A stretch of DNA of 64,000 nucleotides. Source: Elsinoe ampelina. Taxonomy: Eukaryota. The notes beneath the pieces were generated by a model. It saw only the letters and a program-made list of their open reading frames with translations, had not been told where the DNA came from and did no database searches. Of this stretch, positions 1-64,000 are shown piece after piece (position 1 is the stretch's first letter; each line of letters opens with the position of its first letter). The position numbers were made by a program, and so were the translations under genes. The stretch is taken from positions 628,745 through 692,744 of the forward strand of contig ML992511.1 in NCBI GenBank assembly GCA_010093995.1, in the 5' to 3' direction.

Positions 1-1524
1 CTCGTCACCAAGCTTGGACGTCAGAGTGTCCAGCGGAGCATTGAACAGTCTCGCTGCAAGCTCTACGCATGCAAGACCCATGGTGGACGACGTCTGCTTG
101 ATCGGCGCGAATGTGCGGTAAAGGTCCAGACATGCTTTGTACGCAGTTTTGCCCACAGTCTCGCGATCGAGCCCGCCAAGACGAGTGAACTTGATGACCC
201 ATTCTTGAGGATTGCGGTTTCTAAAATCAAACCCTGAAGATTCGAGCATCAGCCGCTCCAGTCCGACCAGTCGCTTCGAGGGCTCCTCGAAAATCTGCCA
301 ACGTCAGTGGTCTCCAAGAAGCGGGAAATGCATACATACTGCATCGTCCGGCGTCAGCTGCTCAGCTAGTGATACTTTGAGGTTGTAGGCCGCGCAAAGA
401 ATATCTCGAGACTTCTTCAGGGTGTCTTCGATCTTGCAAGCTGTGAAGAGAGCAGCCGCCGCAGCGTCCTGTTTGCATGTCAGGAATTGCCATCATTGAA
501 GAACACGGACAAAACCTACCACGTTCATATACTCGGACTCATTATGTGCGAGACGAAACCGATGGTAATACACTACGGCCGTCATATACGTCTTCACTGG
601 CCTGGCATTGAAGTCAGCTTTTGCGCCCGTCACATGTTTGCCTGTCCCGCAAGCAGATCTCCAAGATCTGATAACTTACAATTGCAACGCCTTCCTGACA
701 TTGTCTATCCAAGCAACGCCCTGCAACCTGATATTAATGTCGCGCGCCTCGCTACCACCATTTGCCTCGATGGATTTCTGAATCGATTGCTCAAACATGT
801 ACGGCTTAGCGACCTGGACGAATGACGGGTGCGGACCGATACCGCCGTATAAGCCATTTTCATGCGTCTCGACGGGCACGGCGGGAACCATGTCGTCTGT
901 CGGCGCTGGGCTCAGAGAGGCCCTGGGAGGTGAGGACGGAGCGAAGAGTGTTGGAGAGGTGCAGGTGGTTTGTCGAAGCGAGATTGAGTCTTGACCTCGG
1001 TTCAACTTGCCGTCCGCGTCTTTGTTGATGTTGCTCTTTGCCTCCTGCCTCACTTCACCGTTTGATGTTCTATTCCTGCTCGCCGAGTGCTTTGTGTCGT
1101 TGTGTGTCGTCGGTGTACGTGGAGAACGCCAGCTGATGTTCTCGTGGTGAAGTGGATGTTCTTGCTGGATCCCGAGTGGAATTGCGTTGACACTGGAGAT
1201 AGCATGGCCGCTGGGTGTGAGAAGCGGTGGCATGCTCTGTACATGCGCGCTTTTGTGCTGGATCGGCTGATGCACTTGTTGGTTCTGGTATGCCGCTGGA
1301 TTGTAGGCAGATTGCGCGTGTGGCGGCTGCCCGAATGGCGGTAGATGAGAGTTTGCTGGAGGCTGTGGACCCACGACTGGTGTGCTTTTAACAAACTGCA
1401 GCTGCTGTGCCATATAATGAGGAATTTGCTGATCGCTTTGTGGATGCTGCCATTTGCAAGCACTGCCATAGTTGCAGCGACCTCTAGCCCAGTATGGGCA
1501 GACGACGGGTGCTTGACCGACCAT
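1..1524 (-). CDS. Cyclin K/Ctk2-like CTD-kinase cyclin with N-terminal CCCH zinc finger (3' end runs off the window)
   Basis: Spliced reading (introns ~679-602, ~520-470, ~340-297) gives RLQGVAWIDNVRKALQLPVKTYMTAVVYYHRFRL...AAALFTACKIEDTLKKSRDILCAAYN...LERLMLESSGFDFR, a cyclin box of the Ctk2/cyclin K type. The N-terminus has CPYWARGRCNYGSACKWQH (C-x7-C-x5-C-x3-H). Confidence 0.85.
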
Positions 1525-1900
1525 GGCGGCACCCTGCGTCGAGAAGCCAGGTCACTGGAGTCTTCGATGCAGAGAAGTCGCAATATCAACGACACGAGAC
1601 CAGGTGGTAGATCGAGAACATGTTTTGTGAATGTGAAGATGCAAGGCAGGGACACATCTGCTTAATGGCAGGACTTTCTTCACGTCCCGTCCCACATTCA
1701 CATGCCGAACAGGACATGGCAGCAAGCTAAGCATGGACCAAACGCCGTTCATTAACCAGTCCGACAACTAGCATAGGTCGGCACAACGGGTACTCTACTC
1801 CAGTATCTACGCTGTGCATCTCCATCCAGGGTATCTATCCTTTCATCCGTCTTGAGAGCTCTGCTCGAGCGATACATGTGCTGTGCTGTATTGTTTTGAC

Positions 1901-4669
1901 TTAGGTGTAGATACTCTCCGTATAGGCATTGACCTGCAAGCCCTTCTCCGCCATCTCTGCGTCCTGTAAGAAGAGCAGTGGCATCCATACGAGATGGCCC
2001 TGGGCTATGTCAGCGGTTGTGGTGGAGAAGCACGATTGGCGAGCTTGCCTTGATTCTGTCCAACCCTCGTCGTACATCCTCTGCAGGAGTGAACTCATTG
2101 AACAAATGACCCGTCTTCCGGTCGCCTCTTGGCAAGAAGTTCTGGTAGTCCTCAAACGTCTTGATATGATCGTCAGGATCCGCGTGGAACAGCCATCTGA
2201 AGATGGTCGTGTTGGTCGTCGCCCGCTCCGTCCACATTTTCCACAAGTCGTCAGACAAGGGATCAGCGACGAATGCATCCCACTCATCTCCTTCGTGCCA
2301 TGAGTTCTTGATCCCAGGAGGCTGTGCATTGGGATCGTCCTTGCCGTCCAGTGTTTGAGCTGGCAGGAGCCCGAGATGCTCGCGCCATAGGAATCTTCGC
2401 AAGGTTGCAGCGTGGTGACCTGCCTCGTAATCCTGGCCGTCCATCTTGGAAGGCAGGATGTTTGTGTCCTGCATAACGATCGATAGCTCTGAATCGTGAT
2501 AGCCCAATTGCGACTAGAAGGCGGTTAGTGGTAATGTTTCGGATCGAATTTGCAGCACTTACTCTATCATTGATGTTGGAACTGCCACAGACAGCAATCT
2601 TGTCGTCAACAATCAGTAGCTTGGCGTGAATGTACAGCTCTTCTTGAACAAAGTTCTCCGTCTCTTGCTCCAAATCACCATCAGCCCATACCTCCTCACT
2701 CGGCTTTGGCTCACCAAGCATGGCGTCTTTGGCGATACTATCAGCGCTCCTCACCTGCTGATTCTCACCTTCTCCAGCCAAGCCGGCCTCTTGTGACTTC
2801 TCCTCGAAGCGTCGTCGCTTATCAGCCAGCTCCTTCTGCTCTTCAGGACTGGTCTTCTCCTTCTCGATATCGTCATCAGACTCAGTTGTGCCTTTTTGCA
2901 CGGCTTTCATGCCACCCTCCATGACTTCCTCGGCGTGAGCTCGGAGGACGTCGTCATACTTGACACCCGAAGCTTCCTCCTGCTTCTTGAGGGCTGGCGT
3001 CTTATTGAGGCGGTCGTAGGAGCGTAGGTTGAAGATGAAAACATATTGTGTTGGGTCGAATCCTTCCTTCTTAATCTGTCCAAAGATGGAGTGATCGCCG
3101 CGATTGATGGACTTGTATTGGTAGTCCATGATGGCTCGTGTACCCATGGCGGCATCTTCACGAAGGTCACCAGCGAATCCAGGGACAGCAGGGATGATGA
3201 GTATCACACGGAATTTGCGACCTTCCTTGGCTGCTCTGACGACGGCGTCGACGATGGCTCGGCCGATTTGATTGTGTATGGGTGATTGTTCCTCTCCGGT
3301 TGCAGTGACTAGGGCTGTCAGCTTGTGGATATGATACAACAGATCGGTCAATCTCACTGAAAAATTGGTTCTCAATGTATACGAAATGCTGAGCGTTCCG
3401 GATGATCTCGCAGTAAGCGTTTTGAATCGAATGCTCAGTCAGAATACCACTTGACCAATCTGCACTGCTTCGGACGAGCTGTGCGTGAACCGAGCCACGG
3501 TTATTATCAGCATCCGGGCGACCAGTCTTTCCGCTCAGGCTCTGGTAGGGATGTCGAATGTAGCCGCCCACAGGATGCTTGGGTCGCTGCACAGCGACAA
3601 GATCTTCATCATCGCCTTGACGCCCCTCCAGTTCCAGCCAGGGATACTTCTCCTCCCGCTTGTACTTGTCGCGCTTGCAGAAATTCCAGCGAAGGACAAA
3701 GTGCTCGGCAATGTCGTAGACACAAGGGCCGACGAGGCCCATGGCTACATCGTGCCATGGCATACGGCCGAAGTCCGCCTTGCTGACAGGATTGTTCTTC
3801 CAATCTTCGACGCTGTTGAAGTCGGCGATACGATTGTTGTTCCAATCTTGACCTGGCCAGACTTCGTTCTCAGCACCTGCTGGGTGAACGTCTGCGAGCG
3901 GGTGCTGTCTCGTATCCCAACGTCCGAAGCACTGGTCAAGGCCGCCAATGAAGGCCAAATCGTAGTCGATCACGATGAACTTCTCATGATGGGCCCAGTA
4001 GAAGGTCATGTCTCCTTGGTTCTCCAGCCAGTTGTGATCGGGATGGCGCATGACATGAATCTTGCCATAGCCAGGTGACCCTTCAGGACACAAGGCTTGC
4101 AGTGCTCGCTTCGTGTGGGCCGAATTGCAAGTAAGTGCCTGTGTCACTTCCTTGTACACCACGATAAAGATCTCGACTCCTCGCTCCGCTGCACGCTTCA
4201 GAATGCGGTCCAGCCTCCATTCGTGGTTGTAGTGCGGAGGTCTGCGAAGGAAGAGCTCGGGGGAGAGCCACCAGTCTTCAATGTATACGACCTCCTTGGC
4301 CTGTTCCAAAGCTACGCTGACAGCATGGAAGTAGTCGCGGCCGTCAACATACCACTTGATGTCGTTGCCATCTCGCTCTGGCGCGAAGCTCTCGAAGCGA
4401 TGGTCGGCCCCAATCTTTCTTCGCTTCTCGTCTGTCTCCTTCTCGTGCTCCTCATCGTGACGATGATTCGAATTGAAGAGATTCTGGAATTTGCCAACCT
4501 TGTGCTTCAGATGTGTCGCCTCTACCTTGACATCGTACAAATGCGTCTCCTTCAGCTTTTGGCGGAGGCCAGAAAAAGGATGCTTGACCTTGTCTATGCC
4601 ATGATGCTCCTCATTCTTCTTTGCTTGATCTTCTGGGGTTCGGTGATCGGTTGTACCTAGGGAAACCAT
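1901..4669 (-). CDS. Phospholipase D (two HKD motifs, no PX/PH domain apparent)
   Basis: HHEKFIVID and YIHAKLLIVDD...GSSNINDRS motifs, plus RMPWHD, YIEDWWLSPE and YIENQFF. ORFs 3167-4669, 2284-3375, 2010-2507 and the tail of 1901-2329 are joined by short GT-AG introns. Confidence 0.93.
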
Positions 4670-5660
4670 GGCTTCGCTTCTGTTGCCCGCGGAGCTCTAG
4701 GTAGGATAAGAGGATACTGGAGGTTGTCCGAGGTAGTTGGGGAGAGGGAGGAGAGGTGTACGGCGCAAAGGATCAAGGTAGATTACGTGCTTCCAACTTT
4801 TGCGAGATCACGCCGTTCGATTGACACACACGCGACCTAACTTTGCAATTCCGTCCCGTCTCATGTTGAGAAATCAAGGCAGAGCCGTGGTTGGAGGAAG
4901 CGAGCTGTTCCTGAACGAGCTCGTCCCAAAAACGGTAAATTCAGCTTCCCCCCACTTGCGAACGAAACGTGGAGAGCGGAACAAGCTCCGTGCGCACCAC
5001 CTGCTGGCCTGGATCAGCCACATTTCCGGCCAATTGTCCACGAGCCACAGCAGCCACGTGACCAAGTGTCTGTGCAGCAAGACCTGTGGACTCCGGGCAA
5101 GCATTCACAGTGGATGAATATACATGCTGACGCAGGCTGTTGCAACAAGTTGCATTACAAACCTCTCTCACTGTCTCCCCTCCATGAAATAGCAATACTC
5201 TATACGAAATATCCGCCCATTATATCCATGCTATGCTATGCTATGCAATGCTGTGCATTGATCCTTCGCTGATCCAGAATGCGTCCTCCTCATTCCAACC
5301 GCAACTCCTTGGTCTCGGTGCTAAGTATATACATGAAAAGGAAGAATGTCTAGTGTTTATGTCGACGCGGTGACGTGCGTCCGGAGGGTCTAAGATTACC
5401 GTGTGTGTCGGGTTGGGGGCTGTACACGATGTCTGGTAGGTGGAGGATCGGGGTTGTCTGTCCGAACAGGGACAGTATTTGATGGCCTTGACTTGATTTG
5501 CGAGCGGTGAAGGTGGTGTATGTGACGGGGTAATCGGGCGGCTCATCCTGCGCCGGTCCCAATGGTGTTCATCCAAAAGTGTGGGATGTGGTGTCATTAG
5601 GAATATTCGTGGCTGCGTTTGTAGAGTAGGTTTGGAACTATTGGCGAATCGCAAGCACAC

Positions 5661-8145
5661 TCATGCGTCGCAGCCGTGCATGAGGGTATTCTTCGGCCAT
5701 GTGTAGCCAGGAATCTGAGTCCATTCCTATTGAACATCAGCCGTTATCAAGGGGAAGCAGCTCTAACAGAAGACTTACCGTGTAGTTGGGGTTGTTGTAC
5801 GCCTCTGGGTGCTCAGCGATATACTTGGTAGTAGGGTATCCTGGCGGGTCGCAAGTCACCGACTCCTTACCATCGCGTTGGTAGATCCGGACATAATCGA
5901 TCCTCATGACCGACGGGAATTTCAGGTTCGGGAAGTCGATGTTAGTCCACGAAGGACTGATGCCCAGATTGATGATCAAGCTCATGGGCTCCTGCGCGAT
6001 GGGACGAGCTTTGACATTGCCGTTGGGACCAAGAGCACGACCGTCAAATTTGCCTTGAATGTCATCACCGACAAGGAAAGCAACGTGGGCATTCTCGTCT
6101 GTGCCTGGCTCGTAATCGTATGAGTATCTTTGATACGCATTGCCATCGAACCAATCGTTATTCAACATGGTCGTGACGGAAACGGCTTGTTGGAATGGAC
6201 CTCCAGTGTACGAGTTGACGAAGGAGTTCTCATAGCGCGGAGTCTCGAAGAACTGGTAGTCTGGAAGAATGAGCCGCTGTCCAGTCGTTATATGCGGTCT
6301 CACTTACCAGGATAATACCAAATGTCGAAAGGTGCAACCTGCAGTGATTGTGTCGCCGTACTCCAGCCTTTGTACTTGACACAATTAGCAAGAGAAGCTC
6401 AGAGTGCTTATTGGCTAACTTACGCCGTAATCAGCAGCACCTTCCAACACGTCAATCTCCACGGCTCCACGACCGGTACCAGGTGAAGGATGATCCTCGC
6501 CCTTGCAGACACATGAAGGTAATCTTTGGCCAGGCAACTTGCTTGTCCCGTCAGTCATTGACTGATTCGGCGTGATTCCAGAATCGCAGTCGTCGTAAGT
6601 GTAAGGCCACGTGCCATATGTGGTAGCCAAATAGCCCGGACGACCGAGGTTACCCATGGACCACACACCAGGCCATAGACCGTGAACGCCAGCAGGTCCA
6701 GGCAGAGACACCGAGACCTCGAGGATACCACCCTTGAAACACATCTGATTCCAAGAATTCAGCATACCTGACCTGTAATCCAGATTGTGGTTTCTGAATT
6801 TGTCGAGACGGAGTTCCAGGGCGCCATCCCAGGTGGTGATAGCATCTGGATCGTACCATTCCAAATCCATGGTCGCTCCGTACCAGAAATCCCCGCCAAA
6901 GAAGTATGGGTCGTCCCCACGGTAGAAGGTTCTGTTTGGGGTATTGAACTCGTCGGAGAAGACCAATTTGAGAGTCTCGCCATCCACACTCGAAACCTTT
7001 GTCTTTGCTGAGTCGGGCGTGTCTGGATCAACAAGCGTCGAGCGCATGTTGGACATGAGAGGATACTTCCTGTCGTTGACCGTGGCCCATGGCTCGGGCT
7101 TAGCGTACCTAGAGAACTGGTCGAGAGGTGTGTCGTAGGCGTAGTCGATCATGCTGAGACCGGTACTGCTCAGTACTGGTAGGACAATGAAGAGCATGAT
7201 GAGTCCGACAGCCATGAAGACCATTCCTATGGTCGATAAGATGTTGTCGCGCGAGAGTCTGTCCTTCCACCGTGGCTTCAGCCGGATGTCGTCGTCCACC
7301 ATGGGCATGTGCATGTCGTCATCATCCTCTTTTTCATCCCACATCATGGGAAAAGTGTATCCTGCCTGATCCGCGCCAGGCGCACCCAATCGATCGTCGA
7401 GGTAAGGGAAGAAAGACTTTTCGTTGTTCATATACGCGCCAGCTGTCGGTACACCGGCCATGAGCACACCCGCTGCTGCAGCCGCCTTGACATCTTTGTT
7501 GTCGTCCGTGTTGTCGCTGGATGCTCGCTTACCATCGTCGAAGGGATTCGAATGTCGCTTCTCTTGAGCACCGAGGAGAGGAACGCTAAGGTTGACTTGT
7601 GAACCGTTCATAGGCGAGCCAACCAGATCAGTAGAAGAGTTGTTCTTGCTGGAGAATGGGTTATAGTAGCGACTGTAGTCTGTACCGAGATCGTTCACCG
7701 ATCGTGGGGTACCTGCTCTTGCCAAACTCGACCATGAACCTCTCGAGGATAGATTCTCCCTGGCAGCTGGTATCCGTGGAGGTGCGGGTAGACCTGAAGA
7801 TCCAGCCAGAGCGGCCGCCCTCGCTGCACTTCCAACAGGCCTTGTCGCATCCTTTGACGTTCGGGCTGAGGGAGCAGTGTCGCCAGAAGACGTGGGTTGT
7901 AAGGGCTCAGTGGTTGGTGATACAACAGGTAAGACTGCATCCGACGTCGATTCTCCAGAAGATTCCGAGACTGGACGCTGTAGCTGTAGTCTTTTACTTC
8001 GACTCGATCCAGCGACAGAAGAGTTTAGAGATGCAGAAGACGCTTGTGCATGCAAGCCAGTTGGCGAACGGCCAGCCTGCTCGACATCGCCAACGGACGA
8101 TTTGGAGCTCGACTGCCGTAAAGGCGCTGGCGGGTTAGGCGCCAT
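5661..8145 (-). CDS. KRE6: KRE6/SKN1-family beta-1,6-glucan synthesis protein (GH16), type II membrane protein
   Basis: EKEDDDDMH motif, a single TM helix, LVFSDEF, LEWYDPDAITT, SGMLNSWNQMCF, GLWPGVWSMGNLGR, GRGAVEIDVLE catalytic motif, MRIDYVRIYQ. The last exon ends WPKNTLMHGCDA-stop at 5661. Confidence 0.92.
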
Positions 8146-9759
8146 TTCCGGAAGTTCTTCTCGAGTGTAGCACTGAGAGGGTCGACCTCAGACTCAGCAT
8201 CAAAGATCCATCAAACAACGAGTGCAGCGAATACGATAACAGAGAAAACCGTTGTCCAGCCCGTTGAGAGGTGACCAGTCCAAGTGCAATTGGTGAAACG
8301 ATTGTGGAGGAAATGAAGACGGGCGATGGTACAAAGATCGGGCGGACAGGGATGTGTGTGGTCGTGCAAAAGTTTGAGTGGACGACTTCGTCTTTGCCCT
8401 GATGTGGGCTGGGTTTCTTGTGATGATTCCAAGAGAAGCAGTACAGCTTGGCCCAAGGCGGGAAGGAGCGGGTTTTGACAGCTGTTGGAACGCCGGCCGG
8501 TTAACTTTTAGAGACCTCGACTCTGTGAGGAGACTTGTGGTCTCCAGAAGAAGCGACTCTGCCTGCCGACAAGCCCGTCCCACTGTACCTGTCTCTTAGC
8601 GCCATCCGATTCATCTCGATTGACTGAGCCCAAGGCATGGGCAAGATAGAACGCCCTCACAAAAACCAAAACAGTGAAGTGCGCTGCAGCCAATCAGCCG
8701 CGACGACTCGTATCGAGAGTTGCGCCATGGCTCTTGAGGAACCGGGTGCGGCGTCGATCAAGAACCCAAGGCCTTCTCAACAACGTGCAGGTGCCCCAAG
8801 CGGGCAAGGTTTCAGTCTTTCTCGTACCGACTCGGTCTCTGCTGCCGGTGGGTGACCTACAGTACCTCATTTTGCGTGGCCTCTCATTGCTTCCAAATTT
8901 CCTTTCGTTCCCCGTAGCTCGTCCAGCAGTTCACGCGCACGATCGGACCCCCGCCTGTCGAATCTGGAGCCTCCAAGGCTCGTTCCCTGTCGCGGGTGGG
9001 TCGGCGGGTCACCGTGGGAGAAGAGATGCAGGCACATGAGATCATCCCTCGCCGGCCGAAAACAAGCTTTGTCCGTCGGTGAGAGTTTGTGCCAGGGCCA
9101 ATGGCCCCAGCACGACTCGAGCAAATGAGTTCGTGCAGGTGGAGTCTGCATGATGAGATGCAAAGCAACGACAAGGACACCTTGTTGCATGAAAAGACAC
9201 GAAGCATCTCGCAAGGGCTACAGGTCCGCTTCTAACTTATACCACTTGTCGTCGCCTCAGGCCCGCCGTCTTACATGAGAGAAGCTGACATCCAAAGCGA
9301 AAACATCGTCGCAGCCTCGCAGATCAAACCCCGACTGTCACCCTACTGTCACTATTTGCAGGCGTCGTCCGAGCACAGACAAATCGCAGCGGCCCTGCCC
9401 TGCCATCTGCCAAACTCACTCGTCGCTTGGCCCCGACGCCCTTTTGTGGTTTTATTGCGCATTATATAGCCCGCTTGGCAAGCCTAATAATATCAGCCAC
9501 CCTATTGCCGACCCGCGGGGGCTCGATTTGTGCCTGCCGGCGCGATGTCGAGAATCCTTGATAATCTGATGCGCCGCGCGGCGTGCCGCTCATCATTGGT
9601 CGTGTCATGATCTTGGTCACGAGATGTAACGACGTCAAAGGCGTAGATAAAGAAGCGTTCATGTTCCTTGGATTGAGACTACGGTGATATAGTGCTTGCT
9701 CTCAGCTATCCTATACTACGCCGGCGCTATGATGATGCGATACAACAAGTGCGACATGG

Positions 9760-11875
9760 TCAGTCTTTCCATGCGCTGCGCTCCTCGTGGAAGCTGCCGT
9801 AGTCGTGGCTGCGCGTGTCTGACTCCGCGAACCTTCTGTGATCCCACGGCTGGTGGTGGCCCATCTCATCTTGGGAATTGTCTGAACGACCGTCCTCATC
9901 GTCGCCGACTGCAAATGGTGAGTCCAGGTCGTGCCCCCTATGGTGACTCTGCGCAGCCGGTCGATCAGGGTTGAAACCTTCCCGGACGTTCTCTTGGTCC
10001 TCATCGGTGTATGTCTGTACAAAGTGCTTGCGATCAACGTTGTTCCAGCCAGGCCCGCCTTCTTTGCGGGCTCGGACTCTCTCCACCTCCTCCGCCTGTT
10101 CATCCTCCACTACCAGATCTACGAGCTGGGATTCGCCCGATTTTGACGAAGTACCAGACTCAGACTTCTTCACTTGCGGTCGTTTCGAGTTTGATGCTGA
10201 GCTCGCTTCGGTTGACTGCTGACTACTACTCTTTCGGCGATGTTTACCTTGAGCAGTATTCTCTTTCAAGTCTTGAACACGTGACTTCCGACGTTGCCTG
10301 CTTGCCTTGGAATTGGGTTGCAGAATTTGCCGATTTGTCGTACCTGTGAGGATGTTGGGTTCTGCTCCGAGTCGATCTTCTTTCGACGCGTAATGGGTAT
10401 TAATGACGGGATAGTTCCAGTCGCCGAATTCCAATTTGCGAGCGCTCCGGTACAAAGACTCCTCTTCTGCATCCAACGAGGGATCTTCACTCTCTTCAGA
10501 CGAGTTGTCATGAGACGCATCATGAACATGATCGAGGGCCTTGTTCGCTCCAGGACTCATGGTTCGCGCTCTGCTGTGAGCGATCTTTGGCAGAAGTGGA
10601 GTCTTAGCGTTGGCTTGATTGGTGTCTGGTAGCCAGTACTTTCCACGACCACCTCGCTCGTACCTCATTCCTTCACGCATCCTCGCTTCTCTCGATCGCG
10701 AGTCCTCGTGGGTGATGACGTTGTCTTCTGCATCAAAATATCGGTACTCGTACTTGGTGCCGTAGAACGTCTCCTTTGCATCTTCAATCAAATCGCGTGG
10801 ACCAAAAGCATCCCTCAGAGCATACTTGACCGGCATGCGCGCATCGGAGATTGTCTTGTCTGCATAGTCGTGCCATGAGAAAGCGTACCAGTGCCAGAAT
10901 GCAAAAATGGGCATTTCAAAGCAGATCAATGCGTCCTGTATCGCTGCTGCAAGATTGTCTGCCGTATACTCCTTGCTGATGTCAGGGATGGCTCCGAGCC
11001 ATACGAGAATGGAGAGGAAGAAACCCTGCCAGTACGACGCAAAGATGATGCCCTTGATGCAGAGAAACTTTGGCATGGGTCGGAATGGTTGGAGATCTTG
11101 AGACATGCACACCCAGAATAACGCCAAAGCGTAGAGACTGATTGTGATACTGATGTTGTAGATCACTCCGCTCCAGAGATAGCCTGATGTAATGCCAATA
11201 TATCCCTCCTGATATGTTCCCGTGGCCTTCATGGCAATGGTGGAGATGGCCAGCAATGGCTTGATCCACGTATATTGCAGAATCCCCCTCTTGACCGCTA
11301 AAAATGTGTGCGGGTCCGAAATGTCAACTTTTGCCAGACAATGGTTCATCGGCCATATATGGGAGACCGGCGCACGACCATGCATCATGATTATGAGTGA
11401 CCGCTCACCTCCTAGGAAGTTGATGAGAAGCTGGAAGAAGGCATAGAGCACAAACGCCTCATACACATCACGGAATGGATCGATCCAGAAGGCGACCTTG
11501 AGAGAGTACAAGCTCGCCCAAGAAGCCAGGGCGAAGATGGGGACCCTGAGCGCGTTAGCCTATGTTCACATGCTTGATGCGGCCGATTCTTACAAGAGAA
11601 GGATTCTGACAACATATCGCTGGAGAAGTGGTTTCCGATAGTTCTTACTGCGCCCTGTGAGCCTGCTATGCCACTAAACTATCGAGGTCAAGCTCTACCT
11701 TTGTAGCCATACTGAGCTATAGATGTCAGGACTCGGTGCTCGCGCTGAATGCTTTTGATACGTCTTACATGAAAGTGACTACACATGCAATGAGCGCTGC
11801 CACTCCAGCCAGGGTTATGACGATGGTTCCAAATCTCGAACCCGTTCCTCCAGTCTCTTCCTGTGTGCCAACCAT
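9760..11875 (-). CDS. TMEM184/organic solute transporter OST-alpha family membrane protein
   Basis: Multi-TM ORF 9760-11511 (RDVYEAFVLYAFFQLL, PKFLCIKGIIFASYWQG, IQDALICFEM) plus small upstream exons starting MVGTQEETGGTGSR at 11875 and including KNYRKPLLQRYVVRILL. Confidence 0.88.
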
Positions 11876-12356
11876 CCTGTCGCGACAGGCCTCCTGCGAT
11901 GTATTTCCAAGGGATCGGCGCTGATAGCGGTGCAGAGCACTGCAGCTATGTCCTAGGCTGTGCAAGTCATGTCGAGGGAAGTGTCGAGCTTTGCGAAGCT
12001 TCAAAGACCAGAGGCGACGGCAAGTGTCAACAATGTCGCAGCCTGAGGTCAGAGCCGCATCTCCAAACCCTGTGGATCATTTGCTGCACACTGTGACGTA
12101 CGGATCACCGCACCCTGCTTCCCCGCGCTCTGACCACACCTTATTGCGGAGCCATCCTTACCTCCGCTCTTGGTATTGACGATGTCAAAGTGGAAGACCT
12201 GCTCGACGCGCTCACTCGCATCTCACCACAGACTCTTCTACTCAGACACTGGACCGGGTCGGATACTCTGGATCTCAGGCGCGCTCTTCGCGAGATCGGC
12301 CATCATCACTATCAATGTCAACATGATCTTCGACCACATTTCTACCCACCCCAAAC

Positions 12357-15300
12357 ATGGCCTACGGAGACCTGATTGCTCAACCGCTGGGCTCTGGCGG
12401 GGGTCTGAATTGGGTATTCCTGGTTGAGCTACTAGTGTGTGGTGTATTGTAAGCATGTTATGGTTACGCTCATATCTGTCTTCGCTCATAAGTGGTAGGG
12501 CTCTCTTTTTCCTTTTCTACTTCAATCGACTGTTCGCAACAATCATATCGTATATCATTCGAGCGTACACGTGGAGGAAGTACAAGGCGTACATCGATAT
12601 TACCTCTTTACAAATCTCCTTACTCGGTGGCCGACTGTTCTTCAAAAGCCTACGATATCAAGCTCACAATGAGACTATCCTTGTCCACGATGGTCGCATA
12701 ACGTGGAGATACTGGCTGAGTAAAGTGCAGGATGCCGACATCTATAGGACTCAACAACGAAAGTCGGCTCGTCAATCGACGCAGCAAAGTGACGAACAAT
12801 CAGAAAAAAGCACTGTTGCAGGCGAAGGAAGCTCTGACGAGGAGAGTGGTCGAATCGCCCCTCAGACCAACCTCCCTTGTCGTATTCATGTCCGTGTTTC
12901 GGGTGTCGAAGCCTTCCTCTACAACCACAGCCCCTCCTACGATCACGTCTTGTCAGAGCTGGAGAAGGTCAAAGCGCAAAAGGAGAAGCAAGAGCGGCAC
13001 GGAACATCACCAATATTTTCTGAGCCATCGTCGAATTCAGGCAATGGCGAGAAGGACATACATGCGCAGACATCCAACGAGCTCAGCGAGGAATTGACCC
13101 CGTCTGACCAGGACGATGAGCCTACTACGGCTGCAAGTTCTGCGTCCACGCTTCCTTCATATCTGCGGCTCTTCCCCATTCAGGTCGAATGCAAGAAGGC
13201 TGCGGCCGCGGTGGGCAATGAAAATACTCGGAGCGTCATCGTGGCTAGGACGACGTCCGCAAGCGGTCGAATCGATGCCGGACAAGCTGGGCCACTAGAT
13301 GTCTTTAAACTGCTCTTTATGTTCAACCTCGAGGAAGTAAGTGTCTCCTTACGACAAAATCAAGACTTCAGAGAGCTCCAGCTGCAAGCTGCCGCTCGCA
13401 CGGAGAACGATGACCCCAATCAACCTCGTCATCGTCGTGGGCGCTTGATTGCTCGTCTCACATCTTTCTTCTCCAAGTTTCGAGCTCTCTGCACCTGGAA
13501 CCGTAGTAGCTCTTCCTCAGTCCGTGCCTTGCACACTCGCGAAAAGTCTCAAGATATATCGATGCAGGAACCACTCATGCCACTCCCGGCATGGCACGGC
13601 TTATCGCGATTCCTGGACGACAATGATAAGGCAGCAAGCAGCGAATGGGATGAAATCGAGTATGCTCGGGTATCATCCCTGGCTGAATTTGCCAAGGTTG
13701 GTCTGAAGTTCTTCTGGGATATTGCCGGACCTGTCAGAGCTTCGACCCTCACGAACGGTGGTGTACCGCTCCTTTCGGACGATGCAAATGGGGACTCGCC
13801 CCCTGCTTATGGACTGGAAGTAACGGTGCGAGACGGCACAGTGAACTACGGACCCTGGACAGATCGTGAACGCATCATCCTGCAAGGAGTGTTCTTCCCA
13901 GCTTCGATGGTGGACGCAAGACCTTATCCAGCTTTGCGGCCTGGACAAACTCGCCTGTCCACAGTCTTCGATATGAGCTTCTTCGTCGAGGGCAATGTCA
14001 CTTTGCGAATTCCAACCCGTGAATCATCCAAGGACTGGAAATGGCAATCAAAGGCCCCGCAGGCCGAACCCGAACAAGCAAAGAAACCCTTTCGACGGAA
14101 AGGGCATACATCAGCACCATCGAGTAAGAGAGCCTCTAAAGCAAAGGCGGATGCTTCCCAAGACAAGCGCCCATTTGGTTGGTTGGATCTCACTGTTTCG
14201 CAAGATACAGTAGTACATTACGCAATGGACATGTATGCCCGAGGGGATGGCTTCCATAATCGTCTTAGCTTACACGCCAAAGAGCCGCGCATTACGACCA
14301 GCGTCAATCACGATCTGCTATGGAAGTCCGGTGACATTTCAGTACAAGGCAATCTATCTAACGCCTTGTCTTGGAACACTCTTCGGACTTGGTATTTCAA
14401 GATCCTTGTGGAGGACTTGGATCTTTACATCCTTCGGGACCACATGTTCCTGATCACTGATCTCATTACGGATTGGACTGCAGGCCCGCCATCAAACTTT
14501 TACACATTTGTGCCGTTTCGCTATAAGCTGGACATACAACTTAGCAATTTCAACCTCTTTCTGGGCGCGAACGATGCCAATTTGATCAATCGTCCTACAA
14601 ATCTTGATGACAATAGTTTCTTGGTACTTCGAGGCGAGATCCTGCAAGTCGACTTTACAATCCCACTTGAATTCTACAGACCACCACTAAACACATTCAC
14701 ATTCGACCTTATTACCGAGAACCTTGCACTGGATCTGCTCAATCCGCCTCGTTTAACCATTTGCGAGTTGCTGGAGAAGAAGCGGGTTGGGACTCTACCC
14801 ATTTTGACGCTCAAAGGCAGTCACACAGCTTATGCGGACCAATCTCCAGACCTGACGGATACCCTTCAAATGGAAATATGTGGAAAGGACCTCTGCTTGA
14901 CTGTATTTGGTTATCTTCTTCGGTACTTTGTCAACTTCAAGGATAATTACTTTGGCGAGTTCCTACATTTTCGAACCTTCGAAGAGTACCAAGCTGGCAG
15001 TGGCGATACTGCGGCTGCTATACGGGAGGAGCGGGAAAAGTACAAGTTTCGTCGTAGCAACGACCTTGATGTTATTTTGAGCATCATTGTTGAGCGTCCT
15101 ACGCTGTTGATACCTGCAAATCTTTATTCCGCAAAATATCACATCAGAGCGGACCTTCCGACGGCGGAAATCGATCTCCGTGTGACTAATTACTATCTGG
15201 ACCTGGAAGTTGATATCAGCCCCATCAGCTTCAGCTATTACGACGGAGAAGATACGGAGGATGTCATCCCATCCAGTGAACAGCTCCGAGTCGACAGTGT

Positions 15301-18300
15301 CACTGTCACTGGACACAGACTATTTGGTCTACCACCTGCGGAACCAGCTTACGTCAGTACGTGGGACATATCAGCAGGAGATGTCTCAGGAAAATGTCAA
15401 ACACAATTCTTGCACCAAGCTGCAAAGGCTGGGCAGGCTTTTGCGTTTGCCCTTGACGACCATGAGAACGCTCTGCCCAACTCTGGGGCGATCTTGGTAT
15501 ACGACATGATCTTTTTGCATGTCGTGACCGGCTCTGTCGAGCTTGCACTGGACGTCGATGGTTCCACCATGCATCTTGCCTTCGACCCCATTGACTTGCA
15601 TTTCGACGACGCCGCAGACCGACGTTTCTCCTCTCGTTTATCCACAAGACTGCCGAACTTGACGCTGGCATGCGTCGAGAACAAGACCAATCAACACCGG
15701 CATGGGTCGACGGCAGATACTGCAGCTGCAAAGTGCATCCTGTTCATACAGACCAGCATCGATTTCACGCTCGCCACCCGCAAGAAGAATTTTCTGAAAG
15801 AGCGCTCATTGCAGCAGAATCATGTTCGTAAGCACGATCAGCGAACAGATAGAGCACGATTTCTTCTGGATGAGGATCCTCGCAGGTTCTCTGTAGGATC
15901 CGATGACTTGCCAATCGATCCACCAGCCCTTGCGCTTGCAGCCCTTCCGAGATCTATCCGGAGGATACCTGGGCAACGGTACAATGACACTCAAGCTTCG
16001 AAGTCAAGCCATACCTATAGTCGCCGCCAGGACCACTTTTCTGGCAACAGAGAACGGATGACGGGCGCTTACGTCTCGTCTTCCATACGTGAAGCAGTGG
16101 CGCCGGAAGCATTCGCAGATCTTCCTGAGTACGCCTTTGCTGATGCCAGCTTCACCAATGCAGACAATGATTCGGACAACATCCTGTACGATCCTGGACC
16201 AACTGAAGAGGACGAGCAACATCAAAACATAATTGTGTCGTTTCTCCCTGGTATTCGTGGATTGATCCAACCCGAATTTGCAAGAGTGGCGACCAGATTG
16301 ACTTCAGAATTCATGCCTGCTAACATCGATGACGTTATGGATGCGGTACAGCTCGCTGTGGTCGGCAAAGTTGAAAGTAATCTCAAGAGAAGACTTGGAG
16401 AGAAGAATGTACTTGACCTGAAAGTCAGCTTACCGTCCTTGTCAATCAGGATGCTAGCAGATCCTGATCCTTACTTGACCACTGCAAGTAATAGTCACCG
16501 CCTCGACTTCTTGCTCAACAAGCTCGCGCTTTCCTTTAGAGCAAGAAGCCGTACAGGTGAGTCTGCTGGGAACACAGTCCGGGTCTTGCACTCCACCCTC
16601 GATACGCTCTCGGTGGATTTCTTTGCAGAATCGACACAGAACCAGTTTGGGCGTCCAGATCTGAAGCTTGAAGTCCAAGACATCCTGGCCTGGTTCACAC
16701 TCTCCCAGGCGAATACGGTGAGACTCTCGTTCCGAGTCTTGACCCAATCAATCGCCATCGACCGACCTCGCCAACTAGCTATAGCCCTTATGCAAATAAC
16801 AGAGGTCGCAATTGCTGCTGGAAAGGATTTCATGGTGCTGGACGATACAACCAGTCTTCGAACACGCACGCTTCTCCAGTACATCAACCAACATCACGGA
16901 GGAATCTCCGATCCCCTCCATCTGTCTCGCATGACATATGTGCTCAGAGCTTTCCCTGAACATCTTCGCAACCAGGAATCATGGAAGATGCTGGCGAGAA
17001 TACGTCACGCACTGGTGACCTTCACAGACGATCAGACCCGACAATTATCACATGCTCTACTCGACAGTAATGCACTCAAGCGCAAGGGCAGCATACCGCT
17101 TCAGGAACTCCTCAGCTGGTGCGCATGGGACATTCCTGCACCCCAAGACACTTGCATATTCCACATGATATCTGGGGAGCTCGAAGAGGTCGAGGATCCA
17201 ACTACTCGAACCCCACTCAATCTATCCATTCATTCAGGACTGATCCGCCTCCTCGTGGGCCCAAGCAACCGAGGAAGCGAAGTGTCTATAGCAGATCTGA
17301 ATTTGGACGTCTTTGTACAGCCGCCCTCTGAGCCAACGGGTCTTATGCTAGTACAGGACAACATCCGCACGCTGGTGACCGTCGTAGCGAGATCATCGGC
17401 AATGTTTACTCGCCTTGAATGGGACCTGGTGCACGCTGTCCATCCCGCCATAGACGCTTTCGAGTTGCACAAAAAGCGAAGAAAACGATCCTCCTCAAAG
17501 TCTACTCTAGCACGTATCAACTCGTTTGAACCCCCTGCGACTAGGGATGATTTTCACTTCATATTCTCGACAGAGACGGGAACTGCGATAATTGACACGA
17601 TCCATCTTCAACATGTCTCAGAAGTACGAGACCTGCAGCTTTCGCTCATCGGCACATCGAGAGCGAACGAAACTTACGCAAACTGTTTGAGTCTTCTCAT
17701 CGGCTGTGAACGGGCAACCACCGAGCTTCATACGCAAGGTGGCACAAGCGAGCGGATATGGCGAACTTCTTTGACGAAACCTTCCATCTATGTCGACATT
17801 CGGCATCGTGACAAGGATAGTGCAACCGAGCTCAATGTGGGCGGTAGCTATGGCGATATGAACATCAAGATCCAACGCGAGCCACTCGGAATACTATCAA
17901 CAGTGGACAAGATCTTGTCCGGTGAAGTTAGCCAGATCAGGAACCTCCAGGAAAGGATCGCGGGGGTCATTGGCACCTCAACACCCAAGGCGGAGGTTGT
18001 GCCGGATATCACCAACTTGAACAAGCTTGAGATCAATGCAGCTCTACTTGCTGGAAAATTCAATGTCAGCTTCGCAGTCTTACAATCTTTGACGCTGAAT
18101 GTCCAGGGTAAGACTGCGAACTTGCGAATCAAGCCTCGACGTATCAAGAACACCCCCTTGGACCTGGAGATCGATGTCGGGCCTATTCGATTTGCCGCTA
18201 TCAGTAAAGAATCTGGCCTTGTCGGTGAGGAAGCACTCTTCCACACTCCGAGAGCCAATACATCAGCTGAGGTATTGCTCCGGGAGGATCAAAAATCTCT

Positions 18301-21300
18301 CAAGCTTTCCAGTACTATTCAAGAGATGCAGATCGATGCTGCAGCAGTCCAGAATATTCTCAACTTGTTCAGAAGAGAAGAGGTTCAAGCTACTGTGCAG
18401 ACCTTGCAAGGTGGCATAGGAGACCTTCAACAGCGCATCAACGATCTCTTCGGTTCTCCAAAAGAGGACGTGTCGAGTGAAGCTATCACAGAGCAATCGA
18501 TCTTCAGATACAGCATCGATGTCACTCTAGCTGGCTTCAAAATCAGCGCGAATGCCCCGGTCAAGGAAAGTGATGCCATCAGTGCAGAGCTCATCTTCGG
18601 TTTGGGCATGGTTCAGGTGGCAGTAGACAATGGTCTCGACAACGCCAGTCCCATTGCTGGCTTCCCAGAGATCTATGCTCGTATCGAGAGCATTTATGCG
18701 ACCCTTGACCTCCTCGGTTTGCAGCGGAAGCGGCGTTGTGGTCACGTACAGGTGGGCTTGCTTCTTCAGAGCAAGTCGCCACCTCCTGGATCCAAGTCTC
18801 TGCTCGGTGATGTCTATATCAACAGTGATACTCTGGACGTCAAAGTGTCGGCAGAGACTGCATCAACCATTGTGGACATCATTACGCATATTCAACAGAA
18901 GATAGTCGACCTAGATTTGAGCAAAGAAGTCGAGTACATCAAGCTCCGACACGCTCAGAACCGAAAGAGCAAGAAACAGCTCAAGCCCAAGGACTCCGAT
19001 GAGAGCTTCACTCTGGAATCATTAGCCTCGATGGCACCTTCCAATCTGGTCATCAGTCTCAACCACATCAGATTTGCATGGGTAATTGCAGGTCAGCAGC
19101 AAGATACTCCTTGGCAGCCAGAAGATCTTGAGCTCAGTCTAGCTCGCGTAGAGTTTTCTCTCAAGCAACGTAACCAGGCAAAGCTGACTATTGAGAGTCT
19201 ACAGCTCCAGATGATACCAAAGTCTTATGCCCAGACCAAACGATCGATGAACTCTGCTCTTCTACCAGAGATGATCTTCATGGTCAAGTTTGAGACAACA
19301 GAGCATGGGTTGAGCCTCGCCTTCCAAGCAGTCGGCCAAGCAGTTGACTTCCGGCTCGATGCAGGCTTTCCTGGACCACTCGGACTCCTTGTCACATCTG
19401 GACGAGATGCTGTTGACAAATATAGAGCAGCATCGAAGAACTGGTACGTATCAGCAAAGACTGAAGGCGACAGTCCTGTACGAAGTACTCCTTTCGGGAT
19501 CAAACGATTGACATCCCTGCTCGCCGACGTCAGCTTCGCTGGTGGGATCTTGAACCTAAAGGGCAAGCCCATCACTGTTGCCGCACTCAACAATAACGTT
19601 GACAGCATACCTCTCGGACAGGGCAGAGCTGGGGCTGCAGTGCAAACCACGCTTCGAGCTCCAGGAATAGCGATGAAGCTGGAATATCTATCAGATGACC
19701 GGCGTGCTACGGAGCCAACTTTGACTGGTGAGATCAAGGTTGACGCATCAAGCAATACTGTCTACCCAGAGCTGGTGCCTATTATATTGCAAATGACCGA
19801 TAATGCGAAAGAAGCTATGCAGAAAGCGGAGGCCACCAACAAGACCAAGAAGGACAAGGCAAAAGCAGAGAGCGATCTATCGAGGAGTGGCATCACCCTT
19901 CCAGATGACAACCTGCTCAAGTCGAATGAGCTCCTCGCTCGCACAAAGATCAGCTTCGGACTTCGCATCTGCCGGCAGGAGTTTGGGCTTAGCTGTCAAC
20001 CAATTGCCAGAGTCAACGCCAAAGCACACATTGAGGATATCTACATTTCCTTCAATACTCTCGATCCCGCCCCCGAAGAGCGGTTCATCGCCATCTCCGC
20101 CAGCTTAACAAGCTTCAAGGCTTCGGTGCAGCATGTGTACTCCAGAGACTCGACTTTCAGCTTCGATATTGAGTCTGTCAATCTCTCGGTCATGAACACT
20201 CGTCATCTTGATAACACATCGTCTGGCCTCTCAGCAATTCTGAAGATCGAGCCCATGAAGACATCGATAAACGCTCGTCAGCTACAGGACCTGCTCCTCT
20301 TTCGCGAGATCTGGTTACCTGAGCAACTACGAAAGCAGAATAACTCACAAACGCCAGCATCAACAGATCAGACTGATGAAATCTTAGTACAGCGGTATCG
20401 CCAAGTCGCAGCAGCTGCGGCCTTTCCATGGAACGCCACCGTCTCGCTCACCAATGTCTCACTCGAAATCGACTTTGGACAGAGCATTGGCAAGAGCTCG
20501 ATCAGCATCAAGGACATGTGGGCTGCCTCGCAGAAGACGTCGGGCTGGAAACAAGAGCTCTGTGTCGGTATCAGCGAGATCGACGCAAACAGCGTTGGTA
20601 GGATGGGAGGCTTCATTGAGCTTGCCGACGTGAAATTGCGGACACTGATCGAGTGGCCAGTCGAGGAGGCTCAAGTGCAACAAACGCCATTGATCCAGGC
20701 TACTCTGGGCTTCGACAAGCTGCGGGTGAAAGCGGCCTTTGATTATCAGCCATTTGCATTTGCGGATTTTGGTGGGCTTTCATTCATCATGTACAATGTG
20801 CGAGACGGTGACGGCGCGGAGAATGATAGACTGGTGGCTGCGTTGAATCTTGGAAATGCGTACACTTATATCACCGCGACCAGCCCAGCTCAAGCTCTCG
20901 GATTATTCCAGGCTTTCGACCGGCTGATACAGGAGAAGCAGGCTGCTTTCAAACAATCTGTCAGTGACATTCAAAAGCAATTGCAGAGGCCATCAGTCAG
21001 CACTCCATATGCAACGCAGACTCTCCAGCCCATACTCGAAGCGCCCTCAAAGCCCAAGAAGAGCGGCTTTCCGATCCGCCTGCGGACCGATGTGGTGGTC
21101 AGAGTACAGACGATCAACGTCGGTGTCTATCCAAGCACCTTCTTCGACAGCCAGATTCTCAAGCTGGAGGCTGTTGAAGGACAAGCACGCTTCTTGGTTG
21201 ACATCACTGACGGCAAGATTCACAGCAATCTAAGCTTGATACTGGGTCAGCTGCAAGTCGCTCTCGCGTCCACGAAGCGGATCAAGGTACCAAGGACGAT

Positions 21301-21889
21301 CGCCGACATCAAGATTACAGAGGTCGTCGAGAATGGCGTTGCAGCAAAAGGTGGAATCATCTTGCGTGTGCCTCGACTTGTGGCATCGATGCAGACGTGG
21401 CAACCACCTGAGGCCAAGCGGATTGACTACATCTTTAAGAGCACATTTGAAGGCAAGGTTGACGTGGGCTGGAATTACAGCCGTATCAGCTTCATCCGCA
21501 CAATGTGGGACACGCATTCTAGATCTCTGGCAGCGAGGCTCGGAAAGCCGTTGCCTGAATCAGCGGTGCGAATCACGGCTGGGCCAGATCAGGAAAGGGG
21601 CAAGGGTAGGAAGCCCGATGGAGAAAAGCCCGATGAAGAGCAGGACAAGGGCAAGATCACGGCTGTGGTCAACATGCCTGCCAGCAAGTATGAGTACAGA
21701 GCGCTTGAGCCGCCTGTCATCGAGACGCCTCAGTTGAGGGACATGGGTGAGGCGACGCCACCGTTGGAGTGGATTGGGTTGCAGAGAGATCGATTGCCGA
21801 ACGTGGTGCATCAAGTAGTCATTGTTGGATTATTGGAGTTGGTCAAAGAGGTGGAGGATGCATATTCTGGGATTTTGGGATCTTCATGA
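12357..21889 (+). CDS. CSF1: Csf1 / BLTP1 (KIAA1109/Tweek-like) bridge-like lipid transfer protein
   Basis: Exon 1 from ATG 12357 (MAYGDLIAQPLGSGGGLNWVFLVELLVCGVL), intron 12449-12498, then a ~3130-codon exon with FYFNRLF, YGPWTDRER, NFKDNYFGE and the C-terminal PQLRDMGEATPPLEWIG typical of Csf1. Confidence 0.92.
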
Positions 21890-22408
21890 AGTGGTGCGTG
21901 GCGTGGCGTTTGTCAGCAGCGTTGAAACTCGAGACTGCATGACGAGTCTTTACAGTAATGTTAGCGAGCCAGTGACTCACTGGCAGTTTCATACAATGAA
22001 TAATCTGTAAATTGACACCGCATCCTGGATCTCTACGTCAGATCGATATCTGCCAAAAGTGCCACCTTGCCCCGCTGGCCCAAGCGTCAACGAGGGCCAA
22101 AGACGCTTACCTAATTGGGCAGACAAGTTTAGCGTCCGAGGAACCCCCACCTGCGCAAAATCCAGTCCACCTCCCAAATCTTCCTTTCCCACCCACCTCT
22201 TCGCTATCAAGCTACGCCGACATAGGTTTGTTGAATCTGTCTTTTTGGTCGACAAAGAGCTTCATCTAACACCTCACTAGGCCCTTTCATCTCTCTCCCG
22301 CTTGTCTAGCGAACAAGCGCCTTCAAAACCTGAAGCGGGGTCAATCGCTTTCCACACCGACAATCCAAATTTCAAGAGTCTAGGAAGTCATCAGTCAATA
22401 CCGCCAAG

Positions 22409-25164
22409 ATGGTCAAGTGAGTACATCATACCCCGATGGAAAGCGAGCAGAATGAGGGAGAACGAAAAAGATGGGACATGCCGCAAAGAAACAAGCATAA
22501 TGGTAGACAAGAAACAAGCGCTGACAAACTGCTCCAGCTTCACCGTCGAGGAGATCCGTGGTCTCATGGACAACCCGATCAACATCAGGAACATGTCCGT
22601 CATTGCCCACGTCGATCACGGCAAATCTACCCTCACCGACTCGCTCGTCCAGCGTGCCGGTATCATTTCTGCAGCCAAGGCTGGAGAAGCCCGTTTCACA
22701 GATACCAGAGCTGACGAGCAAGAGCGTGGTGTGACAATCAAGTCGACTGCTATCTCGCTTTACGGCAAACTCGGCGACGAGGAGGATCTCAAGGATATCC
22801 CAGTCAAGACCGAGAAGAACGACTTCTTGATCAACTTGATCGACTCCCCCGGCCACGTTGATTTCTCATCCGAAGTCACCGCCGCTCTCCGTGTCACTGA
22901 CGGTGCCCTCGTCGTCGTCGATACCATCGAAGGTGTCTGCGTCCAGACCGAGACTGTGCTCCGCCAGGCTCTTGGTGAGCGTATCAAGCCCGTCGTCATC
23001 ATCAACAAGGTCGATCGTGCCCTGCTCGAATTGCAGCTCGGCAAGGAAGATCTGTACCAGAACTTCTCCCGTGTCATCGAGTCCGTCAACGTCGTCATCG
23101 CCACATACTTTGACAAGGCTCTCGGGGATTGCCAGGTCTACCCTGAGAAGGGTACCATTGCCTTCGGTTCCGGTCTTCACGGTTGGGCTTTCACTATCCG
23201 CCAGTTCGCTTCCAAGTACGCCAAGAAGTTTGGTGTTGACAAGACCAAGATGATGGAGAGGCTTTGGGTGAGTTTGATCAAGTTCTGGCCCAAAAGTCAG
23301 AATCTAATGAATTTCAGGGCGACAATTACTTCAACCCAAAGACCAAGAAGTGGACCAAGGTCGGCAACCACGAGGGTACTGAGCTCGAGCGTGCCTTCAA
23401 CCAGTTCTGCTTGGACCCCATTTTCCGTATCTTCAACTCCGTCATGAACTTCAAGACCGACGAGATCCCCAAGCTTCTCGAGAAGCTCGAGATCAAGCTT
23501 ACTGGTGACGAGAAGGATCTTACCGGAAAGCAGCTCCTCAAGGTTGTCATGAGGAAGTTCTTGCCCGCCGCTGATGCGCTCATGGAGATGATGATTCTCC
23601 ACCTTCCTTCGCCTGCCGTTGCACAGAAGTACCGTATGGAGACCCTCTACGAAGGTCCCCATGACGACGAGGCCGCCATCGCCATCCGTGATTGCGACCC
23701 CAAGGGTACTCTCATGTTGTACGTCTCCAAGATGGTACCGACATCCGACAAGGGTCGTTTCTACGCCTTCGGTCGTGTCTTCGCTGGTACCGTCCGTTCC
23801 GGTCTCAAGGTCCGCATCCAGGGTCCCAACTACACCCCTGGCAAGAAGGAGGATCTGTTCATCAAGTCCATTCAGCGTACTATTCTCATGATGGGTCGTT
23901 TCACCGAGCCCATTGAGGATGTGCCAGCCGGTAACATTCTTGGTCTCGTCGGTGTCGATCAGTTCTTGCTTAAGTCTGGTACCCTCACCACTTCCGAGAC
24001 CGCCCACAACCTCAAGGTCATGAAGTTCTCCGTTTCTCCCGTCGTCCAGCGCTCCGTCGAAGTCAAGAACGCCAACGATCTTCCCAAGCTTGTCGAAGGT
24101 CTCAAGCGTCTGAGCAAGTCGGATCCTTGCGTCTTGACCTTCATCACCGAATCTGGTGAGCACGTCGTGGCCGGTGCCGGTGAGCTTCACTTGGAAATTT
24201 GCTTGAAGGATCTCGAGGAGGACCACGCTGGTGTACCTCTCCGTATCTCCGACCCTGTCGTGTCTTACCGTGAGACCGTCGGCGGTGACTCAAGCATGAC
24301 CGCTCTTTCCAAGTCTCCCAACAAGCACAACCGTCTCTACATGGTCGCCACCCCTCTGTCCGAGGAGGTTTCCAAGGACATTGAGGCCGGCAGAATTGGC
24401 CCACGTGATGATTTCAAGGCCCGTGCCAGAATCCTCGCTGACGACCACGGTTGGGATGTCACCGACGCCAGGAAGATCTGGTGTTTCGGTCCCGAGACCA
24501 CTGGCGCCAACTTGCTCGTCGATCAGACCAAGGCTGTCCAGTACCTCAACGAAATCAAGGATTCCGTCGTCTCTGGTTTCCAATGGGCGACAAAGGAAGG
24601 TCCTATCGCCGAAGAGCCAGTCCGATCCGTCCGGTACAACATCATGGACGTCACTCTCCACGCCGATGCCATTCACCGTGGTGGTGGTCAAATCATCCCA
24701 ACTGCCCGTCGTGTGCTCTACGCCGCTACCCTTCTCGCCGACCCCGGTATCCAGGAGCCCGTCTTCTTGGTCGAAATTCAGGTACCCGAGCAGGCCATGG
24801 GTGGTATCTACTCCGTCCTCACCAGGAGGAGAGGTCACGTTTTCGAGGAGGCCCAGCGTCCGGGTACCCCTCTGTTCAACATCAAGGCCTACCTCCCCGT
24901 CAACGAATCGTTCGGTTTCAACGCCGATCTCCGCTCCAACACTGGTGGCCAAGCTTTCCCGCAAATGGTGTTCGACCACTGGCAGATCCTGCCCGGTGGC
25001 AGCCCTCTCGACAAGACTACCATGACTGGCAAGATTGTCGAGGATATGCGCAAGAGGAAGGGTATCAAGCCAGAAGTCCCTGGCTACGAGAACGTGAGTG
25101 TTTTGACTGCGGGGTATGATGAATCAGAAGCTAACATGATGTTCAGTACTACGACAAGCTCTAA
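22409..25164 (+). CDS. EFT2: Translation elongation factor 2
   Basis: MVN|FTVEEIR start; [29 protein letters not shown] GTPase motifs; diphthamide site [11 protein letters not shown]. Introns 22417-22537, 23268-23317 and 25094-25146; ends YYDKL-stop. Probable 5' UTR intron 22226-22280 (GTTTGT...CTAAC...TAG). Confidence 0.98.
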
Positions 25165-25744
25165 ATGGTGTCTCCGTCATCAGAGTCAAGACCATGACGT
25201 TGGCTGGAACATGGTGTCTGCCTTTCATGATGATCTAGAAGGGACGATAGATTGTGTCCGATATTTCAAGGGCATGAATGATATCCAGAGAAAAGACACT
25301 GTTCATTATGTAGTTTCGAGGTTTTGCATCGGAAATGAGATTCAGATTGTTCAAATTATACCGGTTGTGACTATGCTGCGAATGTGCTTGCCTTGCATGA
25401 CGGACGCGTCCAAGGGTCCTCCCAGCAACAATTCTGTCTGATTCGATTGCACGTAGCATTCCTGACAAGTGATCCCATGTCCAACGTGGTTGGAACAGCC
25501 GCCAAACCCTGCAGAACAGCTCACTCCGCAAAGCTTGAAGTGAAGCTTGACGTCGTCCTACCTCGACCCAGCAACAACTTTTTTCCTCTACGGTCCCACC
25601 ACTTCCAAACCACACCTACACCTCCGCTCAACCATTCACCCAAGCTTACACCATGTCCACCACCCCTTGAACCATTCCACTCCCACCGCAACCCATCCCA
25701 CCACAACCCCGCCCCTTCCTTCATCACTCAAAGATCCCAGTACA

Positions 25745-28200
25745 ATGCACCTAACCCCCACGCAACTCTCCCACCTCAAACCCCACCTCGTCGGCAAACT
25801 CGAGTCCCTCTCCAGCGAAGCCGACTGCGACGTGCTGGCGGACTACCTCGTCGAGCTGATAAAGTCCGAGGGAGATGAAGCCGACGTGATCGCGACCACG
25901 AAGGAGCAGTTGGCGGATTTCTTGCCGGATTGTGGGCGGTTCGTGGATGGGGTGTTTGAGGATTTGAGGACGGGGAGGTATGAGCCCGGGTATAAAGGGG
26001 AGGGAAGTACGGTGGTAGCAGGGGGGAGGGGAGGGAGGGAAGGAGGAGGGGGGCATGGAGGGAGGGATTTTGGAGGGGCGCCGGGGGGCCGGACGTTGAA
26101 GAGGTATAGGGATGAGGAGGAGGAGATGGGTGAATCGATGTCGCGGGGGGATGAGAGGGGGAATTGGCGGGGGAGAGGGGAGAGGGGGGTCAAGGCTGCG
26201 AGGAGGGGGAGGGGGGATTATGCTGGGAGAGGTCGGAGGGGAGGGTATGATGGAGGCGCAACGGGAGGGGGGTATAATCCTCAGGCGCAAGGGTTTGCGC
26301 CGCAGTCACAAGCGCAAGGAGGGTTCGGTGATCAGCACTCCACCGGTCAGATGCCGTTTGCGTTTGACTTGACGAATCCGATGGCTATGATGCAGGCGCT
26401 GCAGCAGGCTATGGGGATGCTGCAGGGGATGCAGGGAGTGCAGGGTGGCCAACAGAGGAGGACGGGGAAGCGGTGTAGGGATTATGATACAAAAGGTGTC
26501 TGCACGAGGGGGGCGACGTGCCCGTATGACCATGGGGAGGTTTACGACGACTATGAGGCTCAAAATCCTGCAGGTGATCGGGGCCATGAGCGTGGGAGGG
26601 GCAGAGGCAGAGGACGAGGGGACAGAGGAGCTGGGAGGGGAGGTAGAGGAGGAAGGGCACCTTTCTCGAGCGCAGCTCCGGAGAGTGACTCCAAAGCTAT
26701 CGTGGTGGAGCAAATACCGGCTGAGCACTTCAACGAGGAGAGCGTCAGGGACTTCTTTAGCGAATTCGGTATGATTGAGGACGTCGAGATGCAGGAGGTC
26801 AGAAAGTTGGCCATCGTCAAGTACACCGATCATGAAGGGGCAAGAAGCGCCTTCAAGAGCCCGAAAGTGGTCTTCGACAACCGCTTTGTCAAAGTATACT
26901 GGTACCACCCCGAAGCCCTGGAGCAACAGAACGGCCATGGTCATCGTGGCGGACGAGGTCGAGGTCGCGGCGGCATGAACGGTGAACGTAAACACCGAAA
27001 CAGCGACACCAACATGTCCGAGCCCAACCTCGAAGACCAGATCGACCCAGTAGAGTTCCGCAAACAACAAGAAGGCGCCCAACAACGCTTCGAAGAGCTC
27101 AAAGCAGCCAAAGCGAGACGAGAAGAGCTCGAAGCAAAAATGGCAGCCCAAGCCTCAGAACGCGCTGCCCTCCTACAAAAACTCGCCGAAAAGACCAAAA
27201 CCGAAACCCCCAACCCCAACAACCCCTCCACCAACGGCGCCGACATCCACGGCATCGGCCTCAGCACCGCCTCCACCCCCGCTCCCCCCAGCACCTCCTC
27301 CCAAACCGACGCCCTAAAAGCCAAACTCGCCGCCCTCGAAGCCGAAGCCCGAAGTATAGGCATCAACCCCGACATCCCCGCCCCGAACAGCACCTACCAA
27401 GACTTCGCCCCTCGCGGCCGAGGCAGGGGCTTTGTCCCACGCGGCGGCTTCCACGGGCGCGGCGGGTACCCACACCGAGGGGGATGGCGCGGCCGCGGCG
27501 CCTACGGGGGGCTGCAAGGCGGGGCGGTGAAGAGGCTGGATAACAGGCCGAGGGGGTTCAGCGTTGTGTTCGAGCAGGGGAAGAAGTACGAGGATATGCA
27601 GGAGGGATTGAGGCAGTATTTACTTTTCGTGAGTCCCCCTCTTGCCATTTCTATTCCCTTCGTCTTGCCCTTTTGGCCCCCTCCCCCCTTTCCCCCTTCC
27701 CCCCTTCCCCTTGGGACAAAGTTGCTGACGTCTTCCAGTCCGACCAGATCCAATCCGCCCGCGTCTCCCCCCACCCCGGACGCGAGGACGCCGCGTTACT
27801 GGTCTACACTGAGCGCTACAAGGCGGAGATGTTCCTCGCCGCGGTGCAGCAGAGTAAGAACCAGCTTACGCACGTTGGGAAGGTGGAGGTGGCTTGGGTG
27901 CCGAATGGGGAGGTGCCGGAGGGGGCGTTCCCTGAGGTGCACGGGCAGATTCATGGGAATGGGAACGGGCAGGGGGAGGTGGTTGGGTCGTGGGATGGAG
28001 GGCAGGGAGCGGGGAATGGAGTCGGGAAGGATGAGGGGATGGAGGATGGTGGTGGGGACACGAATGGTGCTGGTGAGGAAACGAATGAGGCAGGCGAGGG
28101 AGGGGGTGGGCAGGTTCAGGGGGCGAGGCAGGGGCAAGGTCAGACGGAGATGAATTATGATGTCGCGGATGATGACGATGAGAGGTGGATGGCGGAGTGA
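25745..28200 (+). CDS. RBM26/RBM27-like RNA-binding protein (PWI + CCCH zinc finger + RRM + RGG repeats)
   Basis: PWI-like N-terminus (SEADCDVLADYLVEL), CCCH finger CRDYDTKGVCTRGATCPYDH, RRM ending KVVFDNRFVKVYW, KRLDNRPR motif. Intron 27629-27738 joins the 27673-28200 frame. Confidence 0.85.
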
Positions 28201-28481
28201 AAGCGGCGGAGAAAGCCTGGATACGGATGCAAGGGGTAGATAAGAGTGGTATAGTAGATGGTATCTACATGTTGTACATGGCAAGTCTGCTTGCCTGGAT
28301 ACTACAGTATGTCCTTGATGCTCCTTGCGCTGTGCGATGCAATGCCTTGCCCATTCGGAAGCCGAGGTTGTGGCGCTTCTTCTCGCACGTCTCGTCGCCT
28401 GTCTTACACACCTCCTGCGAGCGAAACCTGCGGCTTGCGGAGCGGCGCTGATGTGATTATACAAATGGTGACGAAGATCGA

Positions 28482-29810
28482 TCAAGTGACAATCTCCCCT
28501 GAATCCACCATCTGCGCCTTCCACTTCTCTCCCTTCCTCTCCAGCTCGGCTTGCCTACTCGGCAGGCATATTTGGTCTGCGGGCGGACTGTACAAATACC
28601 AACTCCGCAATGCTTGTGCCGCTGCTCTGACTCTTCCTTCATTCAGCGTTGATCCAGCATCTTCCCCAAGCTTGTTCCTCCCACTGTACACACCGACCAC
28701 GTATACTGGTGATCTCGTTTTTCGTCCGGTCTCTGAGATGAGTCGCGCGACTGGTGCCTCGAACTGCTTACGATGGCAGAGTAGTTTGAGGTCTCTCGTG
28801 GGGTCGCGGAAGTAGAAGAGCTTGTGGAGGGGAAGGTGGCGGGAGAGAATGTGTGCGTGGTGGAAGGATTGCATGCTTGTGGCGCCGGAGTAGAGGTATA
28901 ATGCGCCAAAGACTGCTCGGATGAATTGCGCAGATGCTGCTTCGAGTGTGATGCCTGACAATGCTCTTTCTGCCGGGACCTCATCCTTCAGGTCCTGTGC
29001 CACATCCTGGTCAAGTCCGAGAGCTGATTCGTGTGTCTCGACTCCAGATTTCAGATCTCCAAATTCGTCATCGAAGACGATCCTTGACGATATGCCTCTT
29101 CGATCGTGGAACTGCTCGCGTGGTCTCCCTGTGCCTTGCGGCTTAGCCGCCCCTATCACGTCTTTCACAAGATGCTGCCTGTCACCAGCCATCGCGTTGC
29201 CTGCCGCTACCCGCTCGAATTGTAGGTATCCAACATCGACCTCTGGGCCTGGTGCATCAGCGGCTTCTACACCCCACTCTTGACGAAGCATTGCAAGTGT
29301 CTTGTCTCCGGAATAGGCGTACTGGGCAGCGTAGATGATCGGCATCGGTAGCCGTGGATAGTTGCATATCAACCATTCTGCAGTGTAGTAGGCGATGAGC
29401 TCTTGACCTAAGAGAGCCAGGGAGGCGTTGTTGTGCTCTGGTTGTCGATCGGCCGAGGGATGTGTAAGGCATCTTGCTAACGTCGAAAGGGTGAATCGTG
29501 CAGGGAGAGATAATCGAGCATGTAGAGCACCAAGCTTTGCAGAATGAAGGTCTCGATGCCGCCGCCGTGGCTGCTTCAGTTCAATTTCTGTCTCCGCCTC
29601 CTCGAAGGGCAATTGGGTCTGGGCTTCTCGTCGACAACTGCTCGAGGTGTGAAACCGATGCGAGCTGGAGGGAGTCGATACTCTTGCTATCCGACTCTTA
29701 TGACTTGACCAAGTTGCGTCCGCTGGAGCTGTCGAGGTCACGTTAATCGTCCGTGGATTTCGCGGGGGGAGGTATGCACCGCTCCATCGCCCAAACCGAA
29801 CGCGCCTCAT
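28482..29810 (-). CDS. MRPL3: Mitochondrial large-subunit ribosomal protein mL44 (RNase III-like + dsRBD)
   Basis: SAKLGALHARLSLP, HNNASLALLG, YPRLPM, FEAPVARLISETGRKTRSPVYVVGVYSG. Arg-rich presequence-like start MRRVRFGRW at 29810. Confidence 0.9.
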   Translation of the reverse strand: MRRVRFGRWSGAYLPPRNPRTINVTSTAPADATWSSHKSRIARVSTPSSSHRFHTSSSCRREAQTQLPFEEAETEIELKQPRRRHRDLHSAKLGALHARLSLPARFTLSTLARCLTHPSADRQPEHNNASLALLGQELIAYYTAEWLICNYPRLPMPIIYAAQYAYSGDKTLAMLRQEWGVEAADAPGPEVDVGYLQFERVAAGNAMAGDRQHLVKDVIGAAKPQGTGRPREQFHDRRGISSRIVFDDEFGDLKSGVETHESALGLDQDVAQDLKDEVPAERALSGITLEAASAQFIRAVFGALYLYSGATSMQSFHHAHILSRHLPLHKLFYFRDPTRDLKLLCHRKQFEAPVARLISETGRKTRSPVYVVGVYSGRNKLGEDAGSTLNEGRVRAAAQALRSWYLYSPPADQICLPSRQAELERKGEKWKAQMVDSGEIVT

Positions 29811-30045
29811 GAGAAAATTGCTAGGTCCAGTTCCGAGGATTAGGAGAAGCCGGAACGACGCTTTGAAACGACCGCGATGGTGCTTTGTGGTTTGGTTGAT
29901 ATGTGGTCGAGATCCAGTTGCCATAAAAATTTCGGAGGATGAGACTGGACGAGCTCACAGCGGCAACTCCCGCGCCGATCCACGACTTCATATGACATCT
30001 CGACATCGCCTTTCCTTTCTACACACCAATTGACAGCAACTCACA

Positions 30046-30387
30046 ATGTCGAAAGTGCCGTACGCCGAGTCGCATGTCTCAGTGGTACTGCCCTCGCTGA
30101 TTCAATGCCAGATACCCCAAGCACGTCTGGTCACCAGCCGGTGGTTGGTACAGCCAACCTGCGAACTGGAAGGGCAACACAGCAATCATGTCGGGAGTCA
30201 TAGTCGCCATCACAGCAGCTGCCTGGACATTGAGTGCGAATTTGGAGCATCGCGACCGATTTCCAGAGCCAGGTCGATTCTTCCCTAGCCGATAGTGCGT
30301 TCTTTTCTGTAGGAGGTTGCGCCATAAACGACTAACAAGCATAGTTGGAGCCGGGAGATTCGTGAGCACGAGAGGCAGCAGAAGTAG
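30046..30387 (+). CDS. Small mitochondrial complex I accessory subunit, NUUM/NDUFC1(KFYI)-like, 79 aa, 3 exons
   Basis: Exons 30046-30059, 30112-30294 and 30345-30387 (240 nt) with GT-AG introns and branch sites give MSKVPYPKHVWSPAGGWYSQPANWKGNTAIMSGVIVAITAAAWTLSANLEHRDRFPEPGRFFPSRYWSREIREHERQQK. Family assignment is from recalled similarity. Confidence 0.85.
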
Positions 30388-30596
30388 GGACGTCAGGAGT
30401 CGAATACCAGAGCATGAAGGGCGACGGCGGATTGGCGGGACACCCATGTGACTCGACGCCAACGTAGCGCCGAGCTGAGGGATACAGGAGCACCAAAGAG
30501 CCAATCCGGCACGGCTAGAAGATCGCACGGCCAGGCATATGTCAATTTACGCAATGAATGTACAGCACTTCGAAATTGCTGCCGTGTTTATGCATA

Positions 30597-31716
30597 TCAA
30601 GGATCAAGTCCGGCCCTGGCTTTCCATTCTGCCAGTCGCTGTAGAGGGTTGGCGCCGTTCCACTGCTCATGACCACTATTGTCATGATCTAGAGTTGGGA
30701 TTCCCACTTGCTCAATGCAGAAACTCGCACTTATAGTGCCCCATGCAACAGCTTCCGTGACATCACCAGTTCGTGCAAGACCTGCACTGAAGCCGCCCAA
30801 AAAGCCATTGCCACCTCCTGTAGGGTCTACAACCCGTTCTTGTTCCGTGTGATACGGTGGTAACCATCTTCGTATGCGGTTCGGCAGATTGACAGCCAGG
30901 TAGCAACCCTCTTTGCCTGCTCGAACGATAACGCATAAATGCCGGTTGTGCTTGGTAGCGTGCGTAAGCATCTCTTCGGCGCATTCCTCCACTACCGCTG
31001 CTGTGAATCCATTCTCGTGTACCTCATCCAACCGGTTGAACAAATTTGCTAGTTCTGAATGGTTGGGACTTAGCACATCGACGTAATCGATCGTGTCAAG
31101 GGTGTCGGCAAGTGCTTCGGGTACTGCTAGATCCGGGACCGGCTCAAAGATGAACTTGGGCGTCGGCAGATCAGGATGAAGTATTTTCTGCCTCATGGTG
31201 ATCCCTTTGACAAGATCAACGGCACGGGTGGGAGAGCACACCATGTGGAACGTTTTTGAAGTCAACAAAGCCGGCGTCAAATCGTCCTCCGAGATGCGAA
31301 TCTTGGGAGTGAGGTACTTAAAGTCACGGCGTTCGTTTTCCGAATATCCATTCCAACCCCTTGTGGTAGGGCCGTCTCGAGGTCGCATCAAGGCGCCGGT
31401 CCCCCAACTGTCGATCGTAGTCCGCAGATCGTCTGGAAAGTCTAGTCCGCAGTCGATAATCCATCCTACTCCTTTTGAGCTTGGAGGAGGCGACATGATT
31501 CTGGCGCCTACTGCACAGTATGTCCCAGCCCCACCAGGGATTCCAAGATGAGCTTTCTCGCCTTTTGACGAGGGAGGCGGATAGATGTCATCTGGAAGCA
31601 GGCATCAGGTTCGTTCGCTTGCGATCTGTCTTTGCGGCAAAAGGATCATGAGAAATGGGTGAGATCAATCAAATTTACCCACCTATGATGAACATGCCCA
31701 TAGTGGTAAAGTCCAT
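30597..31716 (-). CDS. pfkB/ribokinase-family protein, Mak32-like
   Basis: Start MDFTTMGMFIID with an intron at ~31683-31593, then PGGAGTYCAVGARI, VDVLSPNHSE and the pfkB signature VVDPTGGGNGFLGG. Confidence 0.88.
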
Positions 31717-32124
31717 GATTGCCAAGCGGGCACGTCGTCAGACACGGGAGATGGGAGGGAAGATTCTGGTGCCTATTGTCAAGTGGAGGAGAGTGATGGG
31801 CAAAGTGTGGTAAGAAATAAGGCATCCAGGTATCACGCCGACAGCAGGCGTGTTGAACCACGTCAGTCAGGGACCGGCAATCTCGCGGCCTTCTTCGCCG
31901 CATAAATTCCAACTTATGTACCATCACCACAACCAACAAAGCATCAATCGACTTGTCTTCGAGCCAGTCATTTCCGACCACGATTAGGTTTCGATTGAAT
32001 AAAATCATCTGCAGATTGACGTCGATCCGCGGCACCAGCAGAAGAGGTCGAGGCTGAAGCTTGCCCCTGAGCTGCATTCCTCTCGCCGAGCTATAGCGGA
32101 ACGGCATCCTAGCTCCGAATCAGG

Positions 32125-33943
32125 ATGAACAATCTCACGACTCTCATCAAACGGTTCGTTGTTCCATTCAAGCTCATTGCTTGAGCACCTTTACTTCTCC
32201 ATATCCTATCCAACGCTCGTCATCTCCAACATGACAGAGTCCATCGGCTACAACTCGCAACGAGCAAGTCGCGTACCTGAGAATGTTCTGACAACCCTCC
32301 TTCGCAGGCTTGAAGCTGCCACTTCGCGTCTCGAAGATATCGCTCTCTCAATTCCCGGCGTAGATGGATCTGGTGCTGCTACTGGACTCAATGGGTCGAT
32401 TCCCTCGACCATAGTCACCTCCGACAAAGATGGGGAAGCCACTCCTACCGCGGCTTCATCGTTACCACCGGCATTGGCAGACTTTGGAGAGTTGACGGAG
32501 GGTTCATTGGCCAAATACGTGGATAGCGGGAAAGATTTGGATCAAACAATAGCGGACCAGGCCTTGTCGCTGGCAACAGCGTTCAAGGCACAACAAAGAT
32601 ACCTCCTTATTGCGACTAAGGCAAAGAAACCAGACATGAACTCGGCACCCTTTGGGGAGCTCATCAGCAGTCTACAGCATGCTCTAGGCGCCGTCAACGA
32701 TATCAAGGATAGCAACAGGGGGTCGCCGTTCAAAGATCACCTCAACATGGTGAGCGAAGGTACGAGCGCACTTCTGTGGATCTTCGAAACAAAACCGGCG
32801 GACTATATCGGAGAATGCATTGGAGGAGTCCAGATGTTTGGGAACAGGATTCTGAAAGAGTACAAGGAAAAGTATGTCATTATTTTCTCTTCTAGCAAGC
32901 CCAAGCTTACAGACCACCCAGGGATCCGAACCATGTCGCGTACGCTCAGGCTTATGTCGGATTGTGGAAAAGCCTCCAAGAATACGTCAAGAAGCACTAT
33001 GCTCAAGGTGTCCAATGGAATAGCAGCGGTGTAGACCTCGCGGAAGCCTTGAAGGGTGGCGACGAGGCTCCTACGTCTAACGCAGCGCCACCACCACCGC
33101 CGCCGCCACCAGGAGCTGCTGGCGGACCTCCACCTCCACCACCTCCTCCCATGCCGGTACTCGACGCTTTCCCGGCACCGCCGAAACCGAAATCAGGCGG
33201 AGATATGGGCGCTGTATTCGATCAATTGAACAGGGGCGAATCGGTGACGGCAGGTCTGAAGAAGGTAGACAAGAGTCAGATGACACACAAGAATCCATCG
33301 TTGCGAGCCAGTGGAGCAGTGCCAGAAAGGACGAAGAGCTCGGATAGTCTAAGCAGCCAGCGGAGTAAGGGACCAAACACCAAACCGAAGCCTGAGAGCA
33401 TGCGGACAAAGAAGGAGGGCAAGAAAGAGCTGGATGGGAACAAGTGGTACATTGTGAGTGACATGAGTGTTGACGACTTAAGCAATCTCTAATTACCAAT
33501 AGGAGAACTTTGACAGCCCGTCAGCACCGATCGAGATTGAAGTCGAGCAAAACCACTCGATCCTCATCTCAAGATGTAAGAACACCACCATCATCCTGAA
33601 AGGCAAGGCAAATGCCGTCAGTATCGACAACTCGAGCCGAACGAATCTCGTTCTTGACAGCTTGATTTCCTCTGTAGATGTGGTCAAGTGTCCAAACTTT
33701 GCTTTGCAAGTTCTGGGCGCCCTGCCCACCGTTATGCTTGATCAAGTCGACGGAGCATCGATCTACCTCGGCAAGGAGAGCTTACACACGGAGGTCTACA
33801 CCAGCAAGTGCAGCAGCATCAACATCAATCTACCACCCCCCACGGACGCGGACGACTACAAGGAGGTACCGCTTCCTGAGCAGATCAGGACGTTTGTAAA
33901 AGATGGGAAGCTCGTTAGCGAGATCGTGGAGCACTCTGGGTAG
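32125..33943 (+). CDS. SRV2: Adenylyl cyclase-associated protein CAP/Srv2
   Basis: MNNLTTLIKR|LEAATSRLED (intron 32154-32307), helical domain, poly-Pro, WH2 motif GLKKVDKSQMTHKNPSLR, C-terminal beta-helix ending VSEIVEHSG. Further introns at ~32872-32921 and ~33454-33503. Confidence 0.95.
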
Positions 33944-34119
33944 AATCTGGTGTCCGACTTGCATGATATTTTCGACTATGCCAGGGAGTGGCAGTGCTTT
34001 GATTAGCGTTTGGTATACCATGGTCGACGGAAGCGAGCGATTGATAGACACCGTACATTACTTCTGTCAGGTCTCCGAGAAAAATCCCCCAAGTCTGCCT
34101 CTTCGGGTCAACGAGAACA

Positions 34120-34281
34120 CGACGCAACTTACCAAGCTTCAGTGTATCCATAGTGATACGACGCGATTGCCCTTCCTTGAGGGTTTTGTCGCGAAGGCGC
34201 TATTCTTGTTACGCGTGCACGCAACTTACCAACTCTCAGTGTATCCACAGTGATACAACGCGATCCTTGAGGGTTTTGTCG
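34120..34281 (+). repeat. Imperfect direct repeat, two ~63-72 bp copies
   Basis: ACGCAACTTACCAAgcttCAGTGTATCCATAGTGATACGACGCGAT...CCTTGAGGGTTTTGTCG at ~34120-34191 recurs at ~34219-34281. Each copy contains GTATC...GATAC dyad symmetry. Confidence 0.9.
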
Positions 34282-34498
34282 TATTCTGCCCTCAACTTCC
34301 AAAAATACCTGATGCGCACCCTAAGTAAATGAAGGGTGATGCAATTCGCATAGGGCCACTCATTCTCTTGGTTATCCTGCCCTCTATTTAACAGGCCTCT
34401 CGCGCACTCGTACAACTACAAACCAAATCACAGCGCTCTCGCCAATCCACAGCACTTTCACAAATTTTACATCGCTCAACGCTAAAGACACTCCGAAA

Positions 34499-35005
34499 AT
34501 GCAAATTCTCCTTACTCTTCTCGCATCTATCTCTGTGGTAGCAGCACAGAGTGGGTTCTTCTTCTGGAATCGCTTCCCAGACACTACCGTTGGCGGAAAT
34601 ACCTTCAGTGATTCAAACTCTATTCGTCCAGGTTCCCATTTATCATCGATCACTATTTATTCGGGAGAACGCATCGACGGAATATCGTACACGGTTCAAC
34701 AAAACGGCCAAACCCTCAGTTTCCACCACGGAGGTACTTCCGGAAAGGCACAGACTTTCAATTTCCCCAAGGGCGACGGTATCAACCTCATTGAGACCTG
34801 TGGTACTACCGACGGCAGTACGCGACGGGTGAAATACCTCAGGATGTTGACCCTGCGTGGTACCACGATCCTCGCCGGACAAAAGACAACCTACTGCAGG
34901 ACTCAAGCTCCTCGTGCTAGTGAGTTAGGCATGACTTTGGCTGGCTTCAACGGATTTGCGGGTAGGGATATCGACGCACTTGCGCCATTCTTCACCACCA
35001 AGTAA
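34499..35005 (+). CDS. Small secreted jacalin-like (beta-prism I) lectin, candidate effector
   Basis: Intronless 168-aa ORF with signal peptide MQILLTLLASISVVAA and jacalin-like repeats GGNTFSD, SGERIDGI, HGGTSG, GFNGFAGRDIDALA; two Cys. Confidence 0.8.
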   Translation: MQILLTLLASISVVAAQSGFFFWNRFPDTTVGGNTFSDSNSIRPGSHLSSITIYSGERIDGISYTVQQNGQTLSFHHGGTSGKAQTFNFPKGDGINLIETCGTTDGSTRRVKYLRMLTLRGTTILAGQKTTYCRTQAPRASELGMTLAGFNGFAGRDIDALAPFFTTK

Positions 35006-35254
35006 GTCTTGAAACGCCGAGTCGGAGCCTGTTGGTTGGGGTGTGTGCTGACTAGCCTAAGCTTGGGATAATCTCGGAGTCATTCTTATTCAATAGAAGC
35101 ACTGTGATCTCACACTGCGATCTGCTACTTGCTCGTAAAGGCGCCGAGCCTGGAAATCTCGGTACCGGACGCCCCTGGTTCCCTATATCGTGCCTCAATC
35201 TAGTTAGATACAAGGAATGCACTTTCATTGTCGCTCGATGCCAAATTCCTCCAG

Positions 35255-35952
35255 GCACAGATCCTAACTCTGCTCTACCACCTTTGGAACTGCGATGTTT
35301 GATACACCGCGTGTCTCTATTGTGGCATGACGACCCTGACTTGCGAGAAGTGTGACTCGAGCGCAGATAGAGTGGCATCAGAGAACGCGGAATGATAAAT
35401 CAGAAGCGGCTTGTTGATGATTGTCGAAGGTCGTGTTGGTTGACATGTCTGACTGGGTAAGCATGTCTGTGCCTTGCCAGCTTACTCTTTTCCCTGCCTA
35501 GCCAGGCACGACACGATCTTTCAAGTCATCTAATCATGACAAGTCCTCAAACGTTCTCACCATTGGTACAGGCTTGGACTGGGGAGATTTCGACTGTCGA
35601 GCGTAGCTCCAGGTCGCTCGGTGATCATCAGCATGACGTGCACATTTCTATGCTCCAGCATGTTCGATACTTGTCCACCTCTGTCGCTATTGTCAGGATG
35701 ATTGAAGATGAGGTTAACGCCGCTTGCACAGCTTCGTGTATCGGAACGCATTATACCTGCATGGAAACTTACACCGAACACGACAATCATCAACAAGCCG
35801 CTTCTGATTTATCATTCCGCGTTCTCTGATGCCACTCCATCTGCGCTCGAGTCACACTTCTCGTAAGTCGGGGTCGTCATGCCACAATAGAGACACGCGG
35901 TGGATCAAACATCGCAGTTCCAAAGGTGGTAGAGCAGAGTTGGGATCTGTGC
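35255..35952. repeat. Long inverted repeat (172-bp arms, 354-bp spacer); foldback/MITE-like or hairpin RNA locus
   Basis: 35255-35426 is the reverse complement of 35781-35952, with about 5 mismatches counted by eye. Confidence 0.95.
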
Positions 35953-36512
35953 TATGGTAAAGAGGGCGAAGAGGATCAGATCAAGGGCATCTCAAAGGTG
36001 CATTGGCCCACGAAGGATCCCGTCTATGACCACGAAGGGCCTGTATTGAAAGTATAAAGCTGCAGCTCGTCTTTTTTGATGAATAATGAAAATATACCAA
36101 GGTATTAACCACGTGAGAGTTCACCAAAATAGGTGCAGCAGTTCAAGAGACTTCTCCTGGCCGTGCGTCATTGCGGGCGGCGGAAGTTCCCGGTGGGCGT
36201 GGGCCAGCTGCCTCAGCACCTGATGGACTCATTTGCAACTTCATGTGCAACCTCCCTCGGCTGCCGTCTCAAACTCACCTTTCACCTTGCTTTGTTCTTG
36301 CAAACTAACTTCATCTTCATCATACCTTTCACCTCGCCCCAACACAGTGTCACACACTGTGCTTGAGGGTACCATCGCCGTCTCAGCACGTCGGCCCCTA
36401 CCTCGTCAGCCTGAGACTGTACCCCTCCATCAGCGACTCATCACAGACATCCTCGAGAATATCCGTCGCAGCTCTCGGCCTTACGACTTGATACAAACCA
36501 CTCACAAGCATC

Positions 36513-38989
36513 ATGTCAAAGGCGAAAGAGTCAGCGCCGCGGGTGCTACCACCGAAGGATGATATCAAGGGAACGTGAGTCAATTCCTTCCATAGACCGG
36601 CCATACTGCCGACCACTCTTGTGAATGCGCTGCTGACATTACCGATAGATGGGAGTTCCTCGAAGACGGCGTGGACAAAATCATGAATCACCTGCTCGAC
36701 GGCATCGACATGAAGACCTACATGAGCTTGTACACCGCGATCCACAACTTCTGCACAGCTCAAAAGGCAGTATCAAGCTCGGGGGCACTCAACGCGACTC
36801 ACAGGGGAGGTATGTTATATCACTCACTAGTAAATGATCAGGACTCACCACAGCCAGCACACCTCCTCGGCGAAGATTTGTACCGACGACTCAATGTCTA
36901 CCTCCAGAAGCACCTCGGTCTCGTGCACGAAGAGATGATCAAGCATGCGGATGAGGCTCTTCTTGCAGACTACATCAAAGAGTGGAACAGATACACCACA
37001 GCAGGAACATATAACAACCATCTCTTCCGCTACCTTAACCGTCACTGGGTCAAGCGTGAGGTCGATGAGGGCAAGAAGGACATCTACGACATCTACACCT
37101 TACATCTGGTGCGATGGAAGGAAGACATGTTTGGCAGCACGCAGAATGCGGTCATGGGTGCAGTGCTGAGGCAAGTGGAGAAGCAACGCAACGGAGAGAC
37201 GATCGAGCAAGGTCAAATCAAGAGGGTGGTCGACTCGTTTGTGTCTCTCGGTATCGACGAGCAGGACAGCAGCAAGTCAACACTGGACGTTTACCGCACC
37301 TACTTTGAGAAGCCATACCTGGAGGCTACCGAGAAGTTCTACTCCCAGGAGTCTAGGCAATTTTTGGCGGAGAACTCGGTGGTCGAGTACATGAAAAAGG
37401 CGGAGCAGAGATTGGAAGAAGAGAAGGAGCGTGTCGGACTCTACCTCCTTAATGAGATCATGGTGCCTCTGATGAAGACCTGCGATAAGGCTCTCATCGC
37501 CGACCACTGCACCATCCTCCGCGATGAGTTCCAGATTCTTCTCGACAATGATCGAGTGGAGGACATGGCCCGCATGTACAAGCTGCTTGCCCGAATTCCC
37601 GAAGGTCTGGACCCTCTTCGCGCCAGGTTCGAACAACATGTGCTCAACGCTGGAATGGCTGCCGTCGACAAGATCAACTCACCAGAGCTGGAGCCGAAGG
37701 TCTTCGTCGAGGCACTGCTGGAAGTGCACACCAAGTATTCTGAGCTGGTCAACACTGCCTTTAATGGGGAGTCAGAGTTTGTCCGATCGCTCGATAATGC
37801 CTGCCGCAAGTACGTCAACAGCAACGCTGTCTGCAAGACTGCTTCATCAAGGTCATCCGAACTTCTCTCCAAACATGCCGACACTCTTCTCAAGCGATCT
37901 TCCAAGAGCACTGAAGAAGATGACATGGAGAAGCAGCTGAACGACATCATGACCATCTTCAAATACATCGAGGACAAGGATGTCTTCCACAAGTTCTACA
38001 GCAAAACTCTCGCTAAGCGTCTGGTCAGTGGGACCTCAGCCTCCAATGATGCCGAGACAAGCATGATATCCAAGCTCAAGGACGCCAGTGGTTTCGAGTA
38101 CACCAACAAGTTGCAGCGCATGTTCCAAGATATGCAGACCTCCAAGGATCTCAACGGCGCATTCGACGCATGGCAGAGCAGCAACCTGGATGCCACCGAC
38201 CGCAAGAATGTCATCGACTCATACTACAACGTCCTTGGCACCGGATTCTGGCCCCTCCAACCCACACAGACACCCTTCGTCCCGCCGCAAGAGATTCAAA
38301 GAACCTACGAACGTTTCCAGAACTTCTACACCACCAAGCATCAAGGCCGCAAGCTGACCTGGCTGTGGCACTTGTGCAAGGGTGAGATCCGCGCTAACTA
38401 CGCCAAGATGAACAAGGTGCCATACACTTTTCAGGTCTCGACATACCAGATGGCTATCCTCCTTCTGTTCAACAACAATGACGTGGTCAGCTATGACGAG
38501 ATGTCAGAAGCCACCAAGTTGAGCAAGGAGACTCTTGACCCATCGATTGCTGTCATGATCAAGGCCAGGGTGATCCAGCCACAACCTGAGGGGGCTGGAC
38601 AGGAGAGTGGTACCACCTACAAGCTCAATCTCAACTTCAAGAACAAGAAAATCAAGATCAATCTCAACATCGCCATCAAAGCTGAGCAGAAGCAAGAGGT
38701 GGAGGATACTCACAAGACCATCGAGGAGGATCGAAAGATGCTCATGCAGGTCAGTCAAGTCCACTTTTCACGCATCGTACATTTACTGACAGTCACGCAG
38801 TCCGCAATTGTCCGTATCATGAAATCACGCAAGACAATGAAGCACAGCCAGCTCGTCAGCGAGGTCATCACCCAGATCAAGAACCGTTTCGTCCCCAAGA
38901 TTCCGGACATCAAGAAGTGTATCGACATTCTTCTCGAGAAGGAGTACCTCGAGCGTCTCGAAGGCGACGAGCTCGGGTACCTTGCATAA
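36513..38989 (+). CDS. CUL1: Cullin-1 (SCF scaffold, Cdc53 orthologue)
   Basis: Start MSKAKESAPRVLPPKDDIKGT|WEFLEDG; YMSLYTAIHNFCT, LLGEDLY, YLNRHWVKRE, FKYIEDKDVF, GRKLTWLW, and the neddylation domain IVRIMKSRK...KKCIDILLEKEYLER. Introns near 36575-36648, 36810-36856 and 38750-38800. Confidence 0.96.
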
Positions 38990-39683
38990 GCCTTTTCGAT
39001 ATTCAGCAGCATGATCACAGCACGTCTCGTCACGAACCCCCGGCATACTTTCGGCGTTGCGGTTCTCTCTTTTTGTGCGCCAGCCAAACCTCGCTCGCGC
39101 GACCTTTCCAGATTTCTTGCTCTGCGGCTATGACATGGACGTGGGAAAATGCACCCATTGAAGATAGATATGGGATGACGAGCATGGCGTTGGCGTTAGC
39201 TTGTTTGGCATGAGAGATGAAGCAGTGGTATATCTATGGAGTCGGCTGCTGTGGGGAAGCAAAATTAGATAGCTGGAATCAAGGACATGGCACAGTGTTC
39301 GCCGACTCGCCATCTTGTGCTATTTGTGCTGTAATATGATATCAATGTTCCTCACAGACGGGACCGTTTCTACAGGGCTGGTCTTGGCACTCCGGCCGCT
39401 TGTCGATGCTCCGGCGCGGGCCCGCGACACGCAGGAAGCCGCAACTCTGCTGGTCAACCAGACATCACAAAGTGCTTTGCCAGCTTGACACTTGCGATTT
39501 ACAACAATTTCACCCTGCAAACTCATGCAACACTGACGGCGAACCACCTGGCCTCTCAGATGTGCTCCTCACCCTTTTCAAATCCACACCAAGCATACAA
39601 CCTCATGCCCGACCCTTGACTCGTCCAACAACGACCCCTCAAAATTCACATGAGCTCGCAGCTCACCACGCACCTCTCTCAAC

Positions 39684-42600
39684 ATGGAGAGGGCAAGGAA
39701 GCGTACCGCAGTCTCCACTCTCACCTCCAGCCTCACTGACGCTCCCCAGGCGAACTGCGCGACCTCAACCTCAAGATCTGGTCCGGTGAACGCGGTACTT
39801 CCATTCCCCCCCTTCCCCCACCGAGCACCTCCTCCTGACCAACCCTCTCACAGATGTCTTCCCCACCGCCCCCTCGCTCGACTCCTCCATGAAGAAAAAC
39901 ACCACCTTCATCAAGCGCTTGCGCACCGGCATCATCGCCTCCTCCCTCCCCGTCTTCCTCGCCGAAATCAAAACCCTCTCCCTCCACAAATACCTCTCCG
40001 AGATCATCAGCGCCTGCTTCGAGGGTATCTGCAAGCTGAAATCCCCCGCCGACATCGCCGTCGGAGTCGAGGTCGTCTCTGCCCTGCACCAGCGGTTCGG
40101 CGTGGAGGAGTTCACGGCTTATCTGGGGTGGTATGTGGGGAGGGGATTGAGTATGCCTGACAAAGGGGTTTTGAAGGGGATGAGTCACGAGGTGAGGGAG
40201 AGGGAGGAGAGGGAGAGGGTTGCGCGCCAGAGGGTGTTGCTTCGAGTTGCTACGGAGTTGTGGTTGGTTGGGGTGTTGAGGAGTTTGGATGACGTGTCGA
40301 GGCCGGAGGAGGCGGGCAAGGGGAAGGAGGGGAAGGAGGAGAAGAAGAGGGTGGGGGGTAAGGGGGAGGAGGAGCCCTTGCCGTTGGAGGCGTTGAAGGA
40401 GTTGTTGGGGCATGATAGGGAGCATGCGAATTTGCCGTTGGTGGTGCTGTTTGTCAAGACATTCAGCTGGGATGTGCTGGGGAGGAAGGCGAATAAGGTG
40501 GGCGAGAGAAAGAGGGTGGCGGAGGATGGGACGACGACGACTGGGGAAGCGCGGTCGGGGGCGAGCACGGAGACGGAGGAGGTTGGGGCCGAGGATGCGC
40601 CTTTGATCGATGCGGCGCTGCAGCAGAGGTTCAAGAATGTGCTCAATCGCTATTTTGAGGACGTCAAGGCTCATGTGGCGCGAGACCAGCAACATCTCAG
40701 CTCGCAAGGGAAGCGCAATGCGGAAGCCTACGTCAAGTCGGGAGAGGTCTTCGAGGATCGTCAAGCCAACTACGAGAAGCTGGTCAAGTCACAGGAGAAG
40801 CTCGTCGCCAATGCGCAAGTCCTCGCCGATGCTTTGGGTGCTGACATGCCGGATCTGGCGGAGAAGGAGTCTGCAAACGCAGGAGGCGACGGAGGTATCG
40901 GACTTGTCAAGACTGGTGAATACCTGCGCGGTCAGACTGATGGTGCTGGTATCTGGGAAGACGACGAAGAGCGCCGATTTTACGAGAACATGATCGACTT
41001 GCGCGAGCGGGTACCTGGTATTCTTCTGGAAGATCCGAAGAAGAAGAAGACGGATGGCGGAGAGGAGGTCAAGAAGGAAGAGAAGGCTGCAGAGGACTCG
41101 ACACCAACCGAGCCGGAGAAGAAGGCAGACGCAGCAGATGATCAGTCGACTGCGATCGCCAACAAGACTGTAGGTGCTCAGGTGGACTCGCTTCTTGCAC
41201 GACTGCCTGAACTCGTCACGCGAGATCAGGTCGATCAATTCGCCATCGACTTCTGCTTTGTCAATTCGAAAGCTTCTCGCAACAGGCTAGTCCGCGCTGT
41301 TGAAGAGATACCCAAGGGCAGGGTCGATCTCCTGCCACTGTACTCACGATTGGTCGCGACTCTGAGCAAGTGTCTGCCGGACGTATCTCAAGGCATCGTC
41401 AGCCACTTGGACGATGAATTCCGCAGTCTTCAGCGACGCAAGTCGAAAGAGTTTCTCGGCCAGGTACGAATGACCAACATCAGGTACATCGCGGAGCTGA
41501 CAAAATTCGGCGTCGTCCCGGAACATGTGGTCTTCCACTGCTTGAAGGTATGCTTGGATGATTTTTCTAGGATGAACATTGAGATCATTGCGAATCTATT
41601 GGAAAACTGTGGACGATATCTCTTGAGGAACCCAGAGACGTCACCACGCATGGCTTCTTTCTTGGAGACTCTTCAACGCAAGAAGAGCGCTCAACATCTA
41701 GGACAGCAGGAGCGTATGCTCATCGAGAACGCCGTGTACTATGTCAATCCGCCCGAGCGAGCTGCGATTCAGCAGAAGGAGCGTGATCCTCTTGATCTGT
41801 ACATCCGCAAGCTCATCTACCTCGATCTGTCTAAGAAATCGCTCGAGAAGATCATCAAGCAGATCCGCAAGCTGCATTGGGAAGAACCAGAGGTACCGGA
41901 GATGTTGCGCAAGATCTTCACAAAGCCTGGCAAGATCAAGTACAGCAACGTTTACCTCTTGGCCGTCATCCTTGGAGCACTTCATCGATACCACCAGGAT
42001 TTTGCCATCTCGGTCATGGACGACTTGGTGGAAAAAATCACGGTGGGTCTAGAAGTGAATGATTTCAAAGCTAACCAGAAACGCATCGCAGAGGTCAAGT
42101 ACCTCGGCGAACTGTACACTTACCGCATGGTGGACTCTACTCTCATCTTCGACACACTGTTCAAGCTCTGCAACTATGGTCATCCAGGAGGACATGCTCG
42201 TCCAGGCTCGATCTGTCCGATCGATTTGCCGGATGATTTCTTCCGCATCAGGCTTGTAGGCGCACTGCTTGAGACTTGTGGCTCTTTCTTCGAGAAGGGC
42301 GCCGTGAGGAGGAAGCTTGATTTCTTCCTCATGTTTCTGCAGGTAAGGAACTTGTTCGATTTCTCTCCGTCGGTTCATTGACCATTTAGTACTATATCTA
42401 CACCAAGGATCCGATGCCCATGGACATCGACTTTCTGGTACAGGATACGTTCGCACAGCTTCGGCCTCAGTGGAAGTTGGCGACGAGCTTTGACGAGGCG
42501 AGTCAGAAGTTTGCAGAGGCTTGTAGGCAGAATTACCAGCATACTGCTACTGCGAAGGAGCAGGAGCCGGAAGAGCCAGAGGAGTTACCTTCGTCTGATG

Positions 42601-44021
42601 AGAACAGAGAGGATGGCGAGGAAGATGGACCGGCGGTGAATGGACATTCGCCGTCGGAGAGCGAGACCGAGGTAAGATATTGGGCCCGGCCCTTCTCCCT
42701 GCGCTGACACGCGCTAGGATCAGAATGGCGACGAAGGCACAGGCCACGAATCCGAAGATGAACAGATCGTCGTCACTCGTCCGGAGGAGATGCGCGACCC
42801 GGAAGCAGATGCTGACTTTGATCGCGAACTCGCTAAGCTCATGTCTGACAGTGTCGAATCTCGCAAGTTCGACCGCAAGCAGGTCTTTGATGTGCCATTG
42901 CCGATGCGCCGCAATATGCAGAACAACGCCACCGCGCCAGCGGCGGACCCTGAGGATGCTCCTGCACCAGCGCCTGCAGCAGCTCCCAACGGGAACACCA
43001 TGAAGTTCGCACTACTCAGCAGACGAGGGAATAAGCAACAGGTCTGTCTCCCCGCTTCCCTGTTCCTTGTCCCTTCTCTCTTTTTGGCCCCCCTCCCTGT
43101 CCCGGCCACACGACTGATCCCGTACAGACCCGCGCCATCGACCTCCCAGCCGACTCCAACTTTGCCGTCGCCATGCTCCACCAACAACAAGCCGAGCGGG
43201 CAGAGCAACAACGCATCAAATCCCTCGTGCTCAACTACGACCTGAGCAGCACCGACGAGACCCAAGCAGACGGTAGTCAAGACCCTTTCCTTTGTCCTTT
43301 ACAGCGCAACCCCAACCACAAGAGCCGCTCGTCCAGGCGCCAGACCGCCTCGGACGGACAAGGCAAGACCACTGCACAGAAGACTGCACGGCAGCAGAAC
43401 GAAGCGGGATTCAACCCCGCTCTCCCCGATCATCCATCGTCAGCGCTCGCGAGTTTTGTAGTCAAGAAGGCAAACGCAACTGCGGAGGAGCAACAGGGTA
43501 AGGGACGGGGACAGAGCCAGCGGGAGGGCGGGAAGAGGTCTTACGCCGCGTCGTTGAGGGAGCGAGGGGATGGAGGCGGCTTTGCTCCTTTGGCTTTGGC
43601 TCCTGTGGCGGGCGCGGGCGAGATGGGGGAGGAGATCGCACTGAGTCCGAGGGAGGGAGGGAGGGGGGAGAAGGGGGAGAATTTGGGGCCTGCTTAGTCC
43701 TTTGTTCCGACTCTGCTCTCGTTCTGCTCCGACCTTGCTCTGGCTCCGGTCTGGCTCTGAGGAAGCGGAGGAGATGAGGGAGTGAAGAAGGTGGTGGTGG
43801 TGGGGAAAGATGCAGGACAGTCGTTGCGGTTGCGGTTGCTTTTCCCCCCTTTGCCTTTGTCCACTGTGCTTTCTTGCTTGGGCCGTACAGTAGGGGACGT
43901 GAAGCTGACGGAGAGTTTAGGTATCGATCAGCAGTATCATCAGCCCCGGTTTGACAAGGCGGGTAGCTCGAGGGGGACGCAGAGGGCGAGGAAGTTGCAG
44001 CTTAGCGACGTTGATTGGTAA
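39684..44021 (+). CDS. UPF2: Nonsense-mediated decay factor Upf2/Nmd2
   Basis: MERARKR first exon, LDSSMKKNTTFIKRLR, three MIF4G domains (GIWEDDEERRFYE, YIAELTKF, KYLGELY, DDFFRIRL), acidic region, Upf1-binding MKFALLSRRGNKQQ. The last exon ends RKLQLSDVDW; the exact stop is uncertain because TG|GTAAGT could be another intron. Confidence 0.93.
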
Positions 44022-44746
44022 GTTGCCTTTCTGGGGGTTTTGCACTGGGTGGACGGGAGGGGGGAGGGAGTCCGCGGGAGACCGAGGAGTGATCTGGGTG
44101 GGTGAGTGGAAGTGCTGACGGAGACAGGACTTGATGAAGGTGCTGTGGGGATTATGGATGGATCTATACCGAGCGTATTGCCAGTGCCCAAAGATGTGGA
44201 CGGCATAAATCGACGTGCTTCTGGCCTGGACTGGGTACTTGACTATACTGGTTCGACTGGTCATCACTGCCGCCGCTGTCGCCATCACTGCGGCCATCTC
44301 ACAGGCTCCGACGCTATACCGTCCAGGATTGTGAAGACATGATGTCGCGGATGCGGGGACGCTTCATGTTTTCATCACACGTCCAGGTAGTTCGTGCGAT
44401 GGGCGTGGGGGACAGCTCTGTGGCCTCGGCTGGTTAGATGCTGGACTAGACAGTGCATTGCAGCGATCTAGAGCTGCAGTTTGGGGGTTTTCGCTGCAGA
44501 TCTAGGGGCGAGACACGGAAGGCGGGAGCGCGAATGATGTGGAGGATGTATCACAGTCTTTACCGAAATGATGGCCGTAGTGCTTACACCAGGCCAGAAA
44601 AATGCAGGATTGATATTCATTATCGTGAATCATAGGGTGAATGCTTTTGGGTCGTCAGGTCGCGCAGGGGAAAAGGTCATGATCCACCTCGCCGGCCTCG
44701 CTCTTTCCAGCCTCCATCATGCTTCACCATCTGCACTTCAGACTTT

Positions 44747-45262
44747 CTACGCTGGAGTCGTCGGCTGGCTTGTGGTATAACCCGCCCTCTTGTCGACAGC
44801 TTCCGAGCTCAGCATCCTCTCCATGTTCATCCTCTTCTGATTACCCTGTTTGAAACTCTGCTGCCTTCCCAACACTCCGAGTAATGGCCTGCCCTCTCCC
44901 TCCGTCACTGGCCCCGTTGGACTCGTGCCGCTCGTCGCTTGACTGACCTGCGCACTCCCTGCGTCACCCCGGTACGCCAGACCGGAGGAATAGCGGGGCT
45001 CTGAACTGGATGAAGCTGCTAAACCGGACTTGTCTTCTGTCGAGACTGTCTCCTTCAATCGGTCTGCGAGAGCGGTCTCGTAATTGTTGGTCTTGCGGCG
45101 GTGGAGGGTGCCGTGAGGAGAGATGGGGTCGGATGGAGTCGCCGTGCCGGATTGGTGGTTTGATGGAGGGTTGGAGTCGATGAGAGAACGGGTGGCGGCC
45201 GCTGAGGGGCGTGAGAAGCTGTATGGTTCAGATGAAGCGGCGGCAGGGCTGACGGAGGTCAT
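44747..45262 (-). CDS. Hypothetical Ser/Thr-rich protein, 171 aa
   Basis: Single ORF with good start context (CACAATG) and fungal-like composition; motifs LHRRKTNNYETAL and LGRQQSFK. No family recognised. Confidence 0.65.
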   Translation of the reverse strand: MTSVSPAAASSEPYSFSRPSAAATRSLIDSNPPSNHQSGTATPSDPISPHGTLHRRKTNNYETALADRLKETVSTEDKSGLAASSSSEPRYSSGLAYRGDAGSAQVSQATSGTSPTGPVTEGEGRPLLGVLGRQQSFKQGNQKRMNMERMLSSEAVDKRAGYTTSQPTTPA

Positions 45263-45760
45263 TGTGCTGGTGTATTATGTGGTGCTGGTGGAAGAGTAAC
45301 GTTCCTGAACGAAGCTGGTGATGGAACTGGTGAGCAAGGCTTGGACCGTGTCGACGTTGGAGGTATTACTGTTGACGACGGTTGATGTCGTGGTTCAATC
45401 GTGGCTTTTCGTGGGAGCTTGAAGTCGATTGAGATGTCTCGGGTGTGCGATGTATACCGTGGCCGCTGGTAGAGATGGTTGGAGCGAACTCTGGTTTGGC
45501 GGAGAAGTTGAACGCTTTTAGTTGTTTGAAAGGAATGACAGATCTCTAGAGGGGCGAGAGGGGATGCCTGATCCCTTTGAGCACAGAAAGAGCTCAACAA
45601 AAGTTTTGGTGAGGGTGTGTTCACATGCTCCTTCTCCAGAAAACGCCCATGACGGACTCGTGCAGAATGCGGGGCAAGAGCTCAACCTTCGATCTGCTAG
45701 GTCCCCCACATGGGATTTCGAAACAATTTTCGAGTTCCCTTGAAGGGCAGATTTGCTCTT

Positions 45761-45890
45761 GCATCGAACGCAAGACCTTCAGATTTCGGGACTGGAGTTT
45801 TTGGCTTCAGCTGAGTTTCTTTAGCATGTTGCAATTTTAGTCAGAATCGTGGCACAAACTCTGACGCTCTCCCAGCTGAGCTATTGACGC
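45761..45890 (-). tRNA. tRNA-Phe(GAA)-like gene with two intervening sequences and a non-canonical 3' end (function uncertain)
   Basis: Minus strand: GCGTCAA TA GCTC AGCTGGGA GAGC G TCAGA [49 nt GTTTGT...CAG] CT GAA G [20 nt] A TCTGA AGGTC TTGCG TTCGAT. After removing both inserts, the D arm, anticodon arm and variable loop match eukaryotic tRNA-Phe, and A and B boxes are intact. No clean T-stem or acceptor 3' strand follows. Confidence 0.75.
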
Positions 45891-45897
45891 TTTAGAT

Positions 45898-45971
45898 TAC
45901 TTAGGAGAGCGGCGGATCTCTTTATATACTTAGGAAAACGGCGGAATTTTTGAACTACTTAGGAGAGTAGG
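45898..45971 (+). repeat. 29-bp-period tandem repeat (about 2.5 copies) at the euchromatin/RIP border
   Basis: TACTTAGGA(G/A)A starts at 45898, 45927 and 45956; the first two copies continue CGGCGGA. Confidence 0.75.
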
Positions 45972-46140
45972 AACTGTCTTTCGAACAAGCTTTAGGCATA
46001 GTCTAACCTTGCCTAGTATAAGATTATTAAGCCTAGACACTAATTACTAAGGAATAACCGGAGCTGCTTTAAGGGTTTAAGATTTAGAAGGAAGCGTCCG
46101 GCATTAAGAGTAGATCCGGCCGTAACAAGCGAAAAAGTGT

Positions 46141-47690
46141 TATTAACTTGTGTAGGGGAGGAAAAAGGATTAATTACTAACTACACCACTAAAATAAGGT
46201 AGATTATAACTATATAAATACTTAACCTAGTATACTAAAAGATAGCTAAATTAAAAGAACTTCTTAATAGTAATAGATTAAGACAATAATTATCTAATTT
46301 AATTATAGATTAGTAAAATAGTAAGATAGTATTTAGTTTAACCTTAGGATGAACTAAATTAGAGTCTTCTTAGCGCTCTAGCTTATACCTTAGTTAATAC
46401 ACCCCTTTACTAAATAGCTATAAGACTATTATAGCTAGTTAGTAGACTACTAACTCGAGGGATAGCTATTATAAGAAGGCCTTATACCTTCTAGGTAGTA
46501 ATAACTTAATTAATCTATTAGCTAAGGTGTCTACTAATAGTGTCTATATTACTAAGATAGNNNNNNNNNNNNNNNNNNNNNNNNNNNNNNNNNNNNNNNN
46601 NNNNNNNNNNNNNNNNNNNNNNNNNNNNNNNNNNNNNNNNNNNNNNNNNNNNNNNNNNNNNNNNNNNNNNNNNNNNNNNNNNNNNNNNNNNNNNNNNNNN
46701 NNNNNNNNNNNNNNNNNNNNNNNNNNNNNNNNNNNNNNNNNNNNNNNNNNNNNNNNNNNNNNNNNNNNNNNNNNNNNNNNNNNNNNNNNNNNNNNNNNNN
46801 NNNNNNNNNNNNNNNNNNNNNNNNNNNNNNNNNNNNNNNNNNNNNNNNNNNNNNNNNNNNNNNNNNNNNNNNNNNNNNNNNNNNNNNNNNNNNNNNNNNN
46901 NNNNNNNNNNNNNNNNNNNNNNNNNNNNNNNNNNNNNNNNNNNNNNNNNNNNNNNNNNNNNNNNNNNNNNNNNNNNNNNNNNNNNNNNNNNNNNNNNNNN
47001 NNNNNNNNNNNNNNNNNNNNNNNNNNNNNNNNNNNNNNNNNNNNNNNNNNNNNNNNNNNNNNNNNNNNNNNNNNNNNNNNNNNNNNNNNNNNNNNNNNNN
47101 NNNNNNNNNNNNNNNNNNNNNNNNNNNNNNNNNNNNNNNNNNNNNNNNNNNNNNNNNNNNNNNNNNNNNNNNNNNNNNNNNNNNNNNNNNNNNNNNNNNN
47201 NNNNNNNNNNNNNNNNNNNCTTATAACTTAGATAGCTAGAAACTAGCTTAGATCTCTAAGCACCTTTATCTTATATTTAGTATAGAGAGCTATAATAATA
47301 GTATTAGCTTTCTCCTTATGCTTCTTAAGATATATAATAGTAATATTATTTATAAAGAAGAAGATTATTACTTTAAGTATTATCTAGAGGTATAGAGCCT
47401 TAGGGGCTTAAGTAAATCTAATGCCCTTTAGAGTAGTAGTAAATTTAGTATACTAGAGAGCTAAGGCTTACTTTAGGCTATATAGTGCCTTATTAAGCAA
47501 TAGAATTACCTCTAATAGAGTAATACTAGAATAGTCCTTTATAAGATTCTCTACTACTAGCTTAAATCTAGTAGAGATAGTATAGTAGGTAGTCTTATTA
47601 ATAGGACTATTAATATAGGCATTAATAATATCTATCTAGATAGCCTTTATGTTTTTATAAGTAAGTAATGCTATAAGCATTCTAAAGATC
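46141..47690 (-). mobile_element. RIP-inactivated Ty1/Copia retrotransposon, 3' part (RT, RNase H, PPT, 3' LTR), spanning the assembly gap
   Basis: Minus-strand remnants *IDIINAYINS (QMDVxNAY), LLNKALYSLK*A (LxKALYGLKQA), FFFINNI (FVDD), LRDLS*FLAI (LGDLSWFLGI) and LANRLIKLL (LADGLTK). PPT AAAGGGGTG abuts an LTR at 46141-46399 with inverted termini TATTAAC...GTTAATA (RIP-converted TG...CA). Confidence 0.88.
46561..47219. other. Assembly gap (N run)
   Basis: Run of n characters. Confidence 1.
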
Positions 47691-50600
47691 CGTCACGAAA
47701 TCCCTAACGCTAGGGAGCTACATTAGACTACTTCTAAGTAACTAACTTAGTTTAACTTAGTTTAATACAATCCCCTAGTTACCCCTAGGCCCTACTTAGA
47801 AGCAATATAGTTTTTCCCCGCAGAAATCTAAAAACCTCTAATACGTAGCAAATAGAGACGGCCTAATAGCAGATAGTGCACTACGTATATCTCTTATCTT
47901 AGTTTAAGCGTTTCTTAGTTCGCGAAGTAATTAGTTCGTGTCTACTCTATAAGCTTAATAATATCAATTATAGAAATATTCTATTACGTAGCTTACCTTA
48001 TAGTATATATTGTATATGTCTATATATTATATAGACCTTATAATTCGTTTACTACGTCTAGAAAATTATATAAGGTCGCTAGAATACATGTATTACTTTA
48101 CGTTCTACCTAACGCTACTCTTAATAATGATATATATACTATCTTCTTATAATTCTATATTCTTATCCCTTAGTTCTATAAAAGCATCTCTATCTAGCGG
48201 ATGTCTATCCTCCTTAATGTCTAAGATACTACTACTATGCTTTAGGCCGATTTAGTACTATAAGACTAGTTTACGTAGTAGGCCTCTAAACTTCTTACGT
48301 GTAAAGGATAAAAAGTTTATCTACGTCCGTGTACCTAAGAAATTCTTCTACTACGCCTTGACCGCTAGTAAATCGCTATTAAGTTGTCTATCTTAGGACA
48401 GTATAGTACGCGTATAATTAAGTAGCCCGGGTGAATGTCGCTATTAAGTCTATTAATCCTCGTATATACTAACTATAACCTAACTTAGTTTAGTAGTAGT
48501 TAAAGTTATAACAAGGTTACTATCTATATTAGGTATCTACGCTAGCTATACTTCTATTGTAGGAGTTACTATAGGGCGATTTAGTACTTCGCTCCTATAT
48601 ACGAACTAAGTAGTACCTTAATATGCTATAATAGGGCATTCGGCCTTAATTAGACACTCTTCTTGATCTATTAGTATTAAACTTAAGAAGCTAATAGAAG
48701 AATTAAGCTTACCTCTTAAAAGGTGCTTAGTAGAAGTATTTCGTACTAGTGCTGTATAATAGCTATTACCTCTACTATTAGGCCTGTTATTACATACCTA
48801 ACTTCTCTATAAGTTAGTTTAAAGTTAGGTAGGCCGAACTAAAACGAGAAGGTATATATATACCTTTCCCTTGTATCCTCTCTATCTAATAGTCCCTCTA
48901 TAGTGTTAGTATAAAGAGATATATTTAACACTACTACTATAATAGTAAGTCTATTTCTCTCGACGTACTTAGCAAAGCTAAGTTTTAGCTAACAAAGGAT
49001 AAGAACCTATCTCGGGCTAATCTACACTAGGAAGTTATTTTAAATACTTAGTTAGACATAATTAAGTTCTAAAGGTTTTATATGTTTAAATACTAGCGTT
49101 CCCTTAGGTAAGTAGGACTTAACCCCGTCTACTTACTTAACTAAGAGTATATAAATCGTTACTAGGAGAGAGAAAATAAGAAAGAGTATTAGTTTATTAA
49201 AGTAATAGCAAGTGCTAGCTATTATAGCTAAGCCTATATGTCTAATAAAGGCTACTCGGAAGGCTTTATATATTAAAGAACTCCTAAAGTATTTACGCTA
49301 CTATATGTAAGTAATTAATTAATAAGTATATCTAGCGCGTACTAAATTGCTATCCTTATATTAGTACTTTCTTTTCTCTAGTAGCCTACGTACCTAATTC
49401 GGTAGCTCGCTATTCTCTAGCCTCTTAGCTAGCTATTTGTAGTAGAGCATCTTACTTACTATTTATGTAATATTATTATAACTATAGCGGAGTGCCTCTC
49501 GGAGCTACACGTATGTTAATAAGTAATTAGCTTTAGCTACGTAACCTACCTTACTAGCTATAACTACAGAAGAGTATTTACCTATAGTTCTCTATAGATA
49601 AAGTACTAGTAGCCGGTTACGGACTAAGCGCTAGTACTGTGTAATTCGCGGGAGTAGCTATTAATCGTCTAATGTTAGTAATATTGTATTATAATCTACT
49701 CTAACGGCTGTACTTATATATAGATTATTACGTACTACCTCGAAAATGTCGAGATACTAGTTTAGTACGTTCTATTGCCTCTACTTTACTATCTTAACTA
49801 GCGTAGAGGCTAATATTAGACTATTCTCGTCGGGTTATAGCTCCCTTAAACTTGGATCGAGAGTAGTAATGTCTAATTTATACCTTCTCCTTTGTCTTCG
49901 ATGTTATATTTATAGCCTACGTAGTTAGCTTAGTCTCTCTTAATGCTAAAGCCTTACTCTACTTTATCCTAGTTAAAATAACCTAAATTGTCATCTTCGG
50001 AATACTTATTAGTCTTATAGTCTAAGCTATATAGGCACTAACGTGCCTAAGACATCTTAGTTTATAATAGTTCTAATAAAGAGGTATATAGGTGTAAGAG
50101 AGTTAGTAAGGCAGGCCGGAATAATATATACTATAAGAGGGATAGATAGTTATCTTATGTATGTTATAGTAATTTAGTATTAGTTTAAGTTAGATAACGG
50201 CTTAGTTAGGTATTTAGAGTGTATAACTTTCTTCTAATTAGAATTAGTTATATCTGCCTATACCCTAAAATAATCTTAACTAGTAAGGGTATTAAATTAG
50301 ACTTGTAGCTAGGTCTAACTCGCGGAGTGCTAATTGCTAGAAGCTAAACTAAAAAAGAAAGCTACTCGAACTTACTTAAACTAAATACTCGAACTAAATA
50401 TAGTATTTGTTATTAGGTTAAGTAATAATTAAAGTAGAAATACGTAGAGAGAAATTATAGATTAAACTTAGACTAAGCAATTATACACTAATTCGAAAGA
50501 CTATAGGAACTAGCTATTATATATATAGACAGGTAGTATAATTTATATAGTAGCTCCCTTATTAATTACGTTAGTAGTCCCCCCTTTACTAAGTAGTATA

Positions 50601-52466
50601 TCTTCTAAGTGCTAAAAGTATTAATTGCTTACTATCTCGCTATCTAGAGTGTCCGAATAAGATACGCTAGATAGAGTAGCTTATCTTCTACTAATTATAT
50701 TATAATAGAGAGCAGGCGTCGATTAGCTGTTAGTAACTATATATAGTAATAGTAGAGTAGTACTGTTAGTATAGCGTCGTGTACCCTTGTTTAATCCGAA
50801 TAAGCCCCTTAATACTCTACTAGTAAGGTCCGTAGAGGCGACGCTAAACGCGTAAAAAGCTTTACTAATATACTCCCTAAGTATATTATTCTCTTACTAG
50901 AGTTATCCGATTAAGCTTACGTTCTTCTTCGCTATTAATCGTAATTAGCCTACTTCCTACTAAATAAGTATAATGTCTTCCTCTAGGAGTTACTATCTAT
51001 TAAGCTATTTAGGCTACTAGGTCCTATGTCGCTTTTGCTAGCTACTAACGTAATTATACTCTTCTCCGTACATATATAGTAGAGAGCTTCTAATTTAAGC
51101 CTCTAGCTAGTTAGGGAGACTATTAGAAGACTATGCTTTAATACCTAAATAGATAAGAGAAGCCTATATACTTAATCCTATAGTCTAGATGTTAGCCGCT
51201 AGAGAAATAAGGTCGGTATAATCGATATCTATACTTAGGAGCCTAGCTAAAAGATACTAATAGACCTAACAGATTAATAGTAGAAGGATAGATAAGTAAT
51301 TTCAAAGGGCAATTTAGTTAAAAGGTAAGGAAGGATAAAGCGTAGTAAACGAACTAAAACTCTAGGGTTTAGTAGTAGATATAGCTTAGCGTAGATTGCC
51401 CTACTACTTTTTAGTTTAACTTAGTCTACTACTAGACTATTCTCCTTTATGCTTACTTTAGCTAGGTACTTTCCTTAATCTCGTTGCCTTATTAGGATAT
51501 AAAGAGGTAAACTATATAATATCTTAGACAAGATAATAGCCTTAAACTAGATAGTATTCTCTATTATAGCGAAATATAGCGTTCTATTGTCCTTTTAACC
51601 TATAACATTGCTTTGCTTATTGTATATATAGTAGTCTGTTATAATTAATATTACTCTTAGCTAATCAAACTTAATATCTATATTCTCCTTAGACACGGTA
51701 GTTGTAGCTTTATAACGTATAAGTAAAAGATCTCTAATCGAGTAGATAGGACGTATCTCTCTATCCTTACGAACTACTAATAGTATGTTGTCTAGTTAAT
51801 TAGAGAGTAAAGGCACTTATAATTACAATTAGCAATTCGAGGATTTATTCGAGGTAAGCGTATTAGCACTATTCTACGCTCCTCTAGGCTTATATAATCT
51901 TAAGTATAACTATACCTACTAACGTCTAAAATTAGTACTTATCTTATAGACAAGAGCATAGAAGGCAGCTTAACTGTCGCTACTCTCTAAGAGCTCTATT
52001 GTACGCCGAAACGTGCACCGAATATTATTACTATCTAGTGCTACTAGAAGTACCTTCTTCTCTAACTTTCTCCTATTAGAAATCGACCTAAATATTCTTC
52101 TAACTATACCTTTGCCTATTATAATATCCTCTAAGAGACTATATAAGTCTCTATAGCCTTTATTGTTAAGAGCAAGGGCTTACTTAATAGCTTTAATTAA
52201 GTATATTACTAGTTAATAAGAAGTAGATATAGGTATAGCTACGGAGGAGAGGAGAGAGGTAGAGGTAAGAGAGTAGCAGTATAGGTAGCAATTCGGTGTA
52301 AGTGTTGCTTACGATAGATAAGCCTTAGATCTTAGTTTACTTACGAGAGGGGCATGCTAGAATTATGCTTAGTTATAATTAATTAGCCTAAACTAATACT
52401 CGTAGAACTACAAAGTTCGATATGCTAAACTTTATCTTTTCTTAGTTTTGTCGTATACTTATTACG

Positions 52467-53266
52467 TAGCGACATAACTATATTATAAATACAATTCGTA
52501 ATAACGCCTTAGTTTGCGCCCTCCGCTTATACCGACCTAAACGTAGGTATTAGCGTCCCTAGTATAACCTTTTCTCTCCTCTCTATTCGACCTTAATAAT
52601 AGCTAGCTATCTATTATAGCAGATTCCCGCGCCTAGTATACTACAATTATTAATTGTTATATATACTATAGCAACTCTAATATTTACTCCTACCTCGCTG
52701 TTGCTACTACTTCTAATAGTATTCTCTATACTAGCTATATCGTGTTTATAGAATTAACTACTACTAGTACCTAGTAGTTACGCCGGAGTAAATCTATTAT
52801 AGTATACCTCTCTATCTTGCCTACTACGCCGCTATAGGCTTAAGGGTGCGTAAGGAGACTTCGATATCTCTTTCTCTCTCCCTACTACCGCTACTCTCTA
52901 TAGCTTCCTTTATACTAGCTATATATTATTAGTAGGATTAGCTACTATCTCTACCTAGTAGCTACGACTAAGTAAATCTATCGCGGAGTATCTCCCGATC
53001 TTATAGATAGCGCTACTAGGGGTTCTAGCATACGTAAAGAGAGTAGAGGAGCTAGCGTCTACTAGGAATTACCTGCCTTATAGTATAAGAATATTAAGGG
53101 GAGAATTACGGAGGAATAACTAGTATAATAAAGAGAAAGAGACAGAGGTATATCGTAGGCAAAGATACATCTACTACCTCCTACTAGATAGTAGCTTACT
53201 ATAGAGAGCGTCGTAGGCGGAGCTATATTAGTAGTATTCTCTTTTATAATTGCTTTTATAGCAGGG
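52467..53266 (+). repeat. ~800-bp direct repeat, copy 1 (copy 2 at 59640-60438)
   Basis: Colinear, nearly gap-free match at an offset of ~7173 bp; differences are mostly transitions. Confidence 0.95.
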
Positions 53267-54076
53267 TTTTGTTATTAGTAGTGCTTTGTTATAACTTTCT
53301 TACGTTAGTAATATACTTCTTTCTACGTAGATTGTATATCTATTACTTTAATCTCCCTCCTCTAACTAGTAAATAAAATCTCCTTATCTAATATATATAA
53401 GTATACTATATATCTTTCTTTATTCCTTGTTATTTGTCTTATCTCCTATCTACTATAAAGACATTAAGGTTGTTACTTTACACAATAATGCTCTTTGTTA
53501 AATAGTTCGCTAGCTGTTTAAAGTATATATAACTTTATATATAGTACTAATATATAAGTGTTTAGTATAGTTAATTACTTCGACACTAATTTTCTGTAAT
53601 AATTAGCACTTATAACATTCTCTAATAGCTATGTTTTGTTTGCTTACCTAATTTACACCCTATAATATTTGTTAGTAGTAAACTAACTTATTTACTTTTA
53701 GTTCTAGTATCGACCTAATATTAGTAATTATTACGTGTTACTATTAGCACGTACGAAATATAGACTTAGTTAACTTAGTTTACTTTTAGGTCGAGGCCTA
53801 AACTAGATCTTAGTTATAAGTGTACTACTTACTTTAGTATATTATCTTAAATACAAATTTTATTATATTTAAGAAGTTACTACCTACTTTCTATATAGTA
53901 TTTTAATATTATACTAGGTAGTAGGTATTTATAATTACTACTGTTTACTCTATAGTACTTAACTTACTACGCTTAGTTCCTAGCTATATAATCTTAACTC
54001 CTCTAACCTTACCTGCCTTATATAACGCCTTTACTAGTAGACATTCTTATACTTATTAAATATATATAATAGCACT

Positions 54077-55402
54077 ATACTGCCGAAGATAAAGAAGCTA
54101 AAGGTCGCTACTAAACCTATAGAAAAGATTCTACTTAATAACCTTATACTAGCTCTTGTTAAGAATACGCTTTATAATAATAATATTAGTAAGAAATCTA
54201 TCTAATTCTTCTTTAATTAGGATAACTAGTAATACTCTACTACATTTACGAGGATAAAGAAAATAATCTTAAAAGTCTTTATAGAATCTAATATTAAAAT
54301 TAAGAAACAAGACAGAAGCGAGTTATATAATCCTAAGGTGCTTAAAGCATATCTTAAAATTGAAACTAGACTACTAAATAGCATACCTAACAATTTCTAG
54401 CTCTTTGTTAACCGACTAGATCGGAAAGATCTAGACTAGTTTAAGGAGAACTTACGGACTATAGTTAATATTAATAAGATAAAAGCTATATAGCGATTAT
54501 TCCGAAATACTATATAATTAATAAGGGCAAATCTCCTATTAGTTAAAAGGGAAAGAATAACGTTACTAGGTAAAGAAGGCACCTAGAGTCTATATCCTTT
54601 AGCTACCTCGTCCGTATAGACACTAATGCTCTTCTAAGTAAGAACACCATCCTCGGAGAGATATATAACTTGTGTAAAGACAGGTAATAAGAGATTAGAT
54701 TTGTATATATAGCCTCGTTATAGAATGTTTAGCTTTAACTAGGGGCTAGTGTCTAATTATGTCTAGATTAACATTAAATTCGCTACGATCTAGATTATAG
54801 AGATTATTAAAGCAGATACTATTCCGTATCTAATATTAAGAAAGAACATCCGCGTCTATGACTTAAGAAAGCCTAGTACTAGCAAGGACAAGAATTGTTG
54901 TGTTAATTACTATATCGGTAAGCTTAGGTAGATTCTTAACATTAGAGATAATTACCTCTAACTCTACTAGCTTAACATATATAACTCCGCATAAGTCTTC
55001 GCTATTAAAGACTCTTTCGATCTAGACGCCGCTATTACTAAGTATGTTATAACTCTTATCCCCGGTGCCTATAAGATCTTTCTCTATCTTACTTCTTCTA
55101 TAGTATCTATTAAAGATCTTCTCGACTTTATATAAAGTAAGTTTACCCCTTTCCTATTTATCTATGTATACTAACACTTATAGACAACCCTTATTAATAT
55201 TATAGTGGCTAGCAACTACTTCCTTTAGCCGAGGTTACTATAGAAGAAAACTCGGAAGTGTTTCTTACTCCTAAGAAGCTTTGCTTTATAGATATTAATA
55301 CTAACAAGAAGCGTAAAGGAGATTAGTAGAAAGAGAATATTATAATATAGAACATTTAATACCCGCAATAGCGACTAAACCGCTAAAGGCAAGAGCGGTA
55401 AT
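54077..55402 (+). pseudogene. RIP-destroyed gene A of unknown family, paralogue of the N-terminal part of gene B
   Basis: One reading frame from ATA (ex-ATG) 54077, an intact-looking 47-nt intron 55137-55183 (GTAAGT...CTAAC...TAG), and colinear peptide similarity to the 61.3-62.5 kb frame. The end point is approximate. Confidence 0.75.
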
Positions 55403-58400
55403 ACTACTATATTTTATTTGCTATTATGTTATTTATAAAACTGTTTAGTTCTTAACTAATAAAGTTTTATTTAGCTCGTTCTGCCCCTAAGAGCCTATAG
55501 CCCCTATAAATCCTGCGATTTCCGTTATTATTATTAGAAGTAAACTTACTTAATAGTTCTATAACTATAGCTAGACGGATTTCAACTAACCTAGCAACTT
55601 AGTTCGGAGTGTAGTTTTACTTTATATAGTTTTAGAAGAATATAGCTCCTTCTCCCCTACTAGAAGAACATAGCCTATTTAGACTATAGTATATACTACT
55701 AAGGCGCTATTTATATTTCTACTACTTTAATAGCTTAAAGAATATTATATAAGCTACTATATACCTAAGGCCGGCTATCTATCTAGATAAATACGATCTC
55801 TCGGAGCTCTCTAATACCTCTTCTAAGTTTCACTTTATTACTAGTAACTTCCTATAGCCCGCCTAGTACGCTATAACGTATTATAGTAAAGAGAGCAAGT
55901 CCGAGAAGATAATAACTTACTTCTACTAACACAAGATTAACATCGGTATTAAAAAAGTAATATGTTCTTAATATTATTAACAATAGAAACGAAGTAATGC
56001 CACTATAGATACAATAGACTAGAGCGTTTAATAATAAGTAAAACAAGTTAGCGAGATAGGATCTTATCCCCTATTATAGTAGAAGCAATAGTATAAGTTT
56101 TAGTTCTATACCGAACTTAGAGTTAACTAAATTAAATAAGAATAGTATAGTGCTATAAAGAAGCGCGTAGGTGTTACTACTAACATAGTTATTAGGCTTT
56201 ACTCTTATATACTAGCAAGGTTTATACGTAGTATACTTAGAAGTTAATAAAGAATTCCCGCCGACTATTATTAGTTCTAGCTACTACCTCCTAACAAATA
56301 GCAAAGATACTTTAGGTCAGGTTACGCCTCTTAACTAAGTATAAACTTAAGTTAGTTTAGTTAGCCTAAAACTAGAGACAAACTTATTTTATATTAGGGC
56401 GGATAAGTTCTTTAAGGGAACACTATAACACCTAGCTATCTTATACCTCTCCTTGTTAGGCAATTGCTACTTAGTATTAGCATAGCTCTACCGACTATAT
56501 ACGTAGGTTTAGTATTAAGCTTAATATTTAATATAAGGTTAATTACACCGAGAGAAAGGGATTAGATACCTACTACTTAACGAAGGTAGCTTTGACATAG
56601 TAGAGCTAGTCTCTATCTATAGGCAGTAAAGACGTACCTATTATAAAGAATAAGAGAGGATAAACTAGACACGATTTAACTTAATATTACTATATAATAT
56701 AATAAGAGGTAGCTCTCCGCCTATACAAAGGTAATATAAGAATAGTTAAAGCCTATCGTAGCTCTCTTTTCGTAAATATAATAGTTACTTCTTGTTTCTA
56801 GTTCGAAATCTTCGTATTAGTCCTTATATAGATAGCTAGACTTCTATTTATTCCTCTTAACATGTATCTTGACCTAATTATAAAACATTTAGTAGCTACG
56901 CTTGCTTTTATGTCTTATTAGGTTTAAGATATTTCTAACTAGGACTCTAAAGTTTTAATCGAGGATAGATATCTTATTTCTTTAGCGGCACTATATATAT
57001 AAATCGCTTCGCGCATAGGGGAGTATACCTTAACTACGATTATAGAGACGCTATATAGGAGAGAGTAGTATAGAATAATATCTATATTTAATAAGTAAAA
57101 GGAACCTAGAGGTAATTATACTAGATGTTATTACAAGCTTGCTTTATTTACTCCGCCGCCTCGCTAGTATAGAAAGAGTAATAACATTAACTAATATTAT
57201 AGCAGGGGCTATAAATACTTCTTAGACTTTATACCTCGAGCTAAAGTAGTAGATAAGCATATAGCTAGCGCTACGCTAGATTAGAAATATAGGGCCTTTA
57301 TGTTATTATTCCTAAGATTATAGAATAGAAAGCCTATAGTTAGAAAACTAAGAGGTAGTAAGGGATTATTCGTGTATATAACTCTATAGCGCTAGCAGTA
57401 GCTATAGTAGTTAGTTCGACTTAGTTAGTCTAGTTCGGTTGTTACTAATAAGAGAGCTACATCTACAATAACTTAAGAGAATCCCGAATAGCTAAGCTAT
57501 CGGAATTAGTAAAGGTACTAAAGTTATCGTTGTTAATTATAGAGAGAAGTCTATAGTAAGCTACGTAGGTATTATTAGAGTAGCTATATCGAAGTAAACT
57601 TACTTCGAGAAGGCTACGCTAGTTAGTTTATAACTAGGAATAGCGTATAGTTCTATAACAAGTAGAGTACTAGTGCTTCTACCTTAATAGTGTAACTTCG
57701 CTTAACACAAAGTTAGTGTGTAGATCTAATTATTATAGTAGACTTCCGATAGTGCCTTAGAGAATATAATATTCGCTAGCGTAGATATAATAACAGCGTT
57801 TATGCTTAAGCTAACTATACTATCCTATCGGCTAAAGAAGTAAGTTAACTATAGCTACGATACACTAACGATAATATAGAAGGTTATATAAGACAATATA
57901 GCAAAGCAAACGAACTAAAAGCGTAGTTGTTTAAACTAATAGAGGAGTAATAGTAAATTATTAGTTTATCCTTGTTAAGATTGGTTAAGGGAACACTTAC
58001 AATTTTCACCTAAAAAGCGCTAGTTTTAGTTTAGCGAACTAATTAACTACCCCTAATAGATTAACTATAGGTATAAACGACCTAATGTTATACAGCCGAG
58101 GCGTCTTTATATACCGCTATTACTATTTTTTTGTAGAGGCTATTTATAACTAACTTATTACAATACTAGTAACAAGTCGAGACACGAGATAGTAAGAGCT
58201 ATAAATTGTTTACTAGCTGAAATTATTATGCCTAGGCGGCACTCTCTATTTTATAATTGCTATAAAAGCCTCTACTAAGAACAATAGCGCGACAATAGCT
58301 AATTAAGTATAGTATTTAACATTGTTCTTAAGCGAGAGATAGCTAATAAACTCTATCGCCTAGATATATTAGAGCAAACTCTGTCTCGATGTGTCTAGTA

Positions 58401-59323
58401 CTATAGCGTAGATATAATTTTAGCTTTAGTCCGCCGACGCTATACAATAGCTTAGTCCTATTAGCTCTACTACGAATTACGGTAAATAAGAACCGAACTA
58501 AGTAACGAGGTAGAAACGATAGCCTATAGCTAGCGTTAGGTGTCCTTCCCCCTTTGCCTACTATATAGTATAGTATAGTAGATAATTCTCTTAGTCTCTT
58601 TACTAACCTCGACCCTCGACCTCTAGCATATAGAACAGATAGTAATAGTAATAGTAGGCTCGATAGTGACATATATAAGGAAGAGAAGAGCATAGACAAG
58701 GTTATAATAGAAGGCACGCACGAGAAAGAGTAAGTAATTACAGTAAGTATAACTAGTAGCACGTCTATAGGGCGGAGTACTAGGAGGTTGTTCTTATCTA
58801 GTAGAGCTATATCTAATTATACTACGTTCGAGATAGTAACTAGTATACTAGCTAGTAGCGAGGAGTTAGTAATAGACATAGTTTATCCTTAGTTTACATT
58901 AACTAATCTTGTCTAGATCTCCCTAAGTCTATAATATATCCTTCGCCCCGAGCGATTAATAAGATATAGCTTAGCTAGGGACCCTTAGCTCGGCGCTCTA
59001 ACGTTTAATAAAAGGCAAGCTACTAACTTAGATAAATAATTTTAATTCGAGTTAGGTCGTCGTAGTAGAAGTGCCTTCTAGTAGAATACACTTGCCGTAG
59101 ACTACTAGCCTCTATATAATGTTCTAACAAATCTACTTCTACCTACGTAAGGGTACTAAAGATATGTCTAAGTTACATACGCGAAGGCTATAGTAGTCTA
59201 ACTAATAGTAAAATAGTATTTACTAGTAGGAAGCTTACTCGGCTTAAATTTAGTAGTATAAATCGTTGCTTTACTCTATCTCTAGCATGTTATATATAGC
59301 AGTAGTAGAGGGCGGCCGGTAGA

Positions 59324-59512
59324 GGACAGCTAGTAGTTTATTACGTCGAACTAACAATTTCTTAGTTCTCTCTCTCGAAGTTTAAAGATGATCTAAAATT
59401 TCGACCTAACTATAGCTAGTAGGGGATAGCTAGTAGTTTATTACGTCGAACTAACAATTTCTTAGTCCTCTCTCTCGAAGTTTAAGGATGACCTAAAATT
59501 TCGACCTAACTA
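59324..59512 (+). repeat. Tandem duplication, 89-bp unit with 100-bp period
   Basis: GGA(C/T)AGCTAGTAGTTTATTACGTCGAACTAACAATTTCTTAGT...AAATTTCGACCTAACTA at 59324-59412 and 59424-59512; about 4 transitions. Confidence 0.95.
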
Positions 59513-59639
59513 GATTAAGTACTCCTCGGAACTCAATTATATAATGCTATCTAATTATGTTCTTCTCTAAAGTTAAGTATTGTATGTTTAGAGACTTATA
59601 ATCTTTATAACATTATAAACGCGTTACAAACCCTGTTTA

Positions 59640-60438
59640 TAGCGATATAACTATATCGTAGACACGATTTACTATAACGCCTTAGTTCGCGCTCTCTACT
59701 TATACTAACCTAAATATAGATATTAGCGTCCCTAGTATAACCTTTTCTCTCCTCTCTATTTAACCTTAATAATAGCTAGCTATCTATTATAGCGGATCCC
59801 CTGCCTAGTATACTATAATTATCTATTACTATATATACGATAGCGACTCTAATATTTACTCCTATATCGCTATCGCTACTACTTCTAATAGTATCCTCTA
59901 TACTAGCTATATCGTATTTGTAGAATTAACTACCGCTAGTACCTAGTAGTTACGCCGGAGTAAATCTATTATAGTATACCTCTCTATCTTGCCTACTACG
60001 CCGCTATAGGCTTAAGGGTGTATAAGGAGACTTCGATACCTCTTTCTCTCTCTCCGCTACTACTACCCTCTATAGCTTTCTTTACACTAGCTACGTATTA
60101 TTAGTAGGACTAGCTACTATCTCTACCTAGTAGCTACGACTAAGCGAATCTATTACGGAGCATCTCCTAATCTTATAGATAGCGCTACTAGGGGTTCTAG
60201 CGTATGTAAAGAGAGTAGAGAAGCTAGCGTCTACCAGGAATTACCTACCTTATAGTATAAGGATATTAAGGGGAGGATTATAGAGGAATAACTAGTATAA
60301 CAAAGAGAAAGAGATAGAGGAATATCGCGGGCAAAGATACGTCTACTACCTTCTACTAGATAGTAGCTTACTATAGAGAGCATTGTAGGCGGAGCTATAC
60401 TAGTAGTATCCTCTCTTACTATTACCTTCCTAGTAGGG
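59640..60438 (+). repeat. ~800-bp direct repeat, copy 2
   Basis: Matches 52467-53266. Confidence 0.95.
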
Positions 60439-61322
60439 CTAGGCGAGGAATAAAGCGCATTTATAATTATGTAGAATGTACTATTAACTGCCTATTCCGC
60501 GGAATGTATAGCCTTTACTCTACCCTACTACTCGATTCTATATATAGCAATTATAAAGTCTAAATAATTAGATAGTAGTATATTACTTTCTTTATTCCTT
60601 TACTAGTATCTATAAGCTATACTATACGCTATATATACTATGCCCTTTATTCCGCTATAGGCTACTAACTACCTTCTATTTATATTCTATTGCTATTGTC
60701 CTTTATATACGAATACTAGTTTCGCTATTAAAATATTATTTAATTATTTTACATTAACTACTACTATATTCTCTCTATTTATTAGACTATTATCCCTTAA
60801 GATCTACCCTAAACACGACAATAGTATCCTTAGTGTATACGGCATATAAAATAAAAGGTAACTAAGTATATAGACTATAGTTACTCTTAGTTTAGTATCT
60901 AAACTAAGTAATCTACTATTACATGTATACTGTATCTAGTATACTACTACGTGCTTAGTTTAGGGCCTAACCTAAGTCGACTAAATTTAGGTTACTTCTC
61001 TCTTTAATTGCTTTAGTTTACCTTTATTTATACTCTCTTATATATAAACAAATAACTTATATAGCTCTCTAGTATTTCTTTAACCTCTTTAACCTCTCTT
61101 TTAAGCGCTCTTTACTTAAATATCTCCTCTTTAGTTAAGTCTTAGTTAGGCATATATTATAAAGTACATAGACTTGCTATGTTAATAAATCCTCTCTTTA
61201 ATTCTTCTAAACTTATAAATACGTAACACCTTTATAGAATCTCTTCTTTAATATCTACTATACCTACTTAACCTATTTACTAGATATTATTCTAAGCTTT
61301 ATTTATAGCATATACTAAGCTT

Positions 61323-64000
61323 ATAGACGCACGTAATATGTCTAAGAATTAGCCTAATAGCGCTAGTATAGCTACTAATAACATTCCACTCTACGAAAGA
61401 CCTCCTATAGAAATTTAAGTATAGCTCAATAAAAACCTTAAGATTAAGAGATTCTTCCTTAAATTCTTTAACTAGGACAATAACTAGTACGCCGCCGCAC
61501 GCGTAAGAGCGTAGAAAGAATATAAGAATACCTATATAGTTCTAGGACTTAAATATAAGGAACCTTAGGATAGTAATGTTAATATAACTACAATTATAGA
61601 TAATATTAAAACTTCTCTACGATACTCTTAGGATAACTATACGAAGATCTTCTTTTAAAGACTATACTATTAAGACTAAGACTAGTTTAAGAGGAACGTT
61701 AGAAACTATAATAATATATCTAGTTATAATATTATTAAAGATTTTGTCCTTACTATTAAGGCGTAAGAGCTTAGGAATAAGAAGAATTAGACTAAAGTAG
61801 ACAAGAAGGCTTATCCTAAGAAGCATATTAGAAAGTGCCTCTTCGCTACCTAGTCTAATAGCGGACTCTCTAAAAGATTAGAGACTTCTATACTTAGTAG
61901 CAGACTTATAGGCATAGATATTAATTACTGCACTAGTTAGCCTATACATTAGTAGTAAATGCTAGAGGACATGTCTTATCTAGTCTAGAGCATTATCGAT
62001 AAAACTATTATTAACTTTATAATTGTTAAGTAATTAGACATTAGCCTAGGCATAATTATAAAGAGAGAATGTTCGTGTCGTCTATAAGCGTTTAGTCTAA
62101 GAATTTTAAGGTTATATCCGGAGGATTATAATCTAAACGTATATAGCCTTAATAATATTAGGCTATTCCTAAAGGAGAAGAAGTTAGTTAGTAATAACAT
62201 TATCCTTATATAGATAGATTATATAGAGCTATATAACATCCTACCTATCTTAGACAACTACGACCTACGTGCTGCTATAATTAACTATATTAACTCTCTA
62301 GTTAAAGGTAGTAATGTAATTTTTGTCTATCTTACGCCTAGTATAGATCTAGTTAAGAAGCTCCCTAAAGAAGTACTTTATAAGTTTAATACTTAGTTCG
62401 ACTTAGGTATATACTAATATACTTAGTTAACTCTCTTTAGTATTATAATAGTTAGAAGCTATCGACTCTAGTCTAGGAGGAAGAGGAAGAGAAACCTCTA
62501 GCCCTTCTATCTCTAGCTAAGCGCCTACTACTGTGTAAATCTACCTCTAAGAAGTAACCTAGCTCTCTATTACCTAACGAGGATAATACTACTATTAACT
62601 ATCGTCCTACTCGGGTAATAGAAGACAAATACTATAAGTAATACTAAGATAGTAATTAGTATCCCTTTATAATTATACCTAGCAAGGAGCAAGTAAGGTA
62701 CTATATTCTATTAGTCTCTAAGACGCTATCTATACCTATTCTAGCACTTATAACTTACACATTTAATAAGACTCTTAGTAGCTTAGACTTTGTTAAACTT
62801 TATACTATAAACGACAATAACGACAAGTAAACTAGTAATAATCTAGCTAACTAAAGCTTTATCTCTATAGGCACTAGAATCGATTACTAGTCCGAAGAGT
62901 TCTAGGAGAGAGTCTATAACTTTATAGGCTTTAAGAAAGACATCTACTTACCGAACGCTAGTGTATAGTATTTTAGTTAGAATAAGAAGTATCTAGTCGA
63001 GGTAGTATAGATATACTTAGCGCTTATTACACTTAAGAAATACCTCGAAGGCTATCTAGTATTTATGTTTATATATAAGATAGAATTTAGAAAGACTCCG
63101 ATAGAACTCTTCTTTCTCTTACTAATTTAGAACTTAAATAAAAAAGTTATCTAGGATACTAACTATACTACTATACCTAAGAACAAGTAGAGTAAGTACT
63201 AGAAGGTAAAGACACTAGTTAACGAGCTATAGCTAGATGTCGCTTCTATAGATACTATTAGCTATAATCTAATTATTAGCGAATTAAATGTAATAAAATA
63301 GTAAGCGTAGGAGACACGGAAGTTTATACCTAATATAAAGGTCGTCCTATACTAGAGAAGGATATTCTAAACTATATAAGAATATAAGTATAGCAACGTA
63401 TATAACATAGACACTTTAATTCGCAAAGAGGATCTACCTATAGACTACCGCTAATAGGAGTCTTAGCTAATAGATAAGTCTAGTAAGCCTATCGACACTA
63501 TTATAGTCTTATAACTAGTTAATATATATAAGCGACACTCTCGGACCTTATAGATAAATAATTAGTTCTTCTTCACTACTTATAACACTATAATCTACTA
63601 CTTCCTTAGTAAGAATAACGTAAATGCCAAGGATTAGAACTTTGTTCCTAAGGGACAAGAGAGAAAGCCAAGGTCTACGCCTATAAACTAGGCCGCTATT
63701 ATCTTTAATAAGTTCTATTAGGTTACTAGCTAGAAGACGTAGACCTAGTATTGTCTAGGAATACTACCGGGGAGGCCTTTTATACTAGGCATAAGTAAGA
63801 CGCTATTTGTTAAGTACTTAAACATAGTAGCGTTCTTAACAGCGGCTATATATAAGGACTTTAGATTAGAAAAGCTTAATGTAAATAGAAGTAGAATAGG
63901 AGAATTTAACGAGAACTATATCTATAAATCTAAGTAAGAGCTAACTAAGGCTAAGAATAATAAACGTTAAGCAATACTAAAGATAATACTAGATAAGACT
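61323..64000 (+). pseudogene. RIP-destroyed gene B: unknown N-terminal domain fused to a SNF2-like SF2 helicase (runs off the window)
   Basis: Continuous frame with a 47-nt intron 62380-62426. *AAIIFNKFY* at 63689-63721 reverts by RIP rules to WAAIIFDEFHQ (motif II), preceded by FFTTYNT (TTYD) and followed by LGISKTLF (LGMSxTPF, motif III). Confidence 0.75.

Follow-up and report, generated by a model that had tools for sequence, protein, structure and literature searches.

A putatively disrupted tRNA-Phe gene with a self-closing T-loop insertion at the border of a RIP-mutated block in an ascomycete

Introduction

Ectopic and multiple tRNA introns are known from Crenarchaeota, Cyanidioschyzon merolae, and nucleomorphs, and according to the available portions of these sources most of those found in nucleomorphs are incapable of forming a bulge-helix-bulge motif (PMC4090602, PMC3728597), which is described as 3-nt bulges around a 4-bp helix that is flanked by helices (PMC3728597). 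The excerpts name the Guillardia theta nucleomorph for ectopic introns of this kind (PMC3728597, PMC4090602) and C. merolae for a tRNA-Ile(UAU) with three introns, one of which is in the T-loop (PMC3728597). Because most nucleomorph introns cannot form the motif, its absence from an insertion border is, as far as these excerpts go, not an absolute bar to the insertion being an intron. Oddly placed insertions in eukaryotic tRNA genes are discussed in one of the same excerpts, where they are said to affect mostly one of many synonymous copies and are taken to mark pseudogenes (PMC4090602).

Sequences of tRNA descent also occur in other settings. The available part of one account describes low-copy, tRNA-related SINEs of 140-493 bp in an ascomycete and gives a target-site duplication of 4-14 bp for AfuSINE2 of Aspergillus fumigatus (PMC5063351), and tRNA-derived repeats are present in a subset of fungal genomes according to a second partial source (PMC8450103). 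In a third, likewise available in part, tRNA genes are listed among natural heterochromatin barriers (PMC7544195).

Here, we compare with these systems a tRNA-Phe-like locus on the minus strand of the window, i.e., the whole 64,000-nt stretch of ascomycete DNA that was analysed. The original prediction for this locus was a multi-branched RNA domain attached at the T-loop of a tRNA-Phe-like gene, to be understood as a structured T-loop intron, as part of a tRNA-headed Pol III RNA or SINE-like RNA, or as the 5' leader of a gene for a 171-aa protein.

Results and Discussion

Identity and Layout of the Locus

As judged from its helices and loops, the minus-strand locus is a descendant of an intron-containing tRNA-Phe(GAA) gene of an ascomycete (Table 1). 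The expected helices and the anticodon loop of tRNA positions 1-59 can be read from the sequence: block I supplies the acceptor 5' strand GCGTCAA, a perfect D arm, and the anticodon-stem strand TCAGA, and block II supplies ATCTGA, the variable region, the T-stem strand TTGCG, and the T-loop bases TTCGAT. The 19-nt D-arm word occurs only once in the window, with an expectation of 0.01 matches at up to three mismatches. Between the two blocks lies a 20-nt intron at 37/38, which we take to resemble that of yeast tRNA-Phe. Insert 1 starts with GT and ends with AG on the minus strand and holds a TCTGA able to pair with the anticodon-stem 5' strand, and a competing helix of this kind appears in the predicted fold.

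Table 1. Features of the tRNA-Phe-like locus and of the surrounding sequence, by position in the window
Feature	Position	Strand	Evidence or values
Block I: acceptor 5' strand, D arm, anticodon-stem 5' strand (tRNA positions 1-31)	45860..45890	-	Sequence reading
Insert 1, 49 nt, between tRNA positions 31 and 32	45811..45859	-	
Anticodon-loop piece CTGAAG (positions 32-37; anticodon GAA)	45805..45810	-	
Canonical 20-nt tRNA intron at 37/38	45785..45804	-	ARAGORN intron call after excision of the other inserts
Block II: anticodon-stem 3' strand, variable region, T-stem 5' strand, T-loop to GTTCGAT (positions 38-59)	45763..45784	-	
Insert 3, in T-loop, 89 nt (90 with C 45673), perfect 8-bp closing stem	45674..45762	-	
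Last T-loop base and T-stem 3' strand CGCAT, 4/5 pairs, T49.T65 mismatch	45667..45672	-	
Insert 4, 17 nt, from T-stem to acceptor-like strand; weakest of the inserts	45650..45666	-	Excision required for ARAGORN call
Acceptor-like 3' strand TGGGCGT, 6/7 pairs, two G-U, running into T4 run	45640..45649	-	
Gene for 171-aa Ser/Thr/Pro-rich protein	44747-45262	-	Well covered in RNA-type runs; depth 297 in run X3
Antisense spliced transcript, exons 45614-45827, 45876-45966, 46017-46175	45614..46175	+	One 464-nt contig of run X3, depth 7.34
Three tandem 29-nt repeats (TACTTAGGAGAGCGGCGG...)	45898..45984		72% and 69% identity to first copy
RIP indices, locus	45600-45900		TpA/ApT 0.40; (CpA+TpG)/(ApC+GpT) 1.54
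RIP indices, first part of AT-rich block	45900-46150		TpA/ApT 2.07; (CpA+TpG)/(ApC+GpT) 0.48
RIP indices, remainder of AT-rich block	46150-64000		TpA/ApT 1.8-2.0; (CpA+TpG)/(ApC+GpT) 0.16-0.31

The original prediction that the T-loop is interrupted by a discrete, self-closing insert is borne out by the sequence and by a count of comparable layouts. The 8-bp stem GCAAGAGC (45762-45755) / GCTCTTGC (45681-45674) begins at the first base past GTTCGAT, and CCCGCA follows the closing stem directly on the 3' side, where its CGCA pairs with TGCG of the T-stem, both as had been described. In the layouts that we counted, a 5-nt strand plus six loop bases precedes a perfect 8-bp inverted repeat with a gap of 0-2 nt, the second arm of the repeat lies within 160 nt, and four bases complementary to the 5-nt strand come 0-2 nt after that arm. 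This arrangement was met at 10 of ~91,800 strand positions in 1-45900, of which the target is one, and at 40 positions in the repeat-rich part of the window. Given this rarity, a chance match is a very improbable source of the T-stem 3' strand that follows the insert. Insert 3 sits inside a formerly complete T arm.

Farther 3', TGGGCGT (45649-45643) pairs imperfectly with GCGTCAA, as had been noted, with six of seven positions paired (two as G-U) and one A.G mismatch, and the short T run said to follow it was found as four Ts at 45643-45640. T-stem and acceptor strands of such quality are at chance level (9930 of 20000 random 163-nt windows), and 3' strands with an adjoining T-run were found in 188 of 20000, both counts being based on match criteria that were fixed after the sequence had been seen. 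A split gene with an exact acceptor 3' strand elsewhere was also considered and set aside; the nearest minus-strand TTGACGC is >14 kb away.

A working tRNA, which the original prediction did not regard as established, was likewise not recovered by searches of the native sequence. ARAGORN called no tRNA over the whole window, also when introns were allowed, and the 68 calls that it made at a lowered threshold had absurd introns and are uninformative. The Rfam search proposed along with the original prediction returned 0 matches in the window at gathering scores (Rfam 15) and, at E <= 10 over 45400-46100, no tRNA, the sole match being a 13-nt chance hit to DUF805b. ARAGORN calls a tRNA-Phe(GAA), and recognises its 20-nt intron, only once 49, 89/90, and 17/18 nt have been removed by script. 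Since tRNAs are also called for 456 of 3000 random 30-nt 3' ends placed on the same 59-nt head, this call is a poor guide to the 3' part. Flaws remain in the rebuilt tRNA, namely the mismatches T49.T65 and A6.G67, the wobbles G1-T72 and T4-G69, and a T at position 73. In yeast, A73 is a phenylalanine identity element.

The possibility that the inserted pieces are duplicated parts of the tRNA was rejected. Local alignments of inserts 1 and 3 with tRNA pieces in two orientations scored within the range of shuffled sequences, with 355, 121, 167, and 217 of 500 shuffles scoring as well.

Folding of the T-Loop Insertion

The multi-branched structure that had been drawn for the insert holds only in part. 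Its closing stem and its TCGAAA/TTTCGA hairpin are retained in the optimum fold of the 89 nt, and the remaining helices are not; the ATCTGC and CCCT helices cannot both be of full length because one C is common to both. The five-helix fold as drawn was evaluated at -26.5 or -26.7 kcal/mol, i.e., ~8 kcal/mol worse than the optimum of -34.9 kcal/mol.

The insert folds better than shuffled sequence, with a z of -3.66 and 0 of 200 shuffles reaching the same energy (z -4.65 with 100 shuffles). The plus strand of the same 89 nt folds at -33.3 kcal/mol (z -3.57), and because this is nearly as good (-3.57 vs -4.65), the fold does not indicate a strand. Among arbitrary 89-nt windows, 3 of 252 had z <= -3.5 and 7 of 252 had z <= -3; these controls were taken from this 64-kb window at 126 places on both strands with 25 shuffles each, and the comparison favors insert 3, the borders of which were chosen on its stem whereas those of the controls were untuned. 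The whole 264-nt unit folds unremarkably (z -1.71; 11 of 200 shuffles equal or better). We conclude that the predicted fold of insert 3 is good but neither unique nor strand-specific. The insert would fold well because of its own inverted repeats, and we do not think that it was selected as an RNA domain. Nothing indicates that the insert functions as an RNA domain or that its fold is used. Neither box motifs of C/D or H/ACA snoRNAs, as sought by eye in the insert, nor an Rfam match to such RNAs was found.

Two minor matches were noted in this part of the locus. An exact 11-nt direct repeat, AAGAGCTCAAC, is located at 45588-45598 and 45676-45686, with a spacing of 88 nt. The 3' arm region of the closing stem forms one of the two copies, and the repeat could be due to chance (blastn-short E ~4). 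The one metagenomic sequence that matched the T-loop/insert junction and the closing stem was rejected as a chance match because it is GC-rich DNA lacking blastn similarity to the window.

Chromosomal Setting and Transcription

The indices of repeat-induced point mutation (RIP) switch at the 5' end of the element (Table 1), and the GC fraction, ~0.50 at 45600-45800, goes down to 0.2-0.3 beyond 46180. An 18-kb AT-rich, RIP-mutated block with a GC fraction of ~0.32 thus begins within ~10 nt of the tRNA-like 5' end and extends over 45900-64000. The only frames of at least 80 aa in this block are one across an N run and one of 81 aa, and Pfam searches with the 16 longest of its 61 stop-to-stop frames found no family. 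The tandem 29-nt repeats lie in the RIP-mutated DNA, from 8 nt upstream of the tRNA-like 5' end onward; the differences among their copies are mostly G-to-A. Yeast Ty elements integrate just upstream of Pol III genes. By analogy, repeats that integrate just upstream of Pol III genes would explain the position of the RIP border.

Four sequencing runs were compared for RNA, no run listed for this sequence being on record as such. Run X3 behaves as RNA, a classification that is itself a guess: it has a depth of 297 over the 171-aa gene and adapter sequence at a contig end, whereas the word fractions of the DNA-type runs X1 and X2 are 0.98 and 0.97. Runs X4, X8, and X12 have no cover over the element and are uninformative there, and these libraries are in any case unable to show Pol III RNA. 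The only RNA found over the element is a plus-strand contig, antisense to the tRNA-like gene, that was detected in one of the four runs and that retains the 89-nt stretch. Its introns (45828-45875 and 45967-46016) are both GT..AG on the plus strand with unambiguous joints, and CTGAC and CTAAC serve as branch-like sites within them. At the first intron, the 3' splice site coincides with the tRNA D arm read in antisense. The transcript diverges from the promoter region of the 171-aa gene and runs into the AT-rich block. Once spliced, it holds no long reading frame; its 71-aa frame has no homologue and belongs to no Pfam family. If the locus is the relic proposed below, it shows how a tRNA D arm read in antisense can provide a divergent ncRNA with a functional 3' splice site.

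For the 171-aa gene, the mRNA contigs stop at 45573 (run X3, with adapter) and 45555 (run X4), i.e., short of the element, which is a weak hint against the proposal that the element is the 5' leader of that gene. The 171-aa protein matches no Pfam family. Its nearest Atlas clusters are all Ascomycota hypothetical proteins, one of which is auto-named 'Inhibitor of glycogen debranching 1' (score 0.91) and is to be taken as a lead only. Contigs of a related organism cover only parts of the 171-aa gene.

Origin of the Locus

We regard the locus, with moderate confidence, as a disrupted tRNA-Phe gene that is possibly still a Pol III or TFIIIC site. The ancestral tRNA-Phe(GAA) gene of the ascomycete would have had the usual 37/38 intron, to which three pieces would have been added: 49 nt after position 31, 89/90 nt with 8-bp inverted-repeat ends in the T-loop, and probably 17 nt ahead of a decayed acceptor 3' strand. 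The multi-branched domain would then be a T-loop insertion that folds through its own inverted repeats, and a normal tRNA-Phe could presumably not be produced from the locus. With the A-box and B-box regions apparently intact, the locus may still bind TFIIIC or Pol III, and a Pol III product would be a ~250-nt tRNA-headed RNA ending at the T4 run. The element lies in DNA proximal to the promoter of the 171-aa gene, precisely where the 18-kb RIP-mutated block ends, and the low-level antisense transcription across it would represent a spliced non-coding RNA diverging from the promoter of that gene.

As in tRNA pseudogenes and relics, tRNA descent is clear here and includes the canonical intron, the lesions are disabling, and ARAGORN and Rfam are silent on the native sequence; the descent is recognised only once the pieces have been joined. 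Unlike in such relics, the damage consists mainly of three discrete insertions, one of which is long, self-closing, and well folded, and 59 nt of tRNA sequence look untouched. Three discrete insertions (17-90 nt) beside 59 nt of apparently unchanged tRNA are atypical for neutral decay, and the intact blocks could be kept by selection or gene conversion. The fold of insert 3, which is among the best ~1% of the windows tested, and the T-run directly after the acceptor-like strand, as in a real Pol III gene, are further counterpoints. It is because the damage pattern is odd and because the T-run adjoins the acceptor-like strand that our confidence is held at this level. If the locus is indeed such a relic, it is an ordinary one with two mildly useful points, namely a barrier candidate and a source of a splice site, and importance would come only if the inserts prove to be removed from RNA.

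Other explanations assign a present role to the locus or to RNA made from it. It may be an exapted Pol III unit, the tRNA head of which serves as the internal promoter of a ~250-nt tRNA-headed ncRNA, with the T-loop insert as part of the RNA body, or as a heterochromatin stop bound by TFIIIC/Pol III. A tRNA-derived head with A-box and B-box regions is present, positions 8-21 and 52-61 being tRNA-like when read against the box consensus; C61 is restored by the second base of the insert itself, a TATATAAA word is located 31-38 nt upstream, and the T4 run comes right after the acceptor-like strand. However, the A-box and B-box are spaced by ~100 nt, which is longer than in ordinary tRNA genes, the TATA word sits in RIP-mutated DNA, where TpA is generated in excess, and a promoter role would not require that the anticodon arm or the canonical intron be kept. 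No minus-strand RNA was seen in the runs compared, which were unable to show one. The T-run is only four long (45643-45640), and four Ts are a weak Pol III terminator in yeasts. The location of the element exactly at the RIP border fits the citation of tRNA genes as natural heterochromatin barriers in the available part of one source (PMC7544195). It resembles the barrier tRNA genes of the fission yeast centromere and of human in that a putative tRNA-type promoter stands between heterochromatin-prone, here RIP-mutated, DNA and an expressed gene, and it differs from them in that the gene is not intact and may owe its position to an accident of repeat insertion. We consider exaptation unlikely. 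On the reading of the locus as a relic, the survival of a tRNA-type Pol III promoter right at the end of a RIP-mutated block would make it a concrete and testable candidate for a heterochromatin barrier in a filamentous fungus. It is less probable still, and in our view quite improbable, that the plus-strand spliced transcript is the relevant RNA, such that the fold belongs to exon 1 of an ncRNA or a leader and the tRNA likeness is a mere relic. The two unambiguous GT..AG joints and branch-like sites of the 464-nt contig, the z of -3.57 for the plus-strand fold, and a start at 45614, ~40 nt from the end of the mRNA contig of the opposite gene, argue for this explanation; against it, the transcript is known from a single contig in one of four runs at a depth of 7.34, compared with 297 for the neighboring gene, it has no long frame, its 71-aa frame has neither a homologue nor a Pfam family, and no link between the fold and a function is apparent. 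By-products are, moreover, common among divergent promoter transcripts.

A mobile origin, in which the locus is a tRNA-derived SINE or other small mobile element or in which only the 89-nt insert is mobile, as a miniature inverted-repeat element now lodged in a tRNA gene, would account for a tRNA-related head that is continued by unrelated sequence and for the 8-bp terminal inverted repeat of the insert, and it draws on the low-copy ascomycete SINEs of 140-493 bp (PMC5063351) and the tRNA-derived repeats of some fungal genomes (PMC8450103) described in the available parts of those sources. In its tRNA head with Pol III features, unrelated continuation, size, and low copy number, AfuSINE2 is similar to the locus as far as the available part of its description goes (PMC5063351); the differences are that the tRNA part is here interrupted rather than being a head with an unrelated body, and that neither a target-site duplication nor a second copy was found in the window. 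The longest word common to the flanks is 5 nt, which was matched by 1793 of 2000 shuffles, and the borders of the insert itself have no visible duplication. Apart from chance words of 11-13 nt, nothing in 45600-45950 recurs in the 64-kb window. The four RNA-type runs yielded no further contig at >=80% likeness over 45614-46145, and there is no A-rich or simple-repeat tail. The SINE-like option of the original prediction is thus disfavored by the missing target-site duplication and the single copy within 64 kb, and we hold a mobile origin of either kind to be very improbable. The structured T-loop intron of the original prediction is not supported: that the locus is a functional tRNA-Phe gene holding three ectopic introns besides the canonical one, the T-loop intron being long and structured, is to us very improbable. 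The ARAGORN call of a tRNA-Phe(GAA) after scripted removal of the inserts, the intact tRNA blocks, and the discrete, self-closing T-loop insert, which brings the exon ends together, speak for it, as does the precedent of ectopic introns without the motif in the Guillardia theta nucleomorph, as given in the available excerpts (PMC3728597, PMC4090602). Like the introns of C. merolae, Crenarchaeota, and nucleomorphs, the inserts affect the anticodon-stem region and the T-loop besides the 37/38 position. Against this, a strict search of the 266-nt precursor for the bulge-helix-bulge found eight motifs, 0 of them at the borders of inserts 1, 3, and 4, and in relaxed forms, which were inspected by hand for inserts 1 and 3 only, neither register lets the opening bases of insert 3 pair with those that open the 3' exon. 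The product would be mismatched at T49.T65 and A6.G67 and would have two G-U pairs in its acceptor stem as well as T73, the ARAGORN call is weak for the 3' part (456 of 3000 random 3' ends are also called), insert 1 competes with the anticodon stem in the predicted fold, and no spliced minus-strand RNA was seen, the sole contig being from the plus strand. Unlike the C. merolae and archaeal introns, those proposed here lack a bulge-helix-bulge at their borders and belong to an ascomycete and to a flawed rebuilt tRNA; the C. merolae example in the available excerpt is 22 nt long (PMC3728597), in contrast to 89-90 nt here. No report of ectopic tRNA introns in fungi was found in the literature searched. 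An expressed nuclear tRNA-Phe with four introns, the ectopic ones at 31/32, 59/60, and 65/66 and without a bulge-helix-bulge, and with a structured T-loop intron of 90 nt, would be the first fungal case and would imply an unknown route for the removal of such introns, and we accord it a small likelihood.

Neighboring Sequence

Several observations were made on the sequence around the putatively disrupted tRNA-Phe gene. At 46146-46261, several contigs of run X3 align at 80-95% likeness with a summed depth of up to ~600, which points to the expression of a repeat family akin to this stretch of the AT-rich block. A run of 659 Ns is located at 46561-47219 within the same block, and the plus-strand transcript heads towards it. 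On the other side of the element, a long open frame on the plus strand (39889-42381) contains a MIF4G domain (E 6e-60) and presumably encodes an Upf2/Nmd2-like nonsense-mediated-decay factor.

Follow-up and report, generated by a model that had tools for sequence, protein, structure and literature searches.

An 800-nt block common to two diverged, RIP-degraded repeat units of Elsinoe ampelina

Near the end of a 64,000-nt stretch of Elsinoe ampelina DNA, which was analyzed as a whole and is called the window here, two direct repeats of ~800 bp each lie upstream of a same-strand pseudogene. The repeats are close to one another in sequence and the pseudogenes are strongly diverged, which raises the question of how conserved upstream DNA came to head diverged coding DNA. 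The initial annotation took the repeats for a homogenised promoter or recombination module heading gene cassettes inside a large mobile element. The reading preferred here, with a probability of roughly 0.55, is that two adjacent same-strand dead copies, belonging to two lineages that split anciently within a single superfamily of transposable-element-like repeats, lie in a RIP-degraded island. The features of the island are collected in Table 1.

The AT-rich island (GC, 0.2 to 0.35) adjoins a GC-normal core region. Against RIP thresholds of ~0.89 for TpA/ApT and ~1.03 for (CpA+TpG)/(ApC+GpT), all 8 segments of 47 to 64 kb show values of 1.71 to 2.0 and 0.15 to 0.34, respectively; the core region (positions 1 to 46000) has 0.54 and 1.28. 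Contigs from two public sequencing runs of the organism (X1 and X2), which represent one sample that may be the assembly's own source, cover 16.8 kb of the island in 30 of 30 bins, with 11,779 contigs from X1 and 8,438 from X2 at a likeness of at least 80%. Where X1 contigs differ from the window, 1,130 transitions stand against 19 transversions, and at the differing places listed, the window's own letter is the minority among the contigs. The summed contig depth, which does not equal copy number and gives no ratio of block copies to body copies, is alike over the block, unit A, unit B, and the upstream DNA, but the depth at single places ranges from 688 to 20,553, so that flat bin means hide large differences. 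RIP-diverged contigs are present on every part of 47 to 64 kb, so that block, leaders, the two genes, and the DNA upstream are all multicopy repeats. By its indices as well as by its multiple copies, whose differences are mostly C-to-T and G-to-A changes, this is RIP-affected repeated DNA. The two genes, lying under multicopy contigs, therefore belong to two repeat families and are no cargo, which removes the basis for gene cassettes. Stops at ~8 per 100 codons throughout leave them no current function; the locus is ordinary repeat-island debris and not a working gene-cassette system.

The island resembles the AT-rich isochores of the Leptosphaeria maculans type, RIP-degraded transposon mosaics of Pleosporales, in the position of an AT-rich block beside a GC-normal housekeeping region, in the extreme RIP indices, and in the multicopy nature of every part, with copies differing by transitions. 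An excerpt of a published account describes a few families in that compartment, each covering megabases (PMC4210507). In contrast to those mosaics, the families found here match no named family, and no RT or other domain was recovered from them.

Alignment of the region with itself (blastn) gives 88.75% identity between block A and block B over 800 columns, and a repeat search found the same pair, divided into two parts. The 90 differences comprise 81 transitions (T/C, 26; C/T, 22; G/A, 18; A/G, 15), 8 transversions, and 1 indel, so that transversions amount to ~1% of the block (8/800). With transitions making up 81 of 89 substitutions, this agrees with the initial annotation, which had described direct repeats differing mainly by RIP-type transitions. 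A transition-tolerant local alignment of the blocks stops at 53268/60440, which indicates sharp block edges. Block A holds an internal 184-nt duplication (~52639 to 52899 versus 52823 to 53083). The left flanks of the blocks show no detectable homology (z of 0.5 to 1.4 against a null from real AT-rich pieces), and an exact 24-mer from the block had no match among metagenome contigs. The blocks are separated by 6,373 nt and offset by 7172, which corresponds to a period of ~7.17 kb for the block-headed units.

Right after the block, identity falls from 89%, with almost only transitions, to ~55% in the bodies of units A and B, where transversions are about as common as transitions; the contrast between conserved block and diverged coding DNA drawn by the initial annotation is thus borne out. 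The similarity of the bodies is colinear at offsets of 7243 to 7315, from ~53.95 to 56.57 kb in unit A, and successive 700-nt tiles reach z values of 5.9, 5.5, 4.2, and 2.8 against real AT-rich pieces. Such pieces and dinucleotide-preserving shuffles served as nulls, since a mononucleotide shuffle is too lenient here, with unrelated real pieces reaching z values of 3 to 8.6. Between block and gene lie 824 to 990 nt, in line with the ~0.8 to 0.9 kb first given. Within this leader, the block diagonal (offset 7172) ranks 1st of 1,362 with a 30-nt window and 1st of 1,342 with a 40-nt window, but only 6th of 1,302 with a 60-nt window. The leader register consists of one patch of 22 to 40 nt, whose score was reached by 26 of 200 dinucleotide shuffles and is not significant alone. 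Read from these alignments, units A and B are in register.

The peptide strings quoted for the two pseudogenes are all present in the translations, and the homology of A and B stands. It is not confined to the protein level, as had been claimed: the antisense frame in the same register equals or outscores the exon 1 frame originally proposed, and does so over a greater length (BLOSUM scores of 231 versus 160), so that the similarity resides in the DNA as much as in the protein. Conservation of the codon-position-2 type in the proposed register (48/84 versus 34 and 39; 38/57 versus 23 and 26) supports past coding of exon 1 in two of three segments; the third segment shows no bias (36/68, 36/68, and 29/69). 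The exon 2 segments give no consistent fit to the proposed exon 2 frame. The residues opposite each stop, meant as a strand test, were uninformative.

The 47-nt phase 1 intron reported for both genes is real. The intron of gene A is the only strict signal match on either strand of 47220 to 64000, and the splice signals of the intron in gene B differ from it by RIP-type transitions only. Its retention in both copies marks the plus strand as the transcribed strand.

Table 1. Positions of the repeat units and neighboring features within the window
Feature	Position	Strand	Basis
N run of 659 (assembly gap) between GC-normal core and AT-rich island	46561..47219	.	
Other RIP-degraded multicopy repeat DNA without detectable homology to units A/B	47220..52466	.	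RIP indices, contig cover, no colinear homology, blank Pfam scan of + frames
Block A, 800 nt, putative terminal or 5' module	52467..53266	+	Self-alignment, repeat search
Leader A (spacer), strongly diverged from leader B; in-register patch at 53407-53428	53267..54089	+	Leader comparisons
Gene A exon 1, pseudogene, ~8 stops per 100 codons, ~347 codons	54090..55136	+	Translations, alignments
Gene A intron, 47 nt, phase 1, GTAAGT...TACTAAC...TAG	55137-55183	+	Motif search, A/B alignment
Gene A downstream part, colinear with B, frame uncertain	55184..56570	+	A/B alignments
Rest of unit A; B counterpart past window end	56571..59639	.	
GC-richer stretch in rest of unit A	58343-58979	.	
100-nt x1.9 tandem repeat in rest of unit A	59319-59512	.	
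Block B, 799 nt	59640..60438	+	Self-alignment, repeat search
Leader B	60439..61342	+	Leader comparisons
Gene B exon 1, pseudogene	61343..62379	+	Translations, alignments
Gene B intron, 47 nt, homologous, ATAAGT...TACTAAT...TAG	62380-62426	+	A/B alignment
Gene B downstream part, runs off window	62427..64000	+	Translations, A/B alignments

The preferred reading would give each unit one layout, in which the 800-nt block is followed by a leader of ~0.8 to 0.9 kb, a gene with the 47-nt intron, and a tail. The block would belong to the elements themselves as a terminal or 5' module and would most likely carry promoter and/or mobilization sequences, and the A and B lineages would have it in common through recent common ancestry of the module; a block in front of a B-type body is known from one copy, within the window. 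The module may have been exchanged by recombination between the lineages, or elements may have recombined with one another through it, which would explain the head-to-tail order as well, or a terminal repeat may have been duplicated during transposition. RIP would then have struck the duplicated block, leaving transition differences at ~10% of its sites. The word "homogenised" used for the block is not distinguishable from module exchange between lineages or duplication during transposition.

An alternative would make unit A (7,972 bp) a canonical LTR retrotransposon of the Ty3/Gypsy or Copia type, with the blocks as its 5' and 3' LTRs and with unit B as a related element joined to it by LTR-LTR recombination (LTR-A-LTR-B). 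This is regarded as unlikely, even if the geometry is that of an LTR element: direct repeats of 800 and 799 nt flank 6,373 nt, within the 4 to 9 kb expected of an interior. Almost all block differences are RIP transitions, as for LTRs identical at insertion, and exon 1, with ~347 codons, would be gag-sized, the frame change at the intron marking the gag/pol boundary. Repeat islands of a similar kind in Leptosphaeria consist mostly of LTR elements, according to an excerpt of the same account (PMC4210507). Both blocks start with TA and end with CA (block A) or TA (block B), followed by a shared GGG. TG...CA turns into such ends under RIP, so that the missing TG...CA, used by the initial annotation as an argument, does not speak against LTRs; the termini are compatible with TG...CA after RIP without proving it. 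The conclusion of the initial annotation that the blocks are not obviously LTRs is nevertheless supported by other signals, of a kind that RIP does not erase. The search for a target-site duplication of 4 to 6 bp found none: TTACG precedes block A and CTAGG follows block B, and alternative edges are no better. In the 60 nt preceding block B, purine runs reach no more than 5 nt, which equals the background median (5; 90th percentile, 8) and leaves no polypurine tract. Past a shared GGGYT, the leaders differ even in purine/pyrimidine class, which excludes a common primer-binding site; the window holds no tRNA genes for comparison. A conserved spliceosomal intron would be unusual in gag-pol.

Protein-family searches give no signal for gag-pol either: no Pfam family for protease, RT, RNase H, or integrase was hit in the scanned frames, where the sensitivity of detection is doubtful. 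With stops read as X, 0 families were found in the plus frames of 47220 to 53266 and 55133 to 59639; in single plus frames of 54041 to 55132, 61419 to 62399, and 62600 to 63999 (above the cutoff); in 63380 to 63997 and three frames of 56080 to 57401 at E values up to 10; and in the minus frames of 53267 to 59639 and 59640 to 64000. These negatives are weak, since the scanned frames of the 17-kb island yielded no domain of any kind that could serve as a positive control. A match to PHL (PF20474; E value of 0.015, below its cutoff), according to the search listing a PH-like domain of DNAJC13/RME-8, was treated as noise, and a literature search for "PF20474" found no mention.

Comparisons with sequence collections were similarly blank. 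Exon 2 of gene B had 0 phmmer hits among 1.84 billion representatives; exon 1 of gene B gave 975 candidates of near length and 2,675 longer ones in a word-indexed collection, none with an E value of ≤0.01. Among PDB sequences, the A frame had 0 hits and the A+B profile one meaningless hit (E value of 0.49), and Rfam returned one irrelevant match (E value of 0.34). RT motifs seen by eye (IDYR... and PF.L...F.K.LN) were confirmed neither by HMMER nor by a RIP-aware motif test and are considered pareidolia. Motif counts for Gypsy, Copia, LINE, Helitron/PIF1, and YR elements, with RIP allowed for, all remain at chance in a method too permissive to classify, and the protease, RT, RNase H, and integrase motifs form no ordered series (RT4, 0 versus 1.0; INTe, 2 versus 1.5). 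RIP blinds the homology searches that were run, and the units are for this reason assigned to no element class. The transposable-element label is based on copy number, RIP, and architecture, and not on a transposase or RT.

Yeast Ty multimers are tandem LTR retrotransposons with a common LTR (LTR-internal-LTR-internal). The locus shares with them LTR-sized direct repeats, the ~7.2-kb period, and a second body, related to the first, that follows directly on the middle repeat. It differs in the lack of a polypurine tract, common primer-binding site, target-site duplication, and RT or integrase signal, in the intron within the gene, and in bodies that are ~55% identical versus 89% for the repeats. 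Ogre-type LTR elements of plants carry an intron inside gag-pol. Similarly, the short intron described here is located where the reading frame changes, after a gag-sized first ORF, and splicing could set the ratio of short to fusion product; Ogre elements are a plant lineage, however, and RT and integrase were not detected in the units.

The view of the initial annotation, in a form that treats block-A-block-B as part of a large composite mobile unit whose old paralogues are headed by one gene-converted 800-nt promoter or recombination module, is improbable. The block does open both units in register, the jump in divergence at its edge is the expected trace of a conversion tract or of module replacement, and the similar summed depth over block, A, B, and upstream DNA would be compatible with one large repeat unit, though contig depth gives no copy number. 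A conversion tract, however, would need homology to the left of the blocks, where none is detectable, and the flat bin means conceal the wide spread of depths per place. Separate families reach similar total coverage in genomes of the Leptosphaeria type, as stated in an excerpt (PMC4210507). In the scanned frames, Pfam detected neither a recombinase nor any other gene of mobile elements, and all copies are dead. An integron-like array would combine unrelated cargo genes with recombination sites and a recombinase; here the two "cassettes" share homology and are multicopy, with no recombinase found by Pfam. For Helitrons (Rep HUH with two Tyr plus a PIF1-type helicase), the motifs are at chance in a low-power test and Pfam gave no hit; in place of 5' TC and 3' CTRR ends, the unit edges read ...TATAG followed by CGA....

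Two other groups of retroelements share single features with the preferred layout. Mammalian LINE-1 lineages show modular exchange of 5' promoter regions. The block likewise is a 5' module with internal tandem subunits (184 nt here) common to lineages with diverged coding parts, its promoter being putative; in contrast to LINE-1, no ORF2, RT, or endonuclease was detected, no A-rich 3' end precedes block B, and a LINE would not be expected to contain a conserved spliceosomal intron. The tyrosine-recombinase retroelements Ngaro and DIRS have long direct terminal repeats without classical primer-binding site or polypurine tract, as found here, and tend to insert into their own copies. Their A-pol-B-A-B layout (A1-ORFs-B1-A2-B2) is absent: the comparison of DNA left and right of block B scores 78.5 (shuffle mean, 67; maximum, 89.5), the sequences following the two blocks are instead homologous in register, and no RT or YR was detected. 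For filamentous ascomycetes, an excerpt of a survey mentions only a single truncated Ngaro element, from Neosartorya fischeri (PMC3783388).

A more far-reaching and distinctly improbable proposal is that A and B represent an unclassified superfamily of intron-bearing mobile elements of filamentous ascomycetes, with a 5' module that is swapped between deep lineages and directs head-to-tail joining through recombination. The module, with its doubled 184-nt subunit, would serve as promoter or as terminal recognition sequence. The frame-shifting intron would set the ratio of short to fusion product, with unspliced RNA giving a product of exon 1 only and spliced RNA a long fusion, in place of ribosomal frameshifting. 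It is scarcely credible that the block represents a small element in its own right (a MITE, a solo LTR, or a SINE-like repeat) that was inserted independently upstream of genes A and B: its two sharp edges and the internal duplication, a type found in many promoter-bearing repeats, would fit, but neither block has a target-site duplication, the left flanks are nonhomologous, and with leaders in register at offset 7172, independent insertions would need to hit the same homologous base.

RIP-degraded islands are a common, well-described compartment in some plant-associated ascomycetes. Two things about this one are mildly informative: the step in transversions from ~1% to ~20% at the block edge, a clean example of the mosaic evolution of repeat families, and a spliceosomal intron kept across two old lineages of a multicopy element. 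For annotation, the polypurine tract and the primer-binding site can be tested by purine/pyrimidine class, which still works in RIP-mutated DNA, unlike the search for TG...CA. Less degraded relatives, if they exist, could tell a known superfamily blurred by RIP from a new one.

The GC content of the window is ~0.53 up to ~46 kb and falls to 0.2-0.35 over the remainder, with a 659-N assembly gap exactly where the GC-normal core, which carries ordinary housekeeping genes, meets an AT-rich repeat island. Every segment from 47 to 64 kb shows a TpA/ApT ratio of 1.71-2.0 (0.54 in the core) and a (CpA+TpG)/(ApC+GpT) ratio of 0.15-0.34 (1.28 in the core), which marks the island as filamentous ascomycete DNA saturated by repeat-induced point mutation (RIP).

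Features of the window (empty cells, not given)
Feature	Positions	Strand	Part
SKN1/KRE6	6415-8145	minus	core
Csf1/BLTP1-like ORF, 3150 codons	12437-21889		core
EF-G-like GTPase	23264-25441		core
RNase III/dsRBD protein	28482-29924	minus	core
Cullin	36671-38989		core
MIF4G protein	39889-42381		core
PLD motif			core
Assembly gap	46561-47219		boundary
High-depth stretch	47220-47779		island
Weak dot-plot pair	48686-50007 and 53861-55132		island
Block A	52467-53266	plus	unit A
184-nt duplication	52639-53083		block A
Leader A	53267-54089		unit A
Intron A	55137-55183		gene A
GC-richer stretch	58343-58979		unit A tail
Longest stop-free frame	58343-58816	minus	unit A tail
100-nt unit, x1.9	59319-59512		island
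Block B	59640-60438	plus	unit B
184-nt duplication	59804-60263		block B
Leader B	60439-61342		unit B
Intron B	62380-62426		gene B

Self-comparison of the region returns a single strong pair, blocks A and B, with 88.75% identity over 800 columns. The ~800-bp direct repeats of the initial annotation, said to differ mainly by RIP-type transitions, are thereby confirmed: the 90 differences comprise 81 transitions, 8 transversions, and 1 indel, and the mutation load is about equal in both copies. Transition-tolerant alignment stops within 2 nt of the block edges. CpG-type sites and CpA/TpG sites both carry these transitions (15 of 48 C/T differences precede G, and 16 of 33 G/A differences follow C), contexts that are approximate, as neighboring bases may be mutated too. 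Each block contains a tandem duplication with a 184-nt period; its subunits are ~77% identical to each other and ~90% identical between the blocks, which makes this duplication older than the block pair. A further tandem repeat, a 100-nt unit with 94% matches, lies ~130 nt upstream of block B.

Downstream of each block follow a leader, an intron-bearing pseudogene (gene A or B), and a tail. Here, the two units are colinear at offsets of 7243-7315, from ~53.95 to 56.57 kb in unit A, with z values of 5.9, 5.5, 4.2, and 2.8 for 700-nt tiles against a null of real AT-rich pieces; tiles upstream of the blocks reach only 0.5-1.4 against the same null. The bodies beyond the blocks share only ~55% identity, with transversions about as frequent as transitions, compared to 1% transversions in the block pair. 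RIP generates transitions only, which dates the divergence of the bodies, but not that of the blocks, to long before RIP, in agreement with the previously noted contrast of conserved block and diverged gene DNA.

The peptide strings quoted for the genes are all present in the translations. Likeness at the protein level alone, as had been claimed, does not hold, since the same-register antisense frame does equally well or better across a longer span (a BLOSUM of 231, versus 160 for the proposed exon 1 frame), and the resemblance is thus as much one of DNA as of protein. Position-2-type conservation fits the proposed register in two of three exon 1 segments (48/84 versus 34 and 39; 38/57 versus 23 and 26) and supports past coding there; it is absent from the third (36/68, 36/68, and 29/69) and shows no consistent fit to the proposed frame in the exon 2 segments. 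The 47-nt intron of gene A (GTAAGT...TACTAAC...TAG) is the sole strict signal match on either strand of the 16.8-kb island. The homologous 47 nt of gene B (ATAAGT...TACTAAT...TAG) differ in these signals by RIP-type transitions. Both introns are in phase 1 with an equal frame shift, and their conservation settles the transcribed strand. The shared intron therefore stands as first described; the matching protein after it is reduced to a weak similarity in an uncertain frame. With ~8 stops per 100 codons, the genes give no sign of present function. Upstream of block A, a pair of weak colinear signals in the dot plot, at offsets 5175 and 5125, might point to a third gene copy of even greater divergence; their scores of 34.2 and 30.8 are within the noise range and were judged not significant.

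The blocks have the geometry of long terminal repeats (LTRs) of a retrotransposon around the interior of unit A (800 + 6,373 + 799 nt), identical at first and then subjected to RIP. The missing TG...CA ends, originally held against LTRs, are a weak objection, since the block termini read TA...CA/TA before a common GGG, which is consistent with TG...CA ends altered by RIP. That the blocks are not obviously LTRs is upheld by features still testable because transitions never alter purine/pyrimidine class: no polypurine tract precedes block B (purine runs in the 60 nt to its left reach at most 5, the background median), and there is no common primer-binding site (past GGGYT, the leaders differ even in purine/pyrimidine class), and no target-site duplication (flanks TTACG versus CTAGG). 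Reverse transcriptase (RT), RNase H, and integrase are absent from the Pfam results, a weak negative given that the scanned frames of the 17-kb island yielded not a single domain, whatever its kind; RIP has probably blinded profile searches there. In a RIP-aware scan that allows for all ancestral codons obtained by reversing C-to-T and G-to-A changes, motif counts are at chance level without an ordered series. RT-like strings spotted by eye failed both scans and were rejected. The conserved spliceosomal intron is likewise atypical of gag-pol, with a plant precedent in Ogre.

Had a complete unit A merely come to lie next to unit B, leader B would be out of register with leader A. Among all leader A-leader B diagonals ordered by best window, that of the blocks (offset 7172) ranks first among 1362 for 30-nt windows, first among 1342 for 40-nt windows, and 6th among 1302 for 60-nt windows. 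In the second half of the leaders, the top match has an offset of 7238, which adjoins the 7243-7255 of the genes. The in-register patch is short (22-40 nt), with a score reached by 26 of 200 dinucleotide shuffles and not significant alone. The alignments give moderate support to both units starting with the block and to leaders in register, a position that disfavors chance adjacency as well as a third element inserted twice independently. The units do not show the A-ORFs-B-A-B layout of Ngaro; passages in PMC3783388 mention, for a filamentous ascomycete, only one truncated Ngaro element, in Neosartorya fischeri.

A phmmer search with gene B exon 2 gave 0 matches among 1.84 billion representatives, and a word-indexed collection queried with gene B exon 1 yielded 975 candidates of near length and 2,675 longer ones, none at an E value of 0.01 or better. 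PDB sequences and Rfam gave no meaningful match. The Helitron, Copia, LINE, and YR motif sets likewise gave no support, and a 24-mer taken from the block had no match in metagenome contigs. The single Pfam match, PHL, listed as a PH-like domain of an endosomal protein, was subthreshold and treated as noise.

Of the sampled words, 0.57 and 0.55 are present in two public runs of the organism, X1 and X2, which are one sample and possibly the source of the assembly. On the island from 47220 to 64000, 11,779 (X1) and 8,438 (X2) contigs of at least 80% likeness cover 30 of 30 bins; variable places in X1 comprise 1,130 transitions and 19 transversions, and the window's own letter accounts for just a few percent of depth at the listed places. 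This cover and the transition-type differences identify the block, the two leaders, the two genes, and the sequence preceding block A as multicopy, RIP-diversified families. Contig depth does not equal copy number (bin means look flat; per-place depths are 688-20,553) and was therefore not used to count blocks per body. Summed depth over the 560 nt right after the gap is ~5x that of the remainder (57,024 and 54,316 versus roughly 8,000-15,000), which suggests a different, more abundant repeat. In unit A, the GC-richer stretch of the tail, at ~2x (18,893 and 24,609), contains the island's longest stop-free frame (157 codons) and is possibly a piece of some other repeat nested there.

The observation of the initial annotation is thus confirmed and its interpretation partly supported. 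An array of cargo genes finds no sign, every part including both genes belonging to multicopy repeat families, and the homogenized module survives only in a weakened, transposon-internal version, neither cargo cassettes nor a recombinase being seen in the region. The simplest account would be two dead copies in head-to-tail order that belong to two old lineages of a single repeat superfamily, both built as block, leader, gene, and tail, with a common ancestor of the block much more recent than that of the bodies. A terminal or promoter module may have been swapped between lineages by recombination, a mosaic evolution of the family; the elements may have recombined through their common module, which would also explain the head-to-tail order; or the block may have arisen by LTR-type duplication. 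RIP would then have hit the duplicated 800 nt. The region amounts to commonplace repeat debris degraded by RIP; its mosaic structure is neat, and its intron-bearing gene is unclassified.
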